Positions 1 to 64,000 of a stretch of 64,000 bases of DNA are shown one piece after another. Numbering within the stretch: position 1 is the first letter of the stretch; every line of letters begins with the position of its first letter. The translations under genes were made by a program, and so were the position numbers. The notes under the pieces were generated by a model that saw nothing but the letters and a program-made list of their open reading frames with translations, searched no databases and had not been told where the DNA came from. Source of the stretch: Rhodospirillales bacterium (GTDB taxonomy: Bacteria > Pseudomonadota > Alphaproteobacteria > ATCC43930 > CGMCC-115725); NCBI GenBank assembly GCA_028291405.1, contig JAQGID010000226.1:1177-65176 (forward strand). Reading direction: 5' to 3'.

Positions 1-560
1 TCGACGCGATAGAGTAGCGAATACTCGCTCTGTAGCGCGGTGATCGGGTGCACCTTGTGGGCGCGGCGGATCGTCTCGGGATGAGCCTCGCTGAGCCCGA
101 GGGCGCGGACCTTGCCGGCGGTGATCAGGCTTGCCATGGCGCCTATCGTCTCCTCGATCGGCACATTGGGATCGACGCGGTGCTGGTAGTAGAGATCGAT
201 CGTCTCGACGCCGAGTCGCTTGAGGCTCGCGTCACAGGCGGCGATGACGTATTCCGGCCGTCCGTCGACGCCGTTGCCGCCGTCGGGCCGCTTGGTCTGG
301 CCGAATTTCGAGGCGATCACGACGCGATCGCGTTTGCCCGCCACCGCCCGTCCGACGAGCGTCTCGTTGTGGCCCCAGCCATACATGTCGGCGGTGTCGA
401 ACAGCGTGACGCCCTGCTCGATCGCGAAGTGGATAAGGGCGATCGACGCCTCGTCATCGCTGGCGCCGTAGACGCCGGACAGCGACATGCAGCCGAGGCC
501 GATCCGCGAGACTTCGAGATCGCTGTTGCCGAGACGCGTTTTTTCGATGCCGCTGGCCAT
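1..560 (-). CDS. aldo/keto reductase (N-terminal part; gene runs off the left edge)
   Basis: Minus-strand ATG at 560; absent from the ORF track because there is no stop in the window. Translation [63 protein letters not shown] fits the AKR N-terminal pattern. Confidence 0.8.
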
Positions 561-633
561 TGCGTTCTCCTCGTTGCAATGGCGAGAAGCTGGAGCGCCG
601 ATGCCGCCCTGTCAACTAGCGGCACGCGGAAGG

Positions 634-1527
634 CTATTGCGTCCGCCAGCGCTCGTCGAGCAAGGCGGCGGAGACGAGGCGACGCGCGAGCACAGTCGGA
701 GTCAGCGGGCAAAGCCCGTAAGTCAGATGCGCGGTAACGCTGGCACCGAGCAGATCGTAGTCGCCAGCCGAGGCGGCGGCGAGCAGGCCGCCGAGGCGCC
801 GCACCATGTCGAGACGCGTCACCAGCAGGCGCCGGATGGGCAGCGGCCGGAAGGCGGCGACGACGGCCTCCGCCTCCGCCGGCTCGATATTTGCCGGCAG
901 GACGAGGATCGGCTCGGCCCGCGCCGCGCCGACCAGCGCGGTGAGATGGGTCATCTCTCGCGCGTCGAAGGGATTGATTCCCGATGTATCGACGATCATC
1001 CGCCCCGGCGCGCGGCGCAGCGAGCGCGCGAGCTCCGCGACCTCGTTCAGTGGACGCAGCTCCGTGCCGGTGATTGCCCCGAACTCGGCGAGCTGCAGCG
1101 CCGCGCCGCGGCGCTTGTCGTCGCCGTCGACGATGATGGATGGCCCGCGCCGCACCGCCGCGGCGAGCTTGGCGGCGAGTGTCGTCTTGCCGACGCCCGG
1201 CGGTCCGACGAGGGCGATGACATTGTGCCGCGAGAGGGTTCGCAGCGACGCGAAGGAGAGGCAGCTGGCCAGCGCCGCCGCGAGGCCGGCGAGCGCCTCG
1301 TGCACGAACCGAGCAGGATCGTCCGCCGTCGCGGCGGCTTCGCACGCCGCCGCCGCGAGCTGTTCCGCGAGGGGCGCCGGAACGTGATTGGCCCGGAGAA
1401 CCTCGGCAATGACGAGGTCTGGCCGGGCGAGCCTCATTCCGGCTTCGTCACGCGACAATGGCGCGAACCCGCCGTCGTCGCGAGATTTGCCGTCACTGCC
1501 CTCGAAATTGACCTGAACCAAGCGCAT
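634..1527 (-). CDS. FlhF-like SRP-family GTPase
   Basis: 297 aa. G1 GPPGVGKTTLAAKLAA, DTSG (G3) and LVTRLD (G4-like) motifs, typical of the FlhF/FtsY/Ffh G domain. Confidence 0.7.
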   Translation of the reverse strand: MRLVQVNFEGSDGKSRDDGGFAPLSRDEAGMRLARPDLVIAEVLRANHVPAPLAEQLAAAACEAAATADDPARFVHEALAGLAAALASCLSFASLRTLSRHNVIALVGPPGVGKTTLAAKLAAAVRRGPSIIVDGDDKRRGAALQLAEFGAITGTELRPLNEVAELARSLRRAPGRMIVDTSGINPFDAREMTHLTALVGAARAEPILVLPANIEPAEAEAVVAAFRPLPIRRLLVTRLDMVRRLGGLLAAASAGDYDLLGASVTAHLTYGLCPLTPTVLARRLVSAALLDERWRTQ

Positions 1528-1606
1528 CTGCGTGCCCCGTTGCGAGGCACGATCTTGGCGGCGATTGCTTAAAATTGAATGTTGCCGGCGATGCGCCCTG
1601 CCGTTT

Positions 1607-2044
1607 TCACGCCGTCAGGCGACTTCTCTCTTCTTGCATTGCTTGCGCGATGCGGTCGGCCTCCGCCGGGGTGAGAAGCTCACGGGCGATCGGGAATATG
1701 ACGCCTTCCTCCTCGTCGACATGGTGCTCGACCTCTTCCTTCAACTCGCGCAGCTGGGCGATGAAGGCGTCGCTCTCGCTGTCGAGATCATCGAGCTCCT
1801 CGAGCAACTCTTCGATGTCGACGTGCTCCTCGAGCGATTCCTCAATCCGATCGGTCATCTCTGGGAGGTCGCTGAGAGCGGCGTAGAAGGTGTTCTCCTC
1901 GGCCTCCTTATGGACCGTCAACTCCTGCTTCAGCGTCTTGAACAGCCGGGTCCGCTCCGCCGCGGCGATCTCGAGCGCATCGAGCAGGCCGAACAGCTCG
2001 ATCACTCTCTGATGGTCCTGTTTGATGAGGGAATAGATGTCCAA
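1607..2044 (-). CDS. hemerythrin (HHE cation-binding) domain protein
   Basis: LDIYSLIKQDHQRVIELF..HKEAEENTFY..EEHVDIEE..HHVDEEE His/Glu pattern. TTG start at 2044 preceded by GAGGAG. The ATG at 2152 is rejected because it would place a terminator hairpin inside the coding region. Confidence 0.75.
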   Translation of the reverse strand: MDIYSLIKQDHQRVIELFGLLDALEIAAAERTRLFKTLKQELTVHKEAEENTFYAALSDLPEMTDRIEESLEEHVDIEELLEELDDLDSESDAFIAQLRELKEEVEHHVDEEEGVIFPIARELLTPAEADRIAQAMQEERSRLTA

Positions 2045-2068
2045 GACCGTCTCCTCGGCTGCCGTCGC

Positions 2069-2103
2069 AAAAAAAAACGCGCGGAACGAGTCACCGTTCC
2101 GCG
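2069..2103 (-). terminator. rho-independent terminator downstream of the small lipoprotein gene
   Basis: Minus strand reads CGCGGAACG-gtgact-CGTTCCGCG (perfect 9-bp stem), then CG and a run of 9 T. Confidence 0.7.
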
Positions 2104-2226
2104 GAGTAATCAAAGGTTGCGGTCGGGGGGCCGGCCCCCGGCTTCGCCGCAAGGCGTCACCGCCGAGCCCGGGTTTAACGCGCGGCGCGCCCGACCTGCC
2201 GGGTCAGGCAGTGCCGCGAATCTCCG

Positions 2227-2496
2227 TCAGCGGGAATTCGTCGTCGAGCCGGCGTTGCTCGGCGTATCCGGGTTGGCGGGCATCGCGCTCGAGCCGCTGC
2301 CCGTCGTGGTCGAGGAGGAGCCCACGCCCGGGGTCGGTGCGGCGGCCGGCGGCGTGCTCATGCTGCTGCTCGGCGCGCTGCTGGATGCCGGGGCCCGCGG
2401 CGGCGGACTTGACGAGCCGGTGTTCGAGCCGTTGTCGCAGGCGACAAGTGCCAGGGTCGCAAGCGTCGCACTTGCAGCGATGATCGTCATTCTCAT
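2227..2496 (-). CDS. small Ser/Thr/Pro-rich lipoprotein (89 aa)
   Basis: MRMTIIAASATLATLALVAC has a signal peptide with lipobox LVAC. GGAGA RBS upstream of the ATG at 2496. The low-complexity mature part cannot be assigned a function. Confidence 0.6.
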   Translation of the reverse strand: MRMTIIAASATLATLALVACDNGSNTGSSSPPPRAPASSSAPSSSMSTPPAAAPTPGVGSSSTTTGSGSSAMPANPDTPSNAGSTTNSR

Positions 2497-2731
2497 GGTC
2501 GGGTTCTCCGAATAATTGTGCACGGAAGCGCTTCGGGCGACAATTCGCACAGTGGCGCTCTCCTTTTCGAGAACATGAGCGGCGCGAAAATCTCTCCTTG
2601 CTTGCATGAAACCGACAGGAGACGACGACGAATGATCGCGCTGGTTTCTGAGCCCGCCGGGAAATGACGTGCAAACCCGATGTATCGACCGACGCCCGGC
2701 CGCTTTATGATGCAGCGAGCTTCGACTGTAC

Positions 2732-3547
2732 ATGTGTCGGGAAATGACGGGCATCGTCGGCGCTCTGGCGCATCTTGCCGCCCTTGCCGTGGTTTTCGTC
2801 CTGACCGGCGGGAGCGCCGCCCAGGCGGCCTGCACCGCGGTCGCAGGGCGCGACACCGGAATCATGCCGGCGTCGTACCGCGCCGTCGCGGCGGCGCCCG
2901 GTGAGGTCGCCGTCACGTTTCTCGGTCACGCGAGCTTTCTCATCGAAAGCCCGGGCGGCGTCACCGTCGTGACCGACTACAATGACCTCAACCGGCCGAC
3001 CTTTACGCCCGACGTCGTGACGATGAACCACGCACATTCGACGCATTACACCGATCGCCCCGATCCCGCGATCAAGCTCGTTCTACGCGGCTGGGATCCT
3101 GGCGGCGGTATTGCCGACATCGACGTAACCTTCGGCGATGTCCGTATTCATAACGTGCCGACCAATATTCGTGACTTCGGCCGCACCGAGTTCGGCGGGA
3201 ATTCGATTTTCGTCTTCGACGTCGCGGATCTATGCATCGCGCACCTCAGCCATCTGCATCACACCTTGACCGAGCAGCACCTCGCCGAGCTTGGGCCGAT
3301 CGATGTGCTCATGGCGCCCGTCGACGGGACGTGGACGCTGAGCCACGACGACATGATCGAGGTCATCGAGCAGATCCGCCCTGCGCTGGTCCTGCCAATG
3401 CATTACTTCACCGACCGGGTCGTCGACACGTTCATCGCCAAGCTAGGAGACCGCTATCGAGTGCGGCGCAGTGAAACGGCACGAATCGAACTATCGCGTA
3501 CGAATTTGCCTCGCCGCACGGAGGTCCTGGTCATGCCTGGTCACTGA
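2732..3547 (+). CDS. secreted MBL-fold metallo-hydrolase family protein
   Basis: N-terminal hydrophobic signal. VTFLGHASFLIE..VVTMNHAHSTHY..LPMHY pattern of the Lactamase_B_3/UPF0173-like group. Start may be 2744. Confidence 0.75.
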   Translation: MCREMTGIVGALAHLAALAVVFVLTGGSAAQAACTAVAGRDTGIMPASYRAVAAAPGEVAVTFLGHASFLIESPGGVTVVTDYNDLNRPTFTPDVVTMNHAHSTHYTDRPDPAIKLVLRGWDPGGGIADIDVTFGDVRIHNVPTNIRDFGRTEFGGNSIFVFDVADLCIAHLSHLHHTLTEQHLAELGPIDVLMAPVDGTWTLSHDDMIEVIEQIRPALVLPMHYFTDRVVDTFIAKLGDRYRVRRSETARIELSRTNLPRRTEVLVMPGH

Positions 3548-3689
3548 TCGCCGAAGCCGTAGAGCGCAAGCTCGGGGGCGGCAAGAAAATAACAGTAATC
3601 ATTGAACCGATTTCGTGGGATTATTTCGCCGCACAAGCGTTCGACACTTGACGCGCGCGCGCCTATTAATCCAATGAAGGAAGCTGACG

Positions 3690-4166
3690 ATGCCGAACGA
3701 TTTGCCTACGACGCGGAGCCAAGAAGAGCTGTTGCGTATGGTGACCGATATCGTCGCGAGCTATGTCAGCCACGCCAAAGTCGCCGCCAGCGAATTGCCA
3801 GAGCTGATCGAGTCGGTCTATCAGAGCTTGAACCAGCCGGCCGCCGTGCCGCCGCCGCCGCTCGAGCCCGCGGTGGCGGTCCGCAAGTCGATTACCCCGG
3901 ACTATCTCATCTGTCTCGAAGACGGCGCCAAGCTCAAGATGCTGAAACGCTATCTGATGACAAGCTATGGGCTGACGCCTGAAGCCTATCGCGTCAAGTG
4001 GGGTCTGCCACGCGACTACCCGATGGTCGCGCCGAACTACGCCAAACGCCGGTCTGCCCTCGCCAAGGAAAGCGGTCTCGGGCGTAGGCGAGAGCCGGAA
4101 GATACCGATCGGGTCGCTGCCGCTAAGGCGGCCGCCCCACGCCGCCGCGGCCGCCCGCGCGCCTGA
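3690..4166 (+). CDS. MucR/Ros family transcriptional regulator
   Basis: SITPDYLICLEDGAKLKMLKRYLMTSYGLTPEAYRVKWGLPRDYPMVAPNYAKRRSALAKESGLG aligns by eye to the Ros/MucR DNA-binding core. GAAGGAAG RBS. Confidence 0.85.
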   Translation: MPNDLPTTRSQEELLRMVTDIVASYVSHAKVAASELPELIESVYQSLNQPAAVPPPPLEPAVAVRKSITPDYLICLEDGAKLKMLKRYLMTSYGLTPEAYRVKWGLPRDYPMVAPNYAKRRSALAKESGLGRRREPEDTDRVAAAKAAAPRRRGRPRA

Positions 4167-4308
4167 CTCCGCGCCGCCGTGCGGAGCGCCGTGGTTCCGA
4201 TTGGGAAGTGGGTGATGCATGTGCGCGACGTCGATCGCGCGAACTCACCTTCGCCGCGTATTCTGCTATCATGTATTCGATTGGCGGTCGTCGTCGCGAT
4301 CGTTCAGG

Positions 4309-5307
4309 ATGCGCGTCATGCTGCTGCAACCCCGTGACAGGTCGCGACCGGCGGCCGAGACGAATGTCTCGGTGGGACTGACCGCAGTCGTCGCGGCGGT
4401 CACCGACGAGGAGCCGCGCATTCTCGTCGTACGTCAGACCGGGAGTCGCGATGCCTTGCCGGCGGGTCCGCTCGAGCCGCACCATCGGACACTGGACGCC
4501 GGACTGCGTGCTTGGGTGGAGGCGCAGACCGAGCAGAGTCTCGGTTACGTCGAGCAGCTCTATACCTTCGGCGACCGCGACCGACAGGAGGGCGCGGGAC
4601 CCGACCAGGCTCGCATCGTCTCGGTCGGCTATCTCGCGCTGGTGCGCGAGATGCGGCCGTCCGGTGCCCTCGGCGCCGTCTGGCAGAACTGGTACCGCTA
4701 CTTCCCCTGGGAAGACTGGCGGGATGGCCGCCCCGCGATCTTCGCGGCCTTCGAGACTCAGCTGCAGCGCTGGGCCGCCGAGGCACCCAGCGAGGGCGAA
4801 CGGCGCACCCGCCAGGATCGTCTGCGCATCAATTTCGGGCTGCGCGGCGCGGCGTGGAACGACGAGCGGGTGCTCGACCGTTACGAGCTGCTCTACGAGG
4901 CGGGACTGGTGCCCGAGGCCGGCCACGATCGCCGCGACGATCCGCCGGTGACGCCATTGCTGCTCGAGCCCGACGAAGGCATGGCGGCCGACCACCGGCG
5001 TATCCTGGCGACGGCGATCGCGCGACTGCGCGGCAAGATCAAATATCGTCCTGTAGTCTTCGAGCTGATGCCGCCCACTTTCACCCTGCTGCAGCTGCAG
5101 CGCGCCGTTGAGGCGCTTGCCGGCGTGCGTCTCCACAAGCAGAACTTCCGGCGCCTGGTCGAGCAGCAGGGGCTGGTCGAAGAGACCGGCAAAATGGTGA
5201 CCGGCACCGGCGGCCGCCCCGCCCGAGAGGTCTGCTTTCGTCGCGAGGTCCTGCTCGAGCGGCTGGCGCCCGGTGTCAAGCTGCCGGTGGCGCGCCGCCG
5301 CGGATGA
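4309..5307 (+). CDS. Nudix-like domain plus winged-helix regulator (NadQ/NrtR-type, COG4111-like)
   Basis: VGLTAVVAAVTDEEPRILVV..LPAGPLE..LYTFGDRDR looks like a degenerate Nudix fold. The C-terminal FTLLQLQRAVEALAGVRLHKQNFRRLV looks like a wHTH. Start chosen at MRVMLLQ; the ORF opens at 4219. Confidence 0.6.
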   Translation: MRVMLLQPRDRSRPAAETNVSVGLTAVVAAVTDEEPRILVVRQTGSRDALPAGPLEPHHRTLDAGLRAWVEAQTEQSLGYVEQLYTFGDRDRQEGAGPDQARIVSVGYLALVREMRPSGALGAVWQNWYRYFPWEDWRDGRPAIFAAFETQLQRWAAEAPSEGERRTRQDRLRINFGLRGAAWNDERVLDRYELLYEAGLVPEAGHDRRDDPPVTPLLLEPDEGMAADHRRILATAIARLRGKIKYRPVVFELMPPTFTLLQLQRAVEALAGVRLHKQNFRRLVEQQGLVEETGKMVTGTGGRPAREVCFRREVLLERLAPGVKLPVARRRG

Positions 5308-5328
5308 GGGCGAACGCAACCGGCGCCA

Positions 5329-6579
5329 TCACGCCTCGCCGTCCCGCATCAGCCGATCGAGGTGCAGCCGGATGTGGGCTGCCTCGGCCGCTGTGTTGGC
5401 CAGCGCGATCGCCCGGTCGAACGCGATCCTAGCATCATCGCGACGGCCAAGCTGAAGCAGGAAGGCACCCTTCACCCCGAAGAAATTGAAATAGCCCGAG
5501 AGCCGCGGCTCGAGTGGCCCGATCATGTCGAGCGCCGCCGCCGGGCCGCGCAGCTTGGCGACGGCGACCGCGCGGTTGAGCGTAACCACCGGCGATGGCT
5601 GCAGCGTCTCGAGTGCGGCATAGAGGAGATCGATCTCCGCCCATTCGGTGTCTTCGGGGCGCGCCGCCCTGGCGTGGAGCGCCGCGATTGCCGCCTGCAC
5701 CTGATAAGGTCCGCGGCGGCGATGGCGCATCGCCTTGTCAATTAGCGCAAGTCCTTCGGCGATCATCTTGCGGTTCCAAAGCCCACGCTCCTGGTCATCG
5801 AGCAGAACGATGGCGCCCGTCGCTTCGAACCGCGCCGGCGCGCGGGCATGCTGAAGGAGAAGCAGCGCGGTCAGCCCCATGATCTCCGGCTCGCCCGGAA
5901 ACAGCCGCAGCAGCAGCCGCGCGAGGCGGATCGCCTCGTCGCAGAGTGGCGCGCGCGCCGCCGCCTGGCCGCCGCCTGCCGAATAGCCTTCGTTGAAGAA
6001 GAGGTAGATCATCGCGGCGACGACCGCGAGCCGGTCGGCGCGCTCGACCGCGCCCGGCGTGTCGAACGCGACCTCTGCCGCGGCAATCCGTTGCTTCGCG
6101 CGCGTGATCCGCTGCTCCATCGCCGCCTCGCCGACGAGAAAGGCGCGAGCGATCTGCGCGACTGAGAGACCGGAAACGATGCGCAGGGCGAGGGCGATCT
6201 GCTGCGTCGCCGGCAGATCCGGGTGGCAGCAGATGAACAGGAGCCGCAGGATGTCGTCGCGATAGTGCGAGCCGTCGAGCCGTTCGGCCATGTCTGCTTC
6301 GGCGTCGTCGAGATCCGAGATCAGCGCCTCTTCCGGCAGCGGCTCCTGCCGGCCGCGGCGGCGCACCGCGTCGATCGCGGCATTACGCCCGACGAAGATG
6401 AGCCAGGACGCCGGCTCGCGCGGCGGCCCATTGCGCGGCCAGGTCTTTAGTGCCCGCAGACAGGCTTCCTGGAACGCCTCCTCCGCGGTGTCGAGGTCGC
6501 GGAAATAGCGCAGCAGCGCGCCCAGCGCCTGGGGACGGGCGGAGGTGAGCGCCGCGTTGATCCAGGCGAGGTCGGTCAC
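5329..6579 (-). CDS. ECF sigma factor with long C-terminal TPR-like extension (ECF42-type)
   Basis: Sigma2 region EEAFQEACLRALKTWP..WLIFVGRNAAIDAVRRR and sigma4 region LSVAQIARAFLVGEAAMEQRITRAKQRI, followed by a ~230-aa helical-repeat tail. Start overlaps the YCII gene stop by 4 nt (ATGA). Confidence 0.85.
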   Translation of the reverse strand: MTDLAWINAALTSARPQALGALLRYFRDLDTAEEAFQEACLRALKTWPRNGPPREPASWLIFVGRNAAIDAVRRRGRQEPLPEEALISDLDDAEADMAERLDGSHYRDDILRLLFICCHPDLPATQQIALALRIVSGLSVAQIARAFLVGEAAMEQRITRAKQRIAAAEVAFDTPGAVERADRLAVVAAMIYLFFNEGYSAGGGQAAARAPLCDEAIRLARLLLRLFPGEPEIMGLTALLLLQHARAPARFEATGAIVLLDDQERGLWNRKMIAEGLALIDKAMRHRRRGPYQVQAAIAALHARAARPEDTEWAEIDLLYAALETLQPSPVVTLNRAVAVAKLRGPAAALDMIGPLEPRLSGYFNFFGVKGAFLLQLGRRDDARIAFDRAIALANTAAEAAHIRLHLDRLMRDGEA

Positions 6580-6950
6580 GCTGGCGCGGTCCCGGGCCGG
6601 AAATGGCCGACCGGGCGGATCTCGTAGGATCCGACGCCCTGGGAATTGGCACGCGCCAGCGAACGGGCGACCTCGATCGCCTCGTCAAGCGTCGCGCAGT
6701 CGACGATGTAGAAGCCGAGCAGCTGCTCCTTGGTCTCGGCGAACGGCCCGTCGATGACCAGGTTCTCGCGGCCCTTGCGGACTGTGGTTGCCGCCGTCGT
6801 CGGCAACAGCCGCGCGACCGGTCCGAGCCGGCCTTGCGCCGCCAGATCATTGGTCACGACGGCAAGCCGCACCATCGTCGCGTCGTCCTCCTGTTTGCTC
6901 CAGGCGCCGACGACGTCTTCGGAATCGTAGCAAAGGATGGCGTATCGCAT
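6576..6950 (-). CDS. YCII-related (DGPF) domain protein
   Basis: MRYAILCYDSEDV..VIDGPFAETKEQLLGFYIVDCATLDEAIEVA carries the DGPF motif. First gene of the two-gene operon with the ECF sigma factor. Confidence 0.8.
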   Translation of the reverse strand: MRYAILCYDSEDVVGAWSKQEDDATMVRLAVVTNDLAAQGRLGPVARLLPTTAATTVRKGRENLVIDGPFAETKEQLLGFYIVDCATLDEAIEVARSLARANSQGVGSYEIRPVGHFRPGTAPA

Positions 6951-7071
6951 GACCTCGTTCCTCACTCTCATAGGACGCGCGAGTATGCCCAACGCCGACA
7001 TGGCGTCGCATACAAATCAGAGCGCTTGCTCGTGCCCTAGAAGGAGACCTGCAAAGAAAGCACTTGACAGC

Positions 7072-7094
7072 CTTATACTCATCTCTAGCATAAG
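7072..7094. promoter_or_regulatory. palindromic operator-like site 1 (CTTATACTC-N5-TAGCATAAG)
   Basis: Arms match at 7 of 9 positions. Overlaps a TTGACA(7064-7069)-N16-TAGCAT promoter-like element. Shares AGCATAAGT with site 2, 64 bp away. Confidence 0.35.
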
Positions 7095-7103
7095 TCCTCT
7101 CAG

Positions 7104-7130
7104 CCGAGTGTTTAACTCGGTTCTTTTTTT
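7104..7130 (+). terminator. terminator-like hairpin in the nadA leader / divergent intergenic region
   Basis: CCGAGT-gttta-ACTCGG (6-bp stem) followed by TTCTTTTTTT. No plus-strand gene lies upstream to terminate, so the role is unclear. Confidence 0.3.
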
Positions 7131-7134
7131 GGCT

Positions 7135-7158
7135 TATAATGCTCAAAACGAGCATAAG
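7135..7158. promoter_or_regulatory. nadA promoter -10 (TATAAT) overlapped by palindromic operator-like site 2 (ATAATGCTC-N5-GAGCATAAG)
   Basis: Perfect TATAAT at 7135-7140 with TTTAAC 18 nt upstream. The ATGCTC-aaaac-GAGCAT inverted repeat lies immediately upstream of the nadA RBS. Confidence 0.4.
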
Positions 7159-7172
7159 TGAGGAACCTAGAG

Positions 7173-8210
7173 ATGGCGCCAGACACGATCGATTTCCTCG
7201 CCGATTCGACGAACCGTCACTTGGCCTATGGTCCGGAGATCGCCGCCCGGACGGCGCCTCTCTACGAGCGCGTGAAAACGGTCATTCCGGCAATCGAGTG
7301 GCCGGTTTTCGCGCCCTATATCGATGCGATCAACCGGCTCAAGCGGACGCGCAACGCCGTCATCTTGGCGCATAACTACCAGACGCCCGAGATCTTCCAC
7401 GGCGTCGCGGACATCACCGGCGATTCGCTGGTGCTCGCGCGTGAGGCGGCGAAAGTCGATGCAGACATCATCCTGCTCTGCGGCGTCCAGTTCATGGCCG
7501 AGACGGCCAAGCTGATGAACCCGCAGAAGACCGTCCTCATCCCCGATCTCGAGGCCGGCTGCTCGCTCGCCGCTTCGATCACCGGCGCCGACGTCCGGCT
7601 GCTGAAGCAGCGCTATCCCGGCGTTCCGGTCGTCTGCTACGTCAACTCCTCGGCCGAGGTGAAAGCCGAGAGCGACATCTGCTGCACGTCGGCCAACGCG
7701 GTGCAGATCGTCGAATCCTTCGGGGCCGAGCGCGTCATCATGCTGCCCGACGAGTATCTCGCCAAGAACACGGCGGCGCAGACCTCGGTCGAGATCATCG
7801 CCTGGCACGGCAAATGCGAGGTGCATGAACGGTTCTCGGCGGAGGACATCCGCGCCTATCGCGCCGCGACCCCTGGCATCATCGTCCTCGCTCATCCCGA
7901 ATGCCCGCCCGAGGTCGTCGCCGCGGCCGATTTCACTGGCTCGACGGCGGCGATGGCGGATTACGTCGGCCGCAATCGGCCGGCCCGCGTCGTTCTCGTC
8001 ACGGAATGCTCGATGAGCGACAACGTCGCTGCGGCGCATCCCGACATCGAGTTCGTCCGCCCGTGCAACCTCTGCCCACACATGAAGCGGATTACCCTGC
8101 CGAAGATCCTCGACGCGCTGGAGAGCCGGCGCTACGAGGTCACCGTCGATCCGGCGATCGCGGCGCGCGCCCGGCAGTCTGTCGAGCGGATGATCCAGGC
8201 AAGTCGCTAA
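7173..8210 (+). CDS. nadA: quinolinate synthase NadA
   Basis: [59 protein letters not shown] motifs. AGGA RBS 8 nt upstream of the ATG at 7173; the track start GTG 7158 is less likely. Confidence 0.95.
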
Positions 8211-8218
8211 CGGTAGGG

Positions 8219-9088
8219 ATGAGAAAGATCATGGATCGCCGCGAGATCGCACCGCTGCCGCATGTCCTGCTCGAGCCGATCGTCCGCATGGCGCTGCTCG
8301 AGGATCTCGGCCGCGCGGGCGACGTCACGACCGACAGCATCATCGCTGCCGACGCTACGGCGCGCGCCGCGATCGTCGCGCGTAAGCCCGGCATCGTGGC
8401 CGGCCTCGATTGCGCCCGCACCGCCTTCGCCCTGCTCGACCCGACGATTACGTTCGCGGTGCAACGGCCGGACGGCAGCGCCGTCGCCGCCGGCGACCGC
8501 ATCGCGCTGGTCACCGGCGGGGCGCGGCCGATCCTTTCGGGCGAGCGCGTCGCGCTCAATTTCATGACGCATCTTTCGGGCATCGCCAGCCTCGTCGCGC
8601 AGCTCGTCGAGGCCTCGCGCGGCCACCGGGCGCGGATCTGCTGCACGCGCAAGACACTCCCGGGGCTGCGCGCCTTGCAGAAATATGCCGTCCGGGTCGG
8701 CGGCGGAGTCAACCATCGCTTCGGCCTCGACGATGCGATTCTCATCAAGGACAATCACATCGTCGCCGCCGGTGGCATCGGCCATGCGATCGCCACGGCG
8801 CGCCGCGCCGTCGGCCATATGGTCAAGATCGAGATCGAGGTCGATAGGCTCGAACAGATCGACGAGGCGCTGATGCATAAGCCGGACGCGATCCTGCTCG
8901 ACAACATGTCGCCGGAGATGATGCGGCAAGCCGTCGCCATGATCGACGGCCGTGCTCTGACCGAGGCCTCGGGCGGCATCCGGCCGGAAACCATTGCTGC
9001 CGTCGCCGCATCTGGGGTCGACCTGATCTCGGTCGGCTATGTTACCCACAGCGCCCCATCGCTCGACATCGGGCTCGACTTCGATTAA
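8219..9088 (+). CDS. nadC: nicotinate-nucleotide pyrophosphorylase (carboxylating) NadC
   Basis: GERVALNFMTHLSGIAS..CTRKTLPGLRALQKYAVRVGGGVNHRFGLDDAILIKDNH..LDNM..EASGGI is the typical QPRTase core. Confidence 0.95.
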   Translation: MRKIMDRREIAPLPHVLLEPIVRMALLEDLGRAGDVTTDSIIAADATARAAIVARKPGIVAGLDCARTAFALLDPTITFAVQRPDGSAVAAGDRIALVTGGARPILSGERVALNFMTHLSGIASLVAQLVEASRGHRARICCTRKTLPGLRALQKYAVRVGGGVNHRFGLDDAILIKDNHIVAAGGIGHAIATARRAVGHMVKIEIEVDRLEQIDEALMHKPDAILLDNMSPEMMRQAVAMIDGRALTEASGGIRPETIAAVAASGVDLISVGYVTHSAPSLDIGLDFD

Positions 9089-9196
9089 CCGGTAGCCTGC
9101 TCGCTCAGACGAAAAGTCTTAAGTTTTTTTACTTAGGTGGTTTTTATCGTCTCCGCAGGTCGGGTACCGTCCAAAATTGTTTACCTGGGTAAGCCG

Positions 9197-9553
9197 ATGA
9201 CGACGATCCTGCTGGTCGAGGACGACGAGGCATTTCTCTATTCGGCCGCTCGTCACCTGACGGAGGCCGGATATCAGGTCGTCATCGCGGCCGATTCGAT
9301 GGCGGCGTTGCGCGAGCTCGGCTCGGAGGCAATCGACCTCCTCGTCACCGATATCGTCATGCCACATGGCAAGCCGCATGGCATTGCCTTGGCGCGCATG
9401 GCGAGAATGCGCTTCGCCGCTCTGCCTATTATCCTCATCACGGGATACGACAACGTTGTTGGGGGCGACTCGGATCTTCCGGGGCCGCTGTTGCAAAAGC
9501 CGGTCGGCATGGAAGTTCTCACCCAGACGATCAGCAAGCTGCTGGCGGCGTGA
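9197..9553 (+). CDS. single-domain response regulator (receiver only)
   Basis: MTTILLVEDDE..DLLVTDIVMP..ILITGY..LQKP gives the acidic pocket, the phospho-acceptor Asp and the conserved Lys. Confidence 0.85.
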   Translation: MTTILLVEDDEAFLYSAARHLTEAGYQVVIAADSMAALRELGSEAIDLLVTDIVMPHGKPHGIALARMARMRFAALPIILITGYDNVVGGDSDLPGPLLQKPVGMEVLTQTISKLLAA

Positions 9554-9583
9554 GGGGCAGGGTTCGCGGTCGGATACGATCGT

Positions 9584-10411
9584 TCAGCCGTCGCGTTCCG
9601 GCAGGCTTTGATCCATCGCGTGCGCCGGGGTTGTCTCGCGGCACCAGCCGACGATGCGGGCGGGGACGCCAGCGACCGTGGCGCAGGGCGGCACGTCGGT
9701 GAGCACGACGCTGCCGGCCCCGACCTTGGCGTTGCGGCCGATCTCGATGTTGCCCAGCACCTTGGCGCCGGCCGAGAGCAGGACGCCGTCGCGCACTTTG
9801 GGATGCCGGTCGCCGCGCTCCTTGCCGGTACCGCCCAGCGTCACCTCCTGGAGGATCGAGACGTCGTTGCCGATCACCGAGGTCTCGCCGACGACGACGC
9901 CGGTGCCGTGGTCGATAAAGACGCCCCTGCCGATCGGCACCGCCGGGTGGATGTCGACGGCGAAGACCTCGGAGACGCGGCTCTGCAGGAAATGCGCGAT
10001 CTCGCGCCGGCCCTGCCGCCACAGGAAATTGCCGACACGGTGCCATTCCAGCGCGTGGAACCCCTTGTAATAGAGGAAGGGCGTCGAAATGTTCTGCGCC
10101 GCCGGATCGCGGGTCGTGATCGCCGCCAGATCGGCGGCGGCGGCGTCGAGGATCGCCGGATCGTCAGCGAATGCGCCGCGGGCGAGGGCGCCCAGCCGGT
10201 CGGCCGACATGAAGACATCGCCCAGCTTGCGCGCCAGCAGCTTCACCAGCGCCTCGGCGAATCCCTCGTTCTGGAAGACTGAGGTTTCCAGGAAACCGCG
10301 CAGCCCGACTTCACGGGCGGAAATCTCCAGCGCCTCGCTGCGGATGCGCGCCCACAGCGCCGCCTGGTCCGAAGAGGTGCCGCGACCTGCGGCAAGCTCG
10401 ATGTCGTTCAT
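9584..10411 (-). CDS. cysE: serine O-acetyltransferase CysE
   Basis: TRDPA..YKGFHALEWHRV..DIHPAVPIGRGVFIDHGTGVVVGETSVIGNDVSILQEVTLGG..RHPKV shows the SATase N domain plus hexapeptide repeats. Confidence 0.95.
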   Translation of the reverse strand: MNDIELAAGRGTSSDQAALWARIRSEALEISAREVGLRGFLETSVFQNEGFAEALVKLLARKLGDVFMSADRLGALARGAFADDPAILDAAAADLAAITTRDPAAQNISTPFLYYKGFHALEWHRVGNFLWRQGRREIAHFLQSRVSEVFAVDIHPAVPIGRGVFIDHGTGVVVGETSVIGNDVSILQEVTLGGTGKERGDRHPKVRDGVLLSAGAKVLGNIEIGRNAKVGAGSVVLTDVPPCATVAGVPARIVGWCRETTPAHAMDQSLPERDG

Positions 10412-10504
10412 GGGATGATGCTCCCTCGCTGCCGCATTCTACCATGACCGTGGGTCCGGCGGGAAATTCCCCGACGTCTCGGCGAGATGCTATGACCTTG
10501 GCGC

Positions 10505-11446
10505 ATGGCTTCGGAATCTCAAGGGAAGGCCCCAGCATCGTTGCTGAGCGCCGAACGGACGCTGAGCGGCATCGCAATGACCCTCGCCGCGCTGATGCTG
10601 TTCAGCATTCAGGATACGTTCTCAAAGCTGCTCGCGGTCACCTACCACCCGCTCGAGATCGCTTTCGTGCGCTTTCTCACCATGCTGGTCCTGATCCTGC
10701 CATTCCTCCTGCGCCGTCCCGGAGCGCTGCGCAGCAACATGCCGGGACGCCAGCTCGTGCGCGGCCTCACCATGTTCGGGGCGACCACGCTCTTCATCCT
10801 CGGCTTGTCGCATCTGCCGATCGCCGAGGCGACCGCGATCGGCTTCGTCTCGCCGCTCTTCGTCACCGCGCTCTCGATCCCGATGCTCGGCGAGACGATC
10901 GGACCGCGCCGCTGGGCCGCGGTCGTCGTCGGCTTCATCGGCGTGCTCGTGGTCATCCGCCCGGGCACCAGCGCTTTCCAGCCGGCGGCGCTCTTTCCGA
11001 TCGCCTCCTCGACATTCTGGGCGCTCGGCATCGTCCTTACCCGCACCATGCATGGCGCCGACAAGACGCTGACGATCCTGATCTACTCGACGCTCATTGG
11101 ATTCTGTGTTTCGGGTCTCACCATGCCCTTCGTCTGGCGGACGCCGGACCTTGCGGCCCTCGCCATGATGACGGCGCAGGGGACGTTGAGCACGATCGGC
11201 CAGGCGCTGATGATCGCTGCTTTCGGTCGCGCCGGCGCCTCGGTGCTGGCGCCGTTCTCCTACAGCCAGATGTTGTGGGCGACGGCGCTTGGCTACGCAG
11301 TATTCAATACGATCCCCGATACGCTGACCGGGATCGGCTCGGCGATCATCATCGCCAGCGGCCTCTACATCCTCCACCGCGAGCGCATTCTGCAGCAGCG
11401 GCGCGCGCTCGCGGCGAAGGCGAGGGGCCCGCTTACCCCGCCTTGA
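10505..11446 (+). CDS. DMT superfamily (EamA-like) transporter
   Basis: About 10 predicted TM helices in two EamA-like halves (LFSIQDTFSKLL..; ..LFPIASSTFWALGIVLTR..). Confidence 0.85.
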   Translation: MASESQGKAPASLLSAERTLSGIAMTLAALMLFSIQDTFSKLLAVTYHPLEIAFVRFLTMLVLILPFLLRRPGALRSNMPGRQLVRGLTMFGATTLFILGLSHLPIAEATAIGFVSPLFVTALSIPMLGETIGPRRWAAVVVGFIGVLVVIRPGTSAFQPAALFPIASSTFWALGIVLTRTMHGADKTLTILIYSTLIGFCVSGLTMPFVWRTPDLAALAMMTAQGTLSTIGQALMIAAFGRAGASVLAPFSYSQMLWATALGYAVFNTIPDTLTGIGSAIIIASGLYILHRERILQQRRALAAKARGPLTPP

Positions 11447-12824
11447 CGAAGGCGGCGGTGTCGTCGAGCGCCTTGCCGAAGCGGGTCACCAGCGCGTCGA
11501 TCTCCGACTCGGTGATGATCAGCGGCGGACAGATCGCGATCGTGTCGACCAGGGCGCGCACGATCAGCCCGTGCTCCTGGGCGCGGCCCATGAAGTAGGT
11601 GCCCATGCCGCGCTTCGGATCGAAGCCGCGCTTGGCTTTCTTGTCCTCCATCAGCTCGATGCCGGCGATCAGCCCTATGCCGCGGACGTCGCCGACCAGC
11701 GGGTGGTCGGCGAATTGGCGCAGCCCGTCCTGCAGTCGCGGCGAGACCTTGCGGACCTGGTCGAGGATCTTGCGCTCCTCGTAGATCTTCAGCGTTTCGA
11801 CGGCGACGGCGGCGCAGACCGGATGGCCGGAGTAGGTGAAGCCGTGCGCGAAGGGGCCGACCTTGTCGCTCTCTGTGAGGCAGGCCTGGTAGATGTCCTC
11901 CGAGATGATCGTCGCCGAAATCGGCACATAGGCCGAGGACAGCGCCTTGGCGACGGTGATGATGTCGGGCTGCAGCTTGTAGGTCTCGGTCCCGAACATG
12001 TTGCCGGTACGGCCGAAGCCGCAGATAACCTCGTCGGCGATCAGCAGGATGTCGTATTTCTTGAGGATCGGCTGGATCTTCTCGAAATAGGTCTTCGGCG
12101 GCACGATGAGGCCTCCGGCGCCCTGAATCGGCTCGGCGATGAAGGCGGCGATCGTGTCCGGTCCCTCGCGCAGGATTTGCGCCTCGAGGCTCTCGGCCAT
12201 GCGGGTCGCGAAATCCTCCTCGCTCTCGCCCGGCTTCCCCGAGCGATAGTAGTGCGGGCATTCGGCGTGGCGGATATTGGCGATCGGCAAGTCGAAGTCG
12301 ATGTGGTTGGCGGGCAGGCCCGTAAGGCCGGCGGTCGCGACAGTGACGCCGTGATAGCCGCGGATGCGCGAGATGATCTTCTTCTTACGCGGCCGGCCGC
12401 GCGCATTGTTGAAGTACCAGACGAGCTTGATTGCCGTGTCGTTTGCCTCTGAACCGGAATTATTGAAGAATACCTTCGACATCTTGACCGGCAGCATGGC
12501 GAGGACGCGCTCGGCGAGTTCGATCCCGACGTCGTGCGATTTCGAGGTGAACATGTGATAGAACGGCAGCTTGCTCATCTGCCGCGTCGCCGCGTCGATC
12601 AACCGTTGCTCGCCGAACCCAAGCGAGGTGCACCACAGACCGGCGAGGCCCTCGATATATTCCTTGCCCGCCTCGTCGTAGACATAGACTCCCTTGCCCT
12701 CGGTGATCACCAGGGGGCCGTCCTTCGCGTGCTTGCGCAGGTTGGTGTAGGGGTGCAGCAGCGACGCAATGTCGCGGGCGGACGCGGAATTGCCGGGTGA
12801 GGCGGTGGGAACGGCGTCGTTCAT
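11433..12824 (-). CDS. class III (omega) aminotransferase, PLP-dependent
   Basis: HPYTN..GLWCTSLGFG..NSGSEANDTAIKL..YHGVT..ADEVICGFGRTGNMFG..DIITVAKALSSAY with the PLP lysine. Start at MNDAVPT; an alternative MMM start lies at 12842. Confidence 0.9.
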   Translation of the reverse strand: MNDAVPTASPGNSASARDIASLLHPYTNLRKHAKDGPLVITEGKGVYVYDEAGKEYIEGLAGLWCTSLGFGEQRLIDAATRQMSKLPFYHMFTSKSHDVGIELAERVLAMLPVKMSKVFFNNSGSEANDTAIKLVWYFNNARGRPRKKKIISRIRGYHGVTVATAGLTGLPANHIDFDLPIANIRHAECPHYYRSGKPGESEEDFATRMAESLEAQILREGPDTIAAFIAEPIQGAGGLIVPPKTYFEKIQPILKKYDILLIADEVICGFGRTGNMFGTETYKLQPDIITVAKALSSAYVPISATIISEDIYQACLTESDKVGPFAHGFTYSGHPVCAAVAVETLKIYEERKILDQVRKVSPRLQDGLRQFADHPLVGDVRGIGLIAGIELMEDKKAKRGFDPKRGMGTYFMGRAQEHGLIVRALVDTIAICPPLIITESEIDALVTRFGKALDDTAAFVKAG

Positions 12825-13078
12825 GGCGGGGACCATCATCATCTTGGGTTGTCGGGACGGTGCAGAGCGCGGCGCGTCGTGGCTTTGCCGAGCTTTTCTC
12901 CGCTGCGTCGGCCTTCCGGCCAGCGTCGTTGAGTACAATCTTATACGAATGTGCAGCGGCATTAATACAAGGGCAAGCTGCGGGACGGTAGAGTTTCGTC
13001 GTGGCGGCAATCGGCGGCGGGAACAAGTTTCCGTGGCAGCCGTTGTGAGCCCGGAGAACATTTTCAGGTACCGATGAC

Positions 13079-13243
13079 ATGTCAGCATTTCGGATCACCC
13101 CCGAGCTTCTGCGCCAGGACGCGGCGGCCTATCGTGCCCGCGCTGGGCTGGCGACGACACAAGACGAGGCCAAGACACTGGTCGGGACTGCCGATCAGCT
13201 CGAGATGACGGCGGACGAGCTGGAGCAGCCCGTCAGCCATTAA
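13079..13243 (+). CDS. hypothetical 54-aa protein (below the ORF-track cutoff)
   Basis: MSAFRITPELLRQDAAAYRARAGLATTQDEAKTLVGTADQLEMTADELEQPVSH. High third-position GC. A GGGTCGC-tctg-GCGACCC hairpin lies 10 nt after the stop. No clear RBS. Confidence 0.25.
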   Translation: MSAFRITPELLRQDAAAYRARAGLATTQDEAKTLVGTADQLEMTADELEQPVSH

Positions 13244-13333
13244 CAGCGGCGCTGGGTCGCTCTGGCGACCCGATAGGCAAAACCCTCGACGCGTGGCAGA
13301 ATCGTCGGCCGAGCAACTCCGGCATGCCGACCG

Positions 13334-14128
13334 ATGTCCAAATCTTCATCCGCAACGACCGGCGCCAGGCGCTTCGATCTCGCTGGTGCGACGGCGCTCG
13401 TCACCGGTGCCTCTTCCGGTCTCGGCCGGCATTTCGCGCTGACCCTCGCTGCCGCCGGTGCCCGCGTCGCGGTCGCAGCACGGCGGATCGCTGAGCTTCG
13501 CGAGCTCGCGGCGGAAATCGCCGAGTCCGGCGGGACCGCGTTGCCGGTCGCCTTCGACGTCCTCGCACCCGCCTCGGTCGACGCCGCCATCGCCAGCGTC
13601 GAAGCCAAGCTCGGGCCACTCGACATCCTCGTCAACAATGCCGGAATCGCCGCGACGGCGGGGTTTCTCGCCCAGGACGAGGCGGAATGGCGCCGTGTCC
13701 TTGCCACCGATCTCGATGGCGCCTGGCGCGTCGCGCATGCGGCAGCCTTGCGCATGGCTGCGCATGGCCGCGGCGGCGCCATCGTCAACATCGCCTCTAT
13801 TCTCGGCCTGCGGCCGGCGAGCCACGTCTCGGCCTATTCGGCGGCGAAAGCCGGGTTGATCAGCCTGACGCAATCGATGGCGATCGAACTGGCGCGTCAC
13901 AAGATCCGCGTCAACGCGCTGGCGCCGGGGTACGTCGAGACCAATCTCAACCGCGACTTCCTGCGGGGGCCCGCCGGTCAGGCGATGACGAAGCGTGTGC
14001 CGCTGCGCCGCTTTGGCGAGGTCGAGGATCTCGACGGCGCCTTGCTGCTGCTGGTATCCGACGCCGGACGCTACATGACCGGCAGCGTCATCGTCGTCGA
14101 CGGTGGCCACTCGCTCGGCATCACCTGA
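13334..14128 (+). CDS. short-chain dehydrogenase/reductase (SDR)
   Basis: TGASSGLG cofactor motif, NNAG, and the YSAAK catalytic motif. Confidence 0.9.
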   Translation: MSKSSSATTGARRFDLAGATALVTGASSGLGRHFALTLAAAGARVAVAARRIAELRELAAEIAESGGTALPVAFDVLAPASVDAAIASVEAKLGPLDILVNNAGIAATAGFLAQDEAEWRRVLATDLDGAWRVAHAAALRMAAHGRGGAIVNIASILGLRPASHVSAYSAAKAGLISLTQSMAIELARHKIRVNALAPGYVETNLNRDFLRGPAGQAMTKRVPLRRFGEVEDLDGALLLLVSDAGRYMTGSVIVVDGGHSLGIT

Positions 14129-14137
14129 GGTTTCGGC

Positions 14138-15334
14138 ATGGATTTCACGCTGCCCGCCGAGATCGAGACGCTGCATCGCCGTTATGTCGATTTCGTCGAG
14201 GCCGAGATCCTGCCGGTCGAGCGCGACCCCTCCGCCTGGGGCGAGGGGGAGAACATCGACCTCGCGCATCTCGCGATCCTGCGCGGCAAAGCGAGATCCG
14301 CCGGGCTCTGGGCACCGCAGGTGCCGCGCGAGCTCGGCGGCATCGGTCTCTCGATGGTCGGCATGGCGGCTTGCTACGAGGCGATGGCGCGCTCGCTGTT
14401 CGGACCCGTCGTCTTCAACTGCGCCGCGCCCGACGATGGCAATATGATGTTGCTCGCCAAGGTCGCGACGCCAGCGCAGCGACAGCGTTGGCTGCAGCCC
14501 ATCATCGACGGTTCAGTCCGCTCGTCCTTCGCCATGACCGAGCCGATGCCGGGATCGGGATCCGACCCTTCGGCGATGCGGACGCGGGCCGAGCGGCGAG
14601 CCGGTGGCTGGGTCGTCTCCGGCCATAAATGGTTCATCACCGGCGCTGCCGCGGCGCAGCATTTCATCCTGTTGGCGCGGACCTCCGACGATCCGCGCAA
14701 AGGACTCACCGTCTTCCTCTTCGATGCCGCGCAGCCGGGCTGGCGGATCGAGCGCCGCATTCCGATCATGGGACCGGAGGAGCACGGCGGCCATTGTGAG
14801 CTGATCTTCGACGGGCTGGAAATCCCCGAGGAGAATGTGCTCATGGAGGTCGGCGACGGGCTTAAGGCGACGCAGATCCGCCTCGGCCCGGCGCGGCTGA
14901 CGCATTGCATGCGCTGGCTCGGCATGGCGAAGCGGGCGACCGAGATCTGCCTCGACTATGTCCGGGAGCGCGAGAGCTTCGGCGCCGTCCTCGCCGATCA
15001 CGAGGGGGTGCAATGGCTGCTCGGCGGCGCTGCGATGGAGATCGAGATCGGCAGGCTGCTGACGATGCGCGCCGCCTGGAAGCTCGACCAGGGTGATTTC
15101 GCGCGTAGCGAGATCTCGATGGCGAAGATCGCCGTCTCCGAGCTGCTGCACAAATCGATCGATACGGCGATCCAGCTGCTCGGCGCGCGCGGTTACTCGA
15201 AGGATACGCCGCTCGAATGGATGTACCGCTACGCCCGTCAGGCGCGGCTCGTCGACGGCGCCTCCGAGGTTCACAAGATGGTGCTGGCGCGGACGCTCCT
15301 CGCCAAGGGCGCCGATTTCTGGTCGTGGAATTGA
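14138..15334 (+). CDS. acyl-CoA dehydrogenase family protein (FadE2/ACAD10-11-like)
   Basis: FAMTEP..GSDP..KWFITGA..RESFG..YRYARQARLVDGASEVHKMVLAR shows the ACAD N, middle and C domain signatures. Confidence 0.9.
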   Translation: MDFTLPAEIETLHRRYVDFVEAEILPVERDPSAWGEGENIDLAHLAILRGKARSAGLWAPQVPRELGGIGLSMVGMAACYEAMARSLFGPVVFNCAAPDDGNMMLLAKVATPAQRQRWLQPIIDGSVRSSFAMTEPMPGSGSDPSAMRTRAERRAGGWVVSGHKWFITGAAAAQHFILLARTSDDPRKGLTVFLFDAAQPGWRIERRIPIMGPEEHGGHCELIFDGLEIPEENVLMEVGDGLKATQIRLGPARLTHCMRWLGMAKRATEICLDYVRERESFGAVLADHEGVQWLLGGAAMEIEIGRLLTMRAAWKLDQGDFARSEISMAKIAVSELLHKSIDTAIQLLGARGYSKDTPLEWMYRYARQARLVDGASEVHKMVLARTLLAKGADFWSWN

Positions 15335-15344
15335 CGGGCGGGCA

Positions 15345-16364
15345 TTGACCGGCGAAGCCGCGCATATCGACACCTCCGAAGCCGCGCGAGCGCGACTTGG
15401 CCGGATAATCGCTGCGGCACTGGGAGAGGCGACCGTCCTCTCGATCGAAAAGCTTTCGGGCGGCGCCATTCAGGAGAATTACGCGGTCGACGTCGAGACC
15501 GCCAGTGGTAGGCAGCGTCTCGTCCTGCGTGCCGATGCGCCCTCCGCCATCGCCGTCAGCCACGGCCGCGCCCAGGAATTCGCGCTGCTGAAAGTCGCCC
15601 ACGCTGAAGGCATGACGGTGCCCCAGCCGATCTTCTTCTGCGCCGACCCGACGATCCTCGGCAAGCCGTTCTATGTGATGCGGCGCGTCGCCGGAACCGC
15701 CGCCGGCCACGTCATCGTCCGCGACGACAAGTGGCACGGCGACCGGATCGCGCTCGCCGATCGGCTCGGCCGCGAGCTCGCGATCCTGCATCGGGTGCGG
15801 CCGCCGCATCCAGATCTTGCTTTCCTGCCGATGCCAAGCGTCTCTCCCGCGCTCGTCGCCATCGAAGCCTATCGCGGCTTTCTCGATTCTTATCGCTTGC
15901 CGCGGCCGGCGCTCGAATGGGGGCTCCGCTGGCTCGAGCGCCACGCGCCGCCGCTTGCCGAGCTGGTGCTCTGCCACCGCGACTACCGCACCGGCAATTA
16001 CATGGTGGATGACTCAGGTCTCACCGGCATCCTCGACTGGGAGTTCGCCGGGTGGGGCGATCCGCACGAGGACATCGGCTGGTTCTGCGCCAAGTGCTGG
16101 CGTTTCGGCGCGAATGCGCGCGAGGCTGGCGGCATCGCCGGGCGCGACGATTTCCTGCGAGGCTACAGCGCCGAGTCGGGCCGCCGGATCGACCCCGGGC
16201 AGGTGCGATACTGGGAGACGATGGCGCATGCCCGCTGGGCAGTCATCGCGCTGCAGCAGGGCGAGCGTCATGTGTCCGGTGCCGAGCCGTCGCTCGATCT
16301 CGCGCTGACCGGCCGCCGCGTCGCCGAGCTCGAGTACGAGCTTCTGCTTATGACGGGACCTTAG
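15345..16364 (+). CDS. phosphotransferase (APH/choline-kinase fold) family protein
   Basis: LCHRDYRTGNYMVD..ILDWEF gives the Brenner/HxDxxxxN and DxE motifs. There is no in-frame ATG near the 5' end, so the TTG at 15345, just after the ACAD stop, was chosen. Confidence 0.8.
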   Translation: MTGEAAHIDTSEAARARLGRIIAAALGEATVLSIEKLSGGAIQENYAVDVETASGRQRLVLRADAPSAIAVSHGRAQEFALLKVAHAEGMTVPQPIFFCADPTILGKPFYVMRRVAGTAAGHVIVRDDKWHGDRIALADRLGRELAILHRVRPPHPDLAFLPMPSVSPALVAIEAYRGFLDSYRLPRPALEWGLRWLERHAPPLAELVLCHRDYRTGNYMVDDSGLTGILDWEFAGWGDPHEDIGWFCAKCWRFGANAREAGGIAGRDDFLRGYSAESGRRIDPGQVRYWETMAHARWAVIALQQGERHVSGAEPSLDLALTGRRVAELEYELLLMTGP

Positions 16365-16366
16365 AT

Positions 16367-16690
16367 ATGGATCGGCCCGACGCCGCCGAGCTCATCGCCA
16401 TTGCTCTCGCGCGTTTCCGCGAGGAAATTCTCCCCGTGCTTCCCGCGGATCGGCGTCTCGCCGCGCTGATGATCGCGAACGCCCTCGGCATCGCGGAGCG
16501 TGAGCTGGCGGCGGGTGGCGACGACGGGACGATCGCGGCAGCGTTCGCGACACTCATCGGCGAGACCGCTGATGCCGTTCCGGCCTTCGTCGCCGATCTG
16601 CGGCGCGGCCGCTGGGACGATGACGCCGACCTGCATCACCTCCTGCTGCAGGACGCCAAGGCGCGCGTCGCGATCGCAAACCCGCGGTAA
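16367..16690 (+). CDS. small conserved protein partnered with the phosphotransferase (DUF6285/LvaB-like)
   Basis: 107 aa, starting 2 nt after the kinase stop. The size and position match the small subunit found next to APH-type kinases in ACAD clusters; this rests on recollection, not alignment. Confidence 0.6.
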   Translation: MDRPDAAELIAIALARFREEILPVLPADRRLAALMIANALGIAERELAAGGDDGTIAAAFATLIGETADAVPAFVADLRRGRWDDDADLHHLLLQDAKARVAIANPR

Positions 16691-16695
16691 GGGGA

Positions 16696-16836
16696 GATCG
16701 GAACGGACAGGCTGGTGGTCAGGAAATCCGGCATGATGACGTCGGATTCCCGGGTGAAGTGGGTGCCGAGCACCATGATCACGGGGGTGGCCTGCGGAAA
16801 GTCGTAAATCAGTTCGTAGCCCACCCGAATCTTCAT
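16696..16836 (-). pseudogene. N-terminal remnant of a transglutaminase-family gene
   Basis: MKIRVGYELIYDFPQATPVIMVLGTHFTRESDVIMPDFL..VPISPYR is a typical Bact_transglu_N start. Similarity is lost where the frame runs antisense into the stop of the 16367..16690 gene. Confidence 0.5.
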
Positions 16837-16924
16837 CCGACATCCCTGGGCTCACGCGTTCCAATGGCGAGAAGTCCCAGCCATTGTGGGGTCGAATTCA
16901 GTGTCGTCGCATCACTTCCCGGAC

Positions 16925-17866
16925 TTACCTGTTGGCGGAATCGTCGGGGTGCGGACGTCCCAGCGTGGCCCAGATCGCATCGGGGGGATCGGATGTGACG
17001 CTGACTTGGACCTCCATGGCGAGATGGTCTGACGCGACGCCGATGAACGTGCCGTGCAACGGCGTCGCGTGGCGAGGATCGCGTACGACCGCGACGGTGA
17101 CGAGATCGCTCTTGCCGATACTGCCGCTGGTCGGGTCGAAGTCGATCCAGCCGGCGCCCGGCAGATAGGCTTGCGCCCAGGCGTGGGTCGAGCCGCCTGC
17201 CGTGCTGCTCGTCGGCTCGTCCGGTTCGTCGAGCGGCACCGCGAGATATCCGGAGGCAAAACGCGCGGCGAAACCGAGGGAGCGTACCGCCTCGATCATC
17301 AGCATGGCGAAGTCGCGGCAGCTGCCGTGGCCGAGGCGAAGCGTCTCCACTGCCGGCTGGATGCCCTTCGCTTCGCGCCGCCGATAGCAGAAGCCGCAAT
17401 TGATGGCGTCGGAGAGTCGGGTCAGGAGCGCGAAGGTGCCGATCGATCCGCTGACGGGGAGGAATTGCCGAGCCCACTCGCCGACCTCATTCCTCGGATC
17501 GGGATGATGGCGTTCGAGGTATTGGGCGAGGTCGGGCATCTCTTCCGCGTCGTACACGACCGGAAACTCGCTTCCGGCAAGCTCGGGATCGAGCGACGCT
17601 GCATCGATCGGCGTGTGGTCGACGCGAACGAGGCTCTCGAAGCGCAGCTCGTTCGAGCGGTTGGCGAATCGCGCGATCCCAATGTGATTGCCAAAAGCGT
17701 CCTGAACGAAGCGCAGGCTCGTCGGCTCCGGGCTGATCTCGATGCTCGCCTCGACCACGCGTTGATCTTGGGAATCGCGCGGACGCAGCATCATGCGATG
17801 CTCTCCGAAGGCAACCGGCTGCCGGTAGCGGTAAGTGGTGACGTGCCGAATGGTCAACGGCGGCAT
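16925..17866 (-). CDS. transglutaminase family protein
   Basis: MPPLTIRHVTTYRYRQPV (Bact_transglu_N), then GHGSCRDFAMLMIEAVRSLG..ARFASGY..HAWAQAY..GWIDFDPT (Cys-His-Asp core). GGAGAG RBS upstream of the ATG at 17866. Confidence 0.85.
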   Translation of the reverse strand: MPPLTIRHVTTYRYRQPVAFGEHRMMLRPRDSQDQRVVEASIEISPEPTSLRFVQDAFGNHIGIARFANRSNELRFESLVRVDHTPIDAASLDPELAGSEFPVVYDAEEMPDLAQYLERHHPDPRNEVGEWARQFLPVSGSIGTFALLTRLSDAINCGFCYRRREAKGIQPAVETLRLGHGSCRDFAMLMIEAVRSLGFAARFASGYLAVPLDEPDEPTSSTAGGSTHAWAQAYLPGAGWIDFDPTSGSIGKSDLVTVAVVRDPRHATPLHGTFIGVASDHLAMEVQVSVTSDPPDAIWATLGRPHPDDSANR

Positions 17867-17945
17867 GATCTCTCCTCGCCGGGAGTCATGTATGATTCGC
17901 GCCAGTTCGCCAGGGCGGAAACCTGCGTACTGGCGGCAGGCTTCG

Positions 17946-18476
17946 TTAGGAAATTCTGCGCAACCCTGATTTGAACCGCCTGCTGTTGGCGACATAGCGG
18001 GCAGCGGTGACGGGAATCCGGGCGACCTCTTCGCTCGTGAGCGTACGGACGGCCTTGCCCGGCGATCCGAGGATCAATGAATTTTCAGGATAATCCTTGT
18101 TCTCTGTGATCACCGCGCCGGCGCCGACGATACTGCCGGCGCGGATATGCGCCCGGTTCATGACGATTGCGCCCATGCCGATCAGGACGTTGTCCTCGAT
18201 GGTGCAACCGTGGAGGATGACGTTGTGGCCGACCGTGCAATTCCTACCGAGACTGAGCGGCTTTCCCGGATCGGCGTGCAAGGTCGAGTTGTCCTGGATG
18301 TTCGATCCGGCGCCGATCTCGATCCATTCATTATCGCCGCGCACGACGCAGCCGAACCAGATACTCGCGTCGGTCGAAAGCCGGATCTTTCCTATGACCG
18401 TGGCGTCTTCCGCGACGAAATATTGCCCGTCGCCGGGAAGCTCCGGCGCTTGCCCGTCCAGTTCGTAGATCGCCAT
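17946..18476 (-). CDS. gamma-carbonic-anhydrase-like left-handed beta-helix protein
   Basis: IWFGCVVRGD..IGAGSNIQDNSTLH..GHNVILHGCTIEDNVLIGMGAIV is the YrdA/PaaY-type hexapeptide pattern. Confidence 0.9.
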   Translation of the reverse strand: MAIYELDGQAPELPGDGQYFVAEDATVIGKIRLSTDASIWFGCVVRGDNEWIEIGAGSNIQDNSTLHADPGKPLSLGRNCTVGHNVILHGCTIEDNVLIGMGAIVMNRAHIRAGSIVGAGAVITENKDYPENSLILGSPGKAVRTLTSEEVARIPVTAARYVANSRRFKSGLRRIS

Positions 18477-18502
18477 CGTCAGAGACCCTTAAAGAATGAA
18501 CC

Positions 18503-18535
18503 GTCGACCGGCATCACTCATCGCCGGCTGTCGAC
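18503..18535 (-). terminator. imperfect hairpin downstream of lrgB
   Basis: GTCGAC(AG)CCGGC..GCCGGTCGAC stem on the minus strand, followed by a T-rich stretch. No clean U-tract. Confidence 0.3.
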
Positions 18536-18589
18536 TGAAACGAGCATAACCTTAGTTCGCTACGCCTGGGCAAGCTTATCGATAGCGGG

Positions 18590-19315
18590 TCATGACGGCG
18601 TCAGGATCGCCAGGGCGAGCGGCACGAGGATCGCAGTTAAAAACGCGTTCAATCCCATCGCGATGCCGGCGAAAGTGCCGGCCAACGGATGGACCTGGAA
18701 CGCCCTCGCGGTGCCGATGCCATGCGCGGCGAGGCCAATCGCGAAGCCGCGCGCTCGCCAGTCCTTGATGCCGAGGAAATTCATCATCGGCGTCACGACG
18801 ATCGCTCCGACGATGCCTGTCATGATCACCGTGACCGCGGTCAGCGCGGCGTCGCCGCCGAGTTGTTGCGAGATGCCCATCGCGACGCCTGCCGTGACCG
18901 ACTTCGGCGCGACCGAGATCAGGACGACTTCCGGCATGCCGAAGGCGCGGGCGATCAGCAGGACGGAGCCGACCGCAGTCACCGAGCCGATCATCAGCGC
19001 GACCGTCATTGGGACGAGTGACCGCAGGACGACGGAACGGTTCTCGTAGAGCGGCAGGGCCAGCGCCACGGTCGCCGGGCCGAGCAGGAAATGGACGAAT
19101 TGCGCCCCGTCGAAATAGACCTTGTAAGGCGTGCCGGTGAGGAGCAACACGCCGGCGATCATCCAGACTGCATGCAGCACCGGATTGGCCAGCGGATGGC
19201 GGCCGGTCGCGGCCGAGAAGCGCTCGGCGACGAGATAGGCGAAGAGGGTCACCGTCAGCCACAGCAGCGGCGTACGTGACAAATAGACCCAGAGGTCGAA
19301 CGATCTGTCGCTCAA
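18590..19315 (-). CDS. lrgB: LrgB/CidB family membrane protein
   Basis: Polytopic. KSVTAGVAMGISQQLGGDAALTAVTVIMTGIVG is an LrgB-like segment. TTG start overlaps the lrgA stop (TTGA). Confidence 0.85.
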   Translation of the reverse strand: MSDRSFDLWVYLSRTPLLWLTVTLFAYLVAERFSAATGRHPLANPVLHAVWMIAGVLLLTGTPYKVYFDGAQFVHFLLGPATVALALPLYENRSVVLRSLVPMTVALMIGSVTAVGSVLLIARAFGMPEVVLISVAPKSVTAGVAMGISQQLGGDAALTAVTVIMTGIVGAIVVTPMMNFLGIKDWRARGFAIGLAAHGIGTARAFQVHPLAGTFAGIAMGLNAFLTAILVPLALAILTPS

Positions 19316-19707
19316 CTCGCCGCCTCTGGGTCGTTGGCATCGGATCGCAGGAGGCGCGATGCGATCCGGAACGCGGCGACGGTCGCCAGCATCGCGAGAA
19401 CCGTGGAGGCGACGAGAGTAATGCCGAGACCCAGACCGTATTTGGCCAGCAGATCCAGCCGTTGAACGACGCCGACACCGGCCGGCACGAACAGAAGCGA
19501 GAGATGCTGGAGGAGGGTGCGGCACGTGGTTGCGAGCGAGCCGTCTCGCACCTCACGCGGCAGAAGGCGCGGGCGGCCGCCGAGCAGCAGCATGACGAAC
19601 AGCAGCGCCATGCCGATCACCGGTCCAGGAATCTGCGGCGATACGGCGCGGGCCACGACCTCGCCGATGAGCTGACAGAGCAGGATCAAAAACAGACTGA
19701 CGAGCAT
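19312..19707 (-). CDS. lrgA: CidA/LrgA family holin-like protein
   Basis: 131 aa with four TM helices; LLCQLIGEVV..IPGPVIGMALLF..LFVPAGVGV. Confidence 0.8.
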   Translation of the reverse strand: MLVSLFLILLCQLIGEVVARAVSPQIPGPVIGMALLFVMLLLGGRPRLLPREVRDGSLATTCRTLLQHLSLLFVPAGVGVVQRLDLLAKYGLGLGITLVASTVLAMLATVAAFRIASRLLRSDANDPEAAS

Positions 19708-19815
19708 GTCGGCTCCTCTTGCCTGCGGAGGAACATCGGCGAGACGTGCCGGAGACGGTGCCGAAAATCGAATTGCCGATGCAAGCCCTTCTCGCGATCG
19801 GCGGGCTCTAGCGAC

Positions 19816-21099
19816 TCATGGACGCGAAGGTTCCGGCCGCATCATCACCGCGATGAGGAGGCCGGCGATCAGCCAAAGCGACGATTCCCACCACGATTGC
19901 CAGACGCCGAAATTGAGCAACAGAGGCAAGAGGGCGGTTGCGAAGACGGCGAGACCGATGGCTCGCGCGTTGCGCGACAGACCGGGCGCCGCGGCGACCT
20001 TCCACAGCGTATAGAGGGCGATCACGGTCCCGAGAATGGCGCCGACGACGCCCAGCTCCAGCCACCATTGCAGCACGGCATCGTGGGGATGCAGCGGCAT
20101 CACCGCCCCGACAAGCCCCCACTCCGGCGGCAGGTTCATGTAATCCCCGATCATGGTCTTGCCGCCAGGCACCGCACGGGACGCATCCATGCCCCATCCG
20201 AGCAGCGGGCGCTCATGCCAGCGCTCGCTTGTAAAATTCCAGATGATGAGCCGGTGAGTCGCCGAACCGCGGAGGCCCGGCAATGTATTGCGCAACCAGA
20301 GAACCGTGTCGCGGCCGGGAGCAAGGAACGGTATGATTGCGGCGATCAGCACGAATGCGCCGCCGAGCAGCCAGGCCGTCAGCCTCGCCCGCCACCATCC
20401 AAGTGCGAAAACCACGAGCGCGACGAGCATCGCGAGAAAGGCGCTGAGACTCATTAGCTGCCAGACCACGATCGCGGTGAGGGCAAAGACGACGACTGCG
20501 GCGCCGCGGCGTCCCGTTTCGAGGAGACGGAGCACGGTGACCCAGGAGGCGAGGCTGAGGACCGTTGCGCCGCGATCATAGAACGGCAGGACGACCAAGG
20601 ATTTGCCGCCAAGCAGCCGGCGGATCGGAAAGTCTCCGACGAGCTCGACCGTCATGATGACGAGCCCCACGAGGAGGCCTATCACGGCGGCGCGTCCGAC
20701 CATTGCGCGCCCGGCATCGTCGAGGTCGCGCGCCGCTGCGACGATAATCAGCCCTTCGAGCGAGAGCAGCAATAGGCGAGCCCCCTCGAAGAGGCTGTGG
20801 CCGGGAATGATCGACCACAGCGACGAGGCTGCGCCCCAGAGCGAGAGAAGCAGCAGCAGAAATGCGAATGGACCCAAGCCGGCGATCATCGGCACGACGC
20901 GGCCGCGTGCGACGGCCAGGACGATCAGCGCAACGATCGCGAGCAGCGGAGCGAGCCCTAGCGGAAACAGCAAACCGAAGGTGGGGATGACGAGGGCGGC
21001 GCCGGCCAGCGGATAGGCGTTGGATGTCTTGCCGATCAATATGGGCTCCGCCACGAAGGAGCCTGCGTCTCTAGAGCAAAGAAGCGGACGGTACAACAT
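19816..21099 (-). CDS. O-antigen ligase (Wzy_C) family membrane protein
   Basis: At least 10 TM helices and a periplasmic loop RGSATHRLIIWNFTSERWHERPLLGWG characteristic of O-antigen ligase/polymerase families. Start uncertain; the ORF opens at 21270. Confidence 0.75.
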   Translation of the reverse strand: MLYRPLLCSRDAGSFVAEPILIGKTSNAYPLAGAALVIPTFGLLFPLGLAPLLAIVALIVLAVARGRVVPMIAGLGPFAFLLLLLSLWGAASSLWSIIPGHSLFEGARLLLLSLEGLIIVAAARDLDDAGRAMVGRAAVIGLLVGLVIMTVELVGDFPIRRLLGGKSLVVLPFYDRGATVLSLASWVTVLRLLETGRRGAAVVVFALTAIVVWQLMSLSAFLAMLVALVVFALGWWRARLTAWLLGGAFVLIAAIIPFLAPGRDTVLWLRNTLPGLRGSATHRLIIWNFTSERWHERPLLGWGMDASRAVPGGKTMIGDYMNLPPEWGLVGAVMPLHPHDAVLQWWLELGVVGAILGTVIALYTLWKVAAAPGLSRNARAIGLAVFATALLPLLLNFGVWQSWWESSLWLIAGLLIAVMMRPEPSRP

Positions 21100-21259
21100 C
21101 TCTTGCCGTCGCCTCGCGACAGTGCGGTCGACCGATCGCGTTGGCAATTGTGCCACCGACGGCGATACGCTAGATAGCTCGCATTGCTTCGCCGCCGCTC
21201 GACCGGCCCCGTCGCCTACGCCGCGTCGCGTTCCGTCTTTCCGCATCACGCAGGAAACC

Positions 21260-22282
21260 TTGCGAGACATAGCCCTTTTGACTGCGACGCCGCGCTGGCC
21301 ACTGGCGCGCCAAACGCTCGGCCGGACGCTCTGCTGGGAAGATTGTCGCTTTGTCGTGAATCCGCCGAGTGGCCGCTTCGACGGATGCGTCGTCTATGAT
21401 GCGATCCCTTCCGACGTCTCGCTCGTTTGTCCGCCAGATCGGCTGATCCTCGTCACCGGCGAGCCGCCGTCGATCAAGGCCTACAACGAGAAATTCGCAG
21501 CGCAATTCTCTGCCGTCGTGACGTGCCATACAGATTTGCCGCATCCCAGGTTGATTCTGACGCAGCAGGGCTACCCCTGGATCGCCGGAATGAACAAGGA
21601 TGCATCCGATCTCGGCGCCGGTGCTATGACCCTTGAGAGCTTCATGTCCGAGCCGGCGCCGACCAAAACCCGGTTGTTGTCCGTCGTCGTGTCCGACAAG
21701 GTCGTCACCGCGGCCCACCGTCAGCGTCGTCATTTCGTCGCCAAACTACGCCAACGTTTCGGCAGCGATATCGAAATTTTTGGCCGCGGCGTTCGCGATA
21801 TTTCGGATAAGTCGGAAGCATTGCTTCCATTTAGATATCATCTCGCTCTGGAGAATAGTTCGTTTTACCACTACTGGACCGAGAAATTGGCGGATCCGTT
21901 TCTATGTTGGACGTTCCCACTATATTGGGGGTGTCCGAACATCGAAGAGTACTTTCCGACGGCATCGTTCGAGAGGATTAATATTTTCGATATCGAATCG
22001 TCGATTTCCCTGATCGAACGGGTCTTCGAAGGCGATTTTTACCAGAGAGCACTGCCGGCGGTTGCCGAAGCGCGGTTGCGCGTGCTCCGCGACTATAACT
22101 TCTTTGCCTTGGCAGCTGGACAATGCGCGCCGTCGACAATGCTGCCTGCGACTGTGCGGCTACGTCCGGAGCAGGTGTTCCGCGATCACTGGATCCGCAA
22201 GGTTCGCCATCGGGCGAAACGGGCGTTGCCGCGTAAATGGCGCAAGAGCAAGAGCCTTCCGCTGGGTGCCGCGCCGGAATGA
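21260..22282 (+). CDS. glycosyltransferase family 10 (alpha-1,3/4-fucosyltransferase-like)
   Basis: YHLALENSSFYHYWTEKLADPF matches the GT10 signature (..xLAFENS....Y.TEK). The 3' half is clearly AT-richer than its surroundings. There is no in-frame ATG, so the TTG at 21260 is proposed. Confidence 0.7.
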   Translation: MRDIALLTATPRWPLARQTLGRTLCWEDCRFVVNPPSGRFDGCVVYDAIPSDVSLVCPPDRLILVTGEPPSIKAYNEKFAAQFSAVVTCHTDLPHPRLILTQQGYPWIAGMNKDASDLGAGAMTLESFMSEPAPTKTRLLSVVVSDKVVTAAHRQRRHFVAKLRQRFGSDIEIFGRGVRDISDKSEALLPFRYHLALENSSFYHYWTEKLADPFLCWTFPLYWGCPNIEEYFPTASFERINIFDIESSISLIERVFEGDFYQRALPAVAEARLRVLRDYNFFALAAGQCAPSTMLPATVRLRPEQVFRDHWIRKVRHRAKRALPRKWRKSKSLPLGAAPE

Positions 22283-22640
22283 GCAACGGACACGAACTCC
22301 TCGTCGAGTGTCGGCGTTATTGTGTTCTATCCCGTAGCGAGGCGATGTCGGCGCCGACGGGCTGACGACCTCATCCCCCATCGGCGCCGCTACTCGCGCG
22401 CGCCGACGCCAACATGTCGGCGCTTGCGCTCACGAGCGGTGTTCCGCACCATACGCCGTCCAGTGCGATGCGGCGGTGGACGATCAGAATGATCCGGTGC
22501 GAGCGGAGTCGAAGTGGCTTCTCATTGCAGGAAAGGGTTTTCGATCGTCCGCTAGCGTGACGGCCTGGCCGATGCGGTAGCAATCGATCCACATCCGGCG
22601 TTCATGGCACTGGCGGCGCCGTGAGAGGATCTGTTCGACA

Positions 22641-23951
22641 ATGACGACGCAGCCCTGGCACCAATGGGGACTTCGGCCAAGAATGCCGTTTGCAGTCGCT
22701 GCGGTCTTCTCGCTGCTGACCGGCATCGGCCATGCGGCCGGCCCCCCTCAGGCAACGGAGGTGCCGCCCGCCCCGCCGCTGATACCGGCTTGGGTCGCGC
22801 GGATCTGGGACCCGACGACTTCTCCCTTCATCCCGATCCCGGAGGTCGGTACCGATCCCAACAGCGGGACGACGGTCGGAATCCTGCCCGTGTTCCTGTC
22901 GTCGGAGCACGACCAGATCACGCGCATCATCGCGCCGGACGTGAATTACAATTCGGATCTGGGCTACGGCGCCAATTTTCGCGTGTTCGACTATCCGTCG
23001 ACCGACAGCCAATGGGCTATCGTCGCCGGCGCAAAGCAAAGGGTCGAGCGCGGCGTCGACGGGCTCTACACCAAAGGCATCCTGCGACAGACGGATTGGT
23101 CGCTGCTCAGTCACGTCGTCTACGATCGCAGCGCCACCGGCCGCTTCTTCGGTATCGGCAACGAGTCGCAACATGCCGATCAGACGAACTACACCAATGA
23201 GCAGGCCTATGTGGAGACGACACTCGGGCGGAACTTCGGCCCGACGTTCCAGGTCGCACTGAACGTGCGGCCGCGGTACATCCAGATCGAAAAGGGCACG
23301 GCCGAATCGCTGCCATCGACGACGGTGGTCTTCCCCCAGCTGAACGGCCTTGGCAACGAGCATGAATTCCTGACCCGGGTATTCGTCTCCTACGACACGC
23401 GCGATTCATCGACGGTTCCGACGCACGGGAGTCAGATTGTCGGTTTCGCAGGCGTCACCGACAAGACGTTCCTCAGTACGGTTTCCTATTCGCGGTTCGG
23501 GGTTGATGCGCGGCATTTCCAGCCAATCAGCGATCGGTTCATTCTGACCGCGCATGTCGCGCTGCAATACATGCCGGTCGGGAACAACGTGCCGTTCTGG
23601 GCCCTGAGCAGTCTTGGCGGGGACCGCAGCGTGCTCGCCGAGCGCCAGCCCCTGCGCGGCTTCGGCAGCGACCGGTTCATCGACCGAAATTCGTTTTCAT
23701 CGACCGTCGAGCTCCGCAGCAAGATCTTCGACCTCGATCTTTTCACGACGAACCTGACCTTCGAGATGGCACCCTTCATCGATGCTGGACGGGTGTTCCG
23801 TAACCTTGACGACAATCCCGTCAGTCGCCTTCACGTTGCCGGCGGCGTGGGGCTTCGTGCCGTCGCAAGGCCGTTTATCGTCGGCTACGTCGATATCGGC
23901 TACGGCAGCGAGGGGACAGCAATATTTTCCGGGGTGAACTACCCCTTCTGA
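22641..23951 (+). CDS. Omp85/BamA-TamA family outer-membrane beta-barrel without POTRA domains
   Basis: Signal peptide, alternating beta-strand pattern, C-terminal ..GVGLRAV..GYVDIGYGSEGTAIFSGVNYPF ending in Phe. Start could be 22683. Confidence 0.8.
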   Translation: MTTQPWHQWGLRPRMPFAVAAVFSLLTGIGHAAGPPQATEVPPAPPLIPAWVARIWDPTTSPFIPIPEVGTDPNSGTTVGILPVFLSSEHDQITRIIAPDVNYNSDLGYGANFRVFDYPSTDSQWAIVAGAKQRVERGVDGLYTKGILRQTDWSLLSHVVYDRSATGRFFGIGNESQHADQTNYTNEQAYVETTLGRNFGPTFQVALNVRPRYIQIEKGTAESLPSTTVVFPQLNGLGNEHEFLTRVFVSYDTRDSSTVPTHGSQIVGFAGVTDKTFLSTVSYSRFGVDARHFQPISDRFILTAHVALQYMPVGNNVPFWALSSLGGDRSVLAERQPLRGFGSDRFIDRNSFSSTVELRSKIFDLDLFTTNLTFEMAPFIDAGRVFRNLDDNPVSRLHVAGGVGLRAVARPFIVGYVDIGYGSEGTAIFSGVNYPF

Positions 23952-23981
23952 GCGCCTATCTCCCATAAGGAGGAGTTGTCG

Positions 23982-24965
23982 ATGAAAGCGATGGTGCTCT
24001 ATGCGACCGGAACGCCGCTTCGCGAAGCGGAGATGCCGGAGCCGCGCGTCGCCGAGGGCGAGGTTCTGCTGACAGTTCGCGCCTGCGCGGTCTGTCGTAC
24101 CGATCTGCATGTGGTCGACGGAGAATTGCCGGATCCGAAGCTTCCTTTGATCGCCGGCCATGAGATCGTCGGCACCGTCGCCGCAACCGGCAATGGGGTC
24201 GAGCGCTTCCGCGTCGGCGACCGCGTCGGCGTGCCGTGGCTGGGCTGGACTTGCGGGGTCTGCGCGTTTTGCCGCAGCGGCCGAGAGAATCTCTGCGACC
24301 GCGCACAATTCACCGGCTATCAGCGCGATGGCGGCTACGCCGAGATGGTCGTGGCCGACCAACGCTTCGCATTTTCCATTCCGGCCGTCTATCCGGACGC
24401 CGAGGCAAGCCCGCTCCTGTGTGCCGGCTTGATCGGCTACCGCGCCCTGCGCATGGCCGGAGATGCCATGCGTCTCGGCATCTACGGGTTTGGGGCTGCC
24501 GCCCATATCATCGCCCAGGTCGCACGCTTCGAGGGGCGCCAAGTCTTTGCCTTCGTGCGGCCCGGCGACGATGCGGCCGCGGCCTTCGCACGCGAGTTCG
24601 GAGCGGTGTGGGCCGGAAGCTCCGAGGAGATGCCGCCGGAACCGCTCGACGCCGCGCTCATCTTCGCGCCGGTCGGCGGCCTCGTGCCGGCTGCGCTTCG
24701 CGCGACCGCCAAGGGCGGCACCGTCGTCTGTGCCGGAATCCACATGACGGATATTCCGACGTTTCCCTATCGCCTGCTGTGGGAGGAGCGGATCGTGCGA
24801 TCTGTCGCCAACCTGACGCGGCGCGATGGCGAGGAGTTTCTGGCGCTTGCGCCGAAGGCCGGCGTCAAGACCACGATAGAGACCTTCCCGCTCGGCGAAG
24901 CCAACACGGCTCTCGCCAGCCTGCGCGGCGGGAAGTTACGCGGCGCCGCGGTGCTCGTTCCATAA
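23982..24965 (+). CDS. zinc-dependent alcohol dehydrogenase family protein
   Basis: CAVCRTDLH..GHEIVG (catalytic Zn), CGVCAFCRSGRENLC (structural Zn), GFGAAAH (Rossmann). AAGGAGGAG RBS before the ATG at 23982. Confidence 0.9.
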   Translation: MKAMVLYATGTPLREAEMPEPRVAEGEVLLTVRACAVCRTDLHVVDGELPDPKLPLIAGHEIVGTVAATGNGVERFRVGDRVGVPWLGWTCGVCAFCRSGRENLCDRAQFTGYQRDGGYAEMVVADQRFAFSIPAVYPDAEASPLLCAGLIGYRALRMAGDAMRLGIYGFGAAAHIIAQVARFEGRQVFAFVRPGDDAAAAFAREFGAVWAGSSEEMPPEPLDAALIFAPVGGLVPAALRATAKGGTVVCAGIHMTDIPTFPYRLLWEERIVRSVANLTRRDGEEFLALAPKAGVKTTIETFPLGEANTALASLRGGKLRGAAVLVP

Positions 24966-25145
24966 GACTGCGTTGGCTTAGGCTAGACGCTCGATCACGA
25001 ATACGCGTTGCGATAACGCCTCGAGCGTCGCTCGATCCGATGAGTTCACAACAGCGGCACGACGATCACATGATCTCGTGCCGCATGTCGTGTGCGCCGT
25101 CCGCGGGCGAGCGGAGATCGCCGCCGCGGTTCCTGAGCTACAATC

Positions 25146-25655
25146 CTAATGCGCCGCGAACGGATGCGATACCTGATCGGCCTGCTCCAGCACTTGCTTT
25201 GCCGTCGGCTCGCCGGCGATGGCGCGCTTCAAGGAGAGCTTCGTCGCCTCGTAGTTGTATTGCTGGATCTTCTTGTCGTCGGATGCTTCCCAATGGATGA
25301 AGACACCGACGCAAACGAACAGATCGTCGGCCTGGTCGGCGTCGATGGTGCCGTCCTTGACGCTGTCGGCGACCGCCTTCGCGACAGCGTGCTGGGCCGG
25401 ACCGAACATCTGAACGGCCTGCTTGGCGCTCTTGATGGTGACCTTGTTGAACATGACGGTATTGGGCTTGCATGGCAGGTTCGGGGCAATAAGCGCCAGC
25501 AACCCGTTCACCCCTTCGCGCTGGCTTGTCAAGGTCCGGCAGAACGTGTCCTCGGCCGGCGACCCCCGCGGGCCGATGAGGAGATCGATGTGCGCGACCT
25601 CGTTGCCGTCCCCGACGAGTGCTTCGCCGACCATCGTTTTACTCACCTTTGCCAT
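25146..25655 (-). CDS. fae: formaldehyde-activating enzyme Fae
   Basis: [82 protein letters not shown] closely resembles Methylobacterium Fae as I recall it. Confidence 0.97.
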
Positions 25656-25890
25656 CAGTGTCCTCCACTTGCCCGCCGTCCGCAGAAACCAAGCAAATCG
25701 TAGAAGATATATGGCGTGATCTCACCTACAACTTTCGTATTAGGGCCATGCTGCGCCTTTGCGAAAGAGTGATTTGTCATTCTATTATTGTAAATAGCGG
25801 GTTCTCGATTTGAATTGATCGGTGAGCCGGTCGATGCGGGCAACCACTCCGTTGTCGGCGAACGCCGCATTGCGGTTGAGGGAGGAAGCG
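25656..25890. promoter_or_regulatory. divergent fae / xoxF promoter region
   Basis: 235-bp AT-enriched spacer between two divergent, strongly RBS-equipped genes. No specific boxes assigned. Confidence 0.4.
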
Positions 25891-27681
25891 ATGAAAAAAG
25901 CGTGGAATTACCTGCTGGCAATATCGGCCATCGGCATCGTGCCTTCGGTCGCATCGGCGAACGATGAACTGCTGAAGCTCCAGAAGGATCCAAATCAGTG
26001 GGTCATGCCGACGGGCGACTATGCCAATCACCGGTACAGCGAGCTCAAGCAGATCACCAAGGAAAACGTCAAGAATTTGAGGCCGGTTTGGACATTCTCG
26101 ACCGGCGTCTTGCGCGGCCACGAGGGCGCGCCTCTCGTTATCGGCGACATCATGTACGTCCATACGCCGTTTCCGAACTACGTCTATGCGCTCGATCTCA
26201 ACAACGCCGGACGGATCATCTGGAAATACGAGCCGAAGCAGGATCCCTCAGTGATCCCGGTGATGTGCTGCGACACGGTCAATCGCGGCGTTGCCTACGC
26301 CGGCGGCAAGATCATCCTGAACCAGGCCGACGCGAATGTCGTCGCGCTCGATGCCAAGACCGGCAAGGAGCTCTGGCGGGTCCAGAACGGCGACCCGAAG
26401 AAGGGCGAGACCATGACCGCCGCCCCGATGATCGTGAAGGACAAGGTGCTCGTCGGGATCAGCGGCGGCGAGTTCGGCGTCCAGGGCCGCCTCACCGCCT
26501 ATAATCTGGCGGACGGCAAGATGGTCTGGAACGCCTATTCGGTCGGCCCGGACGACCAGATCAAGTTCGATCCCGAGAAGACGACGGAGCTGGGCAAGCC
26601 GGTCGGCAAGGATTCGTCGGTGAAGACCTGGCAGGGCGACCAGTGGAAGATCGGCGGCGGCACGACTTGGGGCTGGTACTCCTACGATCCGCAGCTCAAC
26701 CTAGTTTACTACGGCTCGGGTAACCCAAGCACCTGGAACCCCGTGCAGCGCCCGGGCGACAATAAATGGTCGATGACGATCTTCGCGCGCAACCCGGATA
26801 CCGGCGTCGCGAAATGGGTCTATCAGATGACCCCACACGACGAATGGGACTATGACGGCGTTAATGAGATGATCCTCGCCGATATCCCGGTGAAGGGCCA
26901 GAACGTCAAGGCGCTCGTCCACTTCGACCGTAACGGCTTCGGCTACACGCTCAACCGCGAGAACGGGGCGCTGCTGGTCGCCGAAAAATACGATCCCAAG
27001 GTGAATTGGGCGACGAAGATCGACATGACGACGGGACGGCCGGTCGGCGTCAAGCAGTACAGCACTGAGGCGGGCGGCGAAGACCACAACAGCAAGAACA
27101 TCTGCCCGGCGGCTCTCGGCACCAAGGACCAGCAGCCGGCGGCGTTCTCGCCCAAGACGAACGTGTTCTACGTGCCGACCAACCACGTCTGCATGGACTA
27201 CGAGCCCTTCAAGGTGAGCTACTCGGCCGGCCAGCCCTACGTCGGGGCGACCCTGTCGATGTACCCGCCGCAGGGCGAGCAGACCCTGGGCAATTTCATT
27301 GCCTGGGACGCCGGACAGGGCAAGATCCTGTGGTCCGACCCCGAGCCCTTCTCGGTGTGGTCCGGGGCGCTCGCGACGGCCGGCGACGTCGTCTTCTACG
27401 GCACGCTCGAGGGCTATCTGAAGGCGGTCGACCCGGCGAACGGCAAGGAGCTCTATCGCTTCAAGACCCCGTCGGGGATCATTGGTAACGTGATGACCTA
27501 CGTCCACGGCGGCAAGCAATACATCGCCGTCCTCTCGGGCGTCGGCGGCTGGGCCGGGATCGGCATGGCGGCGGGTCTGAGCAAGGACACTGACGGGCTC
27601 GGCGCCGTCGGCGCCTACAAGGCTCTTTCCAACTATACGCAGCTCGGCGGGACGCTCACGGTGTTCGCCCTGTCGAATTGA
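25891..27681 (+). CDS. xoxF: PQQ-dependent methanol dehydrogenase, XoxF (lanthanide) type
   Basis: Signal peptide; vicinal CC ([10 protein letters not shown]); W-motif propeller repeats; [12 protein letters not shown] carries the extra Asp (DYD) diagnostic of XoxF versus MxaF (DYA/DFA). Confidence 0.95.
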
Positions 27682-27700
27682 TGGTTCAGCGCTGACTATC

Positions 27701-27738
27701 GGCGGCATCCCAGAAAGATCGGGATGCCGCCTTTTTTT
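27701..27738 (+). terminator. rho-independent terminator after xoxF
   Basis: GGCGGCATCCC-agaaagatc-GGGATGCCGCC (11-bp stem) followed by TTTTTTT, 20 nt after the xoxF stop. Confidence 0.85.
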
Positions 27739-27796
27739 GGTCGCCGAGTGCCGCGGCGCATGCGCGGCGCTCGCGGTAGATTTTACGGAGCAAGGT

Positions 27797-28264
27797 ATGG
27801 TTATGAAGGGTCGCTGCGGTATCGGTGTTGTGGCATCCGTCGCTGTCGCTACAGGATGCGCGCTCGGGCTTTTGGCGGTCGGCGCCGCAGCCCAGGACAA
27901 GCCCGCCCAGGACAAGCCCGCCCAGGACAAGCCCTACACGGTCGTCGACGGCAAGGTCGACAAGGGCACCTACAATGGCTGGCGGCGTTACACGGAAGCC
28001 TGCCTGCGTTGCCATGGCCCGGACGGGGCGGGCAGCTCATACGCCCCCGACCTTCTGGACTCGCTCAAATCCATGAGCGAGGACCAGTTCAAGGAGGTCG
28101 TGGTCAACGGCCGGCAGAACGTCACGAGCTCGGCGACGAACGTGATGCCGCCGTTCGGCACCGTCGAGGACGTCATGCTCTACCTCGACGACATCTACGC
28201 CTATCTGAAGGCTCGGTCCGACGGTGCGCTCGACCGCGGCCGTCCCGAGCGGATCGAGCAATAG
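27797..28264 (+). CDS. periplasmic mono-haem c-type cytochrome (XoxG-candidate)
   Basis: Signal peptide, a single CLRCH haem motif and a distal NVMPPFG Met ligand region. GGAG RBS. Confidence 0.85.
   Translation: MVMKGRCGIGVVASVAVATGCALGLLAVGAAAQDKPAQDKPAQDKPYTVVDGKVDKGTYNGWRRYTEACLRCHGPDGAGSSYAPDLLDSLKSMSEDQFKEVVVNGRQNVTSSATNVMPPFGTVEDVMLYLDDIYAYLKARSDGALDRGRPERIEQ
27890..27934 (+). repeat. 3 x 15-nt in-frame tandem repeat encoding AQDKP-AQDKP-AQDKP
   Basis: gcccaggacaagccc repeated three times, directly after the predicted signal-peptide cleavage site of the cytochrome. Confidence 0.9.
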
Positions 28265-28320
28265 CGGGCTTTCTTCCGAAGCAAAGCTGAAACAAACCGG
28301 TCTGAGCGGTTCGGCAGCCG

Positions 28321-28351
28321 ATCGGACGGCGGGCGATGCCCGCCGTCCGAT
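28321..28351. terminator. GC-rich hairpin between the convergent cytochrome c and porin genes
   Basis: ATCGGACGGCGGGC-gat-GCCCGCCGTCCGAT, a perfect 14-bp stem. No U-tract on either side. Confidence 0.5.
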
Positions 28352-28358
28352 ACGTCGT

Positions 28359-29852
28359 TCAGAAGAAGACGATGGTGCCGGCTGCGACCGTATCCTCGCT
28401 CGCAGCGTTGCCACCTTGCGCGCGGGAATGCGTGTGAGTGTATTCGGTAACGAGATTGATCCAATCGGTCAGTTTGTAATGGATGCCGAAGGACTCGGAT
28501 TCATTGTCTTTGACAAGGAGCGGATTGACCTCGCCGTTGGCAAGGCCTAGGTGACTCAACCCGTAGCTGCCGCCGACCGTCAGACGCTCGAAAAACGTAT
28601 AGGTCAGTTGCCCGATGTAGCCGTTCGAACTCCGCTTTTCGCCGGTTGCACTGACCGCGTCGAAGAAGAGACCGGTCGTGCCGATGCCGTCGCCGGTGTA
28701 GCCGTACAGCATCAAGGCGGCGCCGCCCAAGGTAAGCTTTGCGCCTACGTCGCCACCGAGGGCACGGTGGGAGGTCGAGGTGGCCGGTGCATCGCCGATG
28801 CCGTTGCTCTTGAAATTCTGCGTCACCATGTTGGTCCAGAATTTCGCACCGACCGGACCAAGGGTGCCGTCCGGCACTGTATACGTGACCTTTGCCTGGA
28901 TTTGCGGCTCGTCGTGCGCCGATAGAGTTCCGGAGACGCCGCTGAAGTTAAAGGCGTTGAGCGGCGTGAAGACGCCGGCCGCGCCTTGCAACCCGGCAAA
29001 TTCCGGCGAGGTGTAAGTGATTTGGGGGATCCAGTCGGTATAGATATAGCCGAGGCCTATGCGGCCAAACGTCGTGTTGGACGGCGCAATATTGCCGCCG
29101 GGGCTGCCTACGCCGAATAGCGTGAAGTCGTTGAGGATGGCTTCCTGAGCGAAGAGGCCGATATCGCGTCCGGCTTTGAAGGTTCCCATGCGCGGGGTGC
29201 CGACCGTGACGAATTGCTGGCGGAAGTCGATGCCGCTCGTGCCGAGCGCGCGGGCATTGCCGGCCGAGTTCGCGCCACCGACGCCGCTGACGCTGTTGAG
29301 GCCCGGATAGAAGCCGAAGGTGACGCCGATGTCGTATCCTTCCTGCCGTGTCTTCAGGTTTATGCTGAAATTTCCCGGTAGCAGACCGTTGCGCACCGAC
29401 GCGGAATTGTTGCCTCCGGTATTCGCGAGGCCGCCGAGGACCGTCGTCGATGGCGAGAGCCTGTCAGGCATATCGTGCACATAGAAGGCGTTGATGTTGC
29501 CGGAGAAGCTGAGATCGACCGGCCCGATGTGCATACCGATGCCCTTATCCATCATGGTGATGAACGGGGTGCTCGGCGCCAGCGCCGGATTAACGCGCGT
29601 CGCGCTCGCCGGCGCCGCTTCCTGCGCGGGCTGCTGCGCCACCGGTGGGGGCGGCGCCTGGCGCTGCTCGGTCGTCTTGCGCTGCTTAAGGGCGAGAAAC
29701 TCCTGCTGGGTCAAGATGCCCTTGGCGCGCAGCTTGTCGAGCAGGTCATCGGTCGTATCGGCGAAGGCCGGTGCGCCGAGCAGCAACACGAGGCCGCCGG
29801 CCAGCGCGGCTGTACGATAGGCAACGACGGAGTCAGGGTTATCCTGCTTCAT
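28359..29852 (-). CDS. outer-membrane porin with Pro/Gln-rich N-terminal linker
   Basis: Signal peptide (..GAPAFA), coiled/Pro-rich segment, long amphipathic beta-strand region, C-terminal ..AAGTIVFF. GGGAGGA RBS. Confidence 0.8.
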   Translation of the reverse strand: MKQDNPDSVVAYRTAALAGGLVLLLGAPAFADTTDDLLDKLRAKGILTQQEFLALKQRKTTEQRQAPPPPVAQQPAQEAAPASATRVNPALAPSTPFITMMDKGIGMHIGPVDLSFSGNINAFYVHDMPDRLSPSTTVLGGLANTGGNNSASVRNGLLPGNFSINLKTRQEGYDIGVTFGFYPGLNSVSGVGGANSAGNARALGTSGIDFRQQFVTVGTPRMGTFKAGRDIGLFAQEAILNDFTLFGVGSPGGNIAPSNTTFGRIGLGYIYTDWIPQITYTSPEFAGLQGAAGVFTPLNAFNFSGVSGTLSAHDEPQIQAKVTYTVPDGTLGPVGAKFWTNMVTQNFKSNGIGDAPATSTSHRALGGDVGAKLTLGGAALMLYGYTGDGIGTTGLFFDAVSATGEKRSSNGYIGQLTYTFFERLTVGGSYGLSHLGLANGEVNPLLVKDNESESFGIHYKLTDWINLVTEYTHTHSRAQGGNAASEDTVAAGTIVFF

Positions 29853-30153
29853 GGCAGCTTCGTCCTCCCGCTCATCCAGCCCGCGCGACGCCGCCGGGCT
29901 CGTTTTATTTCGCGCCGTTCCGCAGCCTTCGAGCTTCCTCGTCGATGTTCAGTAAAGAGAGAACACGACCGAATATGCTCATTAGGAACGGCATCAAAGC
30001 TTTTGACGCGATGAGACGGTGACTGAAATGCAACTATAGTTGTATTGTATTCGAGGCGCGAACGTTAGATGTTGTCAGTGTTGGCGCGGCAGCAACCGAA
30101 AAAATATCGGCTGTCGTAACAATTGTTCTTGGGAGGAACGGGGGGAGGCGCCA

Positions 30154-30690
30154 TTGGCCGACTGCACGCCGAGTGCCGACCTGTCGTCACCACCGCGGCA
30201 TTGCCCGCATTGCGGCAATGCTCGCACTTGTCGCTGGGGATTTTTTCACGGCTCGCAGCGCTATCGGTGCCGACAATGCGGCCGCACGTTCAATGCTTTG
30301 ACCGGAACGCGATATGCACGGCTGCGTAGCGCCGAGCTTTGGCTCGACTACCGCGCGGCGATCGTCGCGCAGCTCAGTATCAGAGGCGCGGCGGACCACT
30401 GCGGAATCAGCGTCCCGACGGCGCGTCGCTGGCGCCGCCGCATCGGTGCGGCGCCCGATCCGGAGATCGACGGGACGAGCGGGCGTACGGCAGTGCCAGA
30501 CAAGGCATCGCACAGCGACATGGGACCGGCATCGGGAATGCGGGACCGCGGCGAGATCGATTTCGTCGAATGGGCCCGTGCCGCGACCGCCATCGACGGC
30601 GGGCATGCCATGCGCGAAAGGCTCGATGTTTTATTCGGGGCGGCTTCGCCCCACGCCGACGCGGAACGGGGAAGTGACAAAAAAAAATAA
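30154..30690 (+). CDS. orphan IS1-InsA / IS1595-N-terminal-like zinc-ribbon plus HTH protein
   Basis: CPHCGNARTCRWGFFHGSQRYRCRQCGRTFNALTG (CxxC..CxxC ribbon), then LSIRGAADHCGISVPTARRWRRRI (HTH). TTG start after GGGGAG; the ORF opens at 30040. No DDE transposase ORF is adjacent. Confidence 0.55.
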   Translation: MADCTPSADLSSPPRHCPHCGNARTCRWGFFHGSQRYRCRQCGRTFNALTGTRYARLRSAELWLDYRAAIVAQLSIRGAADHCGISVPTARRWRRRIGAAPDPEIDGTSGRTAVPDKASHSDMGPASGMRDRGEIDFVEWARAATAIDGGHAMRERLDVLFGAASPHADAERGSDKKK

Positions 30691-30720
30691 AAGCGGCATT
30701 CCAGTTTCCCGGAATGCCGC
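30679..30720 (-). terminator. rho-independent terminator of pqqA
   Basis: Minus strand reads GCGGCATTCC-gggaaac-tGGAATGCCGC followed by TTTTATTTTTTTTT. The U-tract is the complement of the Lys-Lys-Lys-stop end of the convergent zinc-ribbon gene. Confidence 0.8.
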
Positions 30721-30757
30721 CGATCGGTCGTTGGGACCGTCGCGCAGGTGTGAGGTT

Positions 30758-30838
30758 TCAGGCGACTTTCGCGCATGCGTAGCTGTTGATTTCCATTCCG
30801 ACCGGCAATTCGGTGATCCGTGGCTTTGACCAACGCAT
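30758..30838 (-). CDS. pqqA: PQQ precursor peptide PqqA (26 aa)
   Basis: Read by hand because it is too short for the ORF track: MRWSKPRITELPVGMEINSYACAKVA. It has the PqqA hallmarks: W3, KP, and E16-x3-Y20 within G-M-E-I-N-S-Y. GAGGAG RBS 6 nt upstream; terminator 37 nt downstream. Confidence 0.9.
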   Translation of the reverse strand: MRWSKPRITELPVGMEINSYACAKVA

Positions 30839-31062
30839 TTTCCGCTCCTCGGTGAATCAGCCGACACCCGGTGGGCGTCAGTTTGTTAGAGTCGCGCGGA
30901 AACCAAATCTGGCCAATACGCCTTTAGTCGTAGATGGAGGAGCAGCCAGTCCCGCCTGTTGGGAAACGCTCGTGCCGCACCCACGTGAGCAATGGTTGGG
31001 ACAAATGCACTTGCCTGTCGCGCCAAACTCCGCCACGGTCGGTGTTGGAGGAAACGCGCCAA

Positions 31063-31773
31063 ATGTCGCGCATGGACAGAATTCTGATCGCGGACGACCA
31101 CCCGCTGGTGCGCGGCGCTCTCGCGCTGTCCGTCGAGGCGGCCTTCGGCAGGATCGAGATCCTGGAATGTGCCAGCTTCGGCGAGCTCATCGTGCAGCTC
31201 GAACGCACAGGGATCGCCGATCTCGCGCTTCTGGATCTGCTGATGCCGGGAGTGAACGGCTTCGACGGCCTGCTCACCGTGCGCGCCAGGTTTCCGGAGA
31301 CGCCGGTCGTCATCATCTCGGCGCTGGAGGAAAGGCGTCTGGTCGATGAGGCGATCGCCCTCGGCGCCGCCGGTTTCATCCCGAAATCGACGCCGCGTCA
31401 GGACATCGTCGCGGCGCTGCACCGCGTCGCCGCAGGCGAGATCTACATCCCCGCAGACCGTCACGCCGCCGATGCGGCGGCCAGGCGGCCTCTCGACGCG
31501 GAGGATATCGAGATCGCGCAGAAGCTGTCGACCCTTACGACGCAGCAGCTGCGGGTGCTGCGTCTGCTCGGGACGGGAAAGCTCAACAAGGAAATTGCCT
31601 ACGAGCTCGAGATTGCCGAGCCGACCGTGAAGGTCCACGTCTCCGCGATCTTGCAAAAGCTGAAAGTCTACAGCCGCACACAAGCTGTCGTGGTTGCCGG
31701 CCGGCTGCTCTCGACCGAGGTGTTGGAAGAGGCTGGCCAAGGCCGCTTCTCTCGAGAGAGGACGAGCGCCTAG
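31063..31773 (+). CDS. LuxR/FixJ (NarL-type) response regulator
   Basis: Receiver ILIADDHPLVR..LLDLLMPG..FIPKS plus C-terminal HTH LTTQQLRVLRLLGTGKLNKEIAYELEIAEPTVKVHVSAILQKL. Confidence 0.9.
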   Translation: MSRMDRILIADDHPLVRGALALSVEAAFGRIEILECASFGELIVQLERTGIADLALLDLLMPGVNGFDGLLTVRARFPETPVVIISALEERRLVDEAIALGAAGFIPKSTPRQDIVAALHRVAAGEIYIPADRHAADAAARRPLDAEDIEIAQKLSTLTTQQLRVLRLLGTGKLNKEIAYELEIAEPTVKVHVSAILQKLKVYSRTQAVVVAGRLLSTEVLEEAGQGRFSRERTSA

Positions 31774-31795
31774 AGCAGAGCGTCCGTCATCGCCA

Positions 31796-34423
31796 TCAAC
31801 GGAGCATCTGCGTCATCAGCGAGCGAAGCTGCGCCGGCTTGATCGGCTTGTTGAGCAGCCGGCAGCCATGCTCCTTGGCGATGACCTTGACCTCCGACGA
31901 GCGGTTCGCCGTGACGATGATGCAGGGTAGGGCTTTCCCGCACGCCTCCGAAATTCGCCCGATCTCGGTCACGCCGACGGCGCCGTCGTCGAGGTGGAAA
32001 TCGGCGATCACGAGATCCGGCATCGAGGGCAGCGACGGAAGGAGCGCGAGCGCCGCATCGCCCGAGGTCGCGACACAGACGCGACAATTCCACCCGCCGA
32101 GCAGCGCGGTCATGCCGGCAAGGATGCTCGGCTCGTTGTCGATGACCAGGACGAGGGCGCGCGAAAGGCGCTGCTCGGAGGCGCTTCGAGGCGCGGCGCG
32201 CGGCATGGCGACCGGGGCGTCGCCGTAGGGGATCGTCACGTGGAATACCGAGCCGTGGTCAGGCGTCGATCGAACGCCGACGGGAACCTCCAGGGTCTTG
32301 GCGATGCGCTTGACGATCGCCAAGCCCAGGCCGACGCCGCGATCCTGCTTGGCGCGCGCGTTCGGCAGCTGGCGGAACTCCTCGAAAATCTCGTCGAGCT
32401 TTTCCGCCGGAATGCCGATGCCGGTGTCCCATACCTCGATGCGTAGTCCCGCGTTGATTCGGCGGCAACCGATCAGCACGCGTCCCAGGGGCGTGTAACG
32501 CAGCGCATTGCTGAGAAAGTTCTGGATGATGCGACGCAGCAGCCGGACGTCGCAGCGCACGACGCAGCGCGACGGCACCAGGCGAAGCTCCAGTCCGCGC
32601 TTGGCAGCGAGCAGCGTGTACTCGGTCGAGAGCGGGACGAGCAGCGAGCTGATGTGGAAATCGATGATCTCCGGCGAGACGGCGCCGGCGTCGAACTTCG
32701 AGATGTCGAGAAGGGTACCGAGCAGATCCTCGACGCTGCCGAGCGATTCGTCGACGTTGTCGAGAAGCGTCCGGTTGCGCTCGTCCTGGTCCAGCTCGGC
32801 GAGGGCGGAGACGAAAAGGCGGGCGGCGTTCAGCGGCTGCAGCAGATCGTGGCTCGCGGCCGCGAGGAACTTGGTCTTGCCGAGATTGGCCATCTCCGCG
32901 TCGGTCTTTGCGACCTTGAGCGCTGCCTCGATCTCGCGCCGCTCGGCGATCTCCTGCTGCAGCTTCTCGTTCAGGATCGTCAGCGCCGCGGTACGGTCCT
33001 CGACACGCCGCTCGAGCGTCTCGTTGGCTTCCTTGAGCGCGGCGGCGAAAACGCGCCGCTCCGTGATGTCCTGCACCAGCGTGAAGAAGCCGAGAATCTC
33101 GTGGTCGTCCCCGAAATGCGGCACGGAGGTCGCGAGGCCGAACGCCGGGCGGTTCGCGCCAGTCGGCGTCAGCTCGACCTCGAAAGTGACGCTCTCGCCG
33201 GACAGCGCGCGGCCGACGTAGTCCTTGCGGCGCTCATAGAATTCCGCCGGCAGGACCTCGCTCATGCGGCGGCCGATGATGTCGCTCTCGGCCCGCCCGA
33301 TCCAGCGGCAATAGGGCTGATTGACGAACTGATAGATCTGATCGGCGTCGACGTAGGAGATGAGCGCCGGCGTCGCATCGGTGATCAGCCGGATGCGTTG
33401 CTCGCCGTCGCGCAGGGCGTTCTCGATCTGCTTGCGGCGGGTGATGTCGTCGAAGCTCAGGACGAAGCCGCCGTCCGGCATCGGATTGCGCTGGACCTCA
33501 ATGACGCGGCCGCCGAGCCAGGCGACCTCGAATTTGAGCGGCGTCGAATCGTGCGGCTCGAGCCGTTCGCAGAGTACGTCGCCCGGGGTGCCGAGGCGGC
33601 TGATATAGGCGGTGAAATCGGCGAAGCTGGCGTCGCGCCTTACGACCTGCGCCGGGAGGTCGAAGGTGCGAATGAATTCGTTGTTCCAGGCCGCCAGCTT
33701 GAAGTTGCGATCGTAGACGCCGACGCCTTCGAAGATGTTGTCGAGCGTCGCCTGCAAAAGCGTGCTCTTTTCGGACAGCTCGGCCTCGCGCTGCAGGGTC
33801 TCGCGGCGCTTGAGATCTGTGATATCGGTATAGATGCAGACGATGCCGCCGTCGGTCGTACGCTTCTCGTTGACCTGCATCCAGCGCCCATCGCTCAGCG
33901 CATGCACCGAAGGTCCTTGCGGATCGTTGTGCTGGGCAAGGCGCCGCCGTATCCAGTCGTCGGGGTCGCGGTAGGCATCGACCACCGCCTTGCGCTGCGC
34001 CGCGAGGACGACGATCTCGGTGAATGACATGCCGACGCGGATCAGATCCGAAATGCCCGGCCAGAACGTCAGGTAGCGCGGATTGAAGAGCACCAGCCGG
34101 TCGTGCGGATCGAACAGCGAGAACCCCTCGCTGACCGAGCCGATCGCCGCCATGAGCCGACGCTGCGCCGTCTCGAACTGCTCTTTCGCCGCGGCGACCT
34201 CGGCATAGGAACGTTCGAGCTCGCCAGTGCGCTCGCGAACTTTCGCCTCGAGTACGATCGCCGTCTGGAAGAGCGAGAAGGCCGAGCCCTGGGCGTCCAT
34301 GCTGCGCTCGACGCGATCCATTAGGGCAAGGTTGATCTTGCGCAGCTTCGCGATCTCGCGCTCGAGGGCGGCGATGCGGGAGTGCGACTCCTCGGCCGCG
34401 CGAAATGGGAGGATCGAGCTCAT
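31796..34423 (-). CDS. cytoplasmic multi-PAS hybrid sensor histidine kinase / response regulator
   Basis: N-terminal coiled coil and at least three PAS-like blocks. H-box FLAAASHDLLQPLN, N-box FLSNALRYT, G-boxes DTGIGIP and GVGLGLAIV. C-terminal receiver VLVIDNEP..VIADFHLDDG..NKP. No TM segments seen. Confidence 0.9.
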   Translation of the reverse strand: MSSILPFRAAEESHSRIAALEREIAKLRKINLALMDRVERSMDAQGSAFSLFQTAIVLEAKVRERTGELERSYAEVAAAKEQFETAQRRLMAAIGSVSEGFSLFDPHDRLVLFNPRYLTFWPGISDLIRVGMSFTEIVVLAAQRKAVVDAYRDPDDWIRRRLAQHNDPQGPSVHALSDGRWMQVNEKRTTDGGIVCIYTDITDLKRRETLQREAELSEKSTLLQATLDNIFEGVGVYDRNFKLAAWNNEFIRTFDLPAQVVRRDASFADFTAYISRLGTPGDVLCERLEPHDSTPLKFEVAWLGGRVIEVQRNPMPDGGFVLSFDDITRRKQIENALRDGEQRIRLITDATPALISYVDADQIYQFVNQPYCRWIGRAESDIIGRRMSEVLPAEFYERRKDYVGRALSGESVTFEVELTPTGANRPAFGLATSVPHFGDDHEILGFFTLVQDITERRVFAAALKEANETLERRVEDRTAALTILNEKLQQEIAERREIEAALKVAKTDAEMANLGKTKFLAAASHDLLQPLNAARLFVSALAELDQDERNRTLLDNVDESLGSVEDLLGTLLDISKFDAGAVSPEIIDFHISSLLVPLSTEYTLLAAKRGLELRLVPSRCVVRCDVRLLRRIIQNFLSNALRYTPLGRVLIGCRRINAGLRIEVWDTGIGIPAEKLDEIFEEFRQLPNARAKQDRGVGLGLAIVKRIAKTLEVPVGVRSTPDHGSVFHVTIPYGDAPVAMPRAAPRSASEQRLSRALVLVIDNEPSILAGMTALLGGWNCRVCVATSGDAALALLPSLPSMPDLVIADFHLDDGAVGVTEIGRISEACGKALPCIIVTANRSSEVKVIAKEHGCRLLNKPIKPAQLRSLMTQMLR

Positions 34424-35571
34424 TCGGCACCGATCGCGACGCCGGTCAGCGTCTGGTTGACATGCATCGAATTGAACTGCTCGCCGTAAGTGCAGAACCC
34501 GATCACGCCGTTCCGCACGAAGAGCTCGGAGACGATCGGCTTGAGCTGCCGCTGCTCGATTTCGAGATTACGCAGGACACAGTCGCAGCCGATGATCAAA
34601 TCCGGTTCTCCGACCTCTTCCTTGAGCCGCGCGAAAAGGTTTCGCAGATCCTGCACTACATCGACGCTCCTGGCGATGGTCAGCACGAGTCCGACATCGA
34701 TCGCGCAGAAGAAAGTGAGGCTGTTGTCGTCGTTGACCTTCTGGATCGAGCGAACGTGATAGAGGCCGCCGACACGCACCATCAGCGGATGGGCGGCGAA
34801 GATCATCGGCGTCGGCGGCGTGCCCGCCTGGCCGACCATCCGGGCGTATTCGTAGGCGGCGGGCTCGGCGTTCAGCTCTGTGACGACGCGGGCCGCGGGG
34901 TCGGCCCCGGTGACCACGACCTTTTGGTCGGTATGGACGAAGTGCTCGGTCTTGAAGACCGAGAAACGACGCGTCGTCGTGATAAGGAGCAGCGCGGCAG
35001 CGTCGGTGACGAAGGCGCCGCCGTAGAGGATCCAGGTGCAGCGGAAATTCATGTCGTCGCCGGCTGAGCCGCCGAGCAGCGGCGTGTCACCGAGCACCGT
35101 CGCGATGGCGCTGACGACCTGTTCCTCGCGCACCGACAGCCCATCGATCAGAAGAAGGGCGAAGCCGCGCGGCACGGCGCCGCCACGCGGGAAGGTTGCC
35201 GCGGCAAGCCGATCGCGCTCGGCGATGGCGGCGCGGGTCTTCTCGATCGTCGCGGCCAGCTCGAAATTGGCCAGGCCCTCGAACAATGCCGAGGCGACGA
35301 TGAAATCCTCACGCGGGAAGCCAATTCCGCAGACGCCGCCGTTGATGTAGCCGAAGGGCGCGATCTCGCCGGCGGTGGTACAGCCGAAGACGGGCGTATC
35401 GCCGAAATGATGGCGCACCGCCGCGGCAATCGTGCCGGTCTCGTATTGCGGCGAGCAGAAGATCACGGCAAAGGTAATATCGGGGCCGCCGATCAGACCG
35501 TGCAGCTCGGCGATCGCGTCATGCGGATCCACCGCCCGCGAGCCTCCGCGCAAGAGTCGGCGTTTCGGCAT
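34420..35571 (-). CDS. FIST (FIST_N + FIST_C) sensory domain protein
   Basis: FAVIFCSPQY..FGCTTAGEI..GFALLLIDGLS..LLGGSAGD..EPDLIIGCDCVLRNLE..GFCTYGEQ is the FIST pattern. Stop overlaps the kinase start (ATGA). Confidence 0.85.
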   Translation of the reverse strand: MPKRRLLRGGSRAVDPHDAIAELHGLIGGPDITFAVIFCSPQYETGTIAAAVRHHFGDTPVFGCTTAGEIAPFGYINGGVCGIGFPREDFIVASALFEGLANFELAATIEKTRAAIAERDRLAAATFPRGGAVPRGFALLLIDGLSVREEQVVSAIATVLGDTPLLGGSAGDDMNFRCTWILYGGAFVTDAAALLLITTTRRFSVFKTEHFVHTDQKVVVTGADPAARVVTELNAEPAAYEYARMVGQAGTPPTPMIFAAHPLMVRVGGLYHVRSIQKVNDDNSLTFFCAIDVGLVLTIARSVDVVQDLRNLFARLKEEVGEPDLIIGCDCVLRNLEIEQRQLKPIVSELFVRNGVIGFCTYGEQFNSMHVNQTLTGVAIGAE

Positions 35572-35869
35572 GGAAAAACAGCCCCGCTGTTCCGCGCGAC
35601 GACGACGACCGCGGGGCCTTATCGGCCTAGGATTGCTGCGATCGCCCGAACTACGTGTCGATCGTATCCCAGCTTGCGGCGGATTTGAACCGCCCGATGA
35701 TATTCGGCGGAGCCGGCGGAAAATCGCCTCGCTCCGGAATATCGCATCGGCTAGTCTGCGGCTGCCCCAGCCGATCGCTTCCGGACGTCGCGCTCGCGGC
35801 TTCGTTTGGATCGACGCCTGCCGCAAGAAGGCGCTCCTCATGCGCCCGGATGACGAGGAGGACCTACCC

Positions 35870-36235
35870 GTGACCATCCGCTTCCTCTTGCCGCTCGCTG
35901 CCGTCCTCCTGATCGCCGACGCGACCGGTCCCGGGACGGGTTCGGCCGCCGAGCGCCTGCGCTTCTGGAACCTGACGACGACAACCATCTCCGAGCTCTA
36001 TCTCGCGCCTGTCGGAACGACGGATTGGGGTGCGAACCAATGCTTGAACGATCGCGACGGCGCCGTCGATTCGGACGAGCGGCTCGCGATCACCGGCATC
36101 GATCCCGGCGTGTACGACGTCAAGTTGGTGGATAAGAAAGGCCGCCTGTGCCAGCTGAAAGGTGTCAAGGTCGAGGCCGGAAGACCCTATGCCTTCTCGA
36201 TCGCCGATGGCGATCTGACGGATTGCACGAAATGA
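35870..36235 (+). CDS. secreted hypothetical protein (121 aa, 3 Cys)
   Basis: GTG start 8 nt after GAGGAGGA. Signal-like MTIRFLLPLAAVLLIADA. The stop overlaps the start of the beta-propeller gene (ATGA). An alternative ATG lies at 35840. Confidence 0.55.
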   Translation: MTIRFLLPLAAVLLIADATGPGTGSAAERLRFWNLTTTTISELYLAPVGTTDWGANQCLNDRDGAVDSDERLAITGIDPGVYDVKLVDKKGRLCQLKGVKVEAGRPYAFSIADGDLTDCTK

Positions 36236-37233
36236 GCGAGGCCATGATCTCCACAGCACTGTGGAAGTACGGCACAGCCGCCTTTCTCGCCGGTGCCGGC
36301 ATCCTCCTGACCGTCGCTCCCTGTCTTTCCGAGACCATCCTCGTCTCGAACGAAAAGGGCAATACGATCACCGTCCTCGATGCCGACAGCCTGACGACGC
36401 TTCGCACGATTCCGGTTGGACAGCGGCCGCGCGGCATCGTCCTGTCGAAGGACCGCAATACGCTCTTCATCTGCGCCAGCGACGACGACGACATCAACGT
36501 GCTCGACCTGACCGACTACACGCTGAAGGAGCCTTTGCCGAGCGGGCCGGATCCGGAGACCTTCGCGCTTCATCCTGACGGTCAGCATCTCTACGTCTCG
36601 AACGAGGACGACAGCCTCGTCTCCATCGTCGACATCAAGCAGCGCCGCGTCATCGGCGAGATTCCGGTCGGCGTCGAGCCAGAGGGAATCGGCATAAGCC
36701 CGGATGGGCGGTGGATCGTGAATACCTCCGAGACGACCAGCATGGCGCATTTCATCGACAACGAGAGCCATCAGGTCGTCAGCAACGTCCTCGTCGATGC
36801 GAGGCCGCGCCATGCGGAATGGACCGCCGACGGCGCGCAGGTCTGGGTCTCGGCCGAGGTCGGCGGCACGGTAACGGTGATCGACGCGGCGAAGCGCAGC
36901 GCCGTCCAGAAAATCAAATTCGCCGTGCCCGGCGTTCCCGACGAGGCGATCCAGCCGGTCGGGATCCTGCTGACCGCGGACCGGAAGCTTGCCTTCGTCG
37001 CCCTCGGCCCCGCCAATCGTGTCGCCGTGATCGACGCCCAGACCTATGAGGTGAAGCGCTATCTTCTGGTCGGGCAACGCGTCTGGAATCTCGCCTTCAA
37101 CCACGACCAGAGCCGCATCTACACGACCAATGGGGTCAGCAGCGACATCTCGGTTATCGATGTCGCAGCGCAGCGGGTCCTCAAATCGGTGCCGGTCGGC
37201 GAGCAGCCATGGGGCATCGTCGTCAGACCATAG
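36232..37233 (+). CDS. YVTN-repeat beta-propeller protein (PQQ-dependent catabolism-associated type)
   Basis: Signal/anchor, then repeated ..PRGI..S.DG..L(Y/F)V(S/T)N... blades (VGQRPRGIVLSKD, GPDPETFALHPDG, GVEPEGIGISPDG, ARPRHAEWTADG, GEQPWGIVV). Confidence 0.85.
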   Translation: MSEAMISTALWKYGTAAFLAGAGILLTVAPCLSETILVSNEKGNTITVLDADSLTTLRTIPVGQRPRGIVLSKDRNTLFICASDDDDINVLDLTDYTLKEPLPSGPDPETFALHPDGQHLYVSNEDDSLVSIVDIKQRRVIGEIPVGVEPEGIGISPDGRWIVNTSETTSMAHFIDNESHQVVSNVLVDARPRHAEWTADGAQVWVSAEVGGTVTVIDAAKRSAVQKIKFAVPGVPDEAIQPVGILLTADRKLAFVALGPANRVAVIDAQTYEVKRYLLVGQRVWNLAFNHDQSRIYTTNGVSSDISVIDVAAQRVLKSVPVGEQPWGIVVRP

Positions 37234-37353
37234 TCGTACGGCTTCATCATGCGCTCGCGTTGCGCGGCCGGGGCCGAGGGAATATGGTTTGTGTAAAGCT
37301 GCGCAATCGCTCGCGGATCGAGACCGCTGGCGGCGCAACCAGGGAGAGAAACG

Positions 37354-37770
37354 ATGGCCAGCGTCGATATGTCGATCGGTCTCAATGCACCGGCCGAGAA
37401 GGTCTGGGCGCTGATCGGCGGCTTCGCCGATCTGCCGCGGTGGCATCCGGCGTTTGCGAAGAGCGAGGTGCGCGAGGGCGGCAAACTGAAGCGCCGTCTC
37501 ACCCTCCAGGACGGCGCGTCGATCCTCGAGCAGCTCGACCATCATGACGATGCGACGAGGACGTACAGCTATACGATCGTAACGAGCCCGCTGCCGATCG
37601 CCGACTACCGCTCGGAGCTGAGCGTCCGCGACGATGGCCCGGGCCGCTGCACGGTGCGCTGGAAAAGTACGTTCGAGCCGGAAGGCGCGCCGCGGGTGGA
37701 TGCCGAGGCGGCGATCCGCGGCGTGTACCAGGGCGGTTTCGATCGGCTGGCGCAGATCTTCGCTGGCTGA
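37354..37770 (+). CDS. SRPBCC (polyketide-cyclase/START-like) family protein
   Basis: 138 aa; APAEKVWALIGGFADLPRWHP..YSYTIV..W.STFEP is the typical SRPBCC layout. Confidence 0.85.
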   Translation: MASVDMSIGLNAPAEKVWALIGGFADLPRWHPAFAKSEVREGGKLKRRLTLQDGASILEQLDHHDDATRTYSYTIVTSPLPIADYRSELSVRDDGPGRCTVRWKSTFEPEGAPRVDAEAAIRGVYQGGFDRLAQIFAG

Positions 37771-37968
37771 ACCGCTAGTTCTTTCGATCTATAGACGCTC
37801 GATCAACGCGATCGATACTGTTTCGATTCCGCCGCAACGAACAGAATAGGACGAGGTCGTGGAGGGAGGCTGGGAGCGTCACGCGCGCAGGGGGCTCGGT
37901 AGTTGCATCCGGTGCTCGCCTCCAGCTTCGATGACTTGCTGTGAGCGGTGCACGAACGACAGGTAGAC

Positions 37969-38892
37969 ATGCGCGCTGTTGTCTTAGGCTCGGCGGCGGG
38001 TGGCGGGTTTCCGCAGTGGAATTCGAATGCGCCGGCATGCCGGCGGGCGCGACGCGGCGATACCGTTGCGGTGGCTCGCACCCAGGCGTCGCTTGCGATT
38101 TCGGCGGATGCGCGTTCCTGGTTCCTCCTGAATGCCTCACCCGATCTGCGTGAGCAGATCGCGCACTCGGAGTTCCTGTGGCCGAGCGAGGGGCTGCGCT
38201 CGTCGCCGATCGCCGGCGTCGTGCTGACCGGCGCCGATGTCGACGCCGTTGCCGGCCTGCTCTCGATGCGCGAGCGCCAGCCCTTTGCGCTCTATGCCAC
38301 GGCGGAGGTGCAGGCGGCACTCGCCGGCAACCCGATCTTCGAAGTCCTGACGGCCGATTGCGTCGAGCGCCGCGTTTTGCCGCTCGATCGTCCGGTGCCG
38401 CTCGCTGGCAGCGGCGGAATCGATTCCGGCCTCGACGTGCTCGCCTTTGCGGTACCTGGCAAAGTACCGTTGTGGTGCGAGGGCGGCCGTGACCCCGGCG
38501 TCCAGGAGACCGGCCACTCCGTTGGGCTGGCGCTCGCCGAGCGCGGCCGGCCGGCCCATGTCTTTTTCGTACCCGGCTGCGCGGCAATGACTCCGGCTCT
38601 GGCGCAGCGCCTGCGCAGCGCGGCGGCGGTCTTCTTCGATGGGACGCTGTGGCGCGACGACGAGATGATCCGTCTCGGGGTCGGCGACAAGACCGGCCGC
38701 CGGATGGGCCATATGAGCATGTCGGGCGACGATGGCGCGATTGCCGCGCTTCGCGATCTCGCGATCTCGCGCAAGATCTTCGTCCACATCAACAACACCA
38801 ATCCCGTCCTGCTCGAAGGCTCGCCGGAGCGCGTCGCCGCCGAAGCCGCGGGTTGGACCGTCGCCCATGACGGCTTGGAGTTGACGCTATGA
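37969..38892 (+). CDS. pqqB: PQQ biosynthesis protein PqqB
   Basis: MRAVVLGSAAGGGFPQWNSN..LLNASPD..VLTGADVDAVAGLL..HINNTNP is the MBL-like PqqB signature. Confidence 0.95.
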   Translation: MRAVVLGSAAGGGFPQWNSNAPACRRARRGDTVAVARTQASLAISADARSWFLLNASPDLREQIAHSEFLWPSEGLRSSPIAGVVLTGADVDAVAGLLSMRERQPFALYATAEVQAALAGNPIFEVLTADCVERRVLPLDRPVPLAGSGGIDSGLDVLAFAVPGKVPLWCEGGRDPGVQETGHSVGLALAERGRPAHVFFVPGCAAMTPALAQRLRSAAAVFFDGTLWRDDEMIRLGVGDKTGRRMGHMSMSGDDGAIAALRDLAISRKIFVHINNTNPVLLEGSPERVAAEAAGWTVAHDGLELTL

Positions 38893-39629
38893 ACGGCTTG
38901 ATGACTGCGCGGGAGCTGGAGGCGGCGCTTCGCGAGCTCGGCGCGCAGCGCTACCACAATCTGCACCCCTTCCACCGCTTGCTGCACGGCGGCAAGCTCG
39001 ATCGCGGCCAGGTGCAGGCCTGGGCGCTCAACCGCTACTGCTATCAAAGCGCCATCCCGCGCAAAGACGCGAGCCTGATCGCGCGGACCGATGATCCCGA
39101 CCTCCGCCGCCTCTGGCGCCAGCGCCTCATCGACCATGACGGCGAGGCGGAAGGCGAGGGCGGGATTGCGCGCTGGCTCGCGTTGACGAATGGTCTCGGC
39201 CTCGATCGCGACTACGTCATCTCGAAGCGGGGCGCGCTGGCGGCGACGCGGTTTGCGGTCGAGGCCTACGTCCATTTCGTCCGTGAGCAGAGCCTGCTCG
39301 AGGCGGTGGCGTCTTCGCTCACCGAGCTGTTTTCCACGACCATCATCAGCGAGCGGGTCTCCGGCATGCTGGCCGGCTACTCCTTCATCGACCGAGAGAC
39401 GTTGGCCTATTTCAACGCACGGCTGACTCAGGCGCCGCGCGACGCCGATTTCGCGCTCGAATACGTGAAGCGCGAGGCCCGCTCACCGGAGCAGCAACAA
39501 GCTGTGCTCGGTGCGCTCGCCTTCAAATGCGACGTGCTCTGGGCGCAGCTCGATGCGCTCTATCACGCCTACGTCGAGCCCGGACACATACCGCCCGGCG
39601 CCTTCCGACCCGGCGAGACGGTGCGGTGA
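38889..39629 (+). CDS. pqqC: pyrroloquinoline-quinone synthase PqqC
   Basis: YHNLHPFHRLLHGGKL..VQAWALNRYCYQ..IPRKDA..ALAATRFAVEAYV..SSLTELF. Start overlaps the pqqB stop (ATGA). Confidence 0.97.
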   Translation: MNGLMTARELEAALRELGAQRYHNLHPFHRLLHGGKLDRGQVQAWALNRYCYQSAIPRKDASLIARTDDPDLRRLWRQRLIDHDGEAEGEGGIARWLALTNGLGLDRDYVISKRGALAATRFAVEAYVHFVREQSLLEAVASSLTELFSTTIISERVSGMLAGYSFIDRETLAYFNARLTQAPRDADFALEYVKREARSPEQQQAVLGALAFKCDVLWAQLDALYHAYVEPGHIPPGAFRPGETVR

Positions 39630-39934
39630 ACGAGGGCCGGACACCGCCGCGGCGCATCGACGCCGACGCCATTCCGCGGCTGAAGCCGCATGTTCGGCTG
39701 CAGTTCAGCGAGGCGCGCAGCGCGTGGATCGTCCAGGCGCCGGAGCGTGTGCTGATGCCGGACGACATCGCCCTTGCCGTGCTGCAGCGCTGCGATGGCG
39801 TCGCGAGCGTCGCGGCGATCGTCACCGCCCTGGCGTCCGCCTACGACGCGCCGCCAAGCGAGGTCGAGGGCGACGTCGTCGAGTTGCTGCAGGATCTTGC
39901 CGAGAAGGGGATCATCGCCGATGCCCGAGATTGA
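39626..39934 (+). CDS. pqqD: PQQ biosynthesis peptide chaperone PqqD
   Basis: PRLKPHVRLQFSEARSAWIVQAPERVLMPDDIALAVLQRCDG..DVVELLQDLAEKGII. GTG start overlaps the pqqC stop (GTGA). Confidence 0.9.
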   Translation: MNEGRTPPRRIDADAIPRLKPHVRLQFSEARSAWIVQAPERVLMPDDIALAVLQRCDGVASVAAIVTALASAYDAPPSEVEGDVVELLQDLAEKGIIADARD

Positions 39935-41048
39935 GGCGCCGCTCGCCATCCTGGCCGAGCTGACCCATCGCTGCCCGCTGCAGTGTCCCTATTGCTCCAA
40001 TCCGCTCGAGCTCGAGCGCGCGCGGCAGGAGCTCGAAACCGACGAGTGGCTGCGGATCCTCGACGAGGCGGCAGCCCTCGGCGTGCTGCAGGTCCATTTC
40101 TCCGGCGGCGAGCCCATGGCGCGGCGCGACCTCGAGGCGCTCGTCGCGCATGCCGCGGCGGTCGGTCTCTACACCAACCTGATCACCTCCGGCGTCATGC
40201 TCGACGATCGCCGCGCCGCGGCTTTGGCCGCCGCCGGTCTCGATCACGTCCAGATCAGCTTCCAGGACGTCGACGATGCCGAGGGCGATCGGATCGCAGG
40301 CTACAAAGACGCCCAGCGCCAGAAGCGGGAGGCGGCGCGCCGCGTCCGTGGCGCCGGTCTGCCGCTCACTGTCAACGCGGTGGTGCATCGCCAGAACCTT
40401 GCGCGTCTCGCGGAGATGATCGAGCTCGCCGTCGAGCTCGATGCCGCCCGCATCGAGGTGGCGCACGTGCAATATTACGGCTGGGCGCTGCGGAACCGCG
40501 CCGCGCTCTTGCCGAGCCGCGCGCAGCTCGACGCGGCGACGGCGATCGTCGAGGAGGCGCGCGAGCGGCTGCGCGGTCGTCTCGTCATCGACTACGTCGT
40601 CCCGGATTACCATGCCGCGCTGCCCAAGGCCTGCATGGGCGGATGGGGAAGGCGCTTCCTCAACGTGACGCCCTCCGGCCACGTCCTGCCATGCCACGCC
40701 GCCGAGACCTTGCCCGGCTTCGACTTCCCCTCGGTGCGCGAGGCGAGTCTGGCAGCAATCTGGCGGAGCTCCGATGCCTTCAACCGCTTTCGCGGCACGA
40801 GCTGGATGCAGGAGCCCTGCCGCAATTGCGAGCGTCGCGAGATCGACTGGGGTGGTTGTCGCTGCCAGGCCTTCGCCTTGACCGGCGACATCAATGCGAC
40901 CGATCCGGTGTGCGGCAAGGTCGCAGACCGGACGATCCTCGAAGCGGCCGTGCGGGAGAGCGCGGCGCCGCCGCCGCCTTTGATCTACCGCCGGATCGGC
41001 GGCGAGCAGCCGGTACGGCCGGCGACCGTCGTTCCGACCGCAGGTTAG
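39921..41048 (+). CDS. pqqE: PqqA peptide cyclase PqqE (radical SAM/SPASM)
   Basis: LAELTHRCPLQCPYCSN radical-SAM CxxxCxxC motif; GGEP; C-terminal SPASM cysteines (CMGGWG.., PCH.., CRNCERREIDWGGCRCQA). Confidence 0.97.
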   Translation: MPEIEAPLAILAELTHRCPLQCPYCSNPLELERARQELETDEWLRILDEAAALGVLQVHFSGGEPMARRDLEALVAHAAAVGLYTNLITSGVMLDDRRAAALAAAGLDHVQISFQDVDDAEGDRIAGYKDAQRQKREAARRVRGAGLPLTVNAVVHRQNLARLAEMIELAVELDAARIEVAHVQYYGWALRNRAALLPSRAQLDAATAIVEEARERLRGRLVIDYVVPDYHAALPKACMGGWGRRFLNVTPSGHVLPCHAAETLPGFDFPSVREASLAAIWRSSDAFNRFRGTSWMQEPCRNCERREIDWGGCRCQAFALTGDINATDPVCGKVADRTILEAAVRESAAPPPPLIYRRIGGEQPVRPATVVPTAG

Positions 41049-41054
41049 CCGCCG

Positions 41055-41978
41055 ATGCGCTGGCGCGACGCTTCGATTGGCGCAGTGCTCTGCCTCGGAG
41101 TGCCGCCGCTCGCGATGGCCGCGACGCCGCTGACGACGACGCAGATTGCGCCCGGCATCTACCTTCATGCCGGCGTCCAGGCGGAGGCGACCGCCGCCAA
41201 CGAAGATGCGATCGCCAATGTCGGCTTCATCGTTGGTGACGCATCGGTTTTGGTCGTCGACCCCGGCGGCAGCGCGCGCGAAGGCGAGGATCTGCGGGCC
41301 GCGATCCGGCAGGTGACCGATCGGCCGATCCGCTATGTCGTGATGACGCATGTGCATCCCGACCACATCTTCGGCGCTGCCGCCTTCAAGGAAGACGGGC
41401 CGGAGTTCATCGGCCACGCCAAGCTTCCCGGCTCCCTGGCGCAACGCGGCGCATTCTATCTGCGAAACCTCCGTCGGGAATTGGGCGAGGCGGCGGATGG
41501 GAGCGAGGTGATAGTGCCGACGCACCTCGTTGCGACGACGGAAGCCTTCGACCTCGGGGAGCGGATCGTCACCATTCGGGCGCATGGGCCGGCGCATACC
41601 GATACCGATCTCTCATTGTTGGACGAACGGACGCGGACCCTCTTCCTCGGCGATCTGCTCTTTGTCGAGCGCATCCCGGTGATCGACGGCAGCGTCGTCG
41701 GCTGGCTGCATGAGCTGGATTCCCTGGCGGATTTTACGGCGGCGCGGGCGGTGCCGGGTCATGGCCCGGTCGCGGTCGACTGGCCGGCGGCGTTGGTGCC
41801 GGAGCGGCGCTATTTGCAGAAGGTGGTCGACGGAACGCGGCTGGCGATCCGCCAGGGCATTGACATCGGCGAAGCACCGCGCCACGTCGCGATAGACGAG
41901 CAGCGAGACTGGCTGCTCTTCGAGGCGTATCATGCGCGAAACGTCACCGCCGCGTTCAAGGAGCTCGAGTGGGAATGA
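41055..41978 (+). CDS. periplasmic MBL-fold zinc hydrolase (quinoprotein relay system metallohydrolase-like)
   Basis: Signal peptide; MTHVHPDH (HxHxDH); AHGPAHTDTD; VPGHG. Starts 6 nt after the pqqE stop. Confidence 0.85.
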   Translation: MRWRDASIGAVLCLGVPPLAMAATPLTTTQIAPGIYLHAGVQAEATAANEDAIANVGFIVGDASVLVVDPGGSAREGEDLRAAIRQVTDRPIRYVVMTHVHPDHIFGAAAFKEDGPEFIGHAKLPGSLAQRGAFYLRNLRRELGEAADGSEVIVPTHLVATTEAFDLGERIVTIRAHGPAHTDTDLSLLDERTRTLFLGDLLFVERIPVIDGSVVGWLHELDSLADFTAARAVPGHGPVAVDWPAALVPERRYLQKVVDGTRLAIRQGIDIGEAPRHVAIDEQRDWLLFEAYHARNVTAAFKELEWE

Positions 41979-42018
41979 TCGTCGGACGCCGTAGGTCCGA
42001 ATCGGCGAGGAGGTCGAG

Positions 42019-42840
42019 ATGCGCAGGATGGCGATGATCTTAGCCCTGTCCGTCGTTGCGGCGGCGAGCTGGCCGGTGTCCGGACACGCGGAGGTCGACG
42101 AGGCGACGCGGCAGGCGCGCTGGACGGAGCTGCGCGATCAGATCTTCGGCGACCGGGTCGTCGAGGACGGCGCCGAGCTCCTCGCCATCGACGCCGCGAC
42201 GCGGGCCGAGGATGCCGCGATCGTCCCGATCAAGATCAGGCTCGGCGACGGGCTCAGCCGGCGGGTGAGCGCCGTCTACCTCGTCATCGATGACAATCCT
42301 TCGCCGTTGGCGGGACATTTCACCTTCGGCCCTGCCGCCGATCCCCGCGAGATCGCGACGCGCGTCCGCATCGACGACTACACCTACCTTCACGCAGTCG
42401 TCGAGACGAGGGACGGCAAGCTCTACGGCATCGCTCGGTTCATCAAGGCAGCCGGCGGCTGCTCGGCGCCGGCCGGCAAGGACCAGGCCTTGGCGATTCA
42501 GCGACTGGGCCAGATGAAGATGAGCTTCACCGGCGAGCCGCGGCTCGGCGAGCCCTATCAGGCGCACCTCCTGATCAGCCATCCGAACAGCTCCGGTATG
42601 CAGATGGACCAGCTGACGCGCGACTACATCCCGGCCGATTTCGTCCGGACCGTCAAGATCACCTACAACGGCGCGCCGGTGCTGACGCTTGAGTCCGACA
42701 TCTCGATCAGCGAGGATCCGAGTCTGACTTTCGCCTTCGTGCCGACCGCGCCGTCTGGCGAGGTCAGCGTCGAGGCCGAGGACAGCGACAACCGCCACTT
42801 CGTGCATAGCTGGCCGGTGAAGGCCGAGCCGGGCTCGTGA
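42019..42840 (+). CDS. SoxY-SoxZ fusion-like periplasmic carrier (quinoprotein dehydrogenase-associated)
   Basis: Signal peptide; N half with ..IVPIKI.. and KAAGGCS (a SoxY-type GGC cysteine at the domain junction); C half with SHPNSSGMQMDQLT..ISISEDPSLTF, which is SoxZ-like. GAGGAGG RBS. Confidence 0.8.
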   Translation: MRRMAMILALSVVAAASWPVSGHAEVDEATRQARWTELRDQIFGDRVVEDGAELLAIDAATRAEDAAIVPIKIRLGDGLSRRVSAVYLVIDDNPSPLAGHFTFGPAADPREIATRVRIDDYTYLHAVVETRDGKLYGIARFIKAAGGCSAPAGKDQALAIQRLGQMKMSFTGEPRLGEPYQAHLLISHPNSSGMQMDQLTRDYIPADFVRTVKITYNGAPVLTLESDISISEDPSLTFAFVPTAPSGEVSVEAEDSDNRHFVHSWPVKAEPGS

Positions 42841-42858
42841 GGGGTAAACGTCACTCGA

Positions 42859-43233
42859 TCATTGAAAACATTGGAGATTCGCTTCGGCCTGCGCCTGGCG
42901 AAGCCGCTCCAGGATGGCCTTGATCCACGGCGGGTCCTGGAAGAGCCCGACGCGGCCGCCGACGCCTGCGCCGGCCTGCAGGCTGAGCGCGGTGTCGGCC
43001 TTTTCGTAATCCGAGTAGGGAAGCATCCCGGCGATCGTGTCGAGAGCGCAGGAGCATTGCATCAGCGCCTCGCGGGTATTGCCGTTCGCGGCCATGCAGC
43101 CGAGCACGTAATCGGCGCGGGCGGAGGTCGGGTAGTCGTTGCTCGCCGCGACGCCGGCGGGCGCTTGCGCGCTCGCCTCCATCGTCAGGCCGAGAAGCGG
43201 CAGCGTCACCGCGGCGATGCGGAGGATCCTCAT
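42859..43233 (-). CDS. secreted hypothetical protein (124 aa, 4 Cys)
   Basis: MRILRIAAVTLPLLGLTMEASAQA signal. DYVLGCMAANG..LMQCSCALD..LQCFQ. Start overlaps the upstream gene stop by 4 nt. Confidence 0.55.
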   Translation of the reverse strand: MRILRIAAVTLPLLGLTMEASAQAPAGVAASNDYPTSARADYVLGCMAANGNTREALMQCSCALDTIAGMLPYSDYEKADTALSLQAGAGVGGRVGLFQDPPWIKAILERLRQAQAEANLQCFQ

Positions 43234-43967
43234 GGCGTCGCGGGGCCCGTGCACGGGCCCTCGGTGGTCGTACACGGCAGCTCGCCGGCAAAGACCATGC
43301 TGTCCCGCGCTAGCGGCGCTCCGCCCGCCGTGCCGGGAAGCTGTGCCGTGATCTCGTAGATCTGGCCCGGTACCGCCTTTGACAGGACGAACCGGTATTG
43401 CTTGTCCTTCAGCGCCGGGAAGGCCGTCGCGACCTGGGAATCGCCGGCGAAGGGCGCAAGGGTGATCTCGGTGGCCGACAACGACTTGCCGTCGCGTTCG
43501 ACCTCGATCGTCTTGACTGCGGCCTGATCGACGAAGGCGCGCCGGATCGTATTGCGGAAGAAGGTCGCGGCGGCGCCCGTGGCGCGGCGCATCTCGTCGA
43601 CGTCGTGCTCGAGGAAGAACATCAGGATCGGATTGCCGTGGAAATCCATCAGCGGCGGATAGGCGACGTGGTGCGGCCCGCTGAGGAAATCGACCCAGAC
43701 ATCCTTGCCGCCGTCCTCGCGGGGATGCAGGTCGAGCGCGATGCGATCGTCGAAGTCGCCGTCGTCCTTGCCGCCCTGGGTCTGATGGTGAAAGCGATAT
43801 TCAAGCTGCGCCGCTTGGTGGATGTCGCGCAAATGGTCGCTCTCGAACAGGGCGATCTGCGCCGGGCTCAGCGGCCGCGTGTCTTCGTCGGCGGCTCGGG
43901 CCGGTCCAGCCCCGAGTGCGGGCAGGGAGAGGCTGACCATGATCAAAAAAGCGGCTTTGACTGTCAT
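43230..43967 (-). CDS. secreted hypothetical protein (245 aa)
   Basis: MTVKAAFLIMVSLSLPALGAGPARA signal. GGAGGAG RBS. C-terminal ..ELPCTTTEGPCTGPATP. No family recognised. Confidence 0.6.
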   Translation of the reverse strand: MTVKAAFLIMVSLSLPALGAGPARAADEDTRPLSPAQIALFESDHLRDIHQAAQLEYRFHHQTQGGKDDGDFDDRIALDLHPREDGGKDVWVDFLSGPHHVAYPPLMDFHGNPILMFFLEHDVDEMRRATGAAATFFRNTIRRAFVDQAAVKTIEVERDGKSLSATEITLAPFAGDSQVATAFPALKDKQYRFVLSKAVPGQIYEITAQLPGTAGGAPLARDSMVFAGELPCTTTEGPCTGPATP

Positions 43968-44237
43968 CCGCGCTCCTCCCCTGGGCATTTGCCCCGGCAG
44001 TTTTCGATTGATGCCAGTGTGCCAGATGTCGCCGGACCCAGCCAGACAATGAGGGGATCGCAGACTACGTCCATAGTCGTGGATGGGCCGCATTGGCCCG
44101 GCGTAACGGTTTTGTGAATAAACTTGGCCCGGAGTATGCAAGGAACCAAGTTATTCGGGAGCTTGTTGCCGGAAGCGTGTGTCACCTCATTTCTGGCAAT
44201 CCCCGAAGATGGTGTTAGGCGATTTGCGAGGGCAACG

Positions 44238-44441
44238 ATGGTCCAACTTGTGCTGACATTTTGCATGCTGGCGTGGCAGACCCATTGCACCGAGGAGCGG
44301 CCGGTGATGGAAGATATGGGCCTGACGGCTTGTATCGTCGAAGGCCAGCAAGTCGCGTCGACTTGGTTGGCGGACCATCCGAGCTGGATGCTGTCGCGCT
44401 GGCGCTGCGAGCAGAACATTCCGAAGCAAATCCCAAGCTGA
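44238..44441 (+). CDS. small Cys-containing hypothetical protein (67 aa)
   Basis: MVQLVLTFCMLAWQTHCTEERPVMEDMGLTACIVEGQQVASTWLADHPSWMLSRWRCEQ. GAGGG RBS. Lies in an AT-richer patch. The N-terminal 38 codons of the track ORF look non-coding. Confidence 0.4.
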   Translation: MVQLVLTFCMLAWQTHCTEERPVMEDMGLTACIVEGQQVASTWLADHPSWMLSRWRCEQNIPKQIPS

Positions 44442-44522
44442 CGGGTTTCTGATCGCCGCGCCCCACGAAGCGCGCGGCGAAAGCATTGTCAGCCCCGGCA
44501 TCGTCGGGCATGCTCCGGTCCG

Positions 44523-44966
44523 ATGACCGGTCAATGGCCGCTTTCCGAGGCTCTGGGACTGCGCCGCCTGCTCGAGCGAGCCGGCGCATCGTCGTATCGT
44601 GTGACCGTCTCACAGCTTGTGCTCTCGTGCAGCATCGGCATCTACGATCGCGAGCGGCTGCAACGGCAACGCGTGCAGATCGACGTCGATCTCGACGTCG
44701 TCGATCCCGGCGCCTTCATCGGCGACGAATTCGCCAAGGTCATGAACTACGAGACGATCGTCGAGGGCGCGAAGGCGATCGCCGCCGCGGGGCACATCGA
44801 ACTCGTCGAGACGCTGGCCGAGCGGGTCGCCGCGCTCTGCCTCGCGGATCCCCGCGCCGTCAGTGTTACCGTCAAGGTCCAGAAGCTCGACGTCTACCCC
44901 GAGGCGGGGGGCGTCGGCGTCGTAATCGTGCGCCGCCCGGTGCCGCGCGACGGCGGCGCGTTGTGA
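44523..44966 (+). CDS. dihydroneopterin aldolase (FolB) family protein, H4MPT-cluster type
   Basis: VSQLVLSCSIGIYDRERLQRQRVQIDVDL..NYETIVEGAK..HIELVETLAERVAA..VTVKVQKL is FolB-like. The real start may be further downstream. Confidence 0.8.
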   Translation: MTGQWPLSEALGLRRLLERAGASSYRVTVSQLVLSCSIGIYDRERLQRQRVQIDVDLDVVDPGAFIGDEFAKVMNYETIVEGAKAIAAAGHIELVETLAERVAALCLADPRAVSVTVKVQKLDVYPEAGGVGVVIVRRPVPRDGGAL

Positions 44967-44996
44967 GAGCGGCGCCGCGATGATCGGAGGGGGCTG

Positions 44997-45572
44997 ATGA
45001 TCGTCGTGAAATTCGGCGGCAGCCTCGCTGAGGACGACGCGCTGCAATCGTGGCTCGATGCGGTCGCGGACGCCGGCGGCGGCGCCGTCATCGTGCCGGG
45101 CGGCGGCGCCTTCGCCGATGCGGTGCGGGACGAGCAGCGCCGGCTCGGATTTTCCGACCGCGCTGCCCATCGCATGGCGCTGCTCGCGATGGAGCAGTAC
45201 GGCGAGGTCCTGATCGATCGCATGCCGTCGCTCCAGCCCTGCCGGACGATCGAAGAGATCCGACGTGCCGCGACCATGAGACAGGTCGCGCTCTGGCTGC
45301 CCGCCGCGACGGTCCTTGCCGATCCTGCCGTCCCGCAGAGCTGGGACGTCACCTCGGACAGTATCGCGGCATGGCTGGCGCGGCAGGTAGCGGCGCGAGC
45401 CCTCGTCCTCGTCAAATCCGCGGCGGCGGCGCGGCCGCTCGATCCGGTCGCTCTGGCGGCGCAAGGCCTGGTCGATGCGGCGTTTCCGAGCTTCGTCGAG
45501 GCGCGCGACTTCGCGCTCGAATGGGCCGGGCCGGGCGAGGAGGGGCGGCTGCGCCGCCTCCTCGCCGCGTAG
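44997..45572 (+). CDS. amino-acid-kinase (aspartate/glutamate/uridylate kinase) family protein
   Basis: MIVVKFGGSL..AVIVPGGGAFAD..SDSIAAWLA..LVLVKS is the AAK fold pattern commonly found in H4MPT gene clusters. Confidence 0.8.
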   Translation: MIVVKFGGSLAEDDALQSWLDAVADAGGGAVIVPGGGAFADAVRDEQRRLGFSDRAAHRMALLAMEQYGEVLIDRMPSLQPCRTIEEIRRAATMRQVALWLPAATVLADPAVPQSWDVTSDSIAAWLARQVAARALVLVKSAAAARPLDPVALAAQGLVDAAFPSFVEARDFALEWAGPGEEGRLRRLLAA

Positions 45573-45590
45573 CCATCGGGAGAGGGCCAC

Positions 45591-46151
45591 ATGCCGCCGA
45601 TCCCCTATGCCGGTACGCGTTCGCGCCTCGGCTGGGCGATAACCGGGTCGGGCCATTTCTTCGAAGAGTCGCTGGAGGTGATCGGCCTTCTCAAGAACGT
45701 CGATCTCTTCGTCAGCAAGGCCGCCGCCGAGGTCATCCGGATGTACAAGTCGCGGCTGCCGGAGGGGATGCGCGTCTACCGCGACACGACAGCCGCATCG
45801 GCGCCCGTCGGGCTGTTCTACGAAGGGGTCTACCATACGCTGGTCATCGCGCCGGCGACCTCGAACACCGTCGCCAAGTTCGTCTTCGGGATCTCCGACA
45901 ACCTCGTGACGAACGTCTTCGCCCAGGCCGGGAAATGCCGCGTCCCGATCATCGTCTTCGCCTGCGACACCGCGCCGGAGCTCGAGACCAGGGCGCCGGG
46001 CGGCATCGTCAAGGTCTGGCCCCGCCGCATCGACCTCGAGAACGTCGAGCGCCTGAAAGGCTTCGAGGACACCACCGTCGTCGAGTCCCTCGACGGGCTG
46101 GTCGCGGCAATCGACGAACGGATGCGATGGCTGGAAACATCCTTTTCCTGA
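45591..46151 (+). CDS. flavoprotein (PF02441/AfpA-like)
   Basis: LGWAITGSGH..LVIAPATSNTVAKFVFGISDNLVTN..IIVFACD is the flavin-binding Rossmann-like pattern. Confidence 0.8.
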   Translation: MPPIPYAGTRSRLGWAITGSGHFFEESLEVIGLLKNVDLFVSKAAAEVIRMYKSRLPEGMRVYRDTTAASAPVGLFYEGVYHTLVIAPATSNTVAKFVFGISDNLVTNVFAQAGKCRVPIIVFACDTAPELETRAPGGIVKVWPRRIDLENVERLKGFEDTTVVESLDGLVAAIDERMRWLETSFS

Positions 46152-47542
46152 CCGGCCACCTCGCCGAGCCGCGGCTCCGCAAGGTGCTGTCGGACATGGC
46201 GCCGACGGAGTTCGCCTGGGAGGTCCGCGACATCGGCATCCAGGTAGCGGCGCTGATGACGACCGATCTCATACGGCGGCGCTTGCCGTCCGAGGCCCGG
46301 CAGGCCGATCGGATCGTCGTGCCAGGATATTGCGCCGGCGATCTCGCCAAGCTGTCGGGCGAGCTCGGCGTGGCGATCGAGCGCGGTCCCGAGGACGTCC
46401 ACGATCTGCCGGGGCATTTCGGACGGCAGCGCGTCGGTGGCGATCTGACGCAGCACGATGTCCGCATTTTCGCCGAGATCACCGACGCGCCGCATTTGAC
46501 CGTCGCCGCGATCGTCGCCAAAGGCCTGGAATATGCAGGGGACGGCGCTGACGTCATCGATCTCGGCTGCCTGCCGGCAACCAAGTTCCCGCATCTCGAG
46601 GACAGCGTCGCGGCGCTGCATGCGGCGGGGCTCGCGGTCAGCGTCGATTCCGCCGACCCCGACGAGCTGCGACGCGGCGGCAAGGCCGGCGCCGATTACG
46701 TCTTCAGCCTGACCGAGGCGACGCTCGGTCTCGCCGCCGAGATGAGCGCGGTGCCGGTCATCATCCCGGCGGCGCCGGGGAATCTCGACTCGCTGTGCAA
46801 CGCCGCCGCGGCGCTGGCGGCGAGCGGTCGTCCGTGCATTCTCGACCCGATCCTCGATCCGATCCCCTTCGGCACGGCGGCGTCGTTCTGGCGCTACGCC
46901 GAGCTGCGCCGCCGCCTGCCGGATGCGCGCATTCTGATGGGCATCGGCAATCTGACGGAGCTCACCGAGGCCGACACGGCGGGGCTCAACGCGATCCTCT
47001 TCGGCATCATCGCCGAGCTCGGCATCACTGACGTGCTCGCCGTTCAGAAGAGCCCGCATTGCCGGACCGCGATCCGCGAGGCCGATCATGCGCGACGGAT
47101 CATGCATGCGGCGAAACAGCTCGGCCGTTTACCGGTCGGGATCGACCCCGGGCTCGCCTGCCTGCGCGACCGGCGGCCCTTCGCCTCGACGCCGCAGGAG
47201 ATCGCCGAGACGGCGAGCGCAATCCGCGATCGCAACTATCGGATCGAGGTCGCGGCGGACGGCATCCACGTCTACAACCGCGACGGCCACCATGTCGGGC
47301 CGGATGCCGATGCGCTGTTTCCGAAACTCGATATCGCCGACGACCCGGCGCATGCCTTCTACCTCGGGGGGGAGCTCGCCAAGGCGCAGATCGCCTTCGA
47401 CCTCGGCAAGCGCTACGTCCAGGACGAGGCATTGCAGTGGGGTGTCGCGGTGCGCGAGGCGGCGCGGGATCATTCGCGGCATCAGCCGGAAGGCGCGACG
47501 CTGCAGCGCCGGCGGCGCGGTCGGGGCGAGACGCCGGAATGA
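46127..47542 (+). CDS. dihydropteroate-synthase-like (pterin-binding) protein of H4MPT biosynthesis
   Basis: ILFLTGHLAEPRL.., central GADVIDLGCLP..VSVDSADPDE..ILMGIGNLTELTEAD (pterin-binding TIM barrel), and a C-terminal DUF4346-like tail. Start overlaps the flavoprotein 3' end by 25 nt. Confidence 0.8.
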   Translation: MAGNILFLTGHLAEPRLRKVLSDMAPTEFAWEVRDIGIQVAALMTTDLIRRRLPSEARQADRIVVPGYCAGDLAKLSGELGVAIERGPEDVHDLPGHFGRQRVGGDLTQHDVRIFAEITDAPHLTVAAIVAKGLEYAGDGADVIDLGCLPATKFPHLEDSVAALHAAGLAVSVDSADPDELRRGGKAGADYVFSLTEATLGLAAEMSAVPVIIPAAPGNLDSLCNAAAALAASGRPCILDPILDPIPFGTAASFWRYAELRRRLPDARILMGIGNLTELTEADTAGLNAILFGIIAELGITDVLAVQKSPHCRTAIREADHARRIMHAAKQLGRLPVGIDPGLACLRDRRPFASTPQEIAETASAIRDRNYRIEVAADGIHVYNRDGHHVGPDADALFPKLDIADDPAHAFYLGGELAKAQIAFDLGKRYVQDEALQWGVAVREAARDHSRHQPEGATLQRRRRGRGETPE

Positions 47543-48126
47543 TCCGCGAGAGCATCATCACGACGCTGGCGCCGTCCGGCGAGGTCCACATCGCGCCGAT
47601 GGGCGTCATCTGGCAGGGCGAGGTCGCGACCCTGGCGCCGTTCCGCCCGTCGCAGACGTTGGACAATCTGATCGCGTCGCCGGTCGCGGTGATCAACCAC
47701 ACCGACGACGTCCGGGTCTTCGCCGGCTGCCTGACGGGGCGGCGCGACTTTCCTGTCCGTCCGGCTGACCGCATCTGCGGCGCGGTGCTGGTCGGCGCCT
47801 TGTCGCACCAGGAGATTTCGGTCGAGAGCGTCGAGGAGGATGCGCAGCGGCCGCGCTTCCGCTGCCGTGTCGTGCACGAGGTGGCGCATGCGCCGTTCCG
47901 TGGCTTCAACCGGGCGCAGGCCGCTGTCATCGAGGCAGCGATCCTGGTGAGCCGGCTGGAGCTGCTGCCGTTCGAGAAGATCGAGCGCGAGATGGCGTAT
48001 CTCGCGATCGCGGTCGGCAAGACGGCGGGGCCGATCGAGCAGGAGGCGTGGTCGTGGCTGGCGGCGCGGGTCGACGAGTTCCGCGATCGAGCGCAAGCTG
48101 CCGGACCAGAGGAGGAAGCGCCATGA
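47539..48126 (+). CDS. DUF447 family protein (H4MPT-cluster associated)
   Basis: MIRESIITTLAPSGEVHIAPMGV..LAPFRPSQTLDNL..RGFNRAQAAVIEAAILVSR. ATGA overlap with the upstream gene. Confidence 0.75.
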   Translation: MIRESIITTLAPSGEVHIAPMGVIWQGEVATLAPFRPSQTLDNLIASPVAVINHTDDVRVFAGCLTGRRDFPVRPADRICGAVLVGALSHQEISVESVEEDAQRPRFRCRVVHEVAHAPFRGFNRAQAAVIEAAILVSRLELLPFEKIEREMAYLAIAVGKTAGPIEQEAWSWLAARVDEFRDRAQAAGPEEEAP

Positions 48127-48899
48127 CAGGATTTCTCGCAAGCGTGCGCTCGGCCGACGAGGCGCTGGTGGCGCTCTCCGGCGGCGCCGATATTATCGAT
48201 GCCAAGGAGCCCGCGGCCGGCGCTCTCGGCCGTGTCGCGCCGGATGCGTTGCGGGCGATCGTCGCGGCGGTCGGAAGCCGCTGCCCGGTCAGCGCGACGA
48301 TCGGCGATCTCGAGCTGGACCCGAAAGCGGTGCTCGCCGCCGCCGAGGCGACCGCCGCGGCGGGAGCTGGGATCGTCAAGATCGGGATCTTTCCGGGCGC
48401 CTTCGCCGAGACGATCGCGGTGCTGCGTGAGGCGGCAGCGCGGGGTATGCGCTTGGTCGCGGTCTTGTTCGCCGACCGCTCGCCCGATCTCAGTGCCATC
48501 GTGGGGGCGTGCGGCGACGCCGGGTTTTTCGGCGTGATGCTCGACACGGCGGACAAGGGATCCGGGCCGCTGACGGCGCATCTCGATCCCGATGGTCTCG
48601 CCGGCTTCGTCCGGCTGGCGCGCGACCACGGGTTGATCACTGGCCTCGCGGGGTCGCTGCGGCGCGCGGATGTCGCGGCGCTGGCGCCACTCGGCGCCGA
48701 TTATCTCGGGTTCCGCTCGGCGCTCACCGTCGGCGAACGGGCGGGGCGGCTCGATCCGGCGGCGATCGCCGGCGTGCGCCAAGCGATCGATCACGCATCC
48801 CGCAGCAGCAGGGCGACGGCGACCGCCGGCGCGATGTCGACCGCGAGCGACGCCACGCCGGGATCGGCGAGGCTCAGCGTCGCGTCGAACCCGCGATAG
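48123..48899 (+). CDS. mfnB: (5-formylfuran-3-yl)methyl phosphate synthase-like protein (MfnB/DUF556)
   Basis: FLASVRSADEALVALSGGADIIDAKEP..GALG..KIGIF..GVMLDTADKGSG.L..GLAGSL is the class I aldolase-like MfnB pattern. ATGA overlap upstream. The low-complexity tail overlaps the convergent gene. Confidence 0.75.
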   Translation: MTGFLASVRSADEALVALSGGADIIDAKEPAAGALGRVAPDALRAIVAAVGSRCPVSATIGDLELDPKAVLAAAEATAAAGAGIVKIGIFPGAFAETIAVLREAAARGMRLVAVLFADRSPDLSAIVGACGDAGFFGVMLDTADKGSGPLTAHLDPDGLAGFVRLARDHGLITGLAGSLRRADVAALAPLGADYLGFRSALTVGERAGRLDPAAIAGVRQAIDHASRSSRATATAGAMSTASDATPGSARLSVASNPR

Positions 48900-49825
48900 G
48901 GGCGTCCCAGCCGGCGGGCGATCTCGGCGGCGATGAAGCGCCCGACGCCGGCGCCGACGACCGGCGCGTCGGGCGGCAGATCGGCCCGAGAGAGAACGAG
49001 GTCGACCGCTTCCTCGATCTGATTGAGCTGCAGGCGCAGGAAAGACGCGGCGACGCCCCGCCATGCTTCATCGGACGCCGCCGCGGCATCCCTACCAACC
49101 ATACGGGCGATGCGAGCGCGGCTCTCGGCCAGCGTCTTGCCGCGGTTGTCGGCAGCCGGATGGAGGTCGGCGCCGTCGGGCAGCGTCCCCGCCAGCCGAT
49201 GGGCGTCGGCGGCGGTCGCGAAGAACTCGGCCATGACGGCGGTCGAGCGCCCGGCGAAGGGGATGCGGCGCGCCATCGCCGCCAGCGGCGTGCGCGCGAT
49301 GCCGGTATAGACGAGTTCGCCGGTCGCCAGGCGCTCGGCGTCGCTATGGCCGCGCGCCGCGACGCCGGCGCGGCGCAGCGGCACGATATCCGTCGTCGTG
49401 CTGCCGATGTCGATCAGGAGACCGTCGGTGACGCGGCGCGCGACATGCAGGGCGGTCGCATGCCAATTCGCCGAGGCGACGCAGTTGGGCTGGGTGCGGG
49501 CGTCGTCGGCCGAGAGTGTCTCGCCGCCGACGCCGTAGACCGCGATGCGCTCGACAGGGATGAGTTCGCTCAGGAGGTCGAGGATGGCGGCGACGCCGGT
49601 CGGCCGGTCGGCGAAGGCATCGGTCAGCTCGCCGGTCATGGTGACCGCGTGGCGCATTGCTACCGGCAGGCCGTCGAGCGCGAGGGTTATCGACTGCCGC
49701 AGCTCAGCGATACCGCGCCAAGTGGCGCAAGGCAGCAACTTGGCGGCCACGACGATGCCGTCCTCGACGACCGCAAGTTTGAGATGCGCGCCGCCGATGT
49801 CCCAGCCGAAGATGCGATCGATCAT
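48791..49825 (-). CDS. hydantoinase-A/ASKHA-fold protein (H4MPT-linked C1 transfer pathway protein)
   Basis: FGWDIGGAHLK..TMTGELTD..LIDIGSTTTDIVP..GELVYTG shows ASKHA ATPase phosphate motifs. Confidence 0.8.
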   Translation of the reverse strand: MIDRIFGWDIGGAHLKLAVVEDGIVVAAKLLPCATWRGIAELRQSITLALDGLPVAMRHAVTMTGELTDAFADRPTGVAAILDLLSELIPVERIAVYGVGGETLSADDARTQPNCVASANWHATALHVARRVTDGLLIDIGSTTTDIVPLRRAGVAARGHSDAERLATGELVYTGIARTPLAAMARRIPFAGRSTAVMAEFFATAADAHRLAGTLPDGADLHPAADNRGKTLAESRARIARMVGRDAAAASDEAWRGVAASFLRLQLNQIEEAVDLVLSRADLPPDAPVVGAGVGRFIAAEIARRLGRPYRGFDATLSLADPGVASLAVDIAPAVAVALLLRDA

Positions 49826-50880
49826 CAGGGTTCCACCGTGACGCGCACCGGCCGGGGCGCAAGGGGGGTCATCAGCGACGACAGCGGTCGGTCGATCAGC
49901 TGCAGCACGAGTTCGCCCGGGTTCATCCCGATGCTCTCGCGCAAGCCGAGGTAGGAGGTCGTCAGCCGCGGATTGACCTCGAGGACGATCGGGCCGTCCT
50001 CGGAAACGACGAGGTCGATTCCGACATAGCCCCAGAGCGACGGCAGGGCGGCGGCAATCGCCTCAGCGACGGGTTCCAGCACTGGACGAAGATCCTCGGC
50101 GCCGCCGACAATGCCGCCGTGATACGCGAAGCCGGTTTCGCAGCGGCGGATATCCTGGATGTTGCAGGCGAGCAGCCATGCGCTGCCGTGCTGGGCGAGG
50201 ATCGACAGGCTGATCGGCATTCCCGGCACGAAGGGCTGGACGACCATCTCCCCGGTCGTTTCGTTCGCAGCGCGCCAGTGCCCCACCTCGTCCGGAGTGG
50301 CCATGAAGCGCGCGCCGTCACAGGCGACGCCGTCGTCCGGCTTGACGACCCAGCCGTGGCGCGACGGCGGCAGCTCGGCATCGGGCGTGCCGCGTCGCGT
50401 CGGGACCGCGGCGATGTCGCAGCGCTCGAGCAAATCGACGGTCGCACGTTTGCTCGCGGCGACAGCGACCGCGGCGGCCGGGCAGGCGAGTGCGGTGCGG
50501 CCGGTCGCCTCGACCCAGGTTGCGACCTCGCCGAGAACGCCGTCGCTCTCGGGGGCGATCGCCCAGATCGCATCGACGTCGCCGGCGATCTCGTCCCAAC
50601 GCGCCCGCGCGTCGGCGACGACGCGATGGCAGCGCACGGTGGCGGGCAGCGGCAACTCGACCGCAGTCGCGTCGAGCGCGACGTGCACGCGCGCTCCAGC
50701 AACCTCGGCGAGATCGGAAACGAGCCGGCACAGCATCGCGCTGCCCTCGGCGCGGCAATTGGCGAGCCATGGTCTTTCCAGCAAACCGCCGGACGTTGCA
50801 TACTCGATGACCAGGATCCGCAAGCCGGTCGATGTCGAGACGATGTCAGAGTTCACCATCATTCCCGTCCTCGATCTCAA
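49825..50880 (-). CDS. ATP-grasp domain protein (possibly MfnD-like ligase)
   Basis: RILVIEYATSGG..SKRATVDLLE..WVVKPDDGVACDG..VVQPFVPG..IDLVVSEDGPIVLEVNPR. Start uncertain between 50823 (TTG, giving MRILVIEY) and 50880. Confidence 0.7.
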   Translation of the reverse strand: MRSRTGMMVNSDIVSTSTGLRILVIEYATSGGLLERPWLANCRAEGSAMLCRLVSDLAEVAGARVHVALDATAVELPLPATVRCHRVVADARARWDEIAGDVDAIWAIAPESDGVLGEVATWVEATGRTALACPAAAVAVAASKRATVDLLERCDIAAVPTRRGTPDAELPPSRHGWVVKPDDGVACDGARFMATPDEVGHWRAANETTGEMVVQPFVPGMPISLSILAQHGSAWLLACNIQDIRRCETGFAYHGGIVGGAEDLRPVLEPVAEAIAAALPSLWGYVGIDLVVSEDGPIVLEVNPRLTTSYLGLRESIGMNPGELVLQLIDRPLSSLMTPLAPRPVRVTVEP

Positions 50881-51556
50881 GCACGGACACGTCGTGCGGG
50901 CACGCGCCGGCGATCGCGCGAATTACTTTCCAATCGTGACGCCGCTCGCCGCGGGCAGCTTGCCGCACGAGGTCCTGGCGGGGCTGCTGTCCGTGGCGCC
51001 GTTCCGTTCGCTCTACATTGCGGATCTCGATGCGATCACTGGCGAAGGCGACCACCGCGCGGCTCTCGGTCTGCTGGCGCGTGAGGCGCCGCAGCTCGAG
51101 ATCTGGGTCGACGGCGGCTATGCGACGACGGAAGCGCCGGGCCACATGGGGCTGCGCGGTATCGTGCCGGTCTTCGGCAGCGAGACGCTGCGCGACGCCG
51201 ACCAACTGCTGGCCGCCGGTGCGACCTTCGGCGAGACCGGCTTCGTCCTGTCGCTGGATTACCGCGGTGGTCGCTTCATGGGGCCGGCCGAGGTCGAGCA
51301 AAGCGTCGAGCTCTGGCCGAACCGGGTCATCCTGATGACGCTCGATCGCGTCGGTGCCGACCTCGGGCCGGATATCGATGCGCTCGTTGCGCTGAAGCGC
51401 CGCGCGGGATCGCGCGCGATCTTCGCCGCCGGCGGGGTGCGGGGCGAGGACGATCTCGCCGCGCTCGTCGCGAACGGGATTTCCGGCGCCCTCGTAGCGA
51501 CGGCGCTGCATGATGGTCGGCTGCCGGGAGAGGTCGTGACGCACTATCTGGCATGA
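50843..51556 (+). CDS. HisA/HisF family TIM-barrel protein (H4MPT-cluster type)
   Basis: IIPVLDLKHGHVVRA..LYIADLDAI..MTLDRVG..AGGVRGEDDL. Confidence 0.8.
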   Translation: MSEFTIIPVLDLKHGHVVRARAGDRANYFPIVTPLAAGSLPHEVLAGLLSVAPFRSLYIADLDAITGEGDHRAALGLLAREAPQLEIWVDGGYATTEAPGHMGLRGIVPVFGSETLRDADQLLAAGATFGETGFVLSLDYRGGRFMGPAEVEQSVELWPNRVILMTLDRVGADLGPDIDALVALKRRAGSRAIFAAGGVRGEDDLAALVANGISGALVATALHDGRLPGEVVTHYLA

Positions 51557-51760
51557 CCGGAATGTTTGCACAAAAATTCGGCACGGCGAAACCCGTGCCT
51601 GTAAGAACAGGCGAATTACAGGTGAACGGGACTCGATAGACGTCCTCGAAGGCGGCCAAGATCGCGCGTACTGCCCCGTAAGAGCGTTCGAATCACCGTA
51701 ATTTCGACCGACACCAAACACCATGGAACACCTCGCCGGCGGAATATATCCAAAAAGATA

Positions 51761-52603
51761 TTACATGTCCAATAATACTATCCGCTCGGCCTCGGCAGCG
51801 AGCAGCGAGGCGACGGTCAGATCCGCCGAGGTGCCGGGGTTGAGGCCGCGCCGTTTCAGGTCGCGGTCGAATTCGAGCAGGACCGGGAAGGCCGCCGTGG
51901 GGTCGTCGGGCAGGGTCAGCCGGAGATCGGATGCCTCGCGCTCCACCGAGCGGGCGACATCGAGACCGAATTTGCGGGCGATGTGGCTGTCGGGAAACGC
52001 GACGAGGAAATCGAGGAACACCAGCGTCGTCGCCCATTCTTGCGTCGCTCCCCGATTCCGCGCGCTGGCCAGCCGGGGCACGCCGATCGCGAAGACGTCG
52101 GCGAAGCCGGTCGCATATTGCCGCGCCACGAGATCGCGGTCGGCGGCGAGCGCCATCGCCGCGCGCAATGTCACGGTCGGCGGCGCGAAGACATCCTGCT
52201 CCGTGGCGTTGCCGACGCCGCCGGGATTGGCCGCCGCGATCGCGGCATAGGCGTCGACCGCGTCGGTGACGGTCAGATCGTCGAGGACTTTCGCCAGCGC
52301 GGTGCGGAGCGGTGCCCGGCCGCGCTCCGCCGCGGCGATCAGCGGTGCGGCCAGCAGGACGATCCCGAGATTCGTGTTGCAGGCGACGGCCGCGAGACTC
52401 GCCGCGACGGAAGTGCGGATGCGAGCGCCGACCGTGCTGCCGGGCTGGCAGAGAGGCCCTGCGGCGGCCTCGGCGCTGCGTTCGAAGTCGGCGATCGTCA
52501 TGCCGTGGCCGTCGGCATGGACGTGGACGTTGCCCGGCTTCAGCGCCGCGAGCTCGGCCCGGCACGATTCGATGAAGGCACGTTGCAGCGCCGCGCTGCG
52601 CAT
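51761..52603 (-). CDS. triphosphoribosyl-dephospho-CoA synthase (CitG/MdcB) family protein
   Basis: ELAALKPGNVH..NTNLGIVLL..ANPGG..LNPGTSADLTVASL. Confidence 0.8.
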   Translation of the reverse strand: MRSAALQRAFIESCRAELAALKPGNVHVHADGHGMTIADFERSAEAAAGPLCQPGSTVGARIRTSVAASLAAVACNTNLGIVLLAAPLIAAAERGRAPLRTALAKVLDDLTVTDAVDAYAAIAAANPGGVGNATEQDVFAPPTVTLRAAMALAADRDLVARQYATGFADVFAIGVPRLASARNRGATQEWATTLVFLDFLVAFPDSHIARKFGLDVARSVEREASDLRLTLPDDPTAAFPVLLEFDRDLKRRGLNPGTSADLTVASLLAAEAERIVLLDM

Positions 52604-52610
52604 CGTTTGG

Positions 52611-53486
52611 TCAGGCGGCGACGACATGCGCGGCGATCGCCTCGGCGATGTCGATATCGGCGACGCCTTGCAGGCCCTTCCACGCAGGCATCGAGTTGAC
52701 CTCGAGGACGACGAGCTCGCCGGAATCATTTTCGATCAGATCGACGCCGCTGTAATCCGCGCCGACGGTCCGCGTGGCGGCGACGGCGAGGGCGCCGAGG
52801 CGGCCGTCGCAGCGCATCGCCTCGCAGGTGCCGCCGCGGGCGACGTTCGTGATCCAGCCGGCGCCGCGCCGCATCATGGCGGCGATCGCCATGCCGCCGA
52901 TGACGAAGACCCGGTAGTCGCGCCACTCGCTGGCGCGGCCGACGTAGCGCTGTAGGTAGAGAACGCCCGCAAGCTCGGCAGGATCGGGCGGCGCCTCTCC
53001 GGCCGCGATGCGCCGCAGCCCGCGGCCTTGTGCGCCGAACAGCGGTTTCGCGACGAGATCGGCATCCTGCGTCGCCTGCCATGACGCGGCCGCGTCGGGG
53101 TGCTCGGTGACGAGCGTCGGCGGGGTCGGGATGCCGGCGTGGTGCAGCAGGAAGCTCGTCATCGATTTGTCGACGCAGCGCTCGATGGCGCGCGCGTCGT
53201 TGACGACGCGGACTCCCAGCGTCTGCAGCGCGTGCAGCAGCGCGAGGCGGAAGGTGACCTGCTCGAAGCTGCCGTTCGGGATGGTGCGGACGAGCGCCAG
53301 CTCGGGAAGCACGCCGTCGAAATCGGGGATGTCGATGCCGACGGCGCCGGCGCCGGCGCCGATGCGGAAGGCGCAATCGGCCAGCGACGCGACGGTGACG
53401 CGCGCGCCGCGACGGCTGCAGGCGCGGATGAGGCGGCGGCAATGCCAATCCGGCTCCTCGGCGAAGAGGACGACCCGCATCGCCAC
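52611..53486 (-). CDS. RimK-type ATP-grasp ligase (MptN-like H4MPT:glutamate ligase candidate)
   Basis: NDARAIERCVDKSMT..LVAKPLFGAQGRGL..YLQRYV..DYRVFVIGG..GVDLIENDSGELVVLEVNSMPAWKGL. Confidence 0.85.
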   Translation of the reverse strand: MAMRVVLFAEEPDWHCRRLIRACSRRGARVTVASLADCAFRIGAGAGAVGIDIPDFDGVLPELALVRTIPNGSFEQVTFRLALLHALQTLGVRVVNDARAIERCVDKSMTSFLLHHAGIPTPPTLVTEHPDAAASWQATQDADLVAKPLFGAQGRGLRRIAAGEAPPDPAELAGVLYLQRYVGRASEWRDYRVFVIGGMAIAAMMRRGAGWITNVARGGTCEAMRCDGRLGALAVAATRTVGADYSGVDLIENDSGELVVLEVNSMPAWKGLQGVADIDIAEAIAAHVVAA

Positions 53487-54461
53487 CTAGGCGAGGCCGA
53501 AGGAGCGGGCGAGCAACGCCTGATCGTGCCGGCCGCGACGAAAGCGGCGGCCGCTCTCCAGTGCGGTGACCTCGACGAGGCCGGGGCTGAAGAGCAGCGG
53601 GTCGATCTTGTAGAAATCGCCGCCGGACTCGGTGAAGATCTGCGCGAAGGGCCGCCCATAATCGCGGCTGGCGCTCGACGGCAGCGCATTGGCCAGCGCC
53701 TCGGCCTCGGCATCGGGCCCCTCGACGAAGAGCGAGACGGCGCCGCCGTAAAGGACCGCATCGTTGGTGCGCCCCATCGCCGTGACGAAGTCGGGGGACG
53801 GCGGCGGTACAGGTGCCGTGCCGAAACCGTCGACGATGCGCGTCCAAGGAAACTTCAGGGAGTGCGCTTTGTGGACGGCGACCTCGAGCGAGCGGGCGAC
53901 GATCTGCACGCTGCCGGCGAGGCTGATGGTCGGCGTCAGGATGAAGGTCAGATGCTCCGCCGTCAGACCGCAGATCTCGGCGACGCGGGCGATCAGCGGC
54001 TCGGGCGGCGGGCGGTCGACCTCGAGGACGAGGACGCTGGACTCGGCGGCGTCGTGGTAGCCGAGCTGGGCGAAGAGCTCCTCCTTCACCGCGATCGCCC
54101 GGCCGGGACCGGAGGCCATCGCGAAGAACTTGCCCTCCTGGAGCTTCCATCCGGCGTATTGGCTGCCGAGGCAGGCGAGGACGGGATCGACGGTATGCAC
54201 GGCGACGAGGATCTCCGAGGCGCCGTCGGGAGGGGCGGCGGTCAAGGAGACCTGGCCGAGCCCGCCGAGGCAGATCTCGGCGATCTGGCGCCCGGCTTCG
54301 ATGCCGCCGCGGACGTCGACCCCGGCATCGACGATGACCGCGCCGCTGGCGCTGCGCGAGATGCCGAGCCGCAAGGCATCGGCATCGCCGACGAGGTGGG
54401 TGACCAGCGGCGCGGCGCGGCGGTTGACGCTGGGGCGGGTCGGGGGAGGGGCTTCGGTCAT
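53487..54461 (-). CDS. mch: methenyl-tetrahydromethanopterin cyclohydrolase
   Basis: VDAGV..GGIEAG..ICLGGLG..ACLGSQYAGW..ASGPGRA..LTPT.SLAGSVQIVARSLE...HK..G.TND...YGG is the Mch pattern. Confidence 0.95.
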   Translation of the reverse strand: MTEAPPPTRPSVNRRAAPLVTHLVGDADALRLGISRSASGAVIVDAGVDVRGGIEAGRQIAEICLGGLGQVSLTAAPPDGASEILVAVHTVDPVLACLGSQYAGWKLQEGKFFAMASGPGRAIAVKEELFAQLGYHDAAESSVLVLEVDRPPPEPLIARVAEICGLTAEHLTFILTPTISLAGSVQIVARSLEVAVHKAHSLKFPWTRIVDGFGTAPVPPPSPDFVTAMGRTNDAVLYGGAVSLFVEGPDAEAEALANALPSSASRDYGRPFAQIFTESGGDFYKIDPLLFSPGLVEVTALESGRRFRRGRHDQALLARSFGLA

Positions 54462-54470
54462 GCGGGGATC

Positions 54471-55589
54471 CTATGCGATCAGCGGGACTTGGTGCGGCAG
54501 GTTTTGCAGCATCGCCGCCGAGCGGTGCAGCACGAGGTCCTGCGCCTCGGCGAGGTCCGGGGCGGTGGCGAGCACGGTACAGATCGGTGCGTCCTGAGGG
54601 ATCAAGCTCGCCGACGCCGGCCGGTCCGCGACCCAGTCATCCCAGCGAAGACCGCGGGGGATCACGCGCGGGCGATCGGCGTAGAGAACCGCGGCGGCGC
54701 GGCACGAATTCGGCGGTGGGAGCTTCGCTGCCGGCAACTCGCCCGCGACGCCGCGACGATGCAGATGCCACAGCGGCAGATCGGCTCCGTCAAAGACGTC
54801 GATGCTGGCGCCGGGGCGGGGATTGACCTCGAGCACGACGAAATCCTCGCCGCTGACGAGGAGGTCGAGCGAGTTCAGACCCACCAAATTCGTCGCAGCA
54901 CTCAGCGCGTCGCAGGCCTCTTCGATCCTTTTCGCGAGGCGGGCCGGCAGCGCGACGGGGCCGGCGCAGCCGCCGTAGCGGAAGGGGGTGCGATCGGTCG
55001 AGGCGGTCCATTGCCGGCTGAAGCCGAGCACGCTTGCGCCGCGTCCGTTCGCGACGAAAAGCGCCGAGACGGACTCGCCGGATTCGCGCTCCTGCCAATA
55101 GTCGCGCGGATCGGCCGGGAATGAGATTTCGCCGGCGGTGCGAATATGGGTGCCGCCGCTGCCGCCGCGCCGCTTGCGGAGCCATTCGCCGGCGGGCGGG
55201 GGTGGCGGCGCGGTGGCGATCGCCGGGTGCGGCAGGCCGAGACGCGCGAGCAGCGCAGCGAAGGCGAACGGGTCCTTCACCGCGGCGACAACCTCCGGCG
55301 GATTACCGAGGAGGGGCGCGTTGCGAGCGAGCTCGTGCAAGAGATCCAGCGCCTCCTCGAAGCCGGCGCCGTAGACGATGCCGTCGATGGGGACGGCGAA
55401 CGCGCCGAAGATTTGGCTCAGCCCGTCGCTGCGAATGCCGCCGTCGAGGTCGCCGGGCAAGCGGGTCCACGGCGCCATCGCGCGCGTATCCTCGTCGCCG
55501 AAGAGATCGGCGACGACGACCGTCTCGCCGGCGTTTCGCGCCGCCGCGGCGAGCGCTCGACCGGAAAGGGCAGCCACCAGAATTGCCAA
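54471..55589 (-). CDS. ATP-grasp domain protein of the H4MPT cluster
   Basis: KDPFAFAALLARLGLPHP..KRRGGSGGTHI..VSALFVANG..LNSLDLLVSGEDFVVLEVNPRPG. Confidence 0.75.
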   Translation of the reverse strand: MAILVAALSGRALAAAARNAGETVVVADLFGDEDTRAMAPWTRLPGDLDGGIRSDGLSQIFGAFAVPIDGIVYGAGFEEALDLLHELARNAPLLGNPPEVVAAVKDPFAFAALLARLGLPHPAIATAPPPPPAGEWLRKRRGGSGGTHIRTAGEISFPADPRDYWQERESGESVSALFVANGRGASVLGFSRQWTASTDRTPFRYGGCAGPVALPARLAKRIEEACDALSAATNLVGLNSLDLLVSGEDFVVLEVNPRPGASIDVFDGADLPLWHLHRRGVAGELPAAKLPPPNSCRAAAVLYADRPRVIPRGLRWDDWVADRPASASLIPQDAPICTVLATAPDLAEAQDLVLHRSAAMLQNLPHQVPLIA

Positions 55590-55616
55590 GGCGAGGGCCC
55601 TTTCCGCGGCTGCGAT

Positions 55617-56510
55617 CTAGGTGCTGGCCGTGATCTCGCGCGCCACCTCAAAGGCTTCGCGGAAATCGATGTACTCGGCATTCTTGGCGTCGTGCAGACG
55701 CTGCAGCAGGCGATGCTGAACGCGGAATTTCAAGTTGCCGATCGCCAGCGCGCCGATGCCGATCACGCCGTTCTCCAGCGGCGTCCCGTCCGCTTTGACG
55801 TCGAGACCTTCGATGCCGGCCGGCGGCACGGCGTTGATGTCCGCCGCGATCTTCAGATGCTTCGCCGCTGCCAAATCGGCGCGGGAAAGCACCTGCACCC
55901 CGGCCTTCGCGGCGGTGAGGACGATATCGGCGTCGGCCAGGGCGGCGCGCCTTCCCTCGTCGGTGCTGCCGTCGACAACCCGCAAGCGGAGGCCGAAGCG
56001 GCGCTCGAACTCTTGCGCCTTCTCCGCCAAAGCCGTGGTGCGATCGTGTCCGACGAGCGTCACCTCGGCGCCCGCCTGGGCGGCGATGACGCCGACGATG
56101 CCGCCGACGATGCCCTTCGCGCCGTAGACCGCGAGCTTGGCGCCGGCAAGCGTGCCGCCCAGCCTGGCGAGATGCTTCTCGACGGCCGCGACCATCGCCG
56201 CCGCGGTGGTGAAGGCGCCGGAGGGATCGGCGAAGATCGAGATCTGGAAGGGCGGGAACATCACGTCGCGCGCCGCCTTCGCCATGTCGAGCGCGATCAT
56301 CGCGTCGCGGCCGCCGATGAAGAGGACCGTCCGCGGCGCGTCCTGCGGCGCCCGCGAGAACATCGCGTCCTGGGTGAGCGCGGCGACCTCGCCGAGCTCG
56401 ATCTTGGTGTAGCCGGCAACCATGAAGCCGGCGTCGAAGGCCATGTTGACGTCGAAGGGGCTGAGATGCTGCTGCGGTGTCAGGAAATGCAGGATGCTCG
56501 GCTTTTCCAT
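55617..56510 (-). CDS. mtdB: NAD(P)-dependent methylene-tetrahydromethanopterin dehydrogenase
   Basis: SILHFLTP..LSPFDVNMAFDAGF..FSRAPQD...T.LFIGG..FADPSGAFTTAAAMVA..DINAVPPAGI..IGALA.GN.K closely resembles M. extorquens MtdB as I recall it. GAGGAAG RBS before the ATG at 56510. Confidence 0.9.
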   Translation of the reverse strand: MEKPSILHFLTPQQHLSPFDVNMAFDAGFMVAGYTKIELGEVAALTQDAMFSRAPQDAPRTVLFIGGRDAMIALDMAKAARDVMFPPFQISIFADPSGAFTTAAAMVAAVEKHLARLGGTLAGAKLAVYGAKGIVGGIVGVIAAQAGAEVTLVGHDRTTALAEKAQEFERRFGLRLRVVDGSTDEGRRAALADADIVLTAAKAGVQVLSRADLAAAKHLKIAADINAVPPAGIEGLDVKADGTPLENGVIGIGALAIGNLKFRVQHRLLQRLHDAKNAEYIDFREAFEVAREITAST

Positions 56511-56520
56511 CGCGTCTTCC

Positions 56521-57513
56521 TCACACCGGCCGTCTCGAGCGCAAAATCTCGGCGCCGCGGTTGCGGCCCCTGCAAACCCGGAATAAAAGCGCGGAATCGG
56601 CAGCGAAGCGATTAGACAATTGGTCGTAGAGCCGTCGCGCATCGGCCTCGTTCTCGACGAGGACGAAGCCGGTCGGACCCCACGAACTCTGTCCGACGCC
56701 GGCGTATCCGGCGGCGGCGAGAAAGGCGATGACCGCGCCGACGCGCGTGCTGGCATAGCGCCCGCCTTGTGCCGGCGCGAAATGATCGCCGATGCGGGCG
56801 TTGATCTCGCCGATGCTCTGCGCCACCGCGGCGAAGTCCTGCTCGACGAGGCCGGGCAGCAGGCGCAGCAGCGCGAGGTGGCAGAGATGCGCTGCCGCCT
56901 CCAGGGGAAATGGCGGCAGGTCGCGGAAGGCGTTGCGCTCGGCTTCGCCGGAGAGGCCGCGGCGGGCGCGGTCGAAGATCAGGAGGATACGCCAGCCAGC
57001 GGGGAACTCGGCGCGCGCGACGATCGGCGCCGGCGCTTCGATCTCGCCCCTGCCGCCGTCGACGAGGAAGCCGCCGAGATCGAAGGCGCCGATGCCGATA
57101 CCCGACCGCGCGCCGCGCTCGACCTGCGGCGCCAGCGTTCGCGCATCCGTCGGATGGCCCAGCGCGGCGGCGAGGGCAGCGGCGACGGCGAGACCGAGCT
57201 GCGTCCCGGAGCCGAGGCCGACATGCTCGGGGATCGTCTCGTCGACGGCGACGCGCCAGCGGTCGCCGGCATGCATCCGCTCGGCGAGCGACGCGAGCAG
57301 GTCGCCGGCGCGGCTCGGCACCGGGGCGTCGGATGCATCGCCGTCGGTGAGCCGGATATGCGTGCCGATGCCGTCGAGCGTCAGGCCGATGCTGCCGAAG
57401 CGGCGGCCCAAGGCACCGTTCAAATCGAGGAAGCCCAGGTGCAGGCGCGCCGGAGCGAATACATCTATCGTATTAGTCGCCGCCGCCGGGTTGTCCTGCG
57501 ATTGCCTTGGCAT
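56521..57513 (-). CDS. mptG: beta-ribofuranosylaminobenzene 5'-phosphate synthase (GHMP-kinase fold)
   Basis: APARLHLGFLDLNG..RRFGSIG..PEHVGLGSGTQLGLAVA..QSSWGPT. Confidence 0.85.
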   Translation of the reverse strand: MPRQSQDNPAAATNTIDVFAPARLHLGFLDLNGALGRRFGSIGLTLDGIGTHIRLTDGDASDAPVPSRAGDLLASLAERMHAGDRWRVAVDETIPEHVGLGSGTQLGLAVAAALAAALGHPTDARTLAPQVERGARSGIGIGAFDLGGFLVDGGRGEIEAPAPIVARAEFPAGWRILLIFDRARRGLSGEAERNAFRDLPPFPLEAAAHLCHLALLRLLPGLVEQDFAAVAQSIGEINARIGDHFAPAQGGRYASTRVGAVIAFLAAAGYAGVGQSSWGPTGFVLVENEADARRLYDQLSNRFAADSALLFRVCRGRNRGAEILRSRRPV

Positions 57514-57584
57514 GCCGGGAGGATAGACTTAATGTCGAATGAAAATAAAGCCGTCTGCTGAAGACGCATTCTCGGGAGCAGGCG

Positions 57585-57974
57585 ATGACAGAGGCAAAGC
57601 AGCAGGAACGGACCTACGACGAAGCCGCGATCACGGCGCGACTCGCGGCAGAGTTGCCGCAGTGGCGCTACGAGAACGGCTGGATCCGGCGGAAGTACAA
57701 GACGCACGGCTGGAAAGGGACGCTGATGGTGATCAATGCCGTCGGTCATCTCGCCGAGGCCGCCTGGCATCACCCCGATATCGCGGCGTCCTATGCCTTC
57801 GTCGAGGTCAAGCTGATGAACCACGCGGCCAAGGGCATTACCGACAAGGATTTCGAGCTAGCGCGCAAGATCGAGGAATTCGTGCAATGGCGGCCGGGCG
57901 CGGACAGCGCGCTCGAGGGCACGCCCGGCGACGACCAGCGCTTCGCCTACATCAAATACGACAAGCCGGCGTGA
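57585..57974 (+). CDS. pterin-4a-carbinolamine dehydratase family protein
   Basis: LPQW..ENGWIRRKYKT..W...L...NAVG.LAEAAWHHPDI...Y..V.V.L..H...GIT.KD is the PCD fold signature. Confidence 0.9.
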   Translation: MTEAKQQERTYDEAAITARLAAELPQWRYENGWIRRKYKTHGWKGTLMVINAVGHLAEAAWHHPDIAASYAFVEVKLMNHAAKGITDKDFELARKIEEFVQWRPGADSALEGTPGDDQRFAYIKYDKPA

Positions 57975-59242
57975 GCAACGGCGCGCAGACGCAAGCGCAG
58001 GACGCCGAAGGGACGGGCGAGACGATCGCCTGCCCGTTCTGCGGCTTGCTCTGCGACGACCTGCCGGCATCCGGTGGCAAGGTCGAGACGCGTGATTGCC
58101 CGATCGCGGCTGCCGGCTTCGCGCGCGGCGCGGCGCCGCGCCGCAGCCACATGGTCGGCGGCAGGGAGACCGATCTCGCGGCGGCGGCCGCTGCCGCTGG
58201 CGCCATCCTCGCGGCGGCGCGGGCTCCGTTGTTCCATGGGCTGACCGCGGATCTCCACGGCGTCCGCGCCCTGCTGGCACTCGCCGAGCGGGTCGGCGGC
58301 GTCGTCGACCACGAGCTGTCCGCAGGGTTTCTCGCGAACGTCGCGGTGGCGCGGGCGAGCGGCTGGGTGACCGCGACGTTCTCCGAGGTCGCCAATCGCG
58401 CGGATGTGATCCTCCTCGTCGGCGCCGATCCCGTCCGGGATTTCCCGCGCTTCCACGAGCGTCTGGTGCAGAACCCAACGCCGCTTTATCGCGAGCGCCC
58501 CCCGTTCATGGCCTATCTCGGTGCGGCCGGCGACGCGCCGTCGCGCGATGTCGTGCCGCTGCAGGCGACGATCGGCGAGGGGGATTTGCTGCCAGCCCTC
58601 GGCGCGCTCGCCGCGCTGCTGCGCGAGCGTCCGGTGGCGCGAGAGGACTCCGCGATACCGATCGCGGCGCTGGTCGATATCGCCGCGCGTCTGAAGGCGG
58701 CGCATTACGGCGTCATCGTCTGGGACGTCGCGGCGCTGCCGCAGGGTCACGCCGAGCTCGCCGTCGAGCTCATCGCCGCGATGCTGCGTCATCTCAACGT
58801 CGCGACGCGCTGCGTCGGCCTGCCGCTTGGCGGCAGCGGCAACGCGCTCGGGGCGGTGCAGGCGACGCTGTGGCAGACCGGCTGGCCGTTGCGCGTCGGT
58901 TTCGGCGAGGGCGCGCCGCTGCACGATCCCTGGCGCTACGACGGCACGCGCATGCTCGCCGCCGGCGAGGCCGATGCGCTCGTCTGGGTGGCGGCGCTCG
59001 GCACGGCGCCGCCACCGGCAAGCAGCGTGCCGGTGATCGCGATCGTGGCGGACGATGTGGCGCTGCCGACGCCGGCGGCGGTCGAGATTCGCGTCGGCAT
59101 TCCCGGACTGGATCATGCCGGGGAGGCGATCCGCGGCGACACGGTGGTCGCGATGAATCTCGTCGCCGCCATCCCCTCCGACCGGCCGAGCGTCGCCGCC
59201 GCCGCGACGGCGATCCTCGAAGCGCTGCGGCCCGTCGCATGA
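57971..59242 (+). CDS. fhcB: formyltransferase/hydrolase complex subunit B (FmdB homologue)
   Basis: N-terminal CPFCGLLCDDL...C cluster motif and a molybdopterin-oxidoreductase-like fold. GTG start overlaps the PCD stop (GTGA). Confidence 0.9.
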   Translation: MSNGAQTQAQDAEGTGETIACPFCGLLCDDLPASGGKVETRDCPIAAAGFARGAAPRRSHMVGGRETDLAAAAAAAGAILAAARAPLFHGLTADLHGVRALLALAERVGGVVDHELSAGFLANVAVARASGWVTATFSEVANRADVILLVGADPVRDFPRFHERLVQNPTPLYRERPPFMAYLGAAGDAPSRDVVPLQATIGEGDLLPALGALAALLRERPVAREDSAIPIAALVDIAARLKAAHYGVIVWDVAALPQGHAELAVELIAAMLRHLNVATRCVGLPLGGSGNALGAVQATLWQTGWPLRVGFGEGAPLHDPWRYDGTRMLAAGEADALVWVAALGTAPPPASSVPVIAIVADDVALPTPAAVEIRVGIPGLDHAGEAIRGDTVVAMNLVAAIPSDRPSVAAAATAILEALRPVA

Positions 59243-60912
59243 TTACGCGCATCGCCGGCGGGCGCATCATCGACGGGGCCGAGGACGAGGGCGACGCCAA
59301 GCGCGATCTTTGGATCGAGGACGATCGCATCGTCGCGGCGCCGACCGACGGCCGGCCGGCCGATCGCACGATCGACGCGACCGAGCATCTCGTGATGGCC
59401 GGGGCGATCGACATCCACAGCCATATCGCGGGCGGCAAGGTCAATCTCGGGCGCCTGCTGTCGCCGGCGGATCATCGCGAGAACCCGGTGGAGCGCGCGG
59501 GCGCGGCGCTGCGCTCGGGCAGCGGGCTGACGACGCCCTCGACCTTCACGACCGGATTCCGCTATGCCGCGATGGGCTATACCGCCGTCTTCGAGCCGGC
59601 AATGGTGGCCTCGAACGCGCGCGCCACGCATCTCGAGATGGCCGATGTGCCGATCGTCGACAAGGGCGCCTATGTCATGCTCGGCAACGACGAGTATCTG
59701 CTGCGGCGCCTGGCGGCCGCGGCGGAGCAGGGCGAGATCAACGATTACGTCGCCTGGATGATGCAGGCGACGGCGGCGCATGCCGTCAAGGTCGTCAACC
59801 CCGGCGGCATCAGCGCCTTCAAGTTCAATGCGCGCGGTCTCGAGATCGACGAGCCGGTGCCGCACCACGGCGTGACACCGCGGCGCATCGTCGCCGCGCT
59901 GGCGCGCGCGGTGCACGAGATCGGCGTGCCGCATCCGTTGCACGTCCATTGCAACAATCTCGGCATGCCGGGCAATGTCGAGACGACGCTGGCGACGATC
60001 GCCGCCGCCGAGGGCTATCCGATCCATCTGACGCACGTGCAGTTCCACAGCTACGGCAGCGAAGGCAAGCGCGGCTTCTCCTCGGCGGCGCATCGCATCG
60101 CCGAGGCGGTGGCGCAGAATCCCAATGTCTCGATCGACGTCGGCCAGATCATGTTCGGCGCGACGATGACGGAATCCGGCGACACCCAGGCGCAGTTCCG
60201 CAACCGCAGCCTCGCCGATCCCGACACCTGGATCAGCATGGACATCGAATGCGACGGCGGCTGCGGCCTGGTGCCGATGCGCTATCGCGACAGCAATTTC
60301 GTCAACGCGCTGCAATGGACGATCGGCCTCGAGCTGTTCCTGCTGGTCGAGGATCCCTGGCGCGTCTTCCTGACGACCGACCACCCGAACGGCGGGCCCT
60401 TCGCGAGCTATCCGCATCTCGTCCGCCTGCTGACCGACCGCAGCCATCGCGAGGACTGCCTGGCGCAGATCCATCCGGCGGCACGCAAGGCGAGTACCCT
60501 GGCTGGCATGACACGCGAATACACGATGCGCGAGATCGCGATCATGACCCGCGCCGGGCCGGCGCGCAGCCTCGGCCTTTCCGAGCGCGGCCATCTCGCG
60601 CCGGGCGCCGTCGCCGACGTCGTGGCATATCGCCCGGACAGCGATGTCGCGGCGATGTTCCGCGCGCCGGCGCATGTCTTCAAATCCGGCGTCGAGGTGG
60701 CGCGCGACGGCGCCATACTGGCAGCGCCGTCGGGCACGACGCAGCTCGTGCGCCCGGCCTACGACCGCCAGGTCGAGCGCCATGTCCGGCGGTTCTTCGA
60801 CGATCACATGACGATCGGCTTCGATCATTTTCCGCTGGCCGCGGGCGAGCTCGCCGATGCCGGGCTCGCCGTCGCCGAGCAGCAGTGCCGGCCGAGCGCG
60901 GGGCGGGCATGA
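59239..60912 (+). CDS. fhcA: formyltransferase/hydrolase complex subunit A (amidohydrolase, FmdA homologue)
   Basis: GAIDIHSHIAGGKVN..VNPGG..HVHCNNLG..IHLTHVQFHSY..TDHPNGGPF. ATGA overlap upstream. Confidence 0.95.
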   Translation: MITRIAGGRIIDGAEDEGDAKRDLWIEDDRIVAAPTDGRPADRTIDATEHLVMAGAIDIHSHIAGGKVNLGRLLSPADHRENPVERAGAALRSGSGLTTPSTFTTGFRYAAMGYTAVFEPAMVASNARATHLEMADVPIVDKGAYVMLGNDEYLLRRLAAAAEQGEINDYVAWMMQATAAHAVKVVNPGGISAFKFNARGLEIDEPVPHHGVTPRRIVAALARAVHEIGVPHPLHVHCNNLGMPGNVETTLATIAAAEGYPIHLTHVQFHSYGSEGKRGFSSAAHRIAEAVAQNPNVSIDVGQIMFGATMTESGDTQAQFRNRSLADPDTWISMDIECDGGCGLVPMRYRDSNFVNALQWTIGLELFLLVEDPWRVFLTTDHPNGGPFASYPHLVRLLTDRSHREDCLAQIHPAARKASTLAGMTREYTMREIAIMTRAGPARSLGLSERGHLAPGAVADVVAYRPDSDVAAMFRAPAHVFKSGVEVARDGAILAAPSGTTQLVRPAYDRQVERHVRRFFDDHMTIGFDHFPLAAGELADAGLAVAEQQCRPSAGRA

Positions 60913-61802
60913 TCCTCGATGGCGTCGAGATCGAGGACACTTTCGCCGAGGCCTTCGGGATGCGAGCGACCCGTCTCATCGTCACCGCCGACACGCCGCG
61001 CTGGGCGCGCATCGCCGGCGACACGGCGACCGGCTTTGCGACCTCGGTGATCGCCTGCGGCGCCGAGGCGGGGATCGAGCGCGATTTGTCGGCGGAGGAG
61101 ACGCCGGACGGGCGGCCGGGGATCGCGCTGCTGTTCTTCGCGGTCAGCCGCGACGCGCTGACCAAGGCGCTGCGCGATCGCGTCGGGCAATGCGTGCTGA
61201 CCTGTCCGGGCACCGCCTGCTATTCCGGGCTCGATGAGGGCGAGCGGCTACCGCTGGGCCGCAGCCTCCGCTATTTCGGCGACGGGTACCAGGCGGCGAA
61301 GCGCCTTGGCGATAAACGCTATTGGCGCATCCCGGTGATGGACGGCGAGTTCGTCTGCGAGGACACGGTCGGCCAGGTCAAGGCGGTCGGCGGCGGCAAT
61401 TTCCTGATCCTCGGCAAGACGCATCGCGGCGTCCTCGCCGCCGCCGAGCGAGCGGTGGAGCAGATGCGGCGGCTCATCGGGGTGATCATGCCGTTTCCCG
61501 GCGGCATCGCCCGCTCGGGCTCGAAGATCGGTTCGCGCTACAAGGGCCTCGTCGCTTCGACCAACGACGCCTATTGCCCGACGATCAAGGGGATCGTCAA
61601 GACGGCGCTGCCACCTTCGGTCGATGCCGTGCTCGAGATCGTGATCGACGGGCTCAACGAGGCCGCGGTCGGCGCCGCGATGGCGACCGGCATCCGCGCC
61701 GCCTGCGCCGGCAACGACGGCGAGATCCTGCGCATCACCGCCGGCAATTACGGCGGCAAGCTCGGGCCCTTCCATTTCCGTCTGCATGAGCTTCTCGCAT
61801 GA
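60909..61802 (+). CDS. fhcD: formylmethanofuran:H4MPT formyltransferase (Ftr homologue)
   Basis: IEDTFAEAFGM.ATRLIVTA....WA......ATGFATSVIACG.EAGIE..L....TPDGRPG...L.F...GGGNFLI.G...GG..RSGSK.G is Ftr-like. ATGA overlap upstream. Confidence 0.95.
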   Translation: MILDGVEIEDTFAEAFGMRATRLIVTADTPRWARIAGDTATGFATSVIACGAEAGIERDLSAEETPDGRPGIALLFFAVSRDALTKALRDRVGQCVLTCPGTACYSGLDEGERLPLGRSLRYFGDGYQAAKRLGDKRYWRIPVMDGEFVCEDTVGQVKAVGGGNFLILGKTHRGVLAAAERAVEQMRRLIGVIMPFPGGIARSGSKIGSRYKGLVASTNDAYCPTIKGIVKTALPPSVDAVLEIVIDGLNEAAVGAAMATGIRAACAGNDGEILRITAGNYGGKLGPFHFRLHELLA

Positions 61803-62611
61803 TTACCCTGGCGCTCCGCTCGCGGCCCCCCGGCCGGCTATCGCTCGCCGGCGTGACGCCGGACCGCCTGGCGGCGCTCGACGAGACGGCGATCGCGAAG
61901 CTGCCGGTGCGGCTCGGCAATCGGCAGACGGCGCTCGGCGATTGGTTCGACATCCGCATCGCCGGCGCTGGCGAGGACAAGCTCGTCATCAGCGGCGCGG
62001 GCGGCGACCGGCTCGACCAGGTCGGCGGCATGATGGCGAGCGGCGAGTTGACCGTCGAGGGTGACGTCGGCGCCCGCGCCGGCCTCGCGATGACGGGCGG
62101 GCGCCTGACCGTGTCGGGCTCCGCGGGCGACGCGGCGGCGACGGCGATGCGCGACGGCGAGATCAGGATCGGCGGCGACGTCGGCGAGGCGCTGGGCGGT
62201 GCCTTGCCCGGCGAGCGGGTAGGCATGCGTGGCGGCACCGTCGTCGTGGCCCGCAATGCGCAGAGCGGCGTCGGCGACCGCATGCGGCGCGGCCTCGTCG
62301 TCGTCGTCGGCTCGGCCGGCGCGTTCTGCGGCGCCCGTCTGGCAGCGGGGACGATCGTCGTCGGCGGCGGCATCGGCGATCATCCCGGCATCGCCATGCG
62401 ACGCGGCAGCATCGTCGCGCTCGGCGCCGCACCGCGCCTCGCGCCCAGCTTCGCCGATTGCGGCGTCCATGACTTGATCGCCCAGCATCTGCTGGCGCGG
62501 CGGCTTGCACTGCTCGGTCTGGGGACACTGGCCTCGCGCATCGGACCGCTGCGCCGGTTCATGGGCGATCAGGCGGAAGCCGGCCGTGGCGAGATCCTCG
62601 TGCCGCGGTGA
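61799..62611 (+). CDS. fhcC: formyltransferase/hydrolase complex subunit C (FmdC homologue)
   Basis: Repeated G-x-x-G beta-helix pattern (GELTVEGDVGARAGLAMTGGRLTVSGSAGD..GEIRIGGDVG..GTVVVARNA). ATGA overlap upstream. Confidence 0.9.
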   Translation: MITLALRSRPPGRLSLAGVTPDRLAALDETAIAKLPVRLGNRQTALGDWFDIRIAGAGEDKLVISGAGGDRLDQVGGMMASGELTVEGDVGARAGLAMTGGRLTVSGSAGDAAATAMRDGEIRIGGDVGEALGGALPGERVGMRGGTVVVARNAQSGVGDRMRRGLVVVVGSAGAFCGARLAAGTIVVGGGIGDHPGIAMRRGSIVALGAAPRLAPSFADCGVHDLIAQHLLARRLALLGLGTLASRIGPLRRFMGDQAEAGRGEILVPR

Positions 62612-62638
62612 TTCCTGGCGACGTCGAACGGTAGGATA

Positions 62639-63478
62639 ATGACCATGCGCTCCGCCACCACTATCGCGCTCACCCTGATCTCGTCTCTGGCGATCGTCGC
62701 GCCCGCCGCGGCGCAGCCGATCGGCGAGATCCTCGACCGCACCGAGATGCGGGTCTGCGCCGATCCCAACGATTTGCCGTTCTCGAACGAGAAAGGCGAA
62801 GGGTTCGAGAACAAGATCGCGGAGATGATCGGCAAGGATCTCGGCCTGCCGGTGCGCTACGTGTTCTTTCCGCAGGTGACGGGCTTCGTGCGCAATACGC
62901 TGCGGGCGCGGACTTGCGACGTGATCATGGGAACTGTGGCCGGCGACGATCTCGTGCAGACGACGACGCCCTATTATTATTCGTCCTATGTCGCGGTCTA
63001 TCGCGCCGACAAGGATCTCGCCTTCACCAGCCTCGACGATCCCAAGCTGAAGCCGTTGCACATCGGCATCGTCAGCGCGACGCCGCCGTCGAATCTGCTC
63101 GTCCAGCACGGTCTGATGGCGAATGCCCGGCCCTATGCGTTGCTGGTCGACACACGCTACGATTCGGCGACGCACCAGATGATCGACGACATCATGAAGG
63201 GCGAGATCGACATGGGCCTGCTGTGGGGGCCGATCGCCGGCTATTACATCAAGAGCGAAAAGCTGCCGCTCGCCATGTCGGTCGTTCCGAACGAGCCGGG
63301 CCAGCCGCGCATGGATTACCACATCGCGCTCGGCGTCCGGATCAACGAGCCGGAGTGGCGGCGGCGGATCAATGCGGCGATCCAGAAGGATCGCCAGCAG
63401 ATCACGGCGACGCTCGAGGACTATGGCATCCCGCTGCTCGACGAGCAGGGCCGGCTGGCGCCTCCCGCCGAGCGCTGA
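62639..63478 (+). CDS. MoxJ/XoxJ-like periplasmic substrate-binding protein (quinoprotein dehydrogenase-associated)
   Basis: Signal peptide; RVCADPNDLPFSNEKGEGFENKIAE..PYYYSSYV..DMGLLWGP is an SBP_bac_3-like, MoxJ-type pattern. Confidence 0.85.
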   Translation: MTMRSATTIALTLISSLAIVAPAAAQPIGEILDRTEMRVCADPNDLPFSNEKGEGFENKIAEMIGKDLGLPVRYVFFPQVTGFVRNTLRARTCDVIMGTVAGDDLVQTTTPYYYSSYVAVYRADKDLAFTSLDDPKLKPLHIGIVSATPPSNLLVQHGLMANARPYALLVDTRYDSATHQMIDDIMKGEIDMGLLWGPIAGYYIKSEKLPLAMSVVPNEPGQPRMDYHIALGVRINEPEWRRRINAAIQKDRQQITATLEDYGIPLLDEQGRLAPPAER

Positions 63479-63481
63479 GCG

Positions 63482-64000
63482 ATGCGCGTCGCCGCGGTCG
63501 CTCTCGGCCTCTGCCTCGCATCGGCCGCGGCCGGCGCGGCGGATCCGGCGCCCGAGGAACCCGACAGGTACCGGCTCGACGACTACCGCGCGCCGACGCC
63601 GGCGACCATCGCGGGGCGTGCCGCGCTCGATACCGCAGCGGCGCATCATCTGTGGGAGTCACACGCCGCCGCCTTCATCGACGTCCTCCCAGCGCCGCGT
63701 CGGCCCGATGGTCTGCCGCCGGGCGCGGTCTGGGCGCCGAAGCCGCATCGCGACATTCCCGGCAGCACCTGGCTTCCCGACGTCGGTCGCGGCGCGCTGA
63801 CGCCGCGGCTGGAGGGCTGGTTCCGCGCCAACCTCGAGAGGCTGAGCGAGGGCAACCGCAAGGCGACACTGGTGTTCTATTGCCTCGCCGAGTGCTGGAT
63901 GAGCTGGAACGCGACGAAGCGCGCCATCGCCTGGGGCTACGAGGCGGCGCTGTGGTATGGCGATGGCACCGACGGATGGGAGGCGGCGGGGTTTCCGACC
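63482..64000 (+). CDS. PQQ-dependent catabolism-associated CXXCW-motif (rhodanese-like) protein; 3' end runs off the right edge
   Basis: Signal peptide; ..IPGSTWLP..LVFYCLAECWMSWNATKRA contains CxxCW. Starts 3 nt after the binding-protein stop. Confidence 0.8.
   Translation, partial: MRVAAVALGLCLASAAAGAADPAPEEPDRYRLDDYRAPTPATIAGRAALDTAAAHHLWESHAAAFIDVLPAPRRPDGLPPGAVWAPKPHRDIPGSTWLPDVGRGALTPRLEGWFRANLERLSEGNRKATLVFYCLAECWMSWNATKRAIAWGYEAALWYGDGTDGWEAAGFPT

Follow-up and report, generated by a model that had tools for sequence, protein, structure and literature searches.

The 64-kb stretch of DNA analysed here (the window) carries pqqBCDE genes in front of which no intact pqqA stands. Where, then, is the ribosomal precursor peptide of PQQ encoded, and how did its gene come to lie apart from the genes whose enzymes modify it? 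A sequence-only reading of the window had proposed a hidden 26-codon pqqA on the minus strand, far from pqqBCDE, and here we follow up that proposal by comparing the locus with its relatives.

A pqqA gene apart from pqqBCDE

The G+C content of the window is 66%, and genes were chosen by third-position G+C. The features around the candidate pqqA are as follows.

25146-25655 (-): Fae
25822-27681 (+): XoxF-type PQQ dehydrogenase (TIGR03075, 780 bits), with a WDYDG motif
27737-28264 (+): methanol-type cytochrome c
28359-29852 (-): porin-like protein, with no family match; the name follows from its sequence and, by analogy, from the ped cluster
30040..30690 (+): IS1 InsA-like ORF with zinc ribbon and HTH, convergent with pqqA
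30758..30838 (-): pqqA, 26 codons and a stop, product MRWSKPRITELPVGMEINSYACAKVA by direct translation
31063..31773 (+): NarL/LuxR-family response regulator (REC and GerE; Pfam Response_reg and GerE), divergent from pqqA
31796..34423 (-): PAS hybrid histidine kinase of the NahK/ErcS' family (NF041832, 469.7 bits, cut-off 400)
34420..35532 (-): NosP, a FIST-domain sensor (NF041558 equivalog, 453.3 bits, cut-off 450; FIST and FIST_C)
Between NosP and pqqBCDE: PQQ-associated beta-propeller (TIGR03866)
37354-37770 (+): SRPBCC protein
37969-38892 (+): pqqB (TIGR02108 equivalog, 386.9 bits, above cut-off)
38889-39629 (+): pqqC (TIGR02111 equivalog, 374.1 bits, above cut-off)
39626-39934 (+): pqqD (TIGR03859 equivalog, 79.5 bits, above cut-off)
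39921-41048 (+): pqqE (TIGR02109 equivalog, 579.4 bits, above cut-off)
After pqqBCDE: SoxH-like quinoprotein relay hydrolase (TIGR04559)
After pqqBCDE: SoxYZ-like carrier (TIGR04557)

The reading frame at 30758-30838(-) runs ATG CGT TGG ... GCC TGA, and its translation and both curated HMMs, the check that the sequence-only reading had itself suggested, agree that it is the proposed gene. Pfam PF08042 (PqqA) matches the 26-aa peptide with 34.7 bits (cut-off 21.1, E 1.7e-8) and TIGR02107 with 42.2 bits (cut-off 20, E 4.7e-11) over model positions 1-21 of 21. The peptide holds the Glu-x3-Tyr cross-link pair as Glu16-Ile-Asn-Ser-Tyr20, and its 26 residues fit the class of about 20-40. Glu16 and Tyr20 of PqqA are the residues that become PQQ. 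All 62 distinct seed PqqA sequences contain Glu-x3-Tyr, but the pattern used to collect them demanded it. An HMM of our own, built from 62 PqqA peptides of related loci and run on every stop-to-stop fragment in six frames, gave a single match in the 64 kb, namely this gene (E 2.8e-14); no second intact PqqA ORF was found in the window by either the regex or the HMM scan in six frames. All five genes, pqqA to pqqE, lie on the same contig with pqqBCDE intact, and the pqqB start at 37969 is 7.1 kb from pqqA, on the opposite strand.

The region from 25146 to 42840 is a methylotrophy and PQQ-alcohol-oxidation island, in which the XoxF-type dehydrogenase gene lies 3 kb from pqqA. We take the WDYDG motif of that dehydrogenase to be a lanthanide-type signature. 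No pqqF/pqqG-type protease was seen among the window ORFs scanned. Downstream, 44523-56756 holds genes of the tetrahydromethanopterin and methanofuran pathways, including FolB, ATP-grasp genes and a CitG-like gene, along with an AA_kinase, a flavoprotein and a DUF447 gene assigned by analogy with the gene calls of a related contig (L164, below), Mch at 53487-54461 and a methylene-H4MPT dehydrogenase-like gene at 55617-56756; these pathway genes suggest that the contig comes from a likely methylotroph. Three conserved ORFs of the region have no family match: one of 131 aa at 35840-36235(+), before the propeller gene, which is also called in the contig L001, and two of about 130 and 245-300 aa at 42859-44141(-), after the SoxYZ gene, which are called in both L001 and L164.

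The arrangement in related contigs

Related loci were gathered via homologues of PqqC, PqqB and the regulator. L001, a Logan contig from another run, SRR13312976, is 100% identical to the window from FIST to SoxYZ and 99% identical at pqqB, where the query frame was off, and it too lacks a pqqA in front of pqqB. Among PqqB homologues a small group stands closest to the window, at 84-91% identity, and the next matches are at 73% or below. L164, a 108-kb contig from JGI 3300049982 whose proteins are 71-89% identical to those of the window, has its genes arranged alike, in the order xoxF, cytochrome c, porin(-), zinc-ribbon ORF, pqqA(-), regulator(+), kinase(-), NosP(-), propeller and pqqBCDE. 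Its pqqA, with the product MRWSKPRIIELPVGMEINSYACAKMA, is again divergent from the regulator. Both junctions are thus reproduced in independent contigs, L001 and L164, and the arrangement is not an assembly artefact. The separation of pqqA from pqqBCDE by some 7 kb and on the other strand, already described in the sequence-only reading, agrees with the coordinates and recurs in these contigs and in related lineages.

More distant relatives narrow down what is conserved. In L084 and L085, where the regulator is 75% and XoxF 88% identical to those of the window, and in L087, where the regulator is 70% identical, pqqA is also divergent from the regulator. The gene downstream of pqqA in L084 is a convergent fae and not the zinc-ribbon ORF, from which we conclude that the conserved unit is the pair of pqqA and regulator. 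Between the window and L164 the pqqA genes differ at 3, 2 and 10 sites in codon positions 1, 2 and 3, and between the window and L084 at 5, 5 and 15 sites; this bias to third positions points to a translated gene under purifying selection. By its sequence and these comparisons, 30758-30838(-) would be a functional gene for the ribosomal PQQ precursor peptide.

The JGI gene calls on L164 and on a further relative, L165, do not include pqqA. In L164 a probably spurious ORF of 174 aa (2950-3474(-)) is called across it, and in L165 a 43-aa ORF (1877-2008(+)) is called near an intact pqqA at 2161-2241.

Expression signals around pqqA

Four non-coding elements were located around pqqA, all on its strand.

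30845..30850 (-): Shine-Dalgarno sequence GAGGAG, 6 nt 5' of the pqqA ATG, by direct reading
30679..30721 (-): intrinsic terminator with a GC-rich stem of 12-13 bp and a 4-nt loop, then UUUUAUUUUUUUUU, from a terminator scan and RNA fold
30911..30933 (-): conserved block CTACGACTAAAGGCGTATTGGCC, about 75-95 nt 5' of the pqqA ATG, from alignments
31001..31013 (-): second conserved block CAAGTGCATTTGT, in the 224-nt divergent region between pqqA and the regulator, from an alignment

The ribosome-binding site, at 30850-30845, lies where the sequence-only reading had put it, 6 nt before the gene, and is shared with relatives: GAGGAGCGGAA is kept in L164, and GGGAGG or AGAGGAG stands in the same place in L084 and L087. 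On the other side of the gene, the only site from the terminator scan is a stem-loop (30721-30692(-)) with TTTTATTTTTTTTT behind it, its onset being 36-37 nt past the stop codon. It has 13 base pairs, eight of them G-C, and then TTTATTTTTT, which are the GC hairpin and U-run of a rho-independent terminator. The RNA fold of the 86-nt 3' region of pqqA agrees with the scan (-34 kcal/mol, z = -4.45, equalled by none of 200 shuffles), and the hairpin arms are kept in L164 with one mismatch. The hairpin and U-tract that had been read some 37 nt past the gene are therefore real features of the sequence, and with its own ribosome-binding site and its own terminator pqqA stands, as had been claimed, as a monocistronic unit.

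Upstream, the block at 30911..30933 is near-identical in L164 and recognisable in L084, and a similar motif, ...TAGTCGTATTGC, lies upstream of the canonical pqqA of L074, L088 and L089. We suggest that it is a candidate promoter, with a -10-like TATTGG, or a regulator site. The block at 31001..31013, a candidate operator, contains CAAG.GCATT.G, which the window, L164 and L084 share without change; this motif and CTACGACTAAAG.CGTATTGGCC are the conserved intergenic blocks beside pqqA. A scan of 30400-31200 for the sigma-70 consensus gave no promoter, so the promoter proposed for pqqA is based on conservation among three distinct sequences. Searched against Rfam at E<=1, 29800-31200 matched no known RNA family, so that nothing points to a riboswitch or sRNA that overlaps with the pqqA unit.

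An ORF this short, passed over by gene callers, might have arisen by chance, or an assembly chimera might have separated a true pqqA from pqqB. Both curated HMMs score well above their cut-offs, however, and the peptide, its ribosome-binding site and its terminator are kept in independent contigs from other samples, in which (L001 and L164) both junctions recur. We give next to no weight to either explanation: 30758-30838(-) is a genuine member of the PqqA family, and a chance short ORF or an assembly chimera is excluded.

A decayed pqqA at the canonical site

Placement of pqqA was surveyed in 80 genome loci found via PqqC. The canonical order pqqA-pqqB-pqqC on one strand was seen in about 57 of the 80, and in about seven pqqA comes directly before pqqC with no pqqB between. 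Loci of the latter kind are L089, L041, L048, L060, L061 and L076. The pqqA match of L083 is divergent and falls outside the classes, and L021 has a pqqA fragment at the contig end. Six pqqC loci (L020, L031, L033, L037, L050 and L059) have no pqqA within 10 kb; they come from two Methyloceanibacter MAGs, one Methylobacterium isolate and three other MAGs (an uncultured alphaproteobacterium, a Pseudomonadota bacterium and a Hyphomicrobiaceae bacterium). Among other unusual placements, pqqDE of Xanthobacter sp. AM11 (L042) are inverted and pqqA lies next to them, on the opposite strand.

By PqqC, a 'Candidatus Cybelea' MAG and an Acidiphilium MAG are the nearest genome representatives, at only 77-78% identity. 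The best synteny is found in a Stellaceae MAG (L074), in Nitrospirillum (L077 and L079) and in L088. In these four loci and in L089, regulator(+), kinase(-) and NosP(-) are followed directly by a canonical pqqA(+) and the pqq genes. We considered a simple inversion, which would flip the regulator genes too, yet the orientation of regulator(+), kinase(-) and NosP(-) is the same in these relatives. Since the regulator genes keep their orientation, a duplication or transposition of pqqA alone fits better than an inversion.

We then find, at the canonical site upstream of pqqB, what appears to be the remains of the earlier gene. The five-way alignment of the pqqB-upstream regions of the window, L164, L165, L166 and L167 (A2) gives two features.

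37775..37835 (+): conserved block of about 60 nt, 5' of the relic and pqqB, the best-conserved stretch of alignment A2
37854..37934 (+): decayed pqqA relic RSWREAGSVTRAGGSVVASGARLQLR*, at the canonical site upstream of pqqB

The relic keeps the 26-codon length without gaps, and has ATG changed to AGG, Glu16 to Val and Tyr20 to Gly. L165 has an intact pqqA at this place, MLWKKPKIITLAVGMEINSYACARLS (2161-2241), with its stop codon 19 nt before pqqB, and the relic is identical to it at 43 of 81 nt, ungapped. When the L165 gene was compared with some 128,000 window positions on both strands, at least 43 of 81 nt matched at two of them, the relic and the functional pqqA (48), the best chance match within the window being 42 of 81. 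Taken alone this similarity is marginal; with the syntenic position and the intermediate forms in relatives, we regard the relic as convincing. The syntenic relic of L166 is frameshifted and has lost the Tyr codon, that of L167 has its 5' half deleted and reads S-H-A-C-A-R-L, and that of L164 has its 3' half deleted, with the 5' half kept and Trp changed to Arg. The operon pqqA is thus decayed in four of five clade members (the window, L164, L166 and L167) and intact in L165. The sequence-only reading had held that the 200 nt upstream of pqqB (37771..37968) contain nothing PqqA-like. That no ORF is present there holds, and the window accordingly has a relic and no intact pqqA directly before pqqB on the same strand; the decayed copy at 37854-37934 had been missed. 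Its presence at the canonical site argues that pqqA was replaced and not simply moved.

In a neighbour-joining tree of concatenated PqqC, PqqD and PqqE, the window and L164-L167 form a clade with 100% bootstrap, in which distances are about 10% between members and about 33-36% to the canonical relatives; the nesting of L165 inside it is weak (64%). The different lesions, together with this nesting, suggest repeated loss of the operon copy once it had become redundant.

The block at 37775-37835(+), CTAGTTCTTTCGATCTATAGACG.TCGATC..CGCGATCGATAC.GTTTCGATTCC, is the best-conserved non-coding stretch in the five clade members and contains two TTTCGAT repeats and CGATCG/ATCGAT palindromes. Within it, TTCTTTCGATCTATAG resembles TTCTTTAGTCGTATTG upstream of the canonical pqqA in L074 and L088. 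The block is probably the retained promoter or operator of the ancestral pqqA/pqq operon.

The copy at 30758-30838 could instead be a paralogue, accessory or condition-specific, of a main precursor gene elsewhere in the genome. The window covers 64 kb of that genome, and several pqqA copies are common: Hyphomicrobium FJNU-6 has five (PMC9851590), Methylobacterium oryzisoli (L038) four in tandem and Beijerinckia (L055) two. Against this, the decay of the operon copy in four of the five clade members fits a regulator-adjacent copy that carries the function, and the latter is under purifying selection across lineages whose regulators are 70-75% identical. Nor was a further copy found in the 64-kb window or in the 21 kb of L164 examined. 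We therefore think an accessory role for this gene improbable, and prefer to see it as the copy that replaced the operon gene.

The other neighbour of pqqA is the zinc-ribbon ORF of IS1/IS1595 type at 30040-30690(+), which matches NCBIfam NF050000 with 42.7 bits (cut-off 28). It aligns only to positions 1-81 of the 199 of the IS1 transposase model and has no catalytic part; an IS1 insertion sequence would have InsA and then the InsB' catalytic part, with terminal inverted repeats, and for want of the catalytic part this ORF does not qualify as one. It is in frame with L164 2768-3289 (59% identity, no gaps) and with L086 9432-9848 (49% identity, nine gaps), and within its first 85 codons substitutions fall preferentially at third positions. 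The GC3 of the ORF is 0.67, and that of the adjoining genes is above 0.8. In L086 the ORF lies upstream of the regulator with no pqqA in between. We considered that it might be a decaying IS relic that moved pqqA, and rejected this because its N-terminus is in frame and constrained in L164 and L086. It looks like a domesticated, retained InsA-like DNA-binding gene, and it is possible that an ancient IS1 insertion was involved in the rearrangement of pqqA. The flanks of pqqA are thus as first read, a zinc-ribbon IS-like gene and a LuxR-type regulator, except that the former, kept in frame in relatives, does not look like a fresh insertion.

The regulator, kinase and NosP genes

The second flank, the LuxR-type regulator at 31063-31773, has the REC and GerE domains expected from that description, and can now be seen more exactly as a member of a ped-type module of NosP, NahK/ErcS' kinase and response regulator. 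Among NCBIfam models it scores highest on ErdR, with 176.7 bits, which falls short of the 390 cut-off. The hybrid kinase at 31796-34423 also matches NF041831 over its full length with 768.6 bits, below the 1500 cut-off, and an exact-sequence protein lookup of this kinase gave no record. The NosP gene, for which the start codon of 34420-35532(-) was adopted from the L001 gene call, adjoins the kinase gene with an overlap of 4 nt (34420-34423).

In the ped cluster of Pseudomonas, NosP and PedS1 (NahK/ErcS') feed AgmR (ErbR/PedR1), the activator of the ped and pqq genes (PMC12997753). Like the window, the Pseudomonas ped/exa cluster has a porin, NosP, a hybrid kinase and a LuxR regulator (PMC12997753, Table 1), as well as a PQQ-associated beta-propeller, a SoxYZ-like carrier, a SoxH-like hydrolase and a PQQ alcohol dehydrogenase (PMC12997753). 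Unlike in the window, pqqA of Pseudomonas lies within pqq(F)ABCDE and does not adjoin agmR, and the likeness of the window regulator to AgmR is one of synteny. By this analogy, we suggest that the regulator is a candidate AgmR/ErbR-like activator. As a whole, 25146-42840 reads as an alphaproteobacterial counterpart of the Pseudomonas ped cluster, combined with Fae and a XoxF-type dehydrogenase.

Proposed function and history

In the known pathway, PqqE, a radical-SAM enzyme, receives PqqA from PqqD and joins its Glu and Tyr by a cross-link, and after proteolysis PqqB and PqqC complete PQQ (PMC12997753). We propose that the peptide encoded at 30758-30838 would follow the same course: PqqD would bind it, PqqE would introduce the cross-link, and after trimming PqqB and PqqC would carry out the last steps, all four being encoded 7 kb away. 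The XoxF-type dehydrogenase, with its gene 3 kb from pqqA, would use the PQQ. Its tight, divergent pairing with a regulator instead of with the enzymes might suggest a different role, as a regulatory small peptide or mRNA for the adjacent two-component system or as the substrate of a different maturase, and the absence of a pqqF/pqqG-type protease from the ORFs scanned could be read in the same way. The full PqqA core is conserved, however, including Glu-x3-Tyr, the sole radical-SAM maturase nearby is a PqqE equivalog, and the relic at the operon site implies that the copy at 30758-30838 inherited the precursor role. Such a co-option seems to us very unlikely, and we retain the role of PQQ precursor.

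As to history, a second pqqA copy would have arisen beside the regulator in an ancestor, after which the operon pqqA, now redundant, may have been lost on more than one occasion within the clade. The present pqqA transcript would run from the block about 75-95 nt 5' of the ATG to the terminator, some 225 nt, and transcription of pqqBCDE may start from the ancestral promoter block, which is retained, and pass through the relic. Transcribed separately, a substrate peptide needed in stoichiometric amounts could be made far above the level of the catalytic enzymes and have its own control. The adjacent AgmR/ErbR-like regulator probably controls pqqA, and would in turn receive input from the NahK/ErcS' kinase and NosP. 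High, separate expression of pqqA has a precedent in the unlinked gene of Methylosinus trichosporium OB3b (PMC3615186), and AgmR promotes pqq expression (PMC12997753). Taken together, we consider it quite probable, judging by comparison of sequences, that a stand-alone functional pqqA beside a regulator took over while the operon copy decayed, and that it would provide a separate supply of precursor under the adjacent regulator. A bolder proposal is that this uncultured clade has rewired pqqA to a divergent promoter pair with an AgmR-like regulator, which would make precursor supply the regulated step of PQQ synthesis, possibly in response to NO, haem or alcohol, with the repeated loss of the operon copy reflecting selection and not drift. 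We offer it tentatively, as a speculation that we ourselves find doubtful.

At 81 nt, pqqA is too short for gene callers and is missed by them, and PQQ synthesis would then be wrongly scored as incomplete in metagenome genomes of this kind; the remedy is to scan the wider surroundings in six frames with a PqqA HMM. The locus also illustrates the stepwise replacement of a precursor-peptide gene, with one intact operon copy, four differently damaged relics and a conserved regulator-adjacent copy. It lends support to the idea that PqqA supply is controlled apart from the enzymes and offers a candidate regulator-target pair in the 224-nt divergent region. Knowledge of how PQQ is made is unchanged.

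Comparison with known pqqA systems

The canonical pqqABCDE operon is that of Klebsiella, Pseudomonas and Methylorubrum. Loci of this type among the relatives (L074, L077, L079 and L088) encode a peptide of the same family as that of the window, and PqqB, PqqC, PqqD and PqqE are likewise shared. A canonical pqqA has the orientation of pqqB and lies directly 5' of it, whereas in the window pqqA is on the other strand, 7 kb off and followed by a full terminator. A hairpin 3' of pqqA is also present in several canonical loci of relatives. In M. extorquens a hairpin after pqqA gives a short, abundant pqqA transcript.

Closer to the window is M. trichosporium OB3b, in which pqqA was not predicted by annotation and a manual search placed it at a locus apart from pqqBCDE (Matsen et al. 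2013, PMC3615186). Transcription at that locus is limited to a short pqqA region and is very high, at about 12,000-14,000 units against 160-370 for pqqBCDE, or some 30-80 times (PMC3615186). The two cases share an unannotated pqqA at a distance from pqqBCDE, in an alphaproteobacterial methylotroph in OB3b (PMC3615186) and in a likely one for the window. Unlike in OB3b, pqqA of the window is within 7 kb of pqqBCDE and divergent from a LuxR regulator, and a relic of the operon copy is visible, none being reported in PMC3615186.

Hyphomicrobium denitrificans FJNU-6 has five pqqA genes, unequally expressed, three of which stand alone elsewhere in the genome (PMC9851590), and stand-alone copies are also reported for Methylovorus and Methylobacterium (Ge et al. 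2015, as cited in PMC9851590). A monocistronic pqqA away from the pqq operon is thus common to Hyphomicrobium FJNU-6 and the window (PMC9851590). As far as these species are described in that source, their operon-linked pqqA is intact, unlike that of the window; here the operon copy is dead, in contrast to Hyphomicrobium FJNU-6, and the stand-alone copy is the sole intact one seen in 64 kb. Since an unlinked, unannotated, monocistronic pqqA has already been documented (PMC3615186, PMC9851590), the pqqA of the window is in this respect an ordinary case. What is new is modest: a series of relics that records how the operon copy was replaced, and a divergent pairing of pqqA with a ped-type regulator that is kept across lineages.

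Follow-up and report, generated by a model that had tools for sequence, protein, structure and literature searches.

A SoxYZ-like carrier and a metallo-β-lactamase-fold hydrolase behind pqqBCDE in a Rhodospirillales bacterium: a possible accessory module of XoxF-type methanol dehydrogenase

Two genes that directly follow pqqE in a methylotrophy island of a Rhodospirillales bacterium encode a hydrolase and a carrier belonging to families that are already catalogued and biochemically unstudied, and the normal company of this pair is the lanthanide methanol dehydrogenase. The fusion of the pair with pqqE is real and limited to one clade, and is no proof that PQQ is handled by the two proteins. 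The interpretation offered in the initial annotation is only partly supported. An accessory module of a XoxF-type dehydrogenase, co-expressed with cofactor synthesis, is the best reading of the pair.

Gene order and identity of the products

The window, i.e., the whole stretch of DNA analysed, comprises 64,000 nt of the assembly GCA_028291405.1 (contig JAQGID010000226.1, positions 1,177-65,176 of the forward strand; GTDB lineage Pseudomonadota; Alphaproteobacteria; ATCC43930; CGMCC-115725). Its relevant features are the following:

25822..27681, + strand, XoxF5-type lanthanide/PQQ methanol dehydrogenase (TIGR03075, 780.5 bits)
27737..28264, + strand, XoxG-like cytochrome c (TIGR03874, E 2e-41, 141.1 bits, under the curated cut-off of 161.75)
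30758..30838, - strand, pqqA, 26 codons, detached from pqqBCDE (TIGR02107, 40.3 bits, cut-off 20)
36148..37233, + strand, gene matching TIGR03866 (498.9 bits, cut-off 287)
37969..38892, + strand, pqqB (TIGR02108, 386.8 bits, cut-off 245)
38889..39629, + strand, pqqC (TIGR02111, 374.1 bits, cut-off 240)
39626..39934, + strand, pqqD, GTG start (TIGR03859, 78.4 bits, cut-off 46)
39921..41048, + strand, pqqE, radical SAM/SPASM enzyme (TIGR02109, 579.4 bits, cut-off 381)
41055..41978, + strand, MBL-fold di-metal hydrolase, SoxH-like, predicted to be secreted (TIGR04559, 384.7 bits, cut-off 280)
42019..42840, + strand, fused SoxY-SoxZ-like carrier, predicted to be secreted (TIGR04557, 254.2 bits, cut-off 140)
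42859..43233, - strand, d138, 124 aa, predicted to be secreted, unannotated family
43230..43967, - strand, d303, 245 aa, predicted to be secreted, unannotated family
62639..63478, + strand, XoxJ/PedG-like quinoprotein-associated periplasmic binding protein (TIGR03871, 305.1 bits, cut-off 212)
63482..64000, + strand, PQQ-associated CXXCW rhodanese-like protein, PP_2666-like, gene cut by the window end (TIGR03865, 209 bits, cut-off 128)

On the plus strand, pqqB, pqqC, pqqD and pqqE are followed by the hydrolase and carrier genes, and all six family scores lie well beyond the curated cut-offs. The four pqq genes, each above its equivalog cut-off, ordered and coupled, constitute a PQQ operon, in which the ATG at 37969 suits the TIGR02108 match of pqqB better than the GTG at 37948, and PqqE carries the Pfam domains Radical_SAM and SPASM. 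The coordinates read from the sequence agree with the initial annotation: pqqB and pqqC overlap by ATGA, pqqC and pqqD by GTGA, and pqqD and pqqE by 14 nt; the hydrolase starts at 41055, 6 nt past the TAG stop of pqqE, and the carrier at 42019, after a gap of 40 nt and with its own RBS GAGGAGG at 42007-42013. The canonical B, C, D, E order and translational coupling are shared with the pqqABCDE operons of methylotrophs, whereas here pqqA lies on the opposite strand at a distance of 7 kb and two non-biosynthetic, presumably periplasmic, genes are added after pqqE. The pqqA ORF reads MRWSKPRITELPVGMEINSYACAKVA, and no pqqA-like ORF was found at the head of the pqqB operon in 37771-37968.

A search with the TIGR04557-04559 models, suggested in the initial annotation together with the "quinoprotein relay" assignment, identified the first protein of the pair as "quinoprotein relay system zinc metallohydrolase 2" and the second as the SoxYZ-like carrier. 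The hydrolase matches TIGR04559 clearly better than the sister family TIGR04558 (195.3 bits, under its cut-off of 300). It has an MBL fold (Pfam Lactamase_B), and the HxHxDH motif noticed earlier is present as HVHPDH (H99, H101, D103 and H104). These four residues, together with H181, D200 and H236, form a complete di-metal set of seven predicted ligands, for which conservation among 88 homologues is 95% or more. The N-terminus contains a hydrophobic signal sequence with the end AMA/AT. The nearest solved structures are the unnamed MBL protein 8d2z and the chlorothalonil dehalogenase 6uxu, and not glyoxalase II. According to PMC12997753, none of the TIGR04559 members has been assayed for zinc dependence or hydrolysis.

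The match of the carrier spans positions 1-225 of the 226 in the TIGR04557 profile, and the Pfam domains SoxY and SoxZ cover residues 40-148 and 174-264, respectively. Its single arm cysteine, Cys148, is contained in the motif KAAGGCS and, as had been proposed, closes the SoxY-like part ahead of the SoxZ-like one; it is invariant among the homologues and aligned with the carrier cysteine of the solved SoxY structures 4uwq_B and 2ox5_Y. The segment FIKAAGGCSAPA shows no or almost no variation among 19 homologues. The SoxH-like hydrolase is encoded directly upstream and a PQQ-dependent dehydrogenase 12 kb upstream.

The identification of this protein as the canonical SoxYZ carrier of thiosulfate oxidation was considered and rejected: its scores are below the cut-offs for true SoxY (TIGR04488, 60 bits vs 125) and true SoxZ (TIGR04490, 53.7 bits vs 76), its cysteine is situated in an internal GGCS loop rather than in a C-terminal GGCGG arm, and no sox genes are found near the carrier gene. 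A separate SoxY/SoxZ-like pair, under the fused-carrier cut-off, is present on another contig (C53) of the same genome.

Two further genes on the opposite strand face the pair. The stop of d138 is 18 nt from that of the carrier gene, so the two genes are convergent, and d303 is translationally coupled to d138 (ATGA). Neither protein has a match in Pfam, NCBIfam or PDB sequences. In 23 sequences of d138, four cysteines (C46, C60, C62 and C122) are invariant; its AF2 model is a helical bundle (pLDDT 79.9) without a fold match. All homologues of d303 are named "hypothetical protein" and none has a Pfam domain. The AF2 model of d303 (pLDDT 88.9) resembles the open barrel of LolA and LprG, with Foldseek matches to LprG, LolA and MucB at E 1.7e-4 to 2e-3 and probability about 1, with TM-scores of only 0.28-0.35.

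Transcription, neighbourhood and distribution of the pair

According to the initial annotation, all six genes look co-transcribed. This is plausible, because the gaps are only 6 and 40 nt here and many relatives join pqqE to the hydrolase gene just as closely, with gaps of 4-10 nt (L010-L014, L038 and L055) or overlaps of 4-19 nt (L060-L062, L067, L069, L074, L083 and L101), so pqqBCDE, the hydrolase and the carrier may be read as one transcript. A simple consensus scan, crude for a high-GC alphaproteobacterium, revealed no terminator- or promoter-like site at either junction. It seems rather unlikely that the adjacency lacks a shared transcript, with the pair transcribed from a separate promoter within the 3' end of pqqE and the fusion amounting to mere compaction of the island without regulatory meaning. 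The carrier does have a strong RBS of its own, and a sister subclade has the pqqE and hydrolase genes 200-800 nt apart, many of its members having lost pqq upstream altogether. The gap of only 6 nt, the overlapping stop/start junctions in Aliidongia- and Acetobacteraceae-type relatives and the lack of any sigma-70-like site found within pqqE, by a scan that is weak for this organism, speak against such a promoter. In another subclade (L043, L045, L047, L048, L050 and L052), the hydrolase gene is divergent from the carrier gene; hence, the pair need not share a transcript, and this counts against the explanation preferred below.

From co-transcription with cofactor biosynthesis, "rather than with a dehydrogenase", the initial annotation suggested a role in PQQ handling, or in a covalent Cys-bound intermediate linked to quinoprotein turnover. 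The step to an action on PQQ is not supported, since the island also contains, 12 kb upstream, the XoxF5-type gene; its product has M. extorquens XoxF1 as the best PDB match (6oc5, E 6e-298). Four dehydrogenases of the genome exceed the TIGR03075 cut-off and a fifth matches more weakly, against one carrier pair, and therefore the XoxF5-type enzyme is presumed to be the client of the pair from proximity.

Neighbours within 6 kb of the carrier gene were counted in the 53 nearest loci and in 17 evenly sampled ones. The hydrolase occurs in 51 of the 53. The steadiest neighbour of the pair is d138 (46/53 and 9/17); for d303 the counts are 15/53 and 5/17. In both sets xoxF is commoner than pqqE (29 vs 22 and 8 vs 3 loci, respectively), which, together with the XoxF type of the dehydrogenase in the window, argues for an accessory module and against the suggested role in PQQ handling.

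In the tree of hydrolase and carrier, all 32 pqqE-adjacent cases fall within one clade of 54 rows (SH-aLRT 97), composed of Stellaceae, Aliidongia and Acetobacteraceae MAGs, and none of the 26 rows outside it shows the fusion. Outside this clade the pair stands beside xoxF/xoxG or in the same island with a different gene order. Loci L096-L100 contain the same island rearranged: pqqBCDE; xoxG-xoxF on the opposite strand; hydrolase-carrier; d138-d303 on the opposite strand; folB-mfnE-dmrA. The restriction of the fusion to one clade and the preservation of the island in another order also favour the accessory module.

Sampling of the class Alphaproteobacteria gave 72 pqqC-positive genomes and 24 genomes with TIGR04559. 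The hydrolase is absent from 41 of the 72, even at E<=1e-40, and pqqC is present in 22 of the 24, which is in line with a dehydrogenase accessory and, as regards the former number, speaks against the role in PQQ handling.

The idea of PQQ handling deserves attention nevertheless. The carrier cysteine would hold PQQ or its adduct, d303 would serve as a ligand barrel, and the hydrolase would repair or release the cofactor during delivery to apo-dehydrogenases. This is consistent with the production of PQQ by 22 of the 24 TIGR04559 genomes, 9 of these 22 having pqq genes no further than 20 kb from the hydrolase, with the ligand-carrier-like fold predicted for d303, and with retention of the pqqE fusion down to about 50% carrier identity, the junctions overlapping or being a few nt apart. 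We regard it as improbable in view of the many PQQ producers lacking the hydrolase, the absence of fusion beyond one clade and the more frequent neighbourhood of xoxF. Moreover, addition of thiols to PQQ is reversible and would need no hydrolase. Finally, P. aeruginosa has PQQ enzymes and lacks the pair (PMC12997753). The more specific suggestion that carrier, hydrolase, d138 and the LolA-like d303 form periplasmic machinery receiving, protecting or repairing PQQ and loading XoxF appears still more doubtful; if true, the once-arisen and long-kept fusion with pqqE would reflect this direct role in handling the cofactor.

Comparison with known systems and possible function

As in the initial annotation, the chemistry of both families is given as unknown in the 2026 review PMC12997753, as well as in PMC11237559 and PMC11582611. 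The literature ties the pair to Ln/PQQ dehydrogenases (PMC12997753, PMC11237559), which is one more reason to prefer the accessory-module explanation. Members of the "quinoprotein relay" set (TIGR04557 with TIGR04558/TIGR04559) are exemplified by PP_2677/PP_2678 of P. putida KT2440 (ped cluster) and META1p1703-1705 of M. extorquens AM1. As in this set, both proteins here exceed the curated cut-offs and look secreted, their genes are adjacent with the hydrolase first, and the island includes a XoxF-type dehydrogenase, cytochrome c, XoxJ-like and CXXCW proteins and a beta-propeller. In contrast, the pair is attached here to the 3' end of pqqBCDE instead of standing next to the dehydrogenase; P. 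putida has the reverse order, carrier then hydrolase, between pedG and pedH (PMC12997753).

With canonical SoxYZ/SoxB (2ox5, 2oxg and 4uwq), the carrier shares SoxY-like and SoxZ-like domains and a cysteine that follows two glycines in the homologous position, and the proposed logic of a covalent carrier served by a di-metal hydrolase is common as well. The differences are that both domains are fused into one chain here, while canonical SoxZ is a separate subunit, that the cysteine is internal and not C-terminal, and that the hydrolase, differing from SoxB, has the SoxH-like MBL fold.

In our opinion, which is held with moderate confidence for the explanation as a whole, the host is probably a Stellaceae-like methylotroph, in which pqqBCDE, hydrolase and carrier would be read together. 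Together with the convergent d303-d138, the pair would serve the XoxF-type lanthanide/PQQ methanol dehydrogenase as an accessory module in the periplasm, and would not belong to PQQ synthesis. By homology with SoxYZ/SoxB, a small group may become covalently bound to the sulfur of the exposed Cys148 in the vicinity of the dehydrogenase, and the hydrolase may cut this group off with regeneration of the thiol. The fusion with pqqE would go back to a single rearrangement within the methylotrophy island in a Rhodospirillales-type clade, and would lead to co-expression of the module with cofactor supply. The alignment of Cys148 with the SoxY cysteine, the conserved di-metal ligand set and the presence of CXXCW rhodanese-like and XoxJ-like genes in the same island favour this explanation. 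The internal GGCS position of the cysteine and the failed true-SoxY score count against it, and so does the little phenotype in P. putida RB-TnSeq, obtained, it is true, without lanthanides (PMC12997753).

A sulfur species, persulfide or S-sulfonate, is tentatively rated as the most likely cargo, because the homologous and co-located parts of recognisable family (SoxY, SoxZ, a SoxH-like hydrolase and a CXXCW rhodanese-like protein) belong to the toolkit of sulfur transfer and because thiol chemistry would suit the cysteine-rich d138. An aldehyde relay seems less probable. It implies that formaldehyde or another aldehyde leaving the dehydrogenase is caught by Cys148 in the form of a hemithioacetal, that the quinoprotein oxidises this to a thioester and that the glyoxalase-II-like hydrolase frees the acid. 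The pathway would be a counterpart of glutathione-dependent formaldehyde oxidation, bound to a protein and situated in the periplasm. The ligand set H-x-H-x-D-H, H, D, H is typical of glyoxalase II-type thioesterases, but is shared by numerous MBL enzymes, sulfatases and dehalogenases among them, and the nearest solved relatives are of another kind. The formaldehyde-handling genes of the island (fae, mch, mtdB and fhcC) and the association of the pair with alcohol dehydrogenases of methanol and ethanol types (PMC12997753, PMC11237559) fit this relay; it leaves the rhodanese-like protein and the four-cysteine d138 without a role.

Significance

Methanol and alcohol dehydrogenases that depend on lanthanides occur widely, and for several of the conserved proteins accessory to them no task is known. 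The absence of the hydrolase from more than half of the sampled PQQ producers speaks against a general function in PQQ synthesis, and co-regulation with cofactor supply is predicted for the one clade that has kept the pair at the end of its PQQ operon. Since the most faithful partner of the pair is the four-cysteine d138, often accompanied by the LolA-like d303, the unit for genetic and biochemical study should be three or four genes and not two.

The six-gene run and the pqqE fusion

The pqqBCDE genes are followed in the window by those of an MBL-fold hydrolase and a fused SoxY-SoxZ-like carrier (together, the pair).

Genes of the run
37969–38892, plus strand: pqqB, read from the sequence
38889–39629, plus strand: pqqC, ATGA overlap with pqqB
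39626–39934, plus strand: pqqD, GTG start, GTGA overlap with pqqC
39921–41048, plus strand: pqqE, 14-nt overlap with pqqD
41055–41978, plus strand: MBL-fold hydrolase gene, beginning 6 nt past the pqqE stop
42019–42840, plus strand: SoxY-SoxZ fusion carrier gene, after a 40-nt gap, with GAGGAGG at 42007–42013

All structural statements of the initial annotation on these genes (the overlaps, the two gaps and the GAGGAGG) were borne out when the sequence was re-read, and the profile scores of the six products are all well above the curated NCBIfam cut-offs. The model search proposed there places the carrier in TIGR04557 and the hydrolase in TIGR04559 on every testable point.

A consensus scan, crude for a high-GC alphaproteobacterium, gave no terminator-like or promoter-like site at the pqqE/hydrolase and hydrolase/carrier junctions, and the gap between pqqE and the hydrolase gene is too short to hold a terminator. 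These two genes are 4–10 nt apart in the window's own subclade, overlap by 4–19 nt in Aliidongia- and Acetobacteraceae-type MAGs and are separated by a junction widened to 200–800 nt in a sister subclade. In a tree built on concatenated hydrolase and carrier sequences (80 rows), all 32 pqqE-adjacent rows were found inside one starred clade of 54 rows, which also holds 18 rows without pqq upstream; the fusion occurs in none of the 26 rows outside it. Taking together the 6-nt gap, the scan, the junctions of relatives and the distribution in the clade, it is likely that all six genes are co-transcribed in the window, as had been supposed.

The simplest reading of these comparisons would be a single origin of the pqqE fusion, which was kept for long and afterwards loosened and lost. 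In L096–L100, loci of other Alphaproteobacteria, the same genes have a different order: pqqBCDE comes first, then xoxG-xoxF on the opposite strand, hydrolase-carrier, d138-d303 on the opposite strand and, finally, folB-mfnE-dmrA. Because xoxFG stands there between pqqBCDE and the hydrolase gene, the fusion looks like the result of taking this segment out.

The pair and its neighbours

Cys148, the sole arm cysteine of the carrier, lies in FIKAAGGCSAPA; all 19 homologues compared retain it, and in alignments it coincides with the cysteine that bears the substrate in solved SoxY structures. The hydrolase has a full set of di-metal ligands (H99, H101, D103, H104, H181, D200 and H236), at least 95% conserved across 88 homologues. 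Both N-termini are hydrophobic and signal-like; since the twin arginine of the carrier leader is not conserved among homologues, export via Sec appears likelier than via the twin-arginine route. A true sulfur-oxidation SoxYZ was ruled out by the scores and the cysteine position, the window's carrier lying outside the definition of canonical SoxYZ, and a class B beta-lactamase was ruled out for the hydrolase (scores of at most 44 bits against cut-offs of at least 100). Literature searches gave no paper on the function of 8d2z, the nearest solved MBL protein, and no result on SoxH biochemistry.

Two genes of unannotated secreted proteins, d303 and d138, converge on the carrier gene, 18 nt from its stop.

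Genes convergent with the carrier gene
43967–43230, minus strand: d303, 245 aa, signal-like N-terminus, ATGA overlap with d138
43233–42859, minus strand: d138, 124 aa, signal-like N-terminus

No terminator signal was found at the 3' end of the carrier gene: a 100-nt stretch spanning the convergent stops folds no more stably than shuffled sequence (z -0.48). Neither protein has a sequence match in Pfam, NCBIfam or PDB, even at E values up to 5–10, and every database homologue of d303 is named 'hypothetical protein'. Four cysteines are invariant in d138, whose predicted structure, a helical bundle, gave no PDB fold match with E < 1. The predicted structure of d303 is an open beta-barrel with helices (pLDDT 88.9), matching LprG, LolA and MucB with E of about 1e-4 and TM-scores of 0.28–0.35; because these TM-scores are low, the label 'LolA-like' is used with reserve. 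Both proteins accompany the pair in Alpha-, Beta- and Gammaproteobacteria.

Neighbours within 6 kb of the carrier gene were counted in 53 related loci that extend 6 kb or more to either side: the hydrolase gene occurs in 51, d138 in 46, xoxF in 29, pqqE in 22 and d303 in 15. In a class-level sample drawn evenly (17 loci), the counts were 14 for the carrier, 9 for d138, 8 for xoxF, 5 for d303 and 3 for pqqE. From these counts and the partner data, the stable core consists of hydrolase, carrier and d138, often joined by d303.

In one subclade (L043, L045, L047, L048, L050 and L052) the two genes of the pair are on opposite strands, with the hydrolase gene diverging from the carrier gene, and therefore the pair is not always a single transcript. 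One MAG (L082:7202-12251) contains two tandem pairs with a propeller and an SRPBCC gene between them, and its second pair has just 33% identity to the window's proteins.

The methylotrophy island

The source draft genome (461 contigs, 96.75% complete) is that of a high-GC alphaproteobacterium, and its closest relatives are Stellaceae MAGs. The window is a methylotrophy island: fae, a XoxF5-type dehydrogenase (top PDB match M. extorquens XoxF1, E 6e-298) and a XoxG-like cytochrome are in the same 40 kb, and H4MPT/methanofuran genes lie downstream of the run.

Other genes of the island
28359–35988: porin-like gene, LuxR-type regulator, hybrid histidine kinase and NosP
30758–30838, minus strand: pqqA, 26 codons (...EINSY...), adjoining the LuxR regulator
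36148–37770: PedA2-like beta-propeller gene, then leaderless SRPBCC (START-like) gene, just upstream of pqqB
62639–64000: after fhcC, TIGR03871 binding protein (XoxJ/PedG-like), then TIGR03865 rhodanese-like CXXCW protein, truncated where the window stops

No candidate pqqA ORF was found directly ahead of pqqB, pqqA being 7 kb from pqqBCDE on the other strand. The gene content of the first set matches PP_2662-PP_2665, the head of the P. putida ped cluster (PMC12997753), so a regulatory unit may be common to methylotrophy islands and ped clusters. Distant homologues of the propeller and SRPBCC genes (23–37% identity) adjoin the carrier module in gammaproteobacterial L080, L082, L085, L086 and L089; the arrangement may point to these two genes as another pair of conserved partners. 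The XoxJ-like and CXXCW genes are 20 kb from the pair, at the window's end. As all these genes share the window, the dehydrogenase and every catalogued 'PQQ-dependent catabolism-associated' accessory family found here belong to one island, in which they are scattered.

Elsewhere in the genome, contigs C204, C245, C59 and C81 encode four further PQQ dehydrogenases matching TIGR03075, three scoring above the cut-off and the fourth below it. Only one pair is present despite the several TIGR03075 matches.

Possible cargo of the carrier

The pair has repeatedly been noted beside XoxF/PedH-type dehydrogenases, and the literature contains no experiments defining it (PMC12997753, PMC11237559, PMC11582611). 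SoxYZ-S2/S4 clades were treated in PMC11237559. The literature search on experimental work with PP_2677/PP_2678, the pair of P. putida, gave only a 2026 review, where RB-TnSeq is described as showing little phenotype for the pair when lanthanides are absent (PMC12997753).

By homology, Cys148 of the carrier would be loaded with a covalently bound group, which the di-metal hydrolase would strip off, as SoxB does for SoxY. That such a cycle assists the XoxF-type enzyme, and that in this clade it is expressed together with the genes for PQQ synthesis, has in our opinion about an even chance of being correct.

Among the candidate cargoes we would rank sulfur species first, because sulfur-transfer systems are the source of SoxY, SoxZ, the SoxH-like hydrolase and the rhodanese-like CXXCW protein, and d138, rich in cysteines, suits thiol chemistry. 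An aldehyde-thioester relay, ranked second, would be consistent with the ligand set of the hydrolase and with its formaldehyde-related surroundings, but gives no account of the rhodanese-like and cysteine-rich partners.

PQQ itself, suggested as a substrate in the initial annotation, is ranked third. In a class sample of 401 genomes, TIGR04559 was above the cut-off in 24, with pqqC in 22 of them; in 9 of these 22, pqqC and the hydrolase gene are no more than 20 kb apart. Just two genomes, the window's own and another from its family, have them directly adjacent. Conversely, in 41 of the 72 genomes with pqqC a related hydrolase is missing even with a threshold of E ≤ 1e-40. The gene arrangement does not single out PQQ.

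The carrier and hydrolase families are already known but uncharacterised, and the locus's own features are the clade-restricted pqqE fusion and a clear view of the three- to four-gene core.
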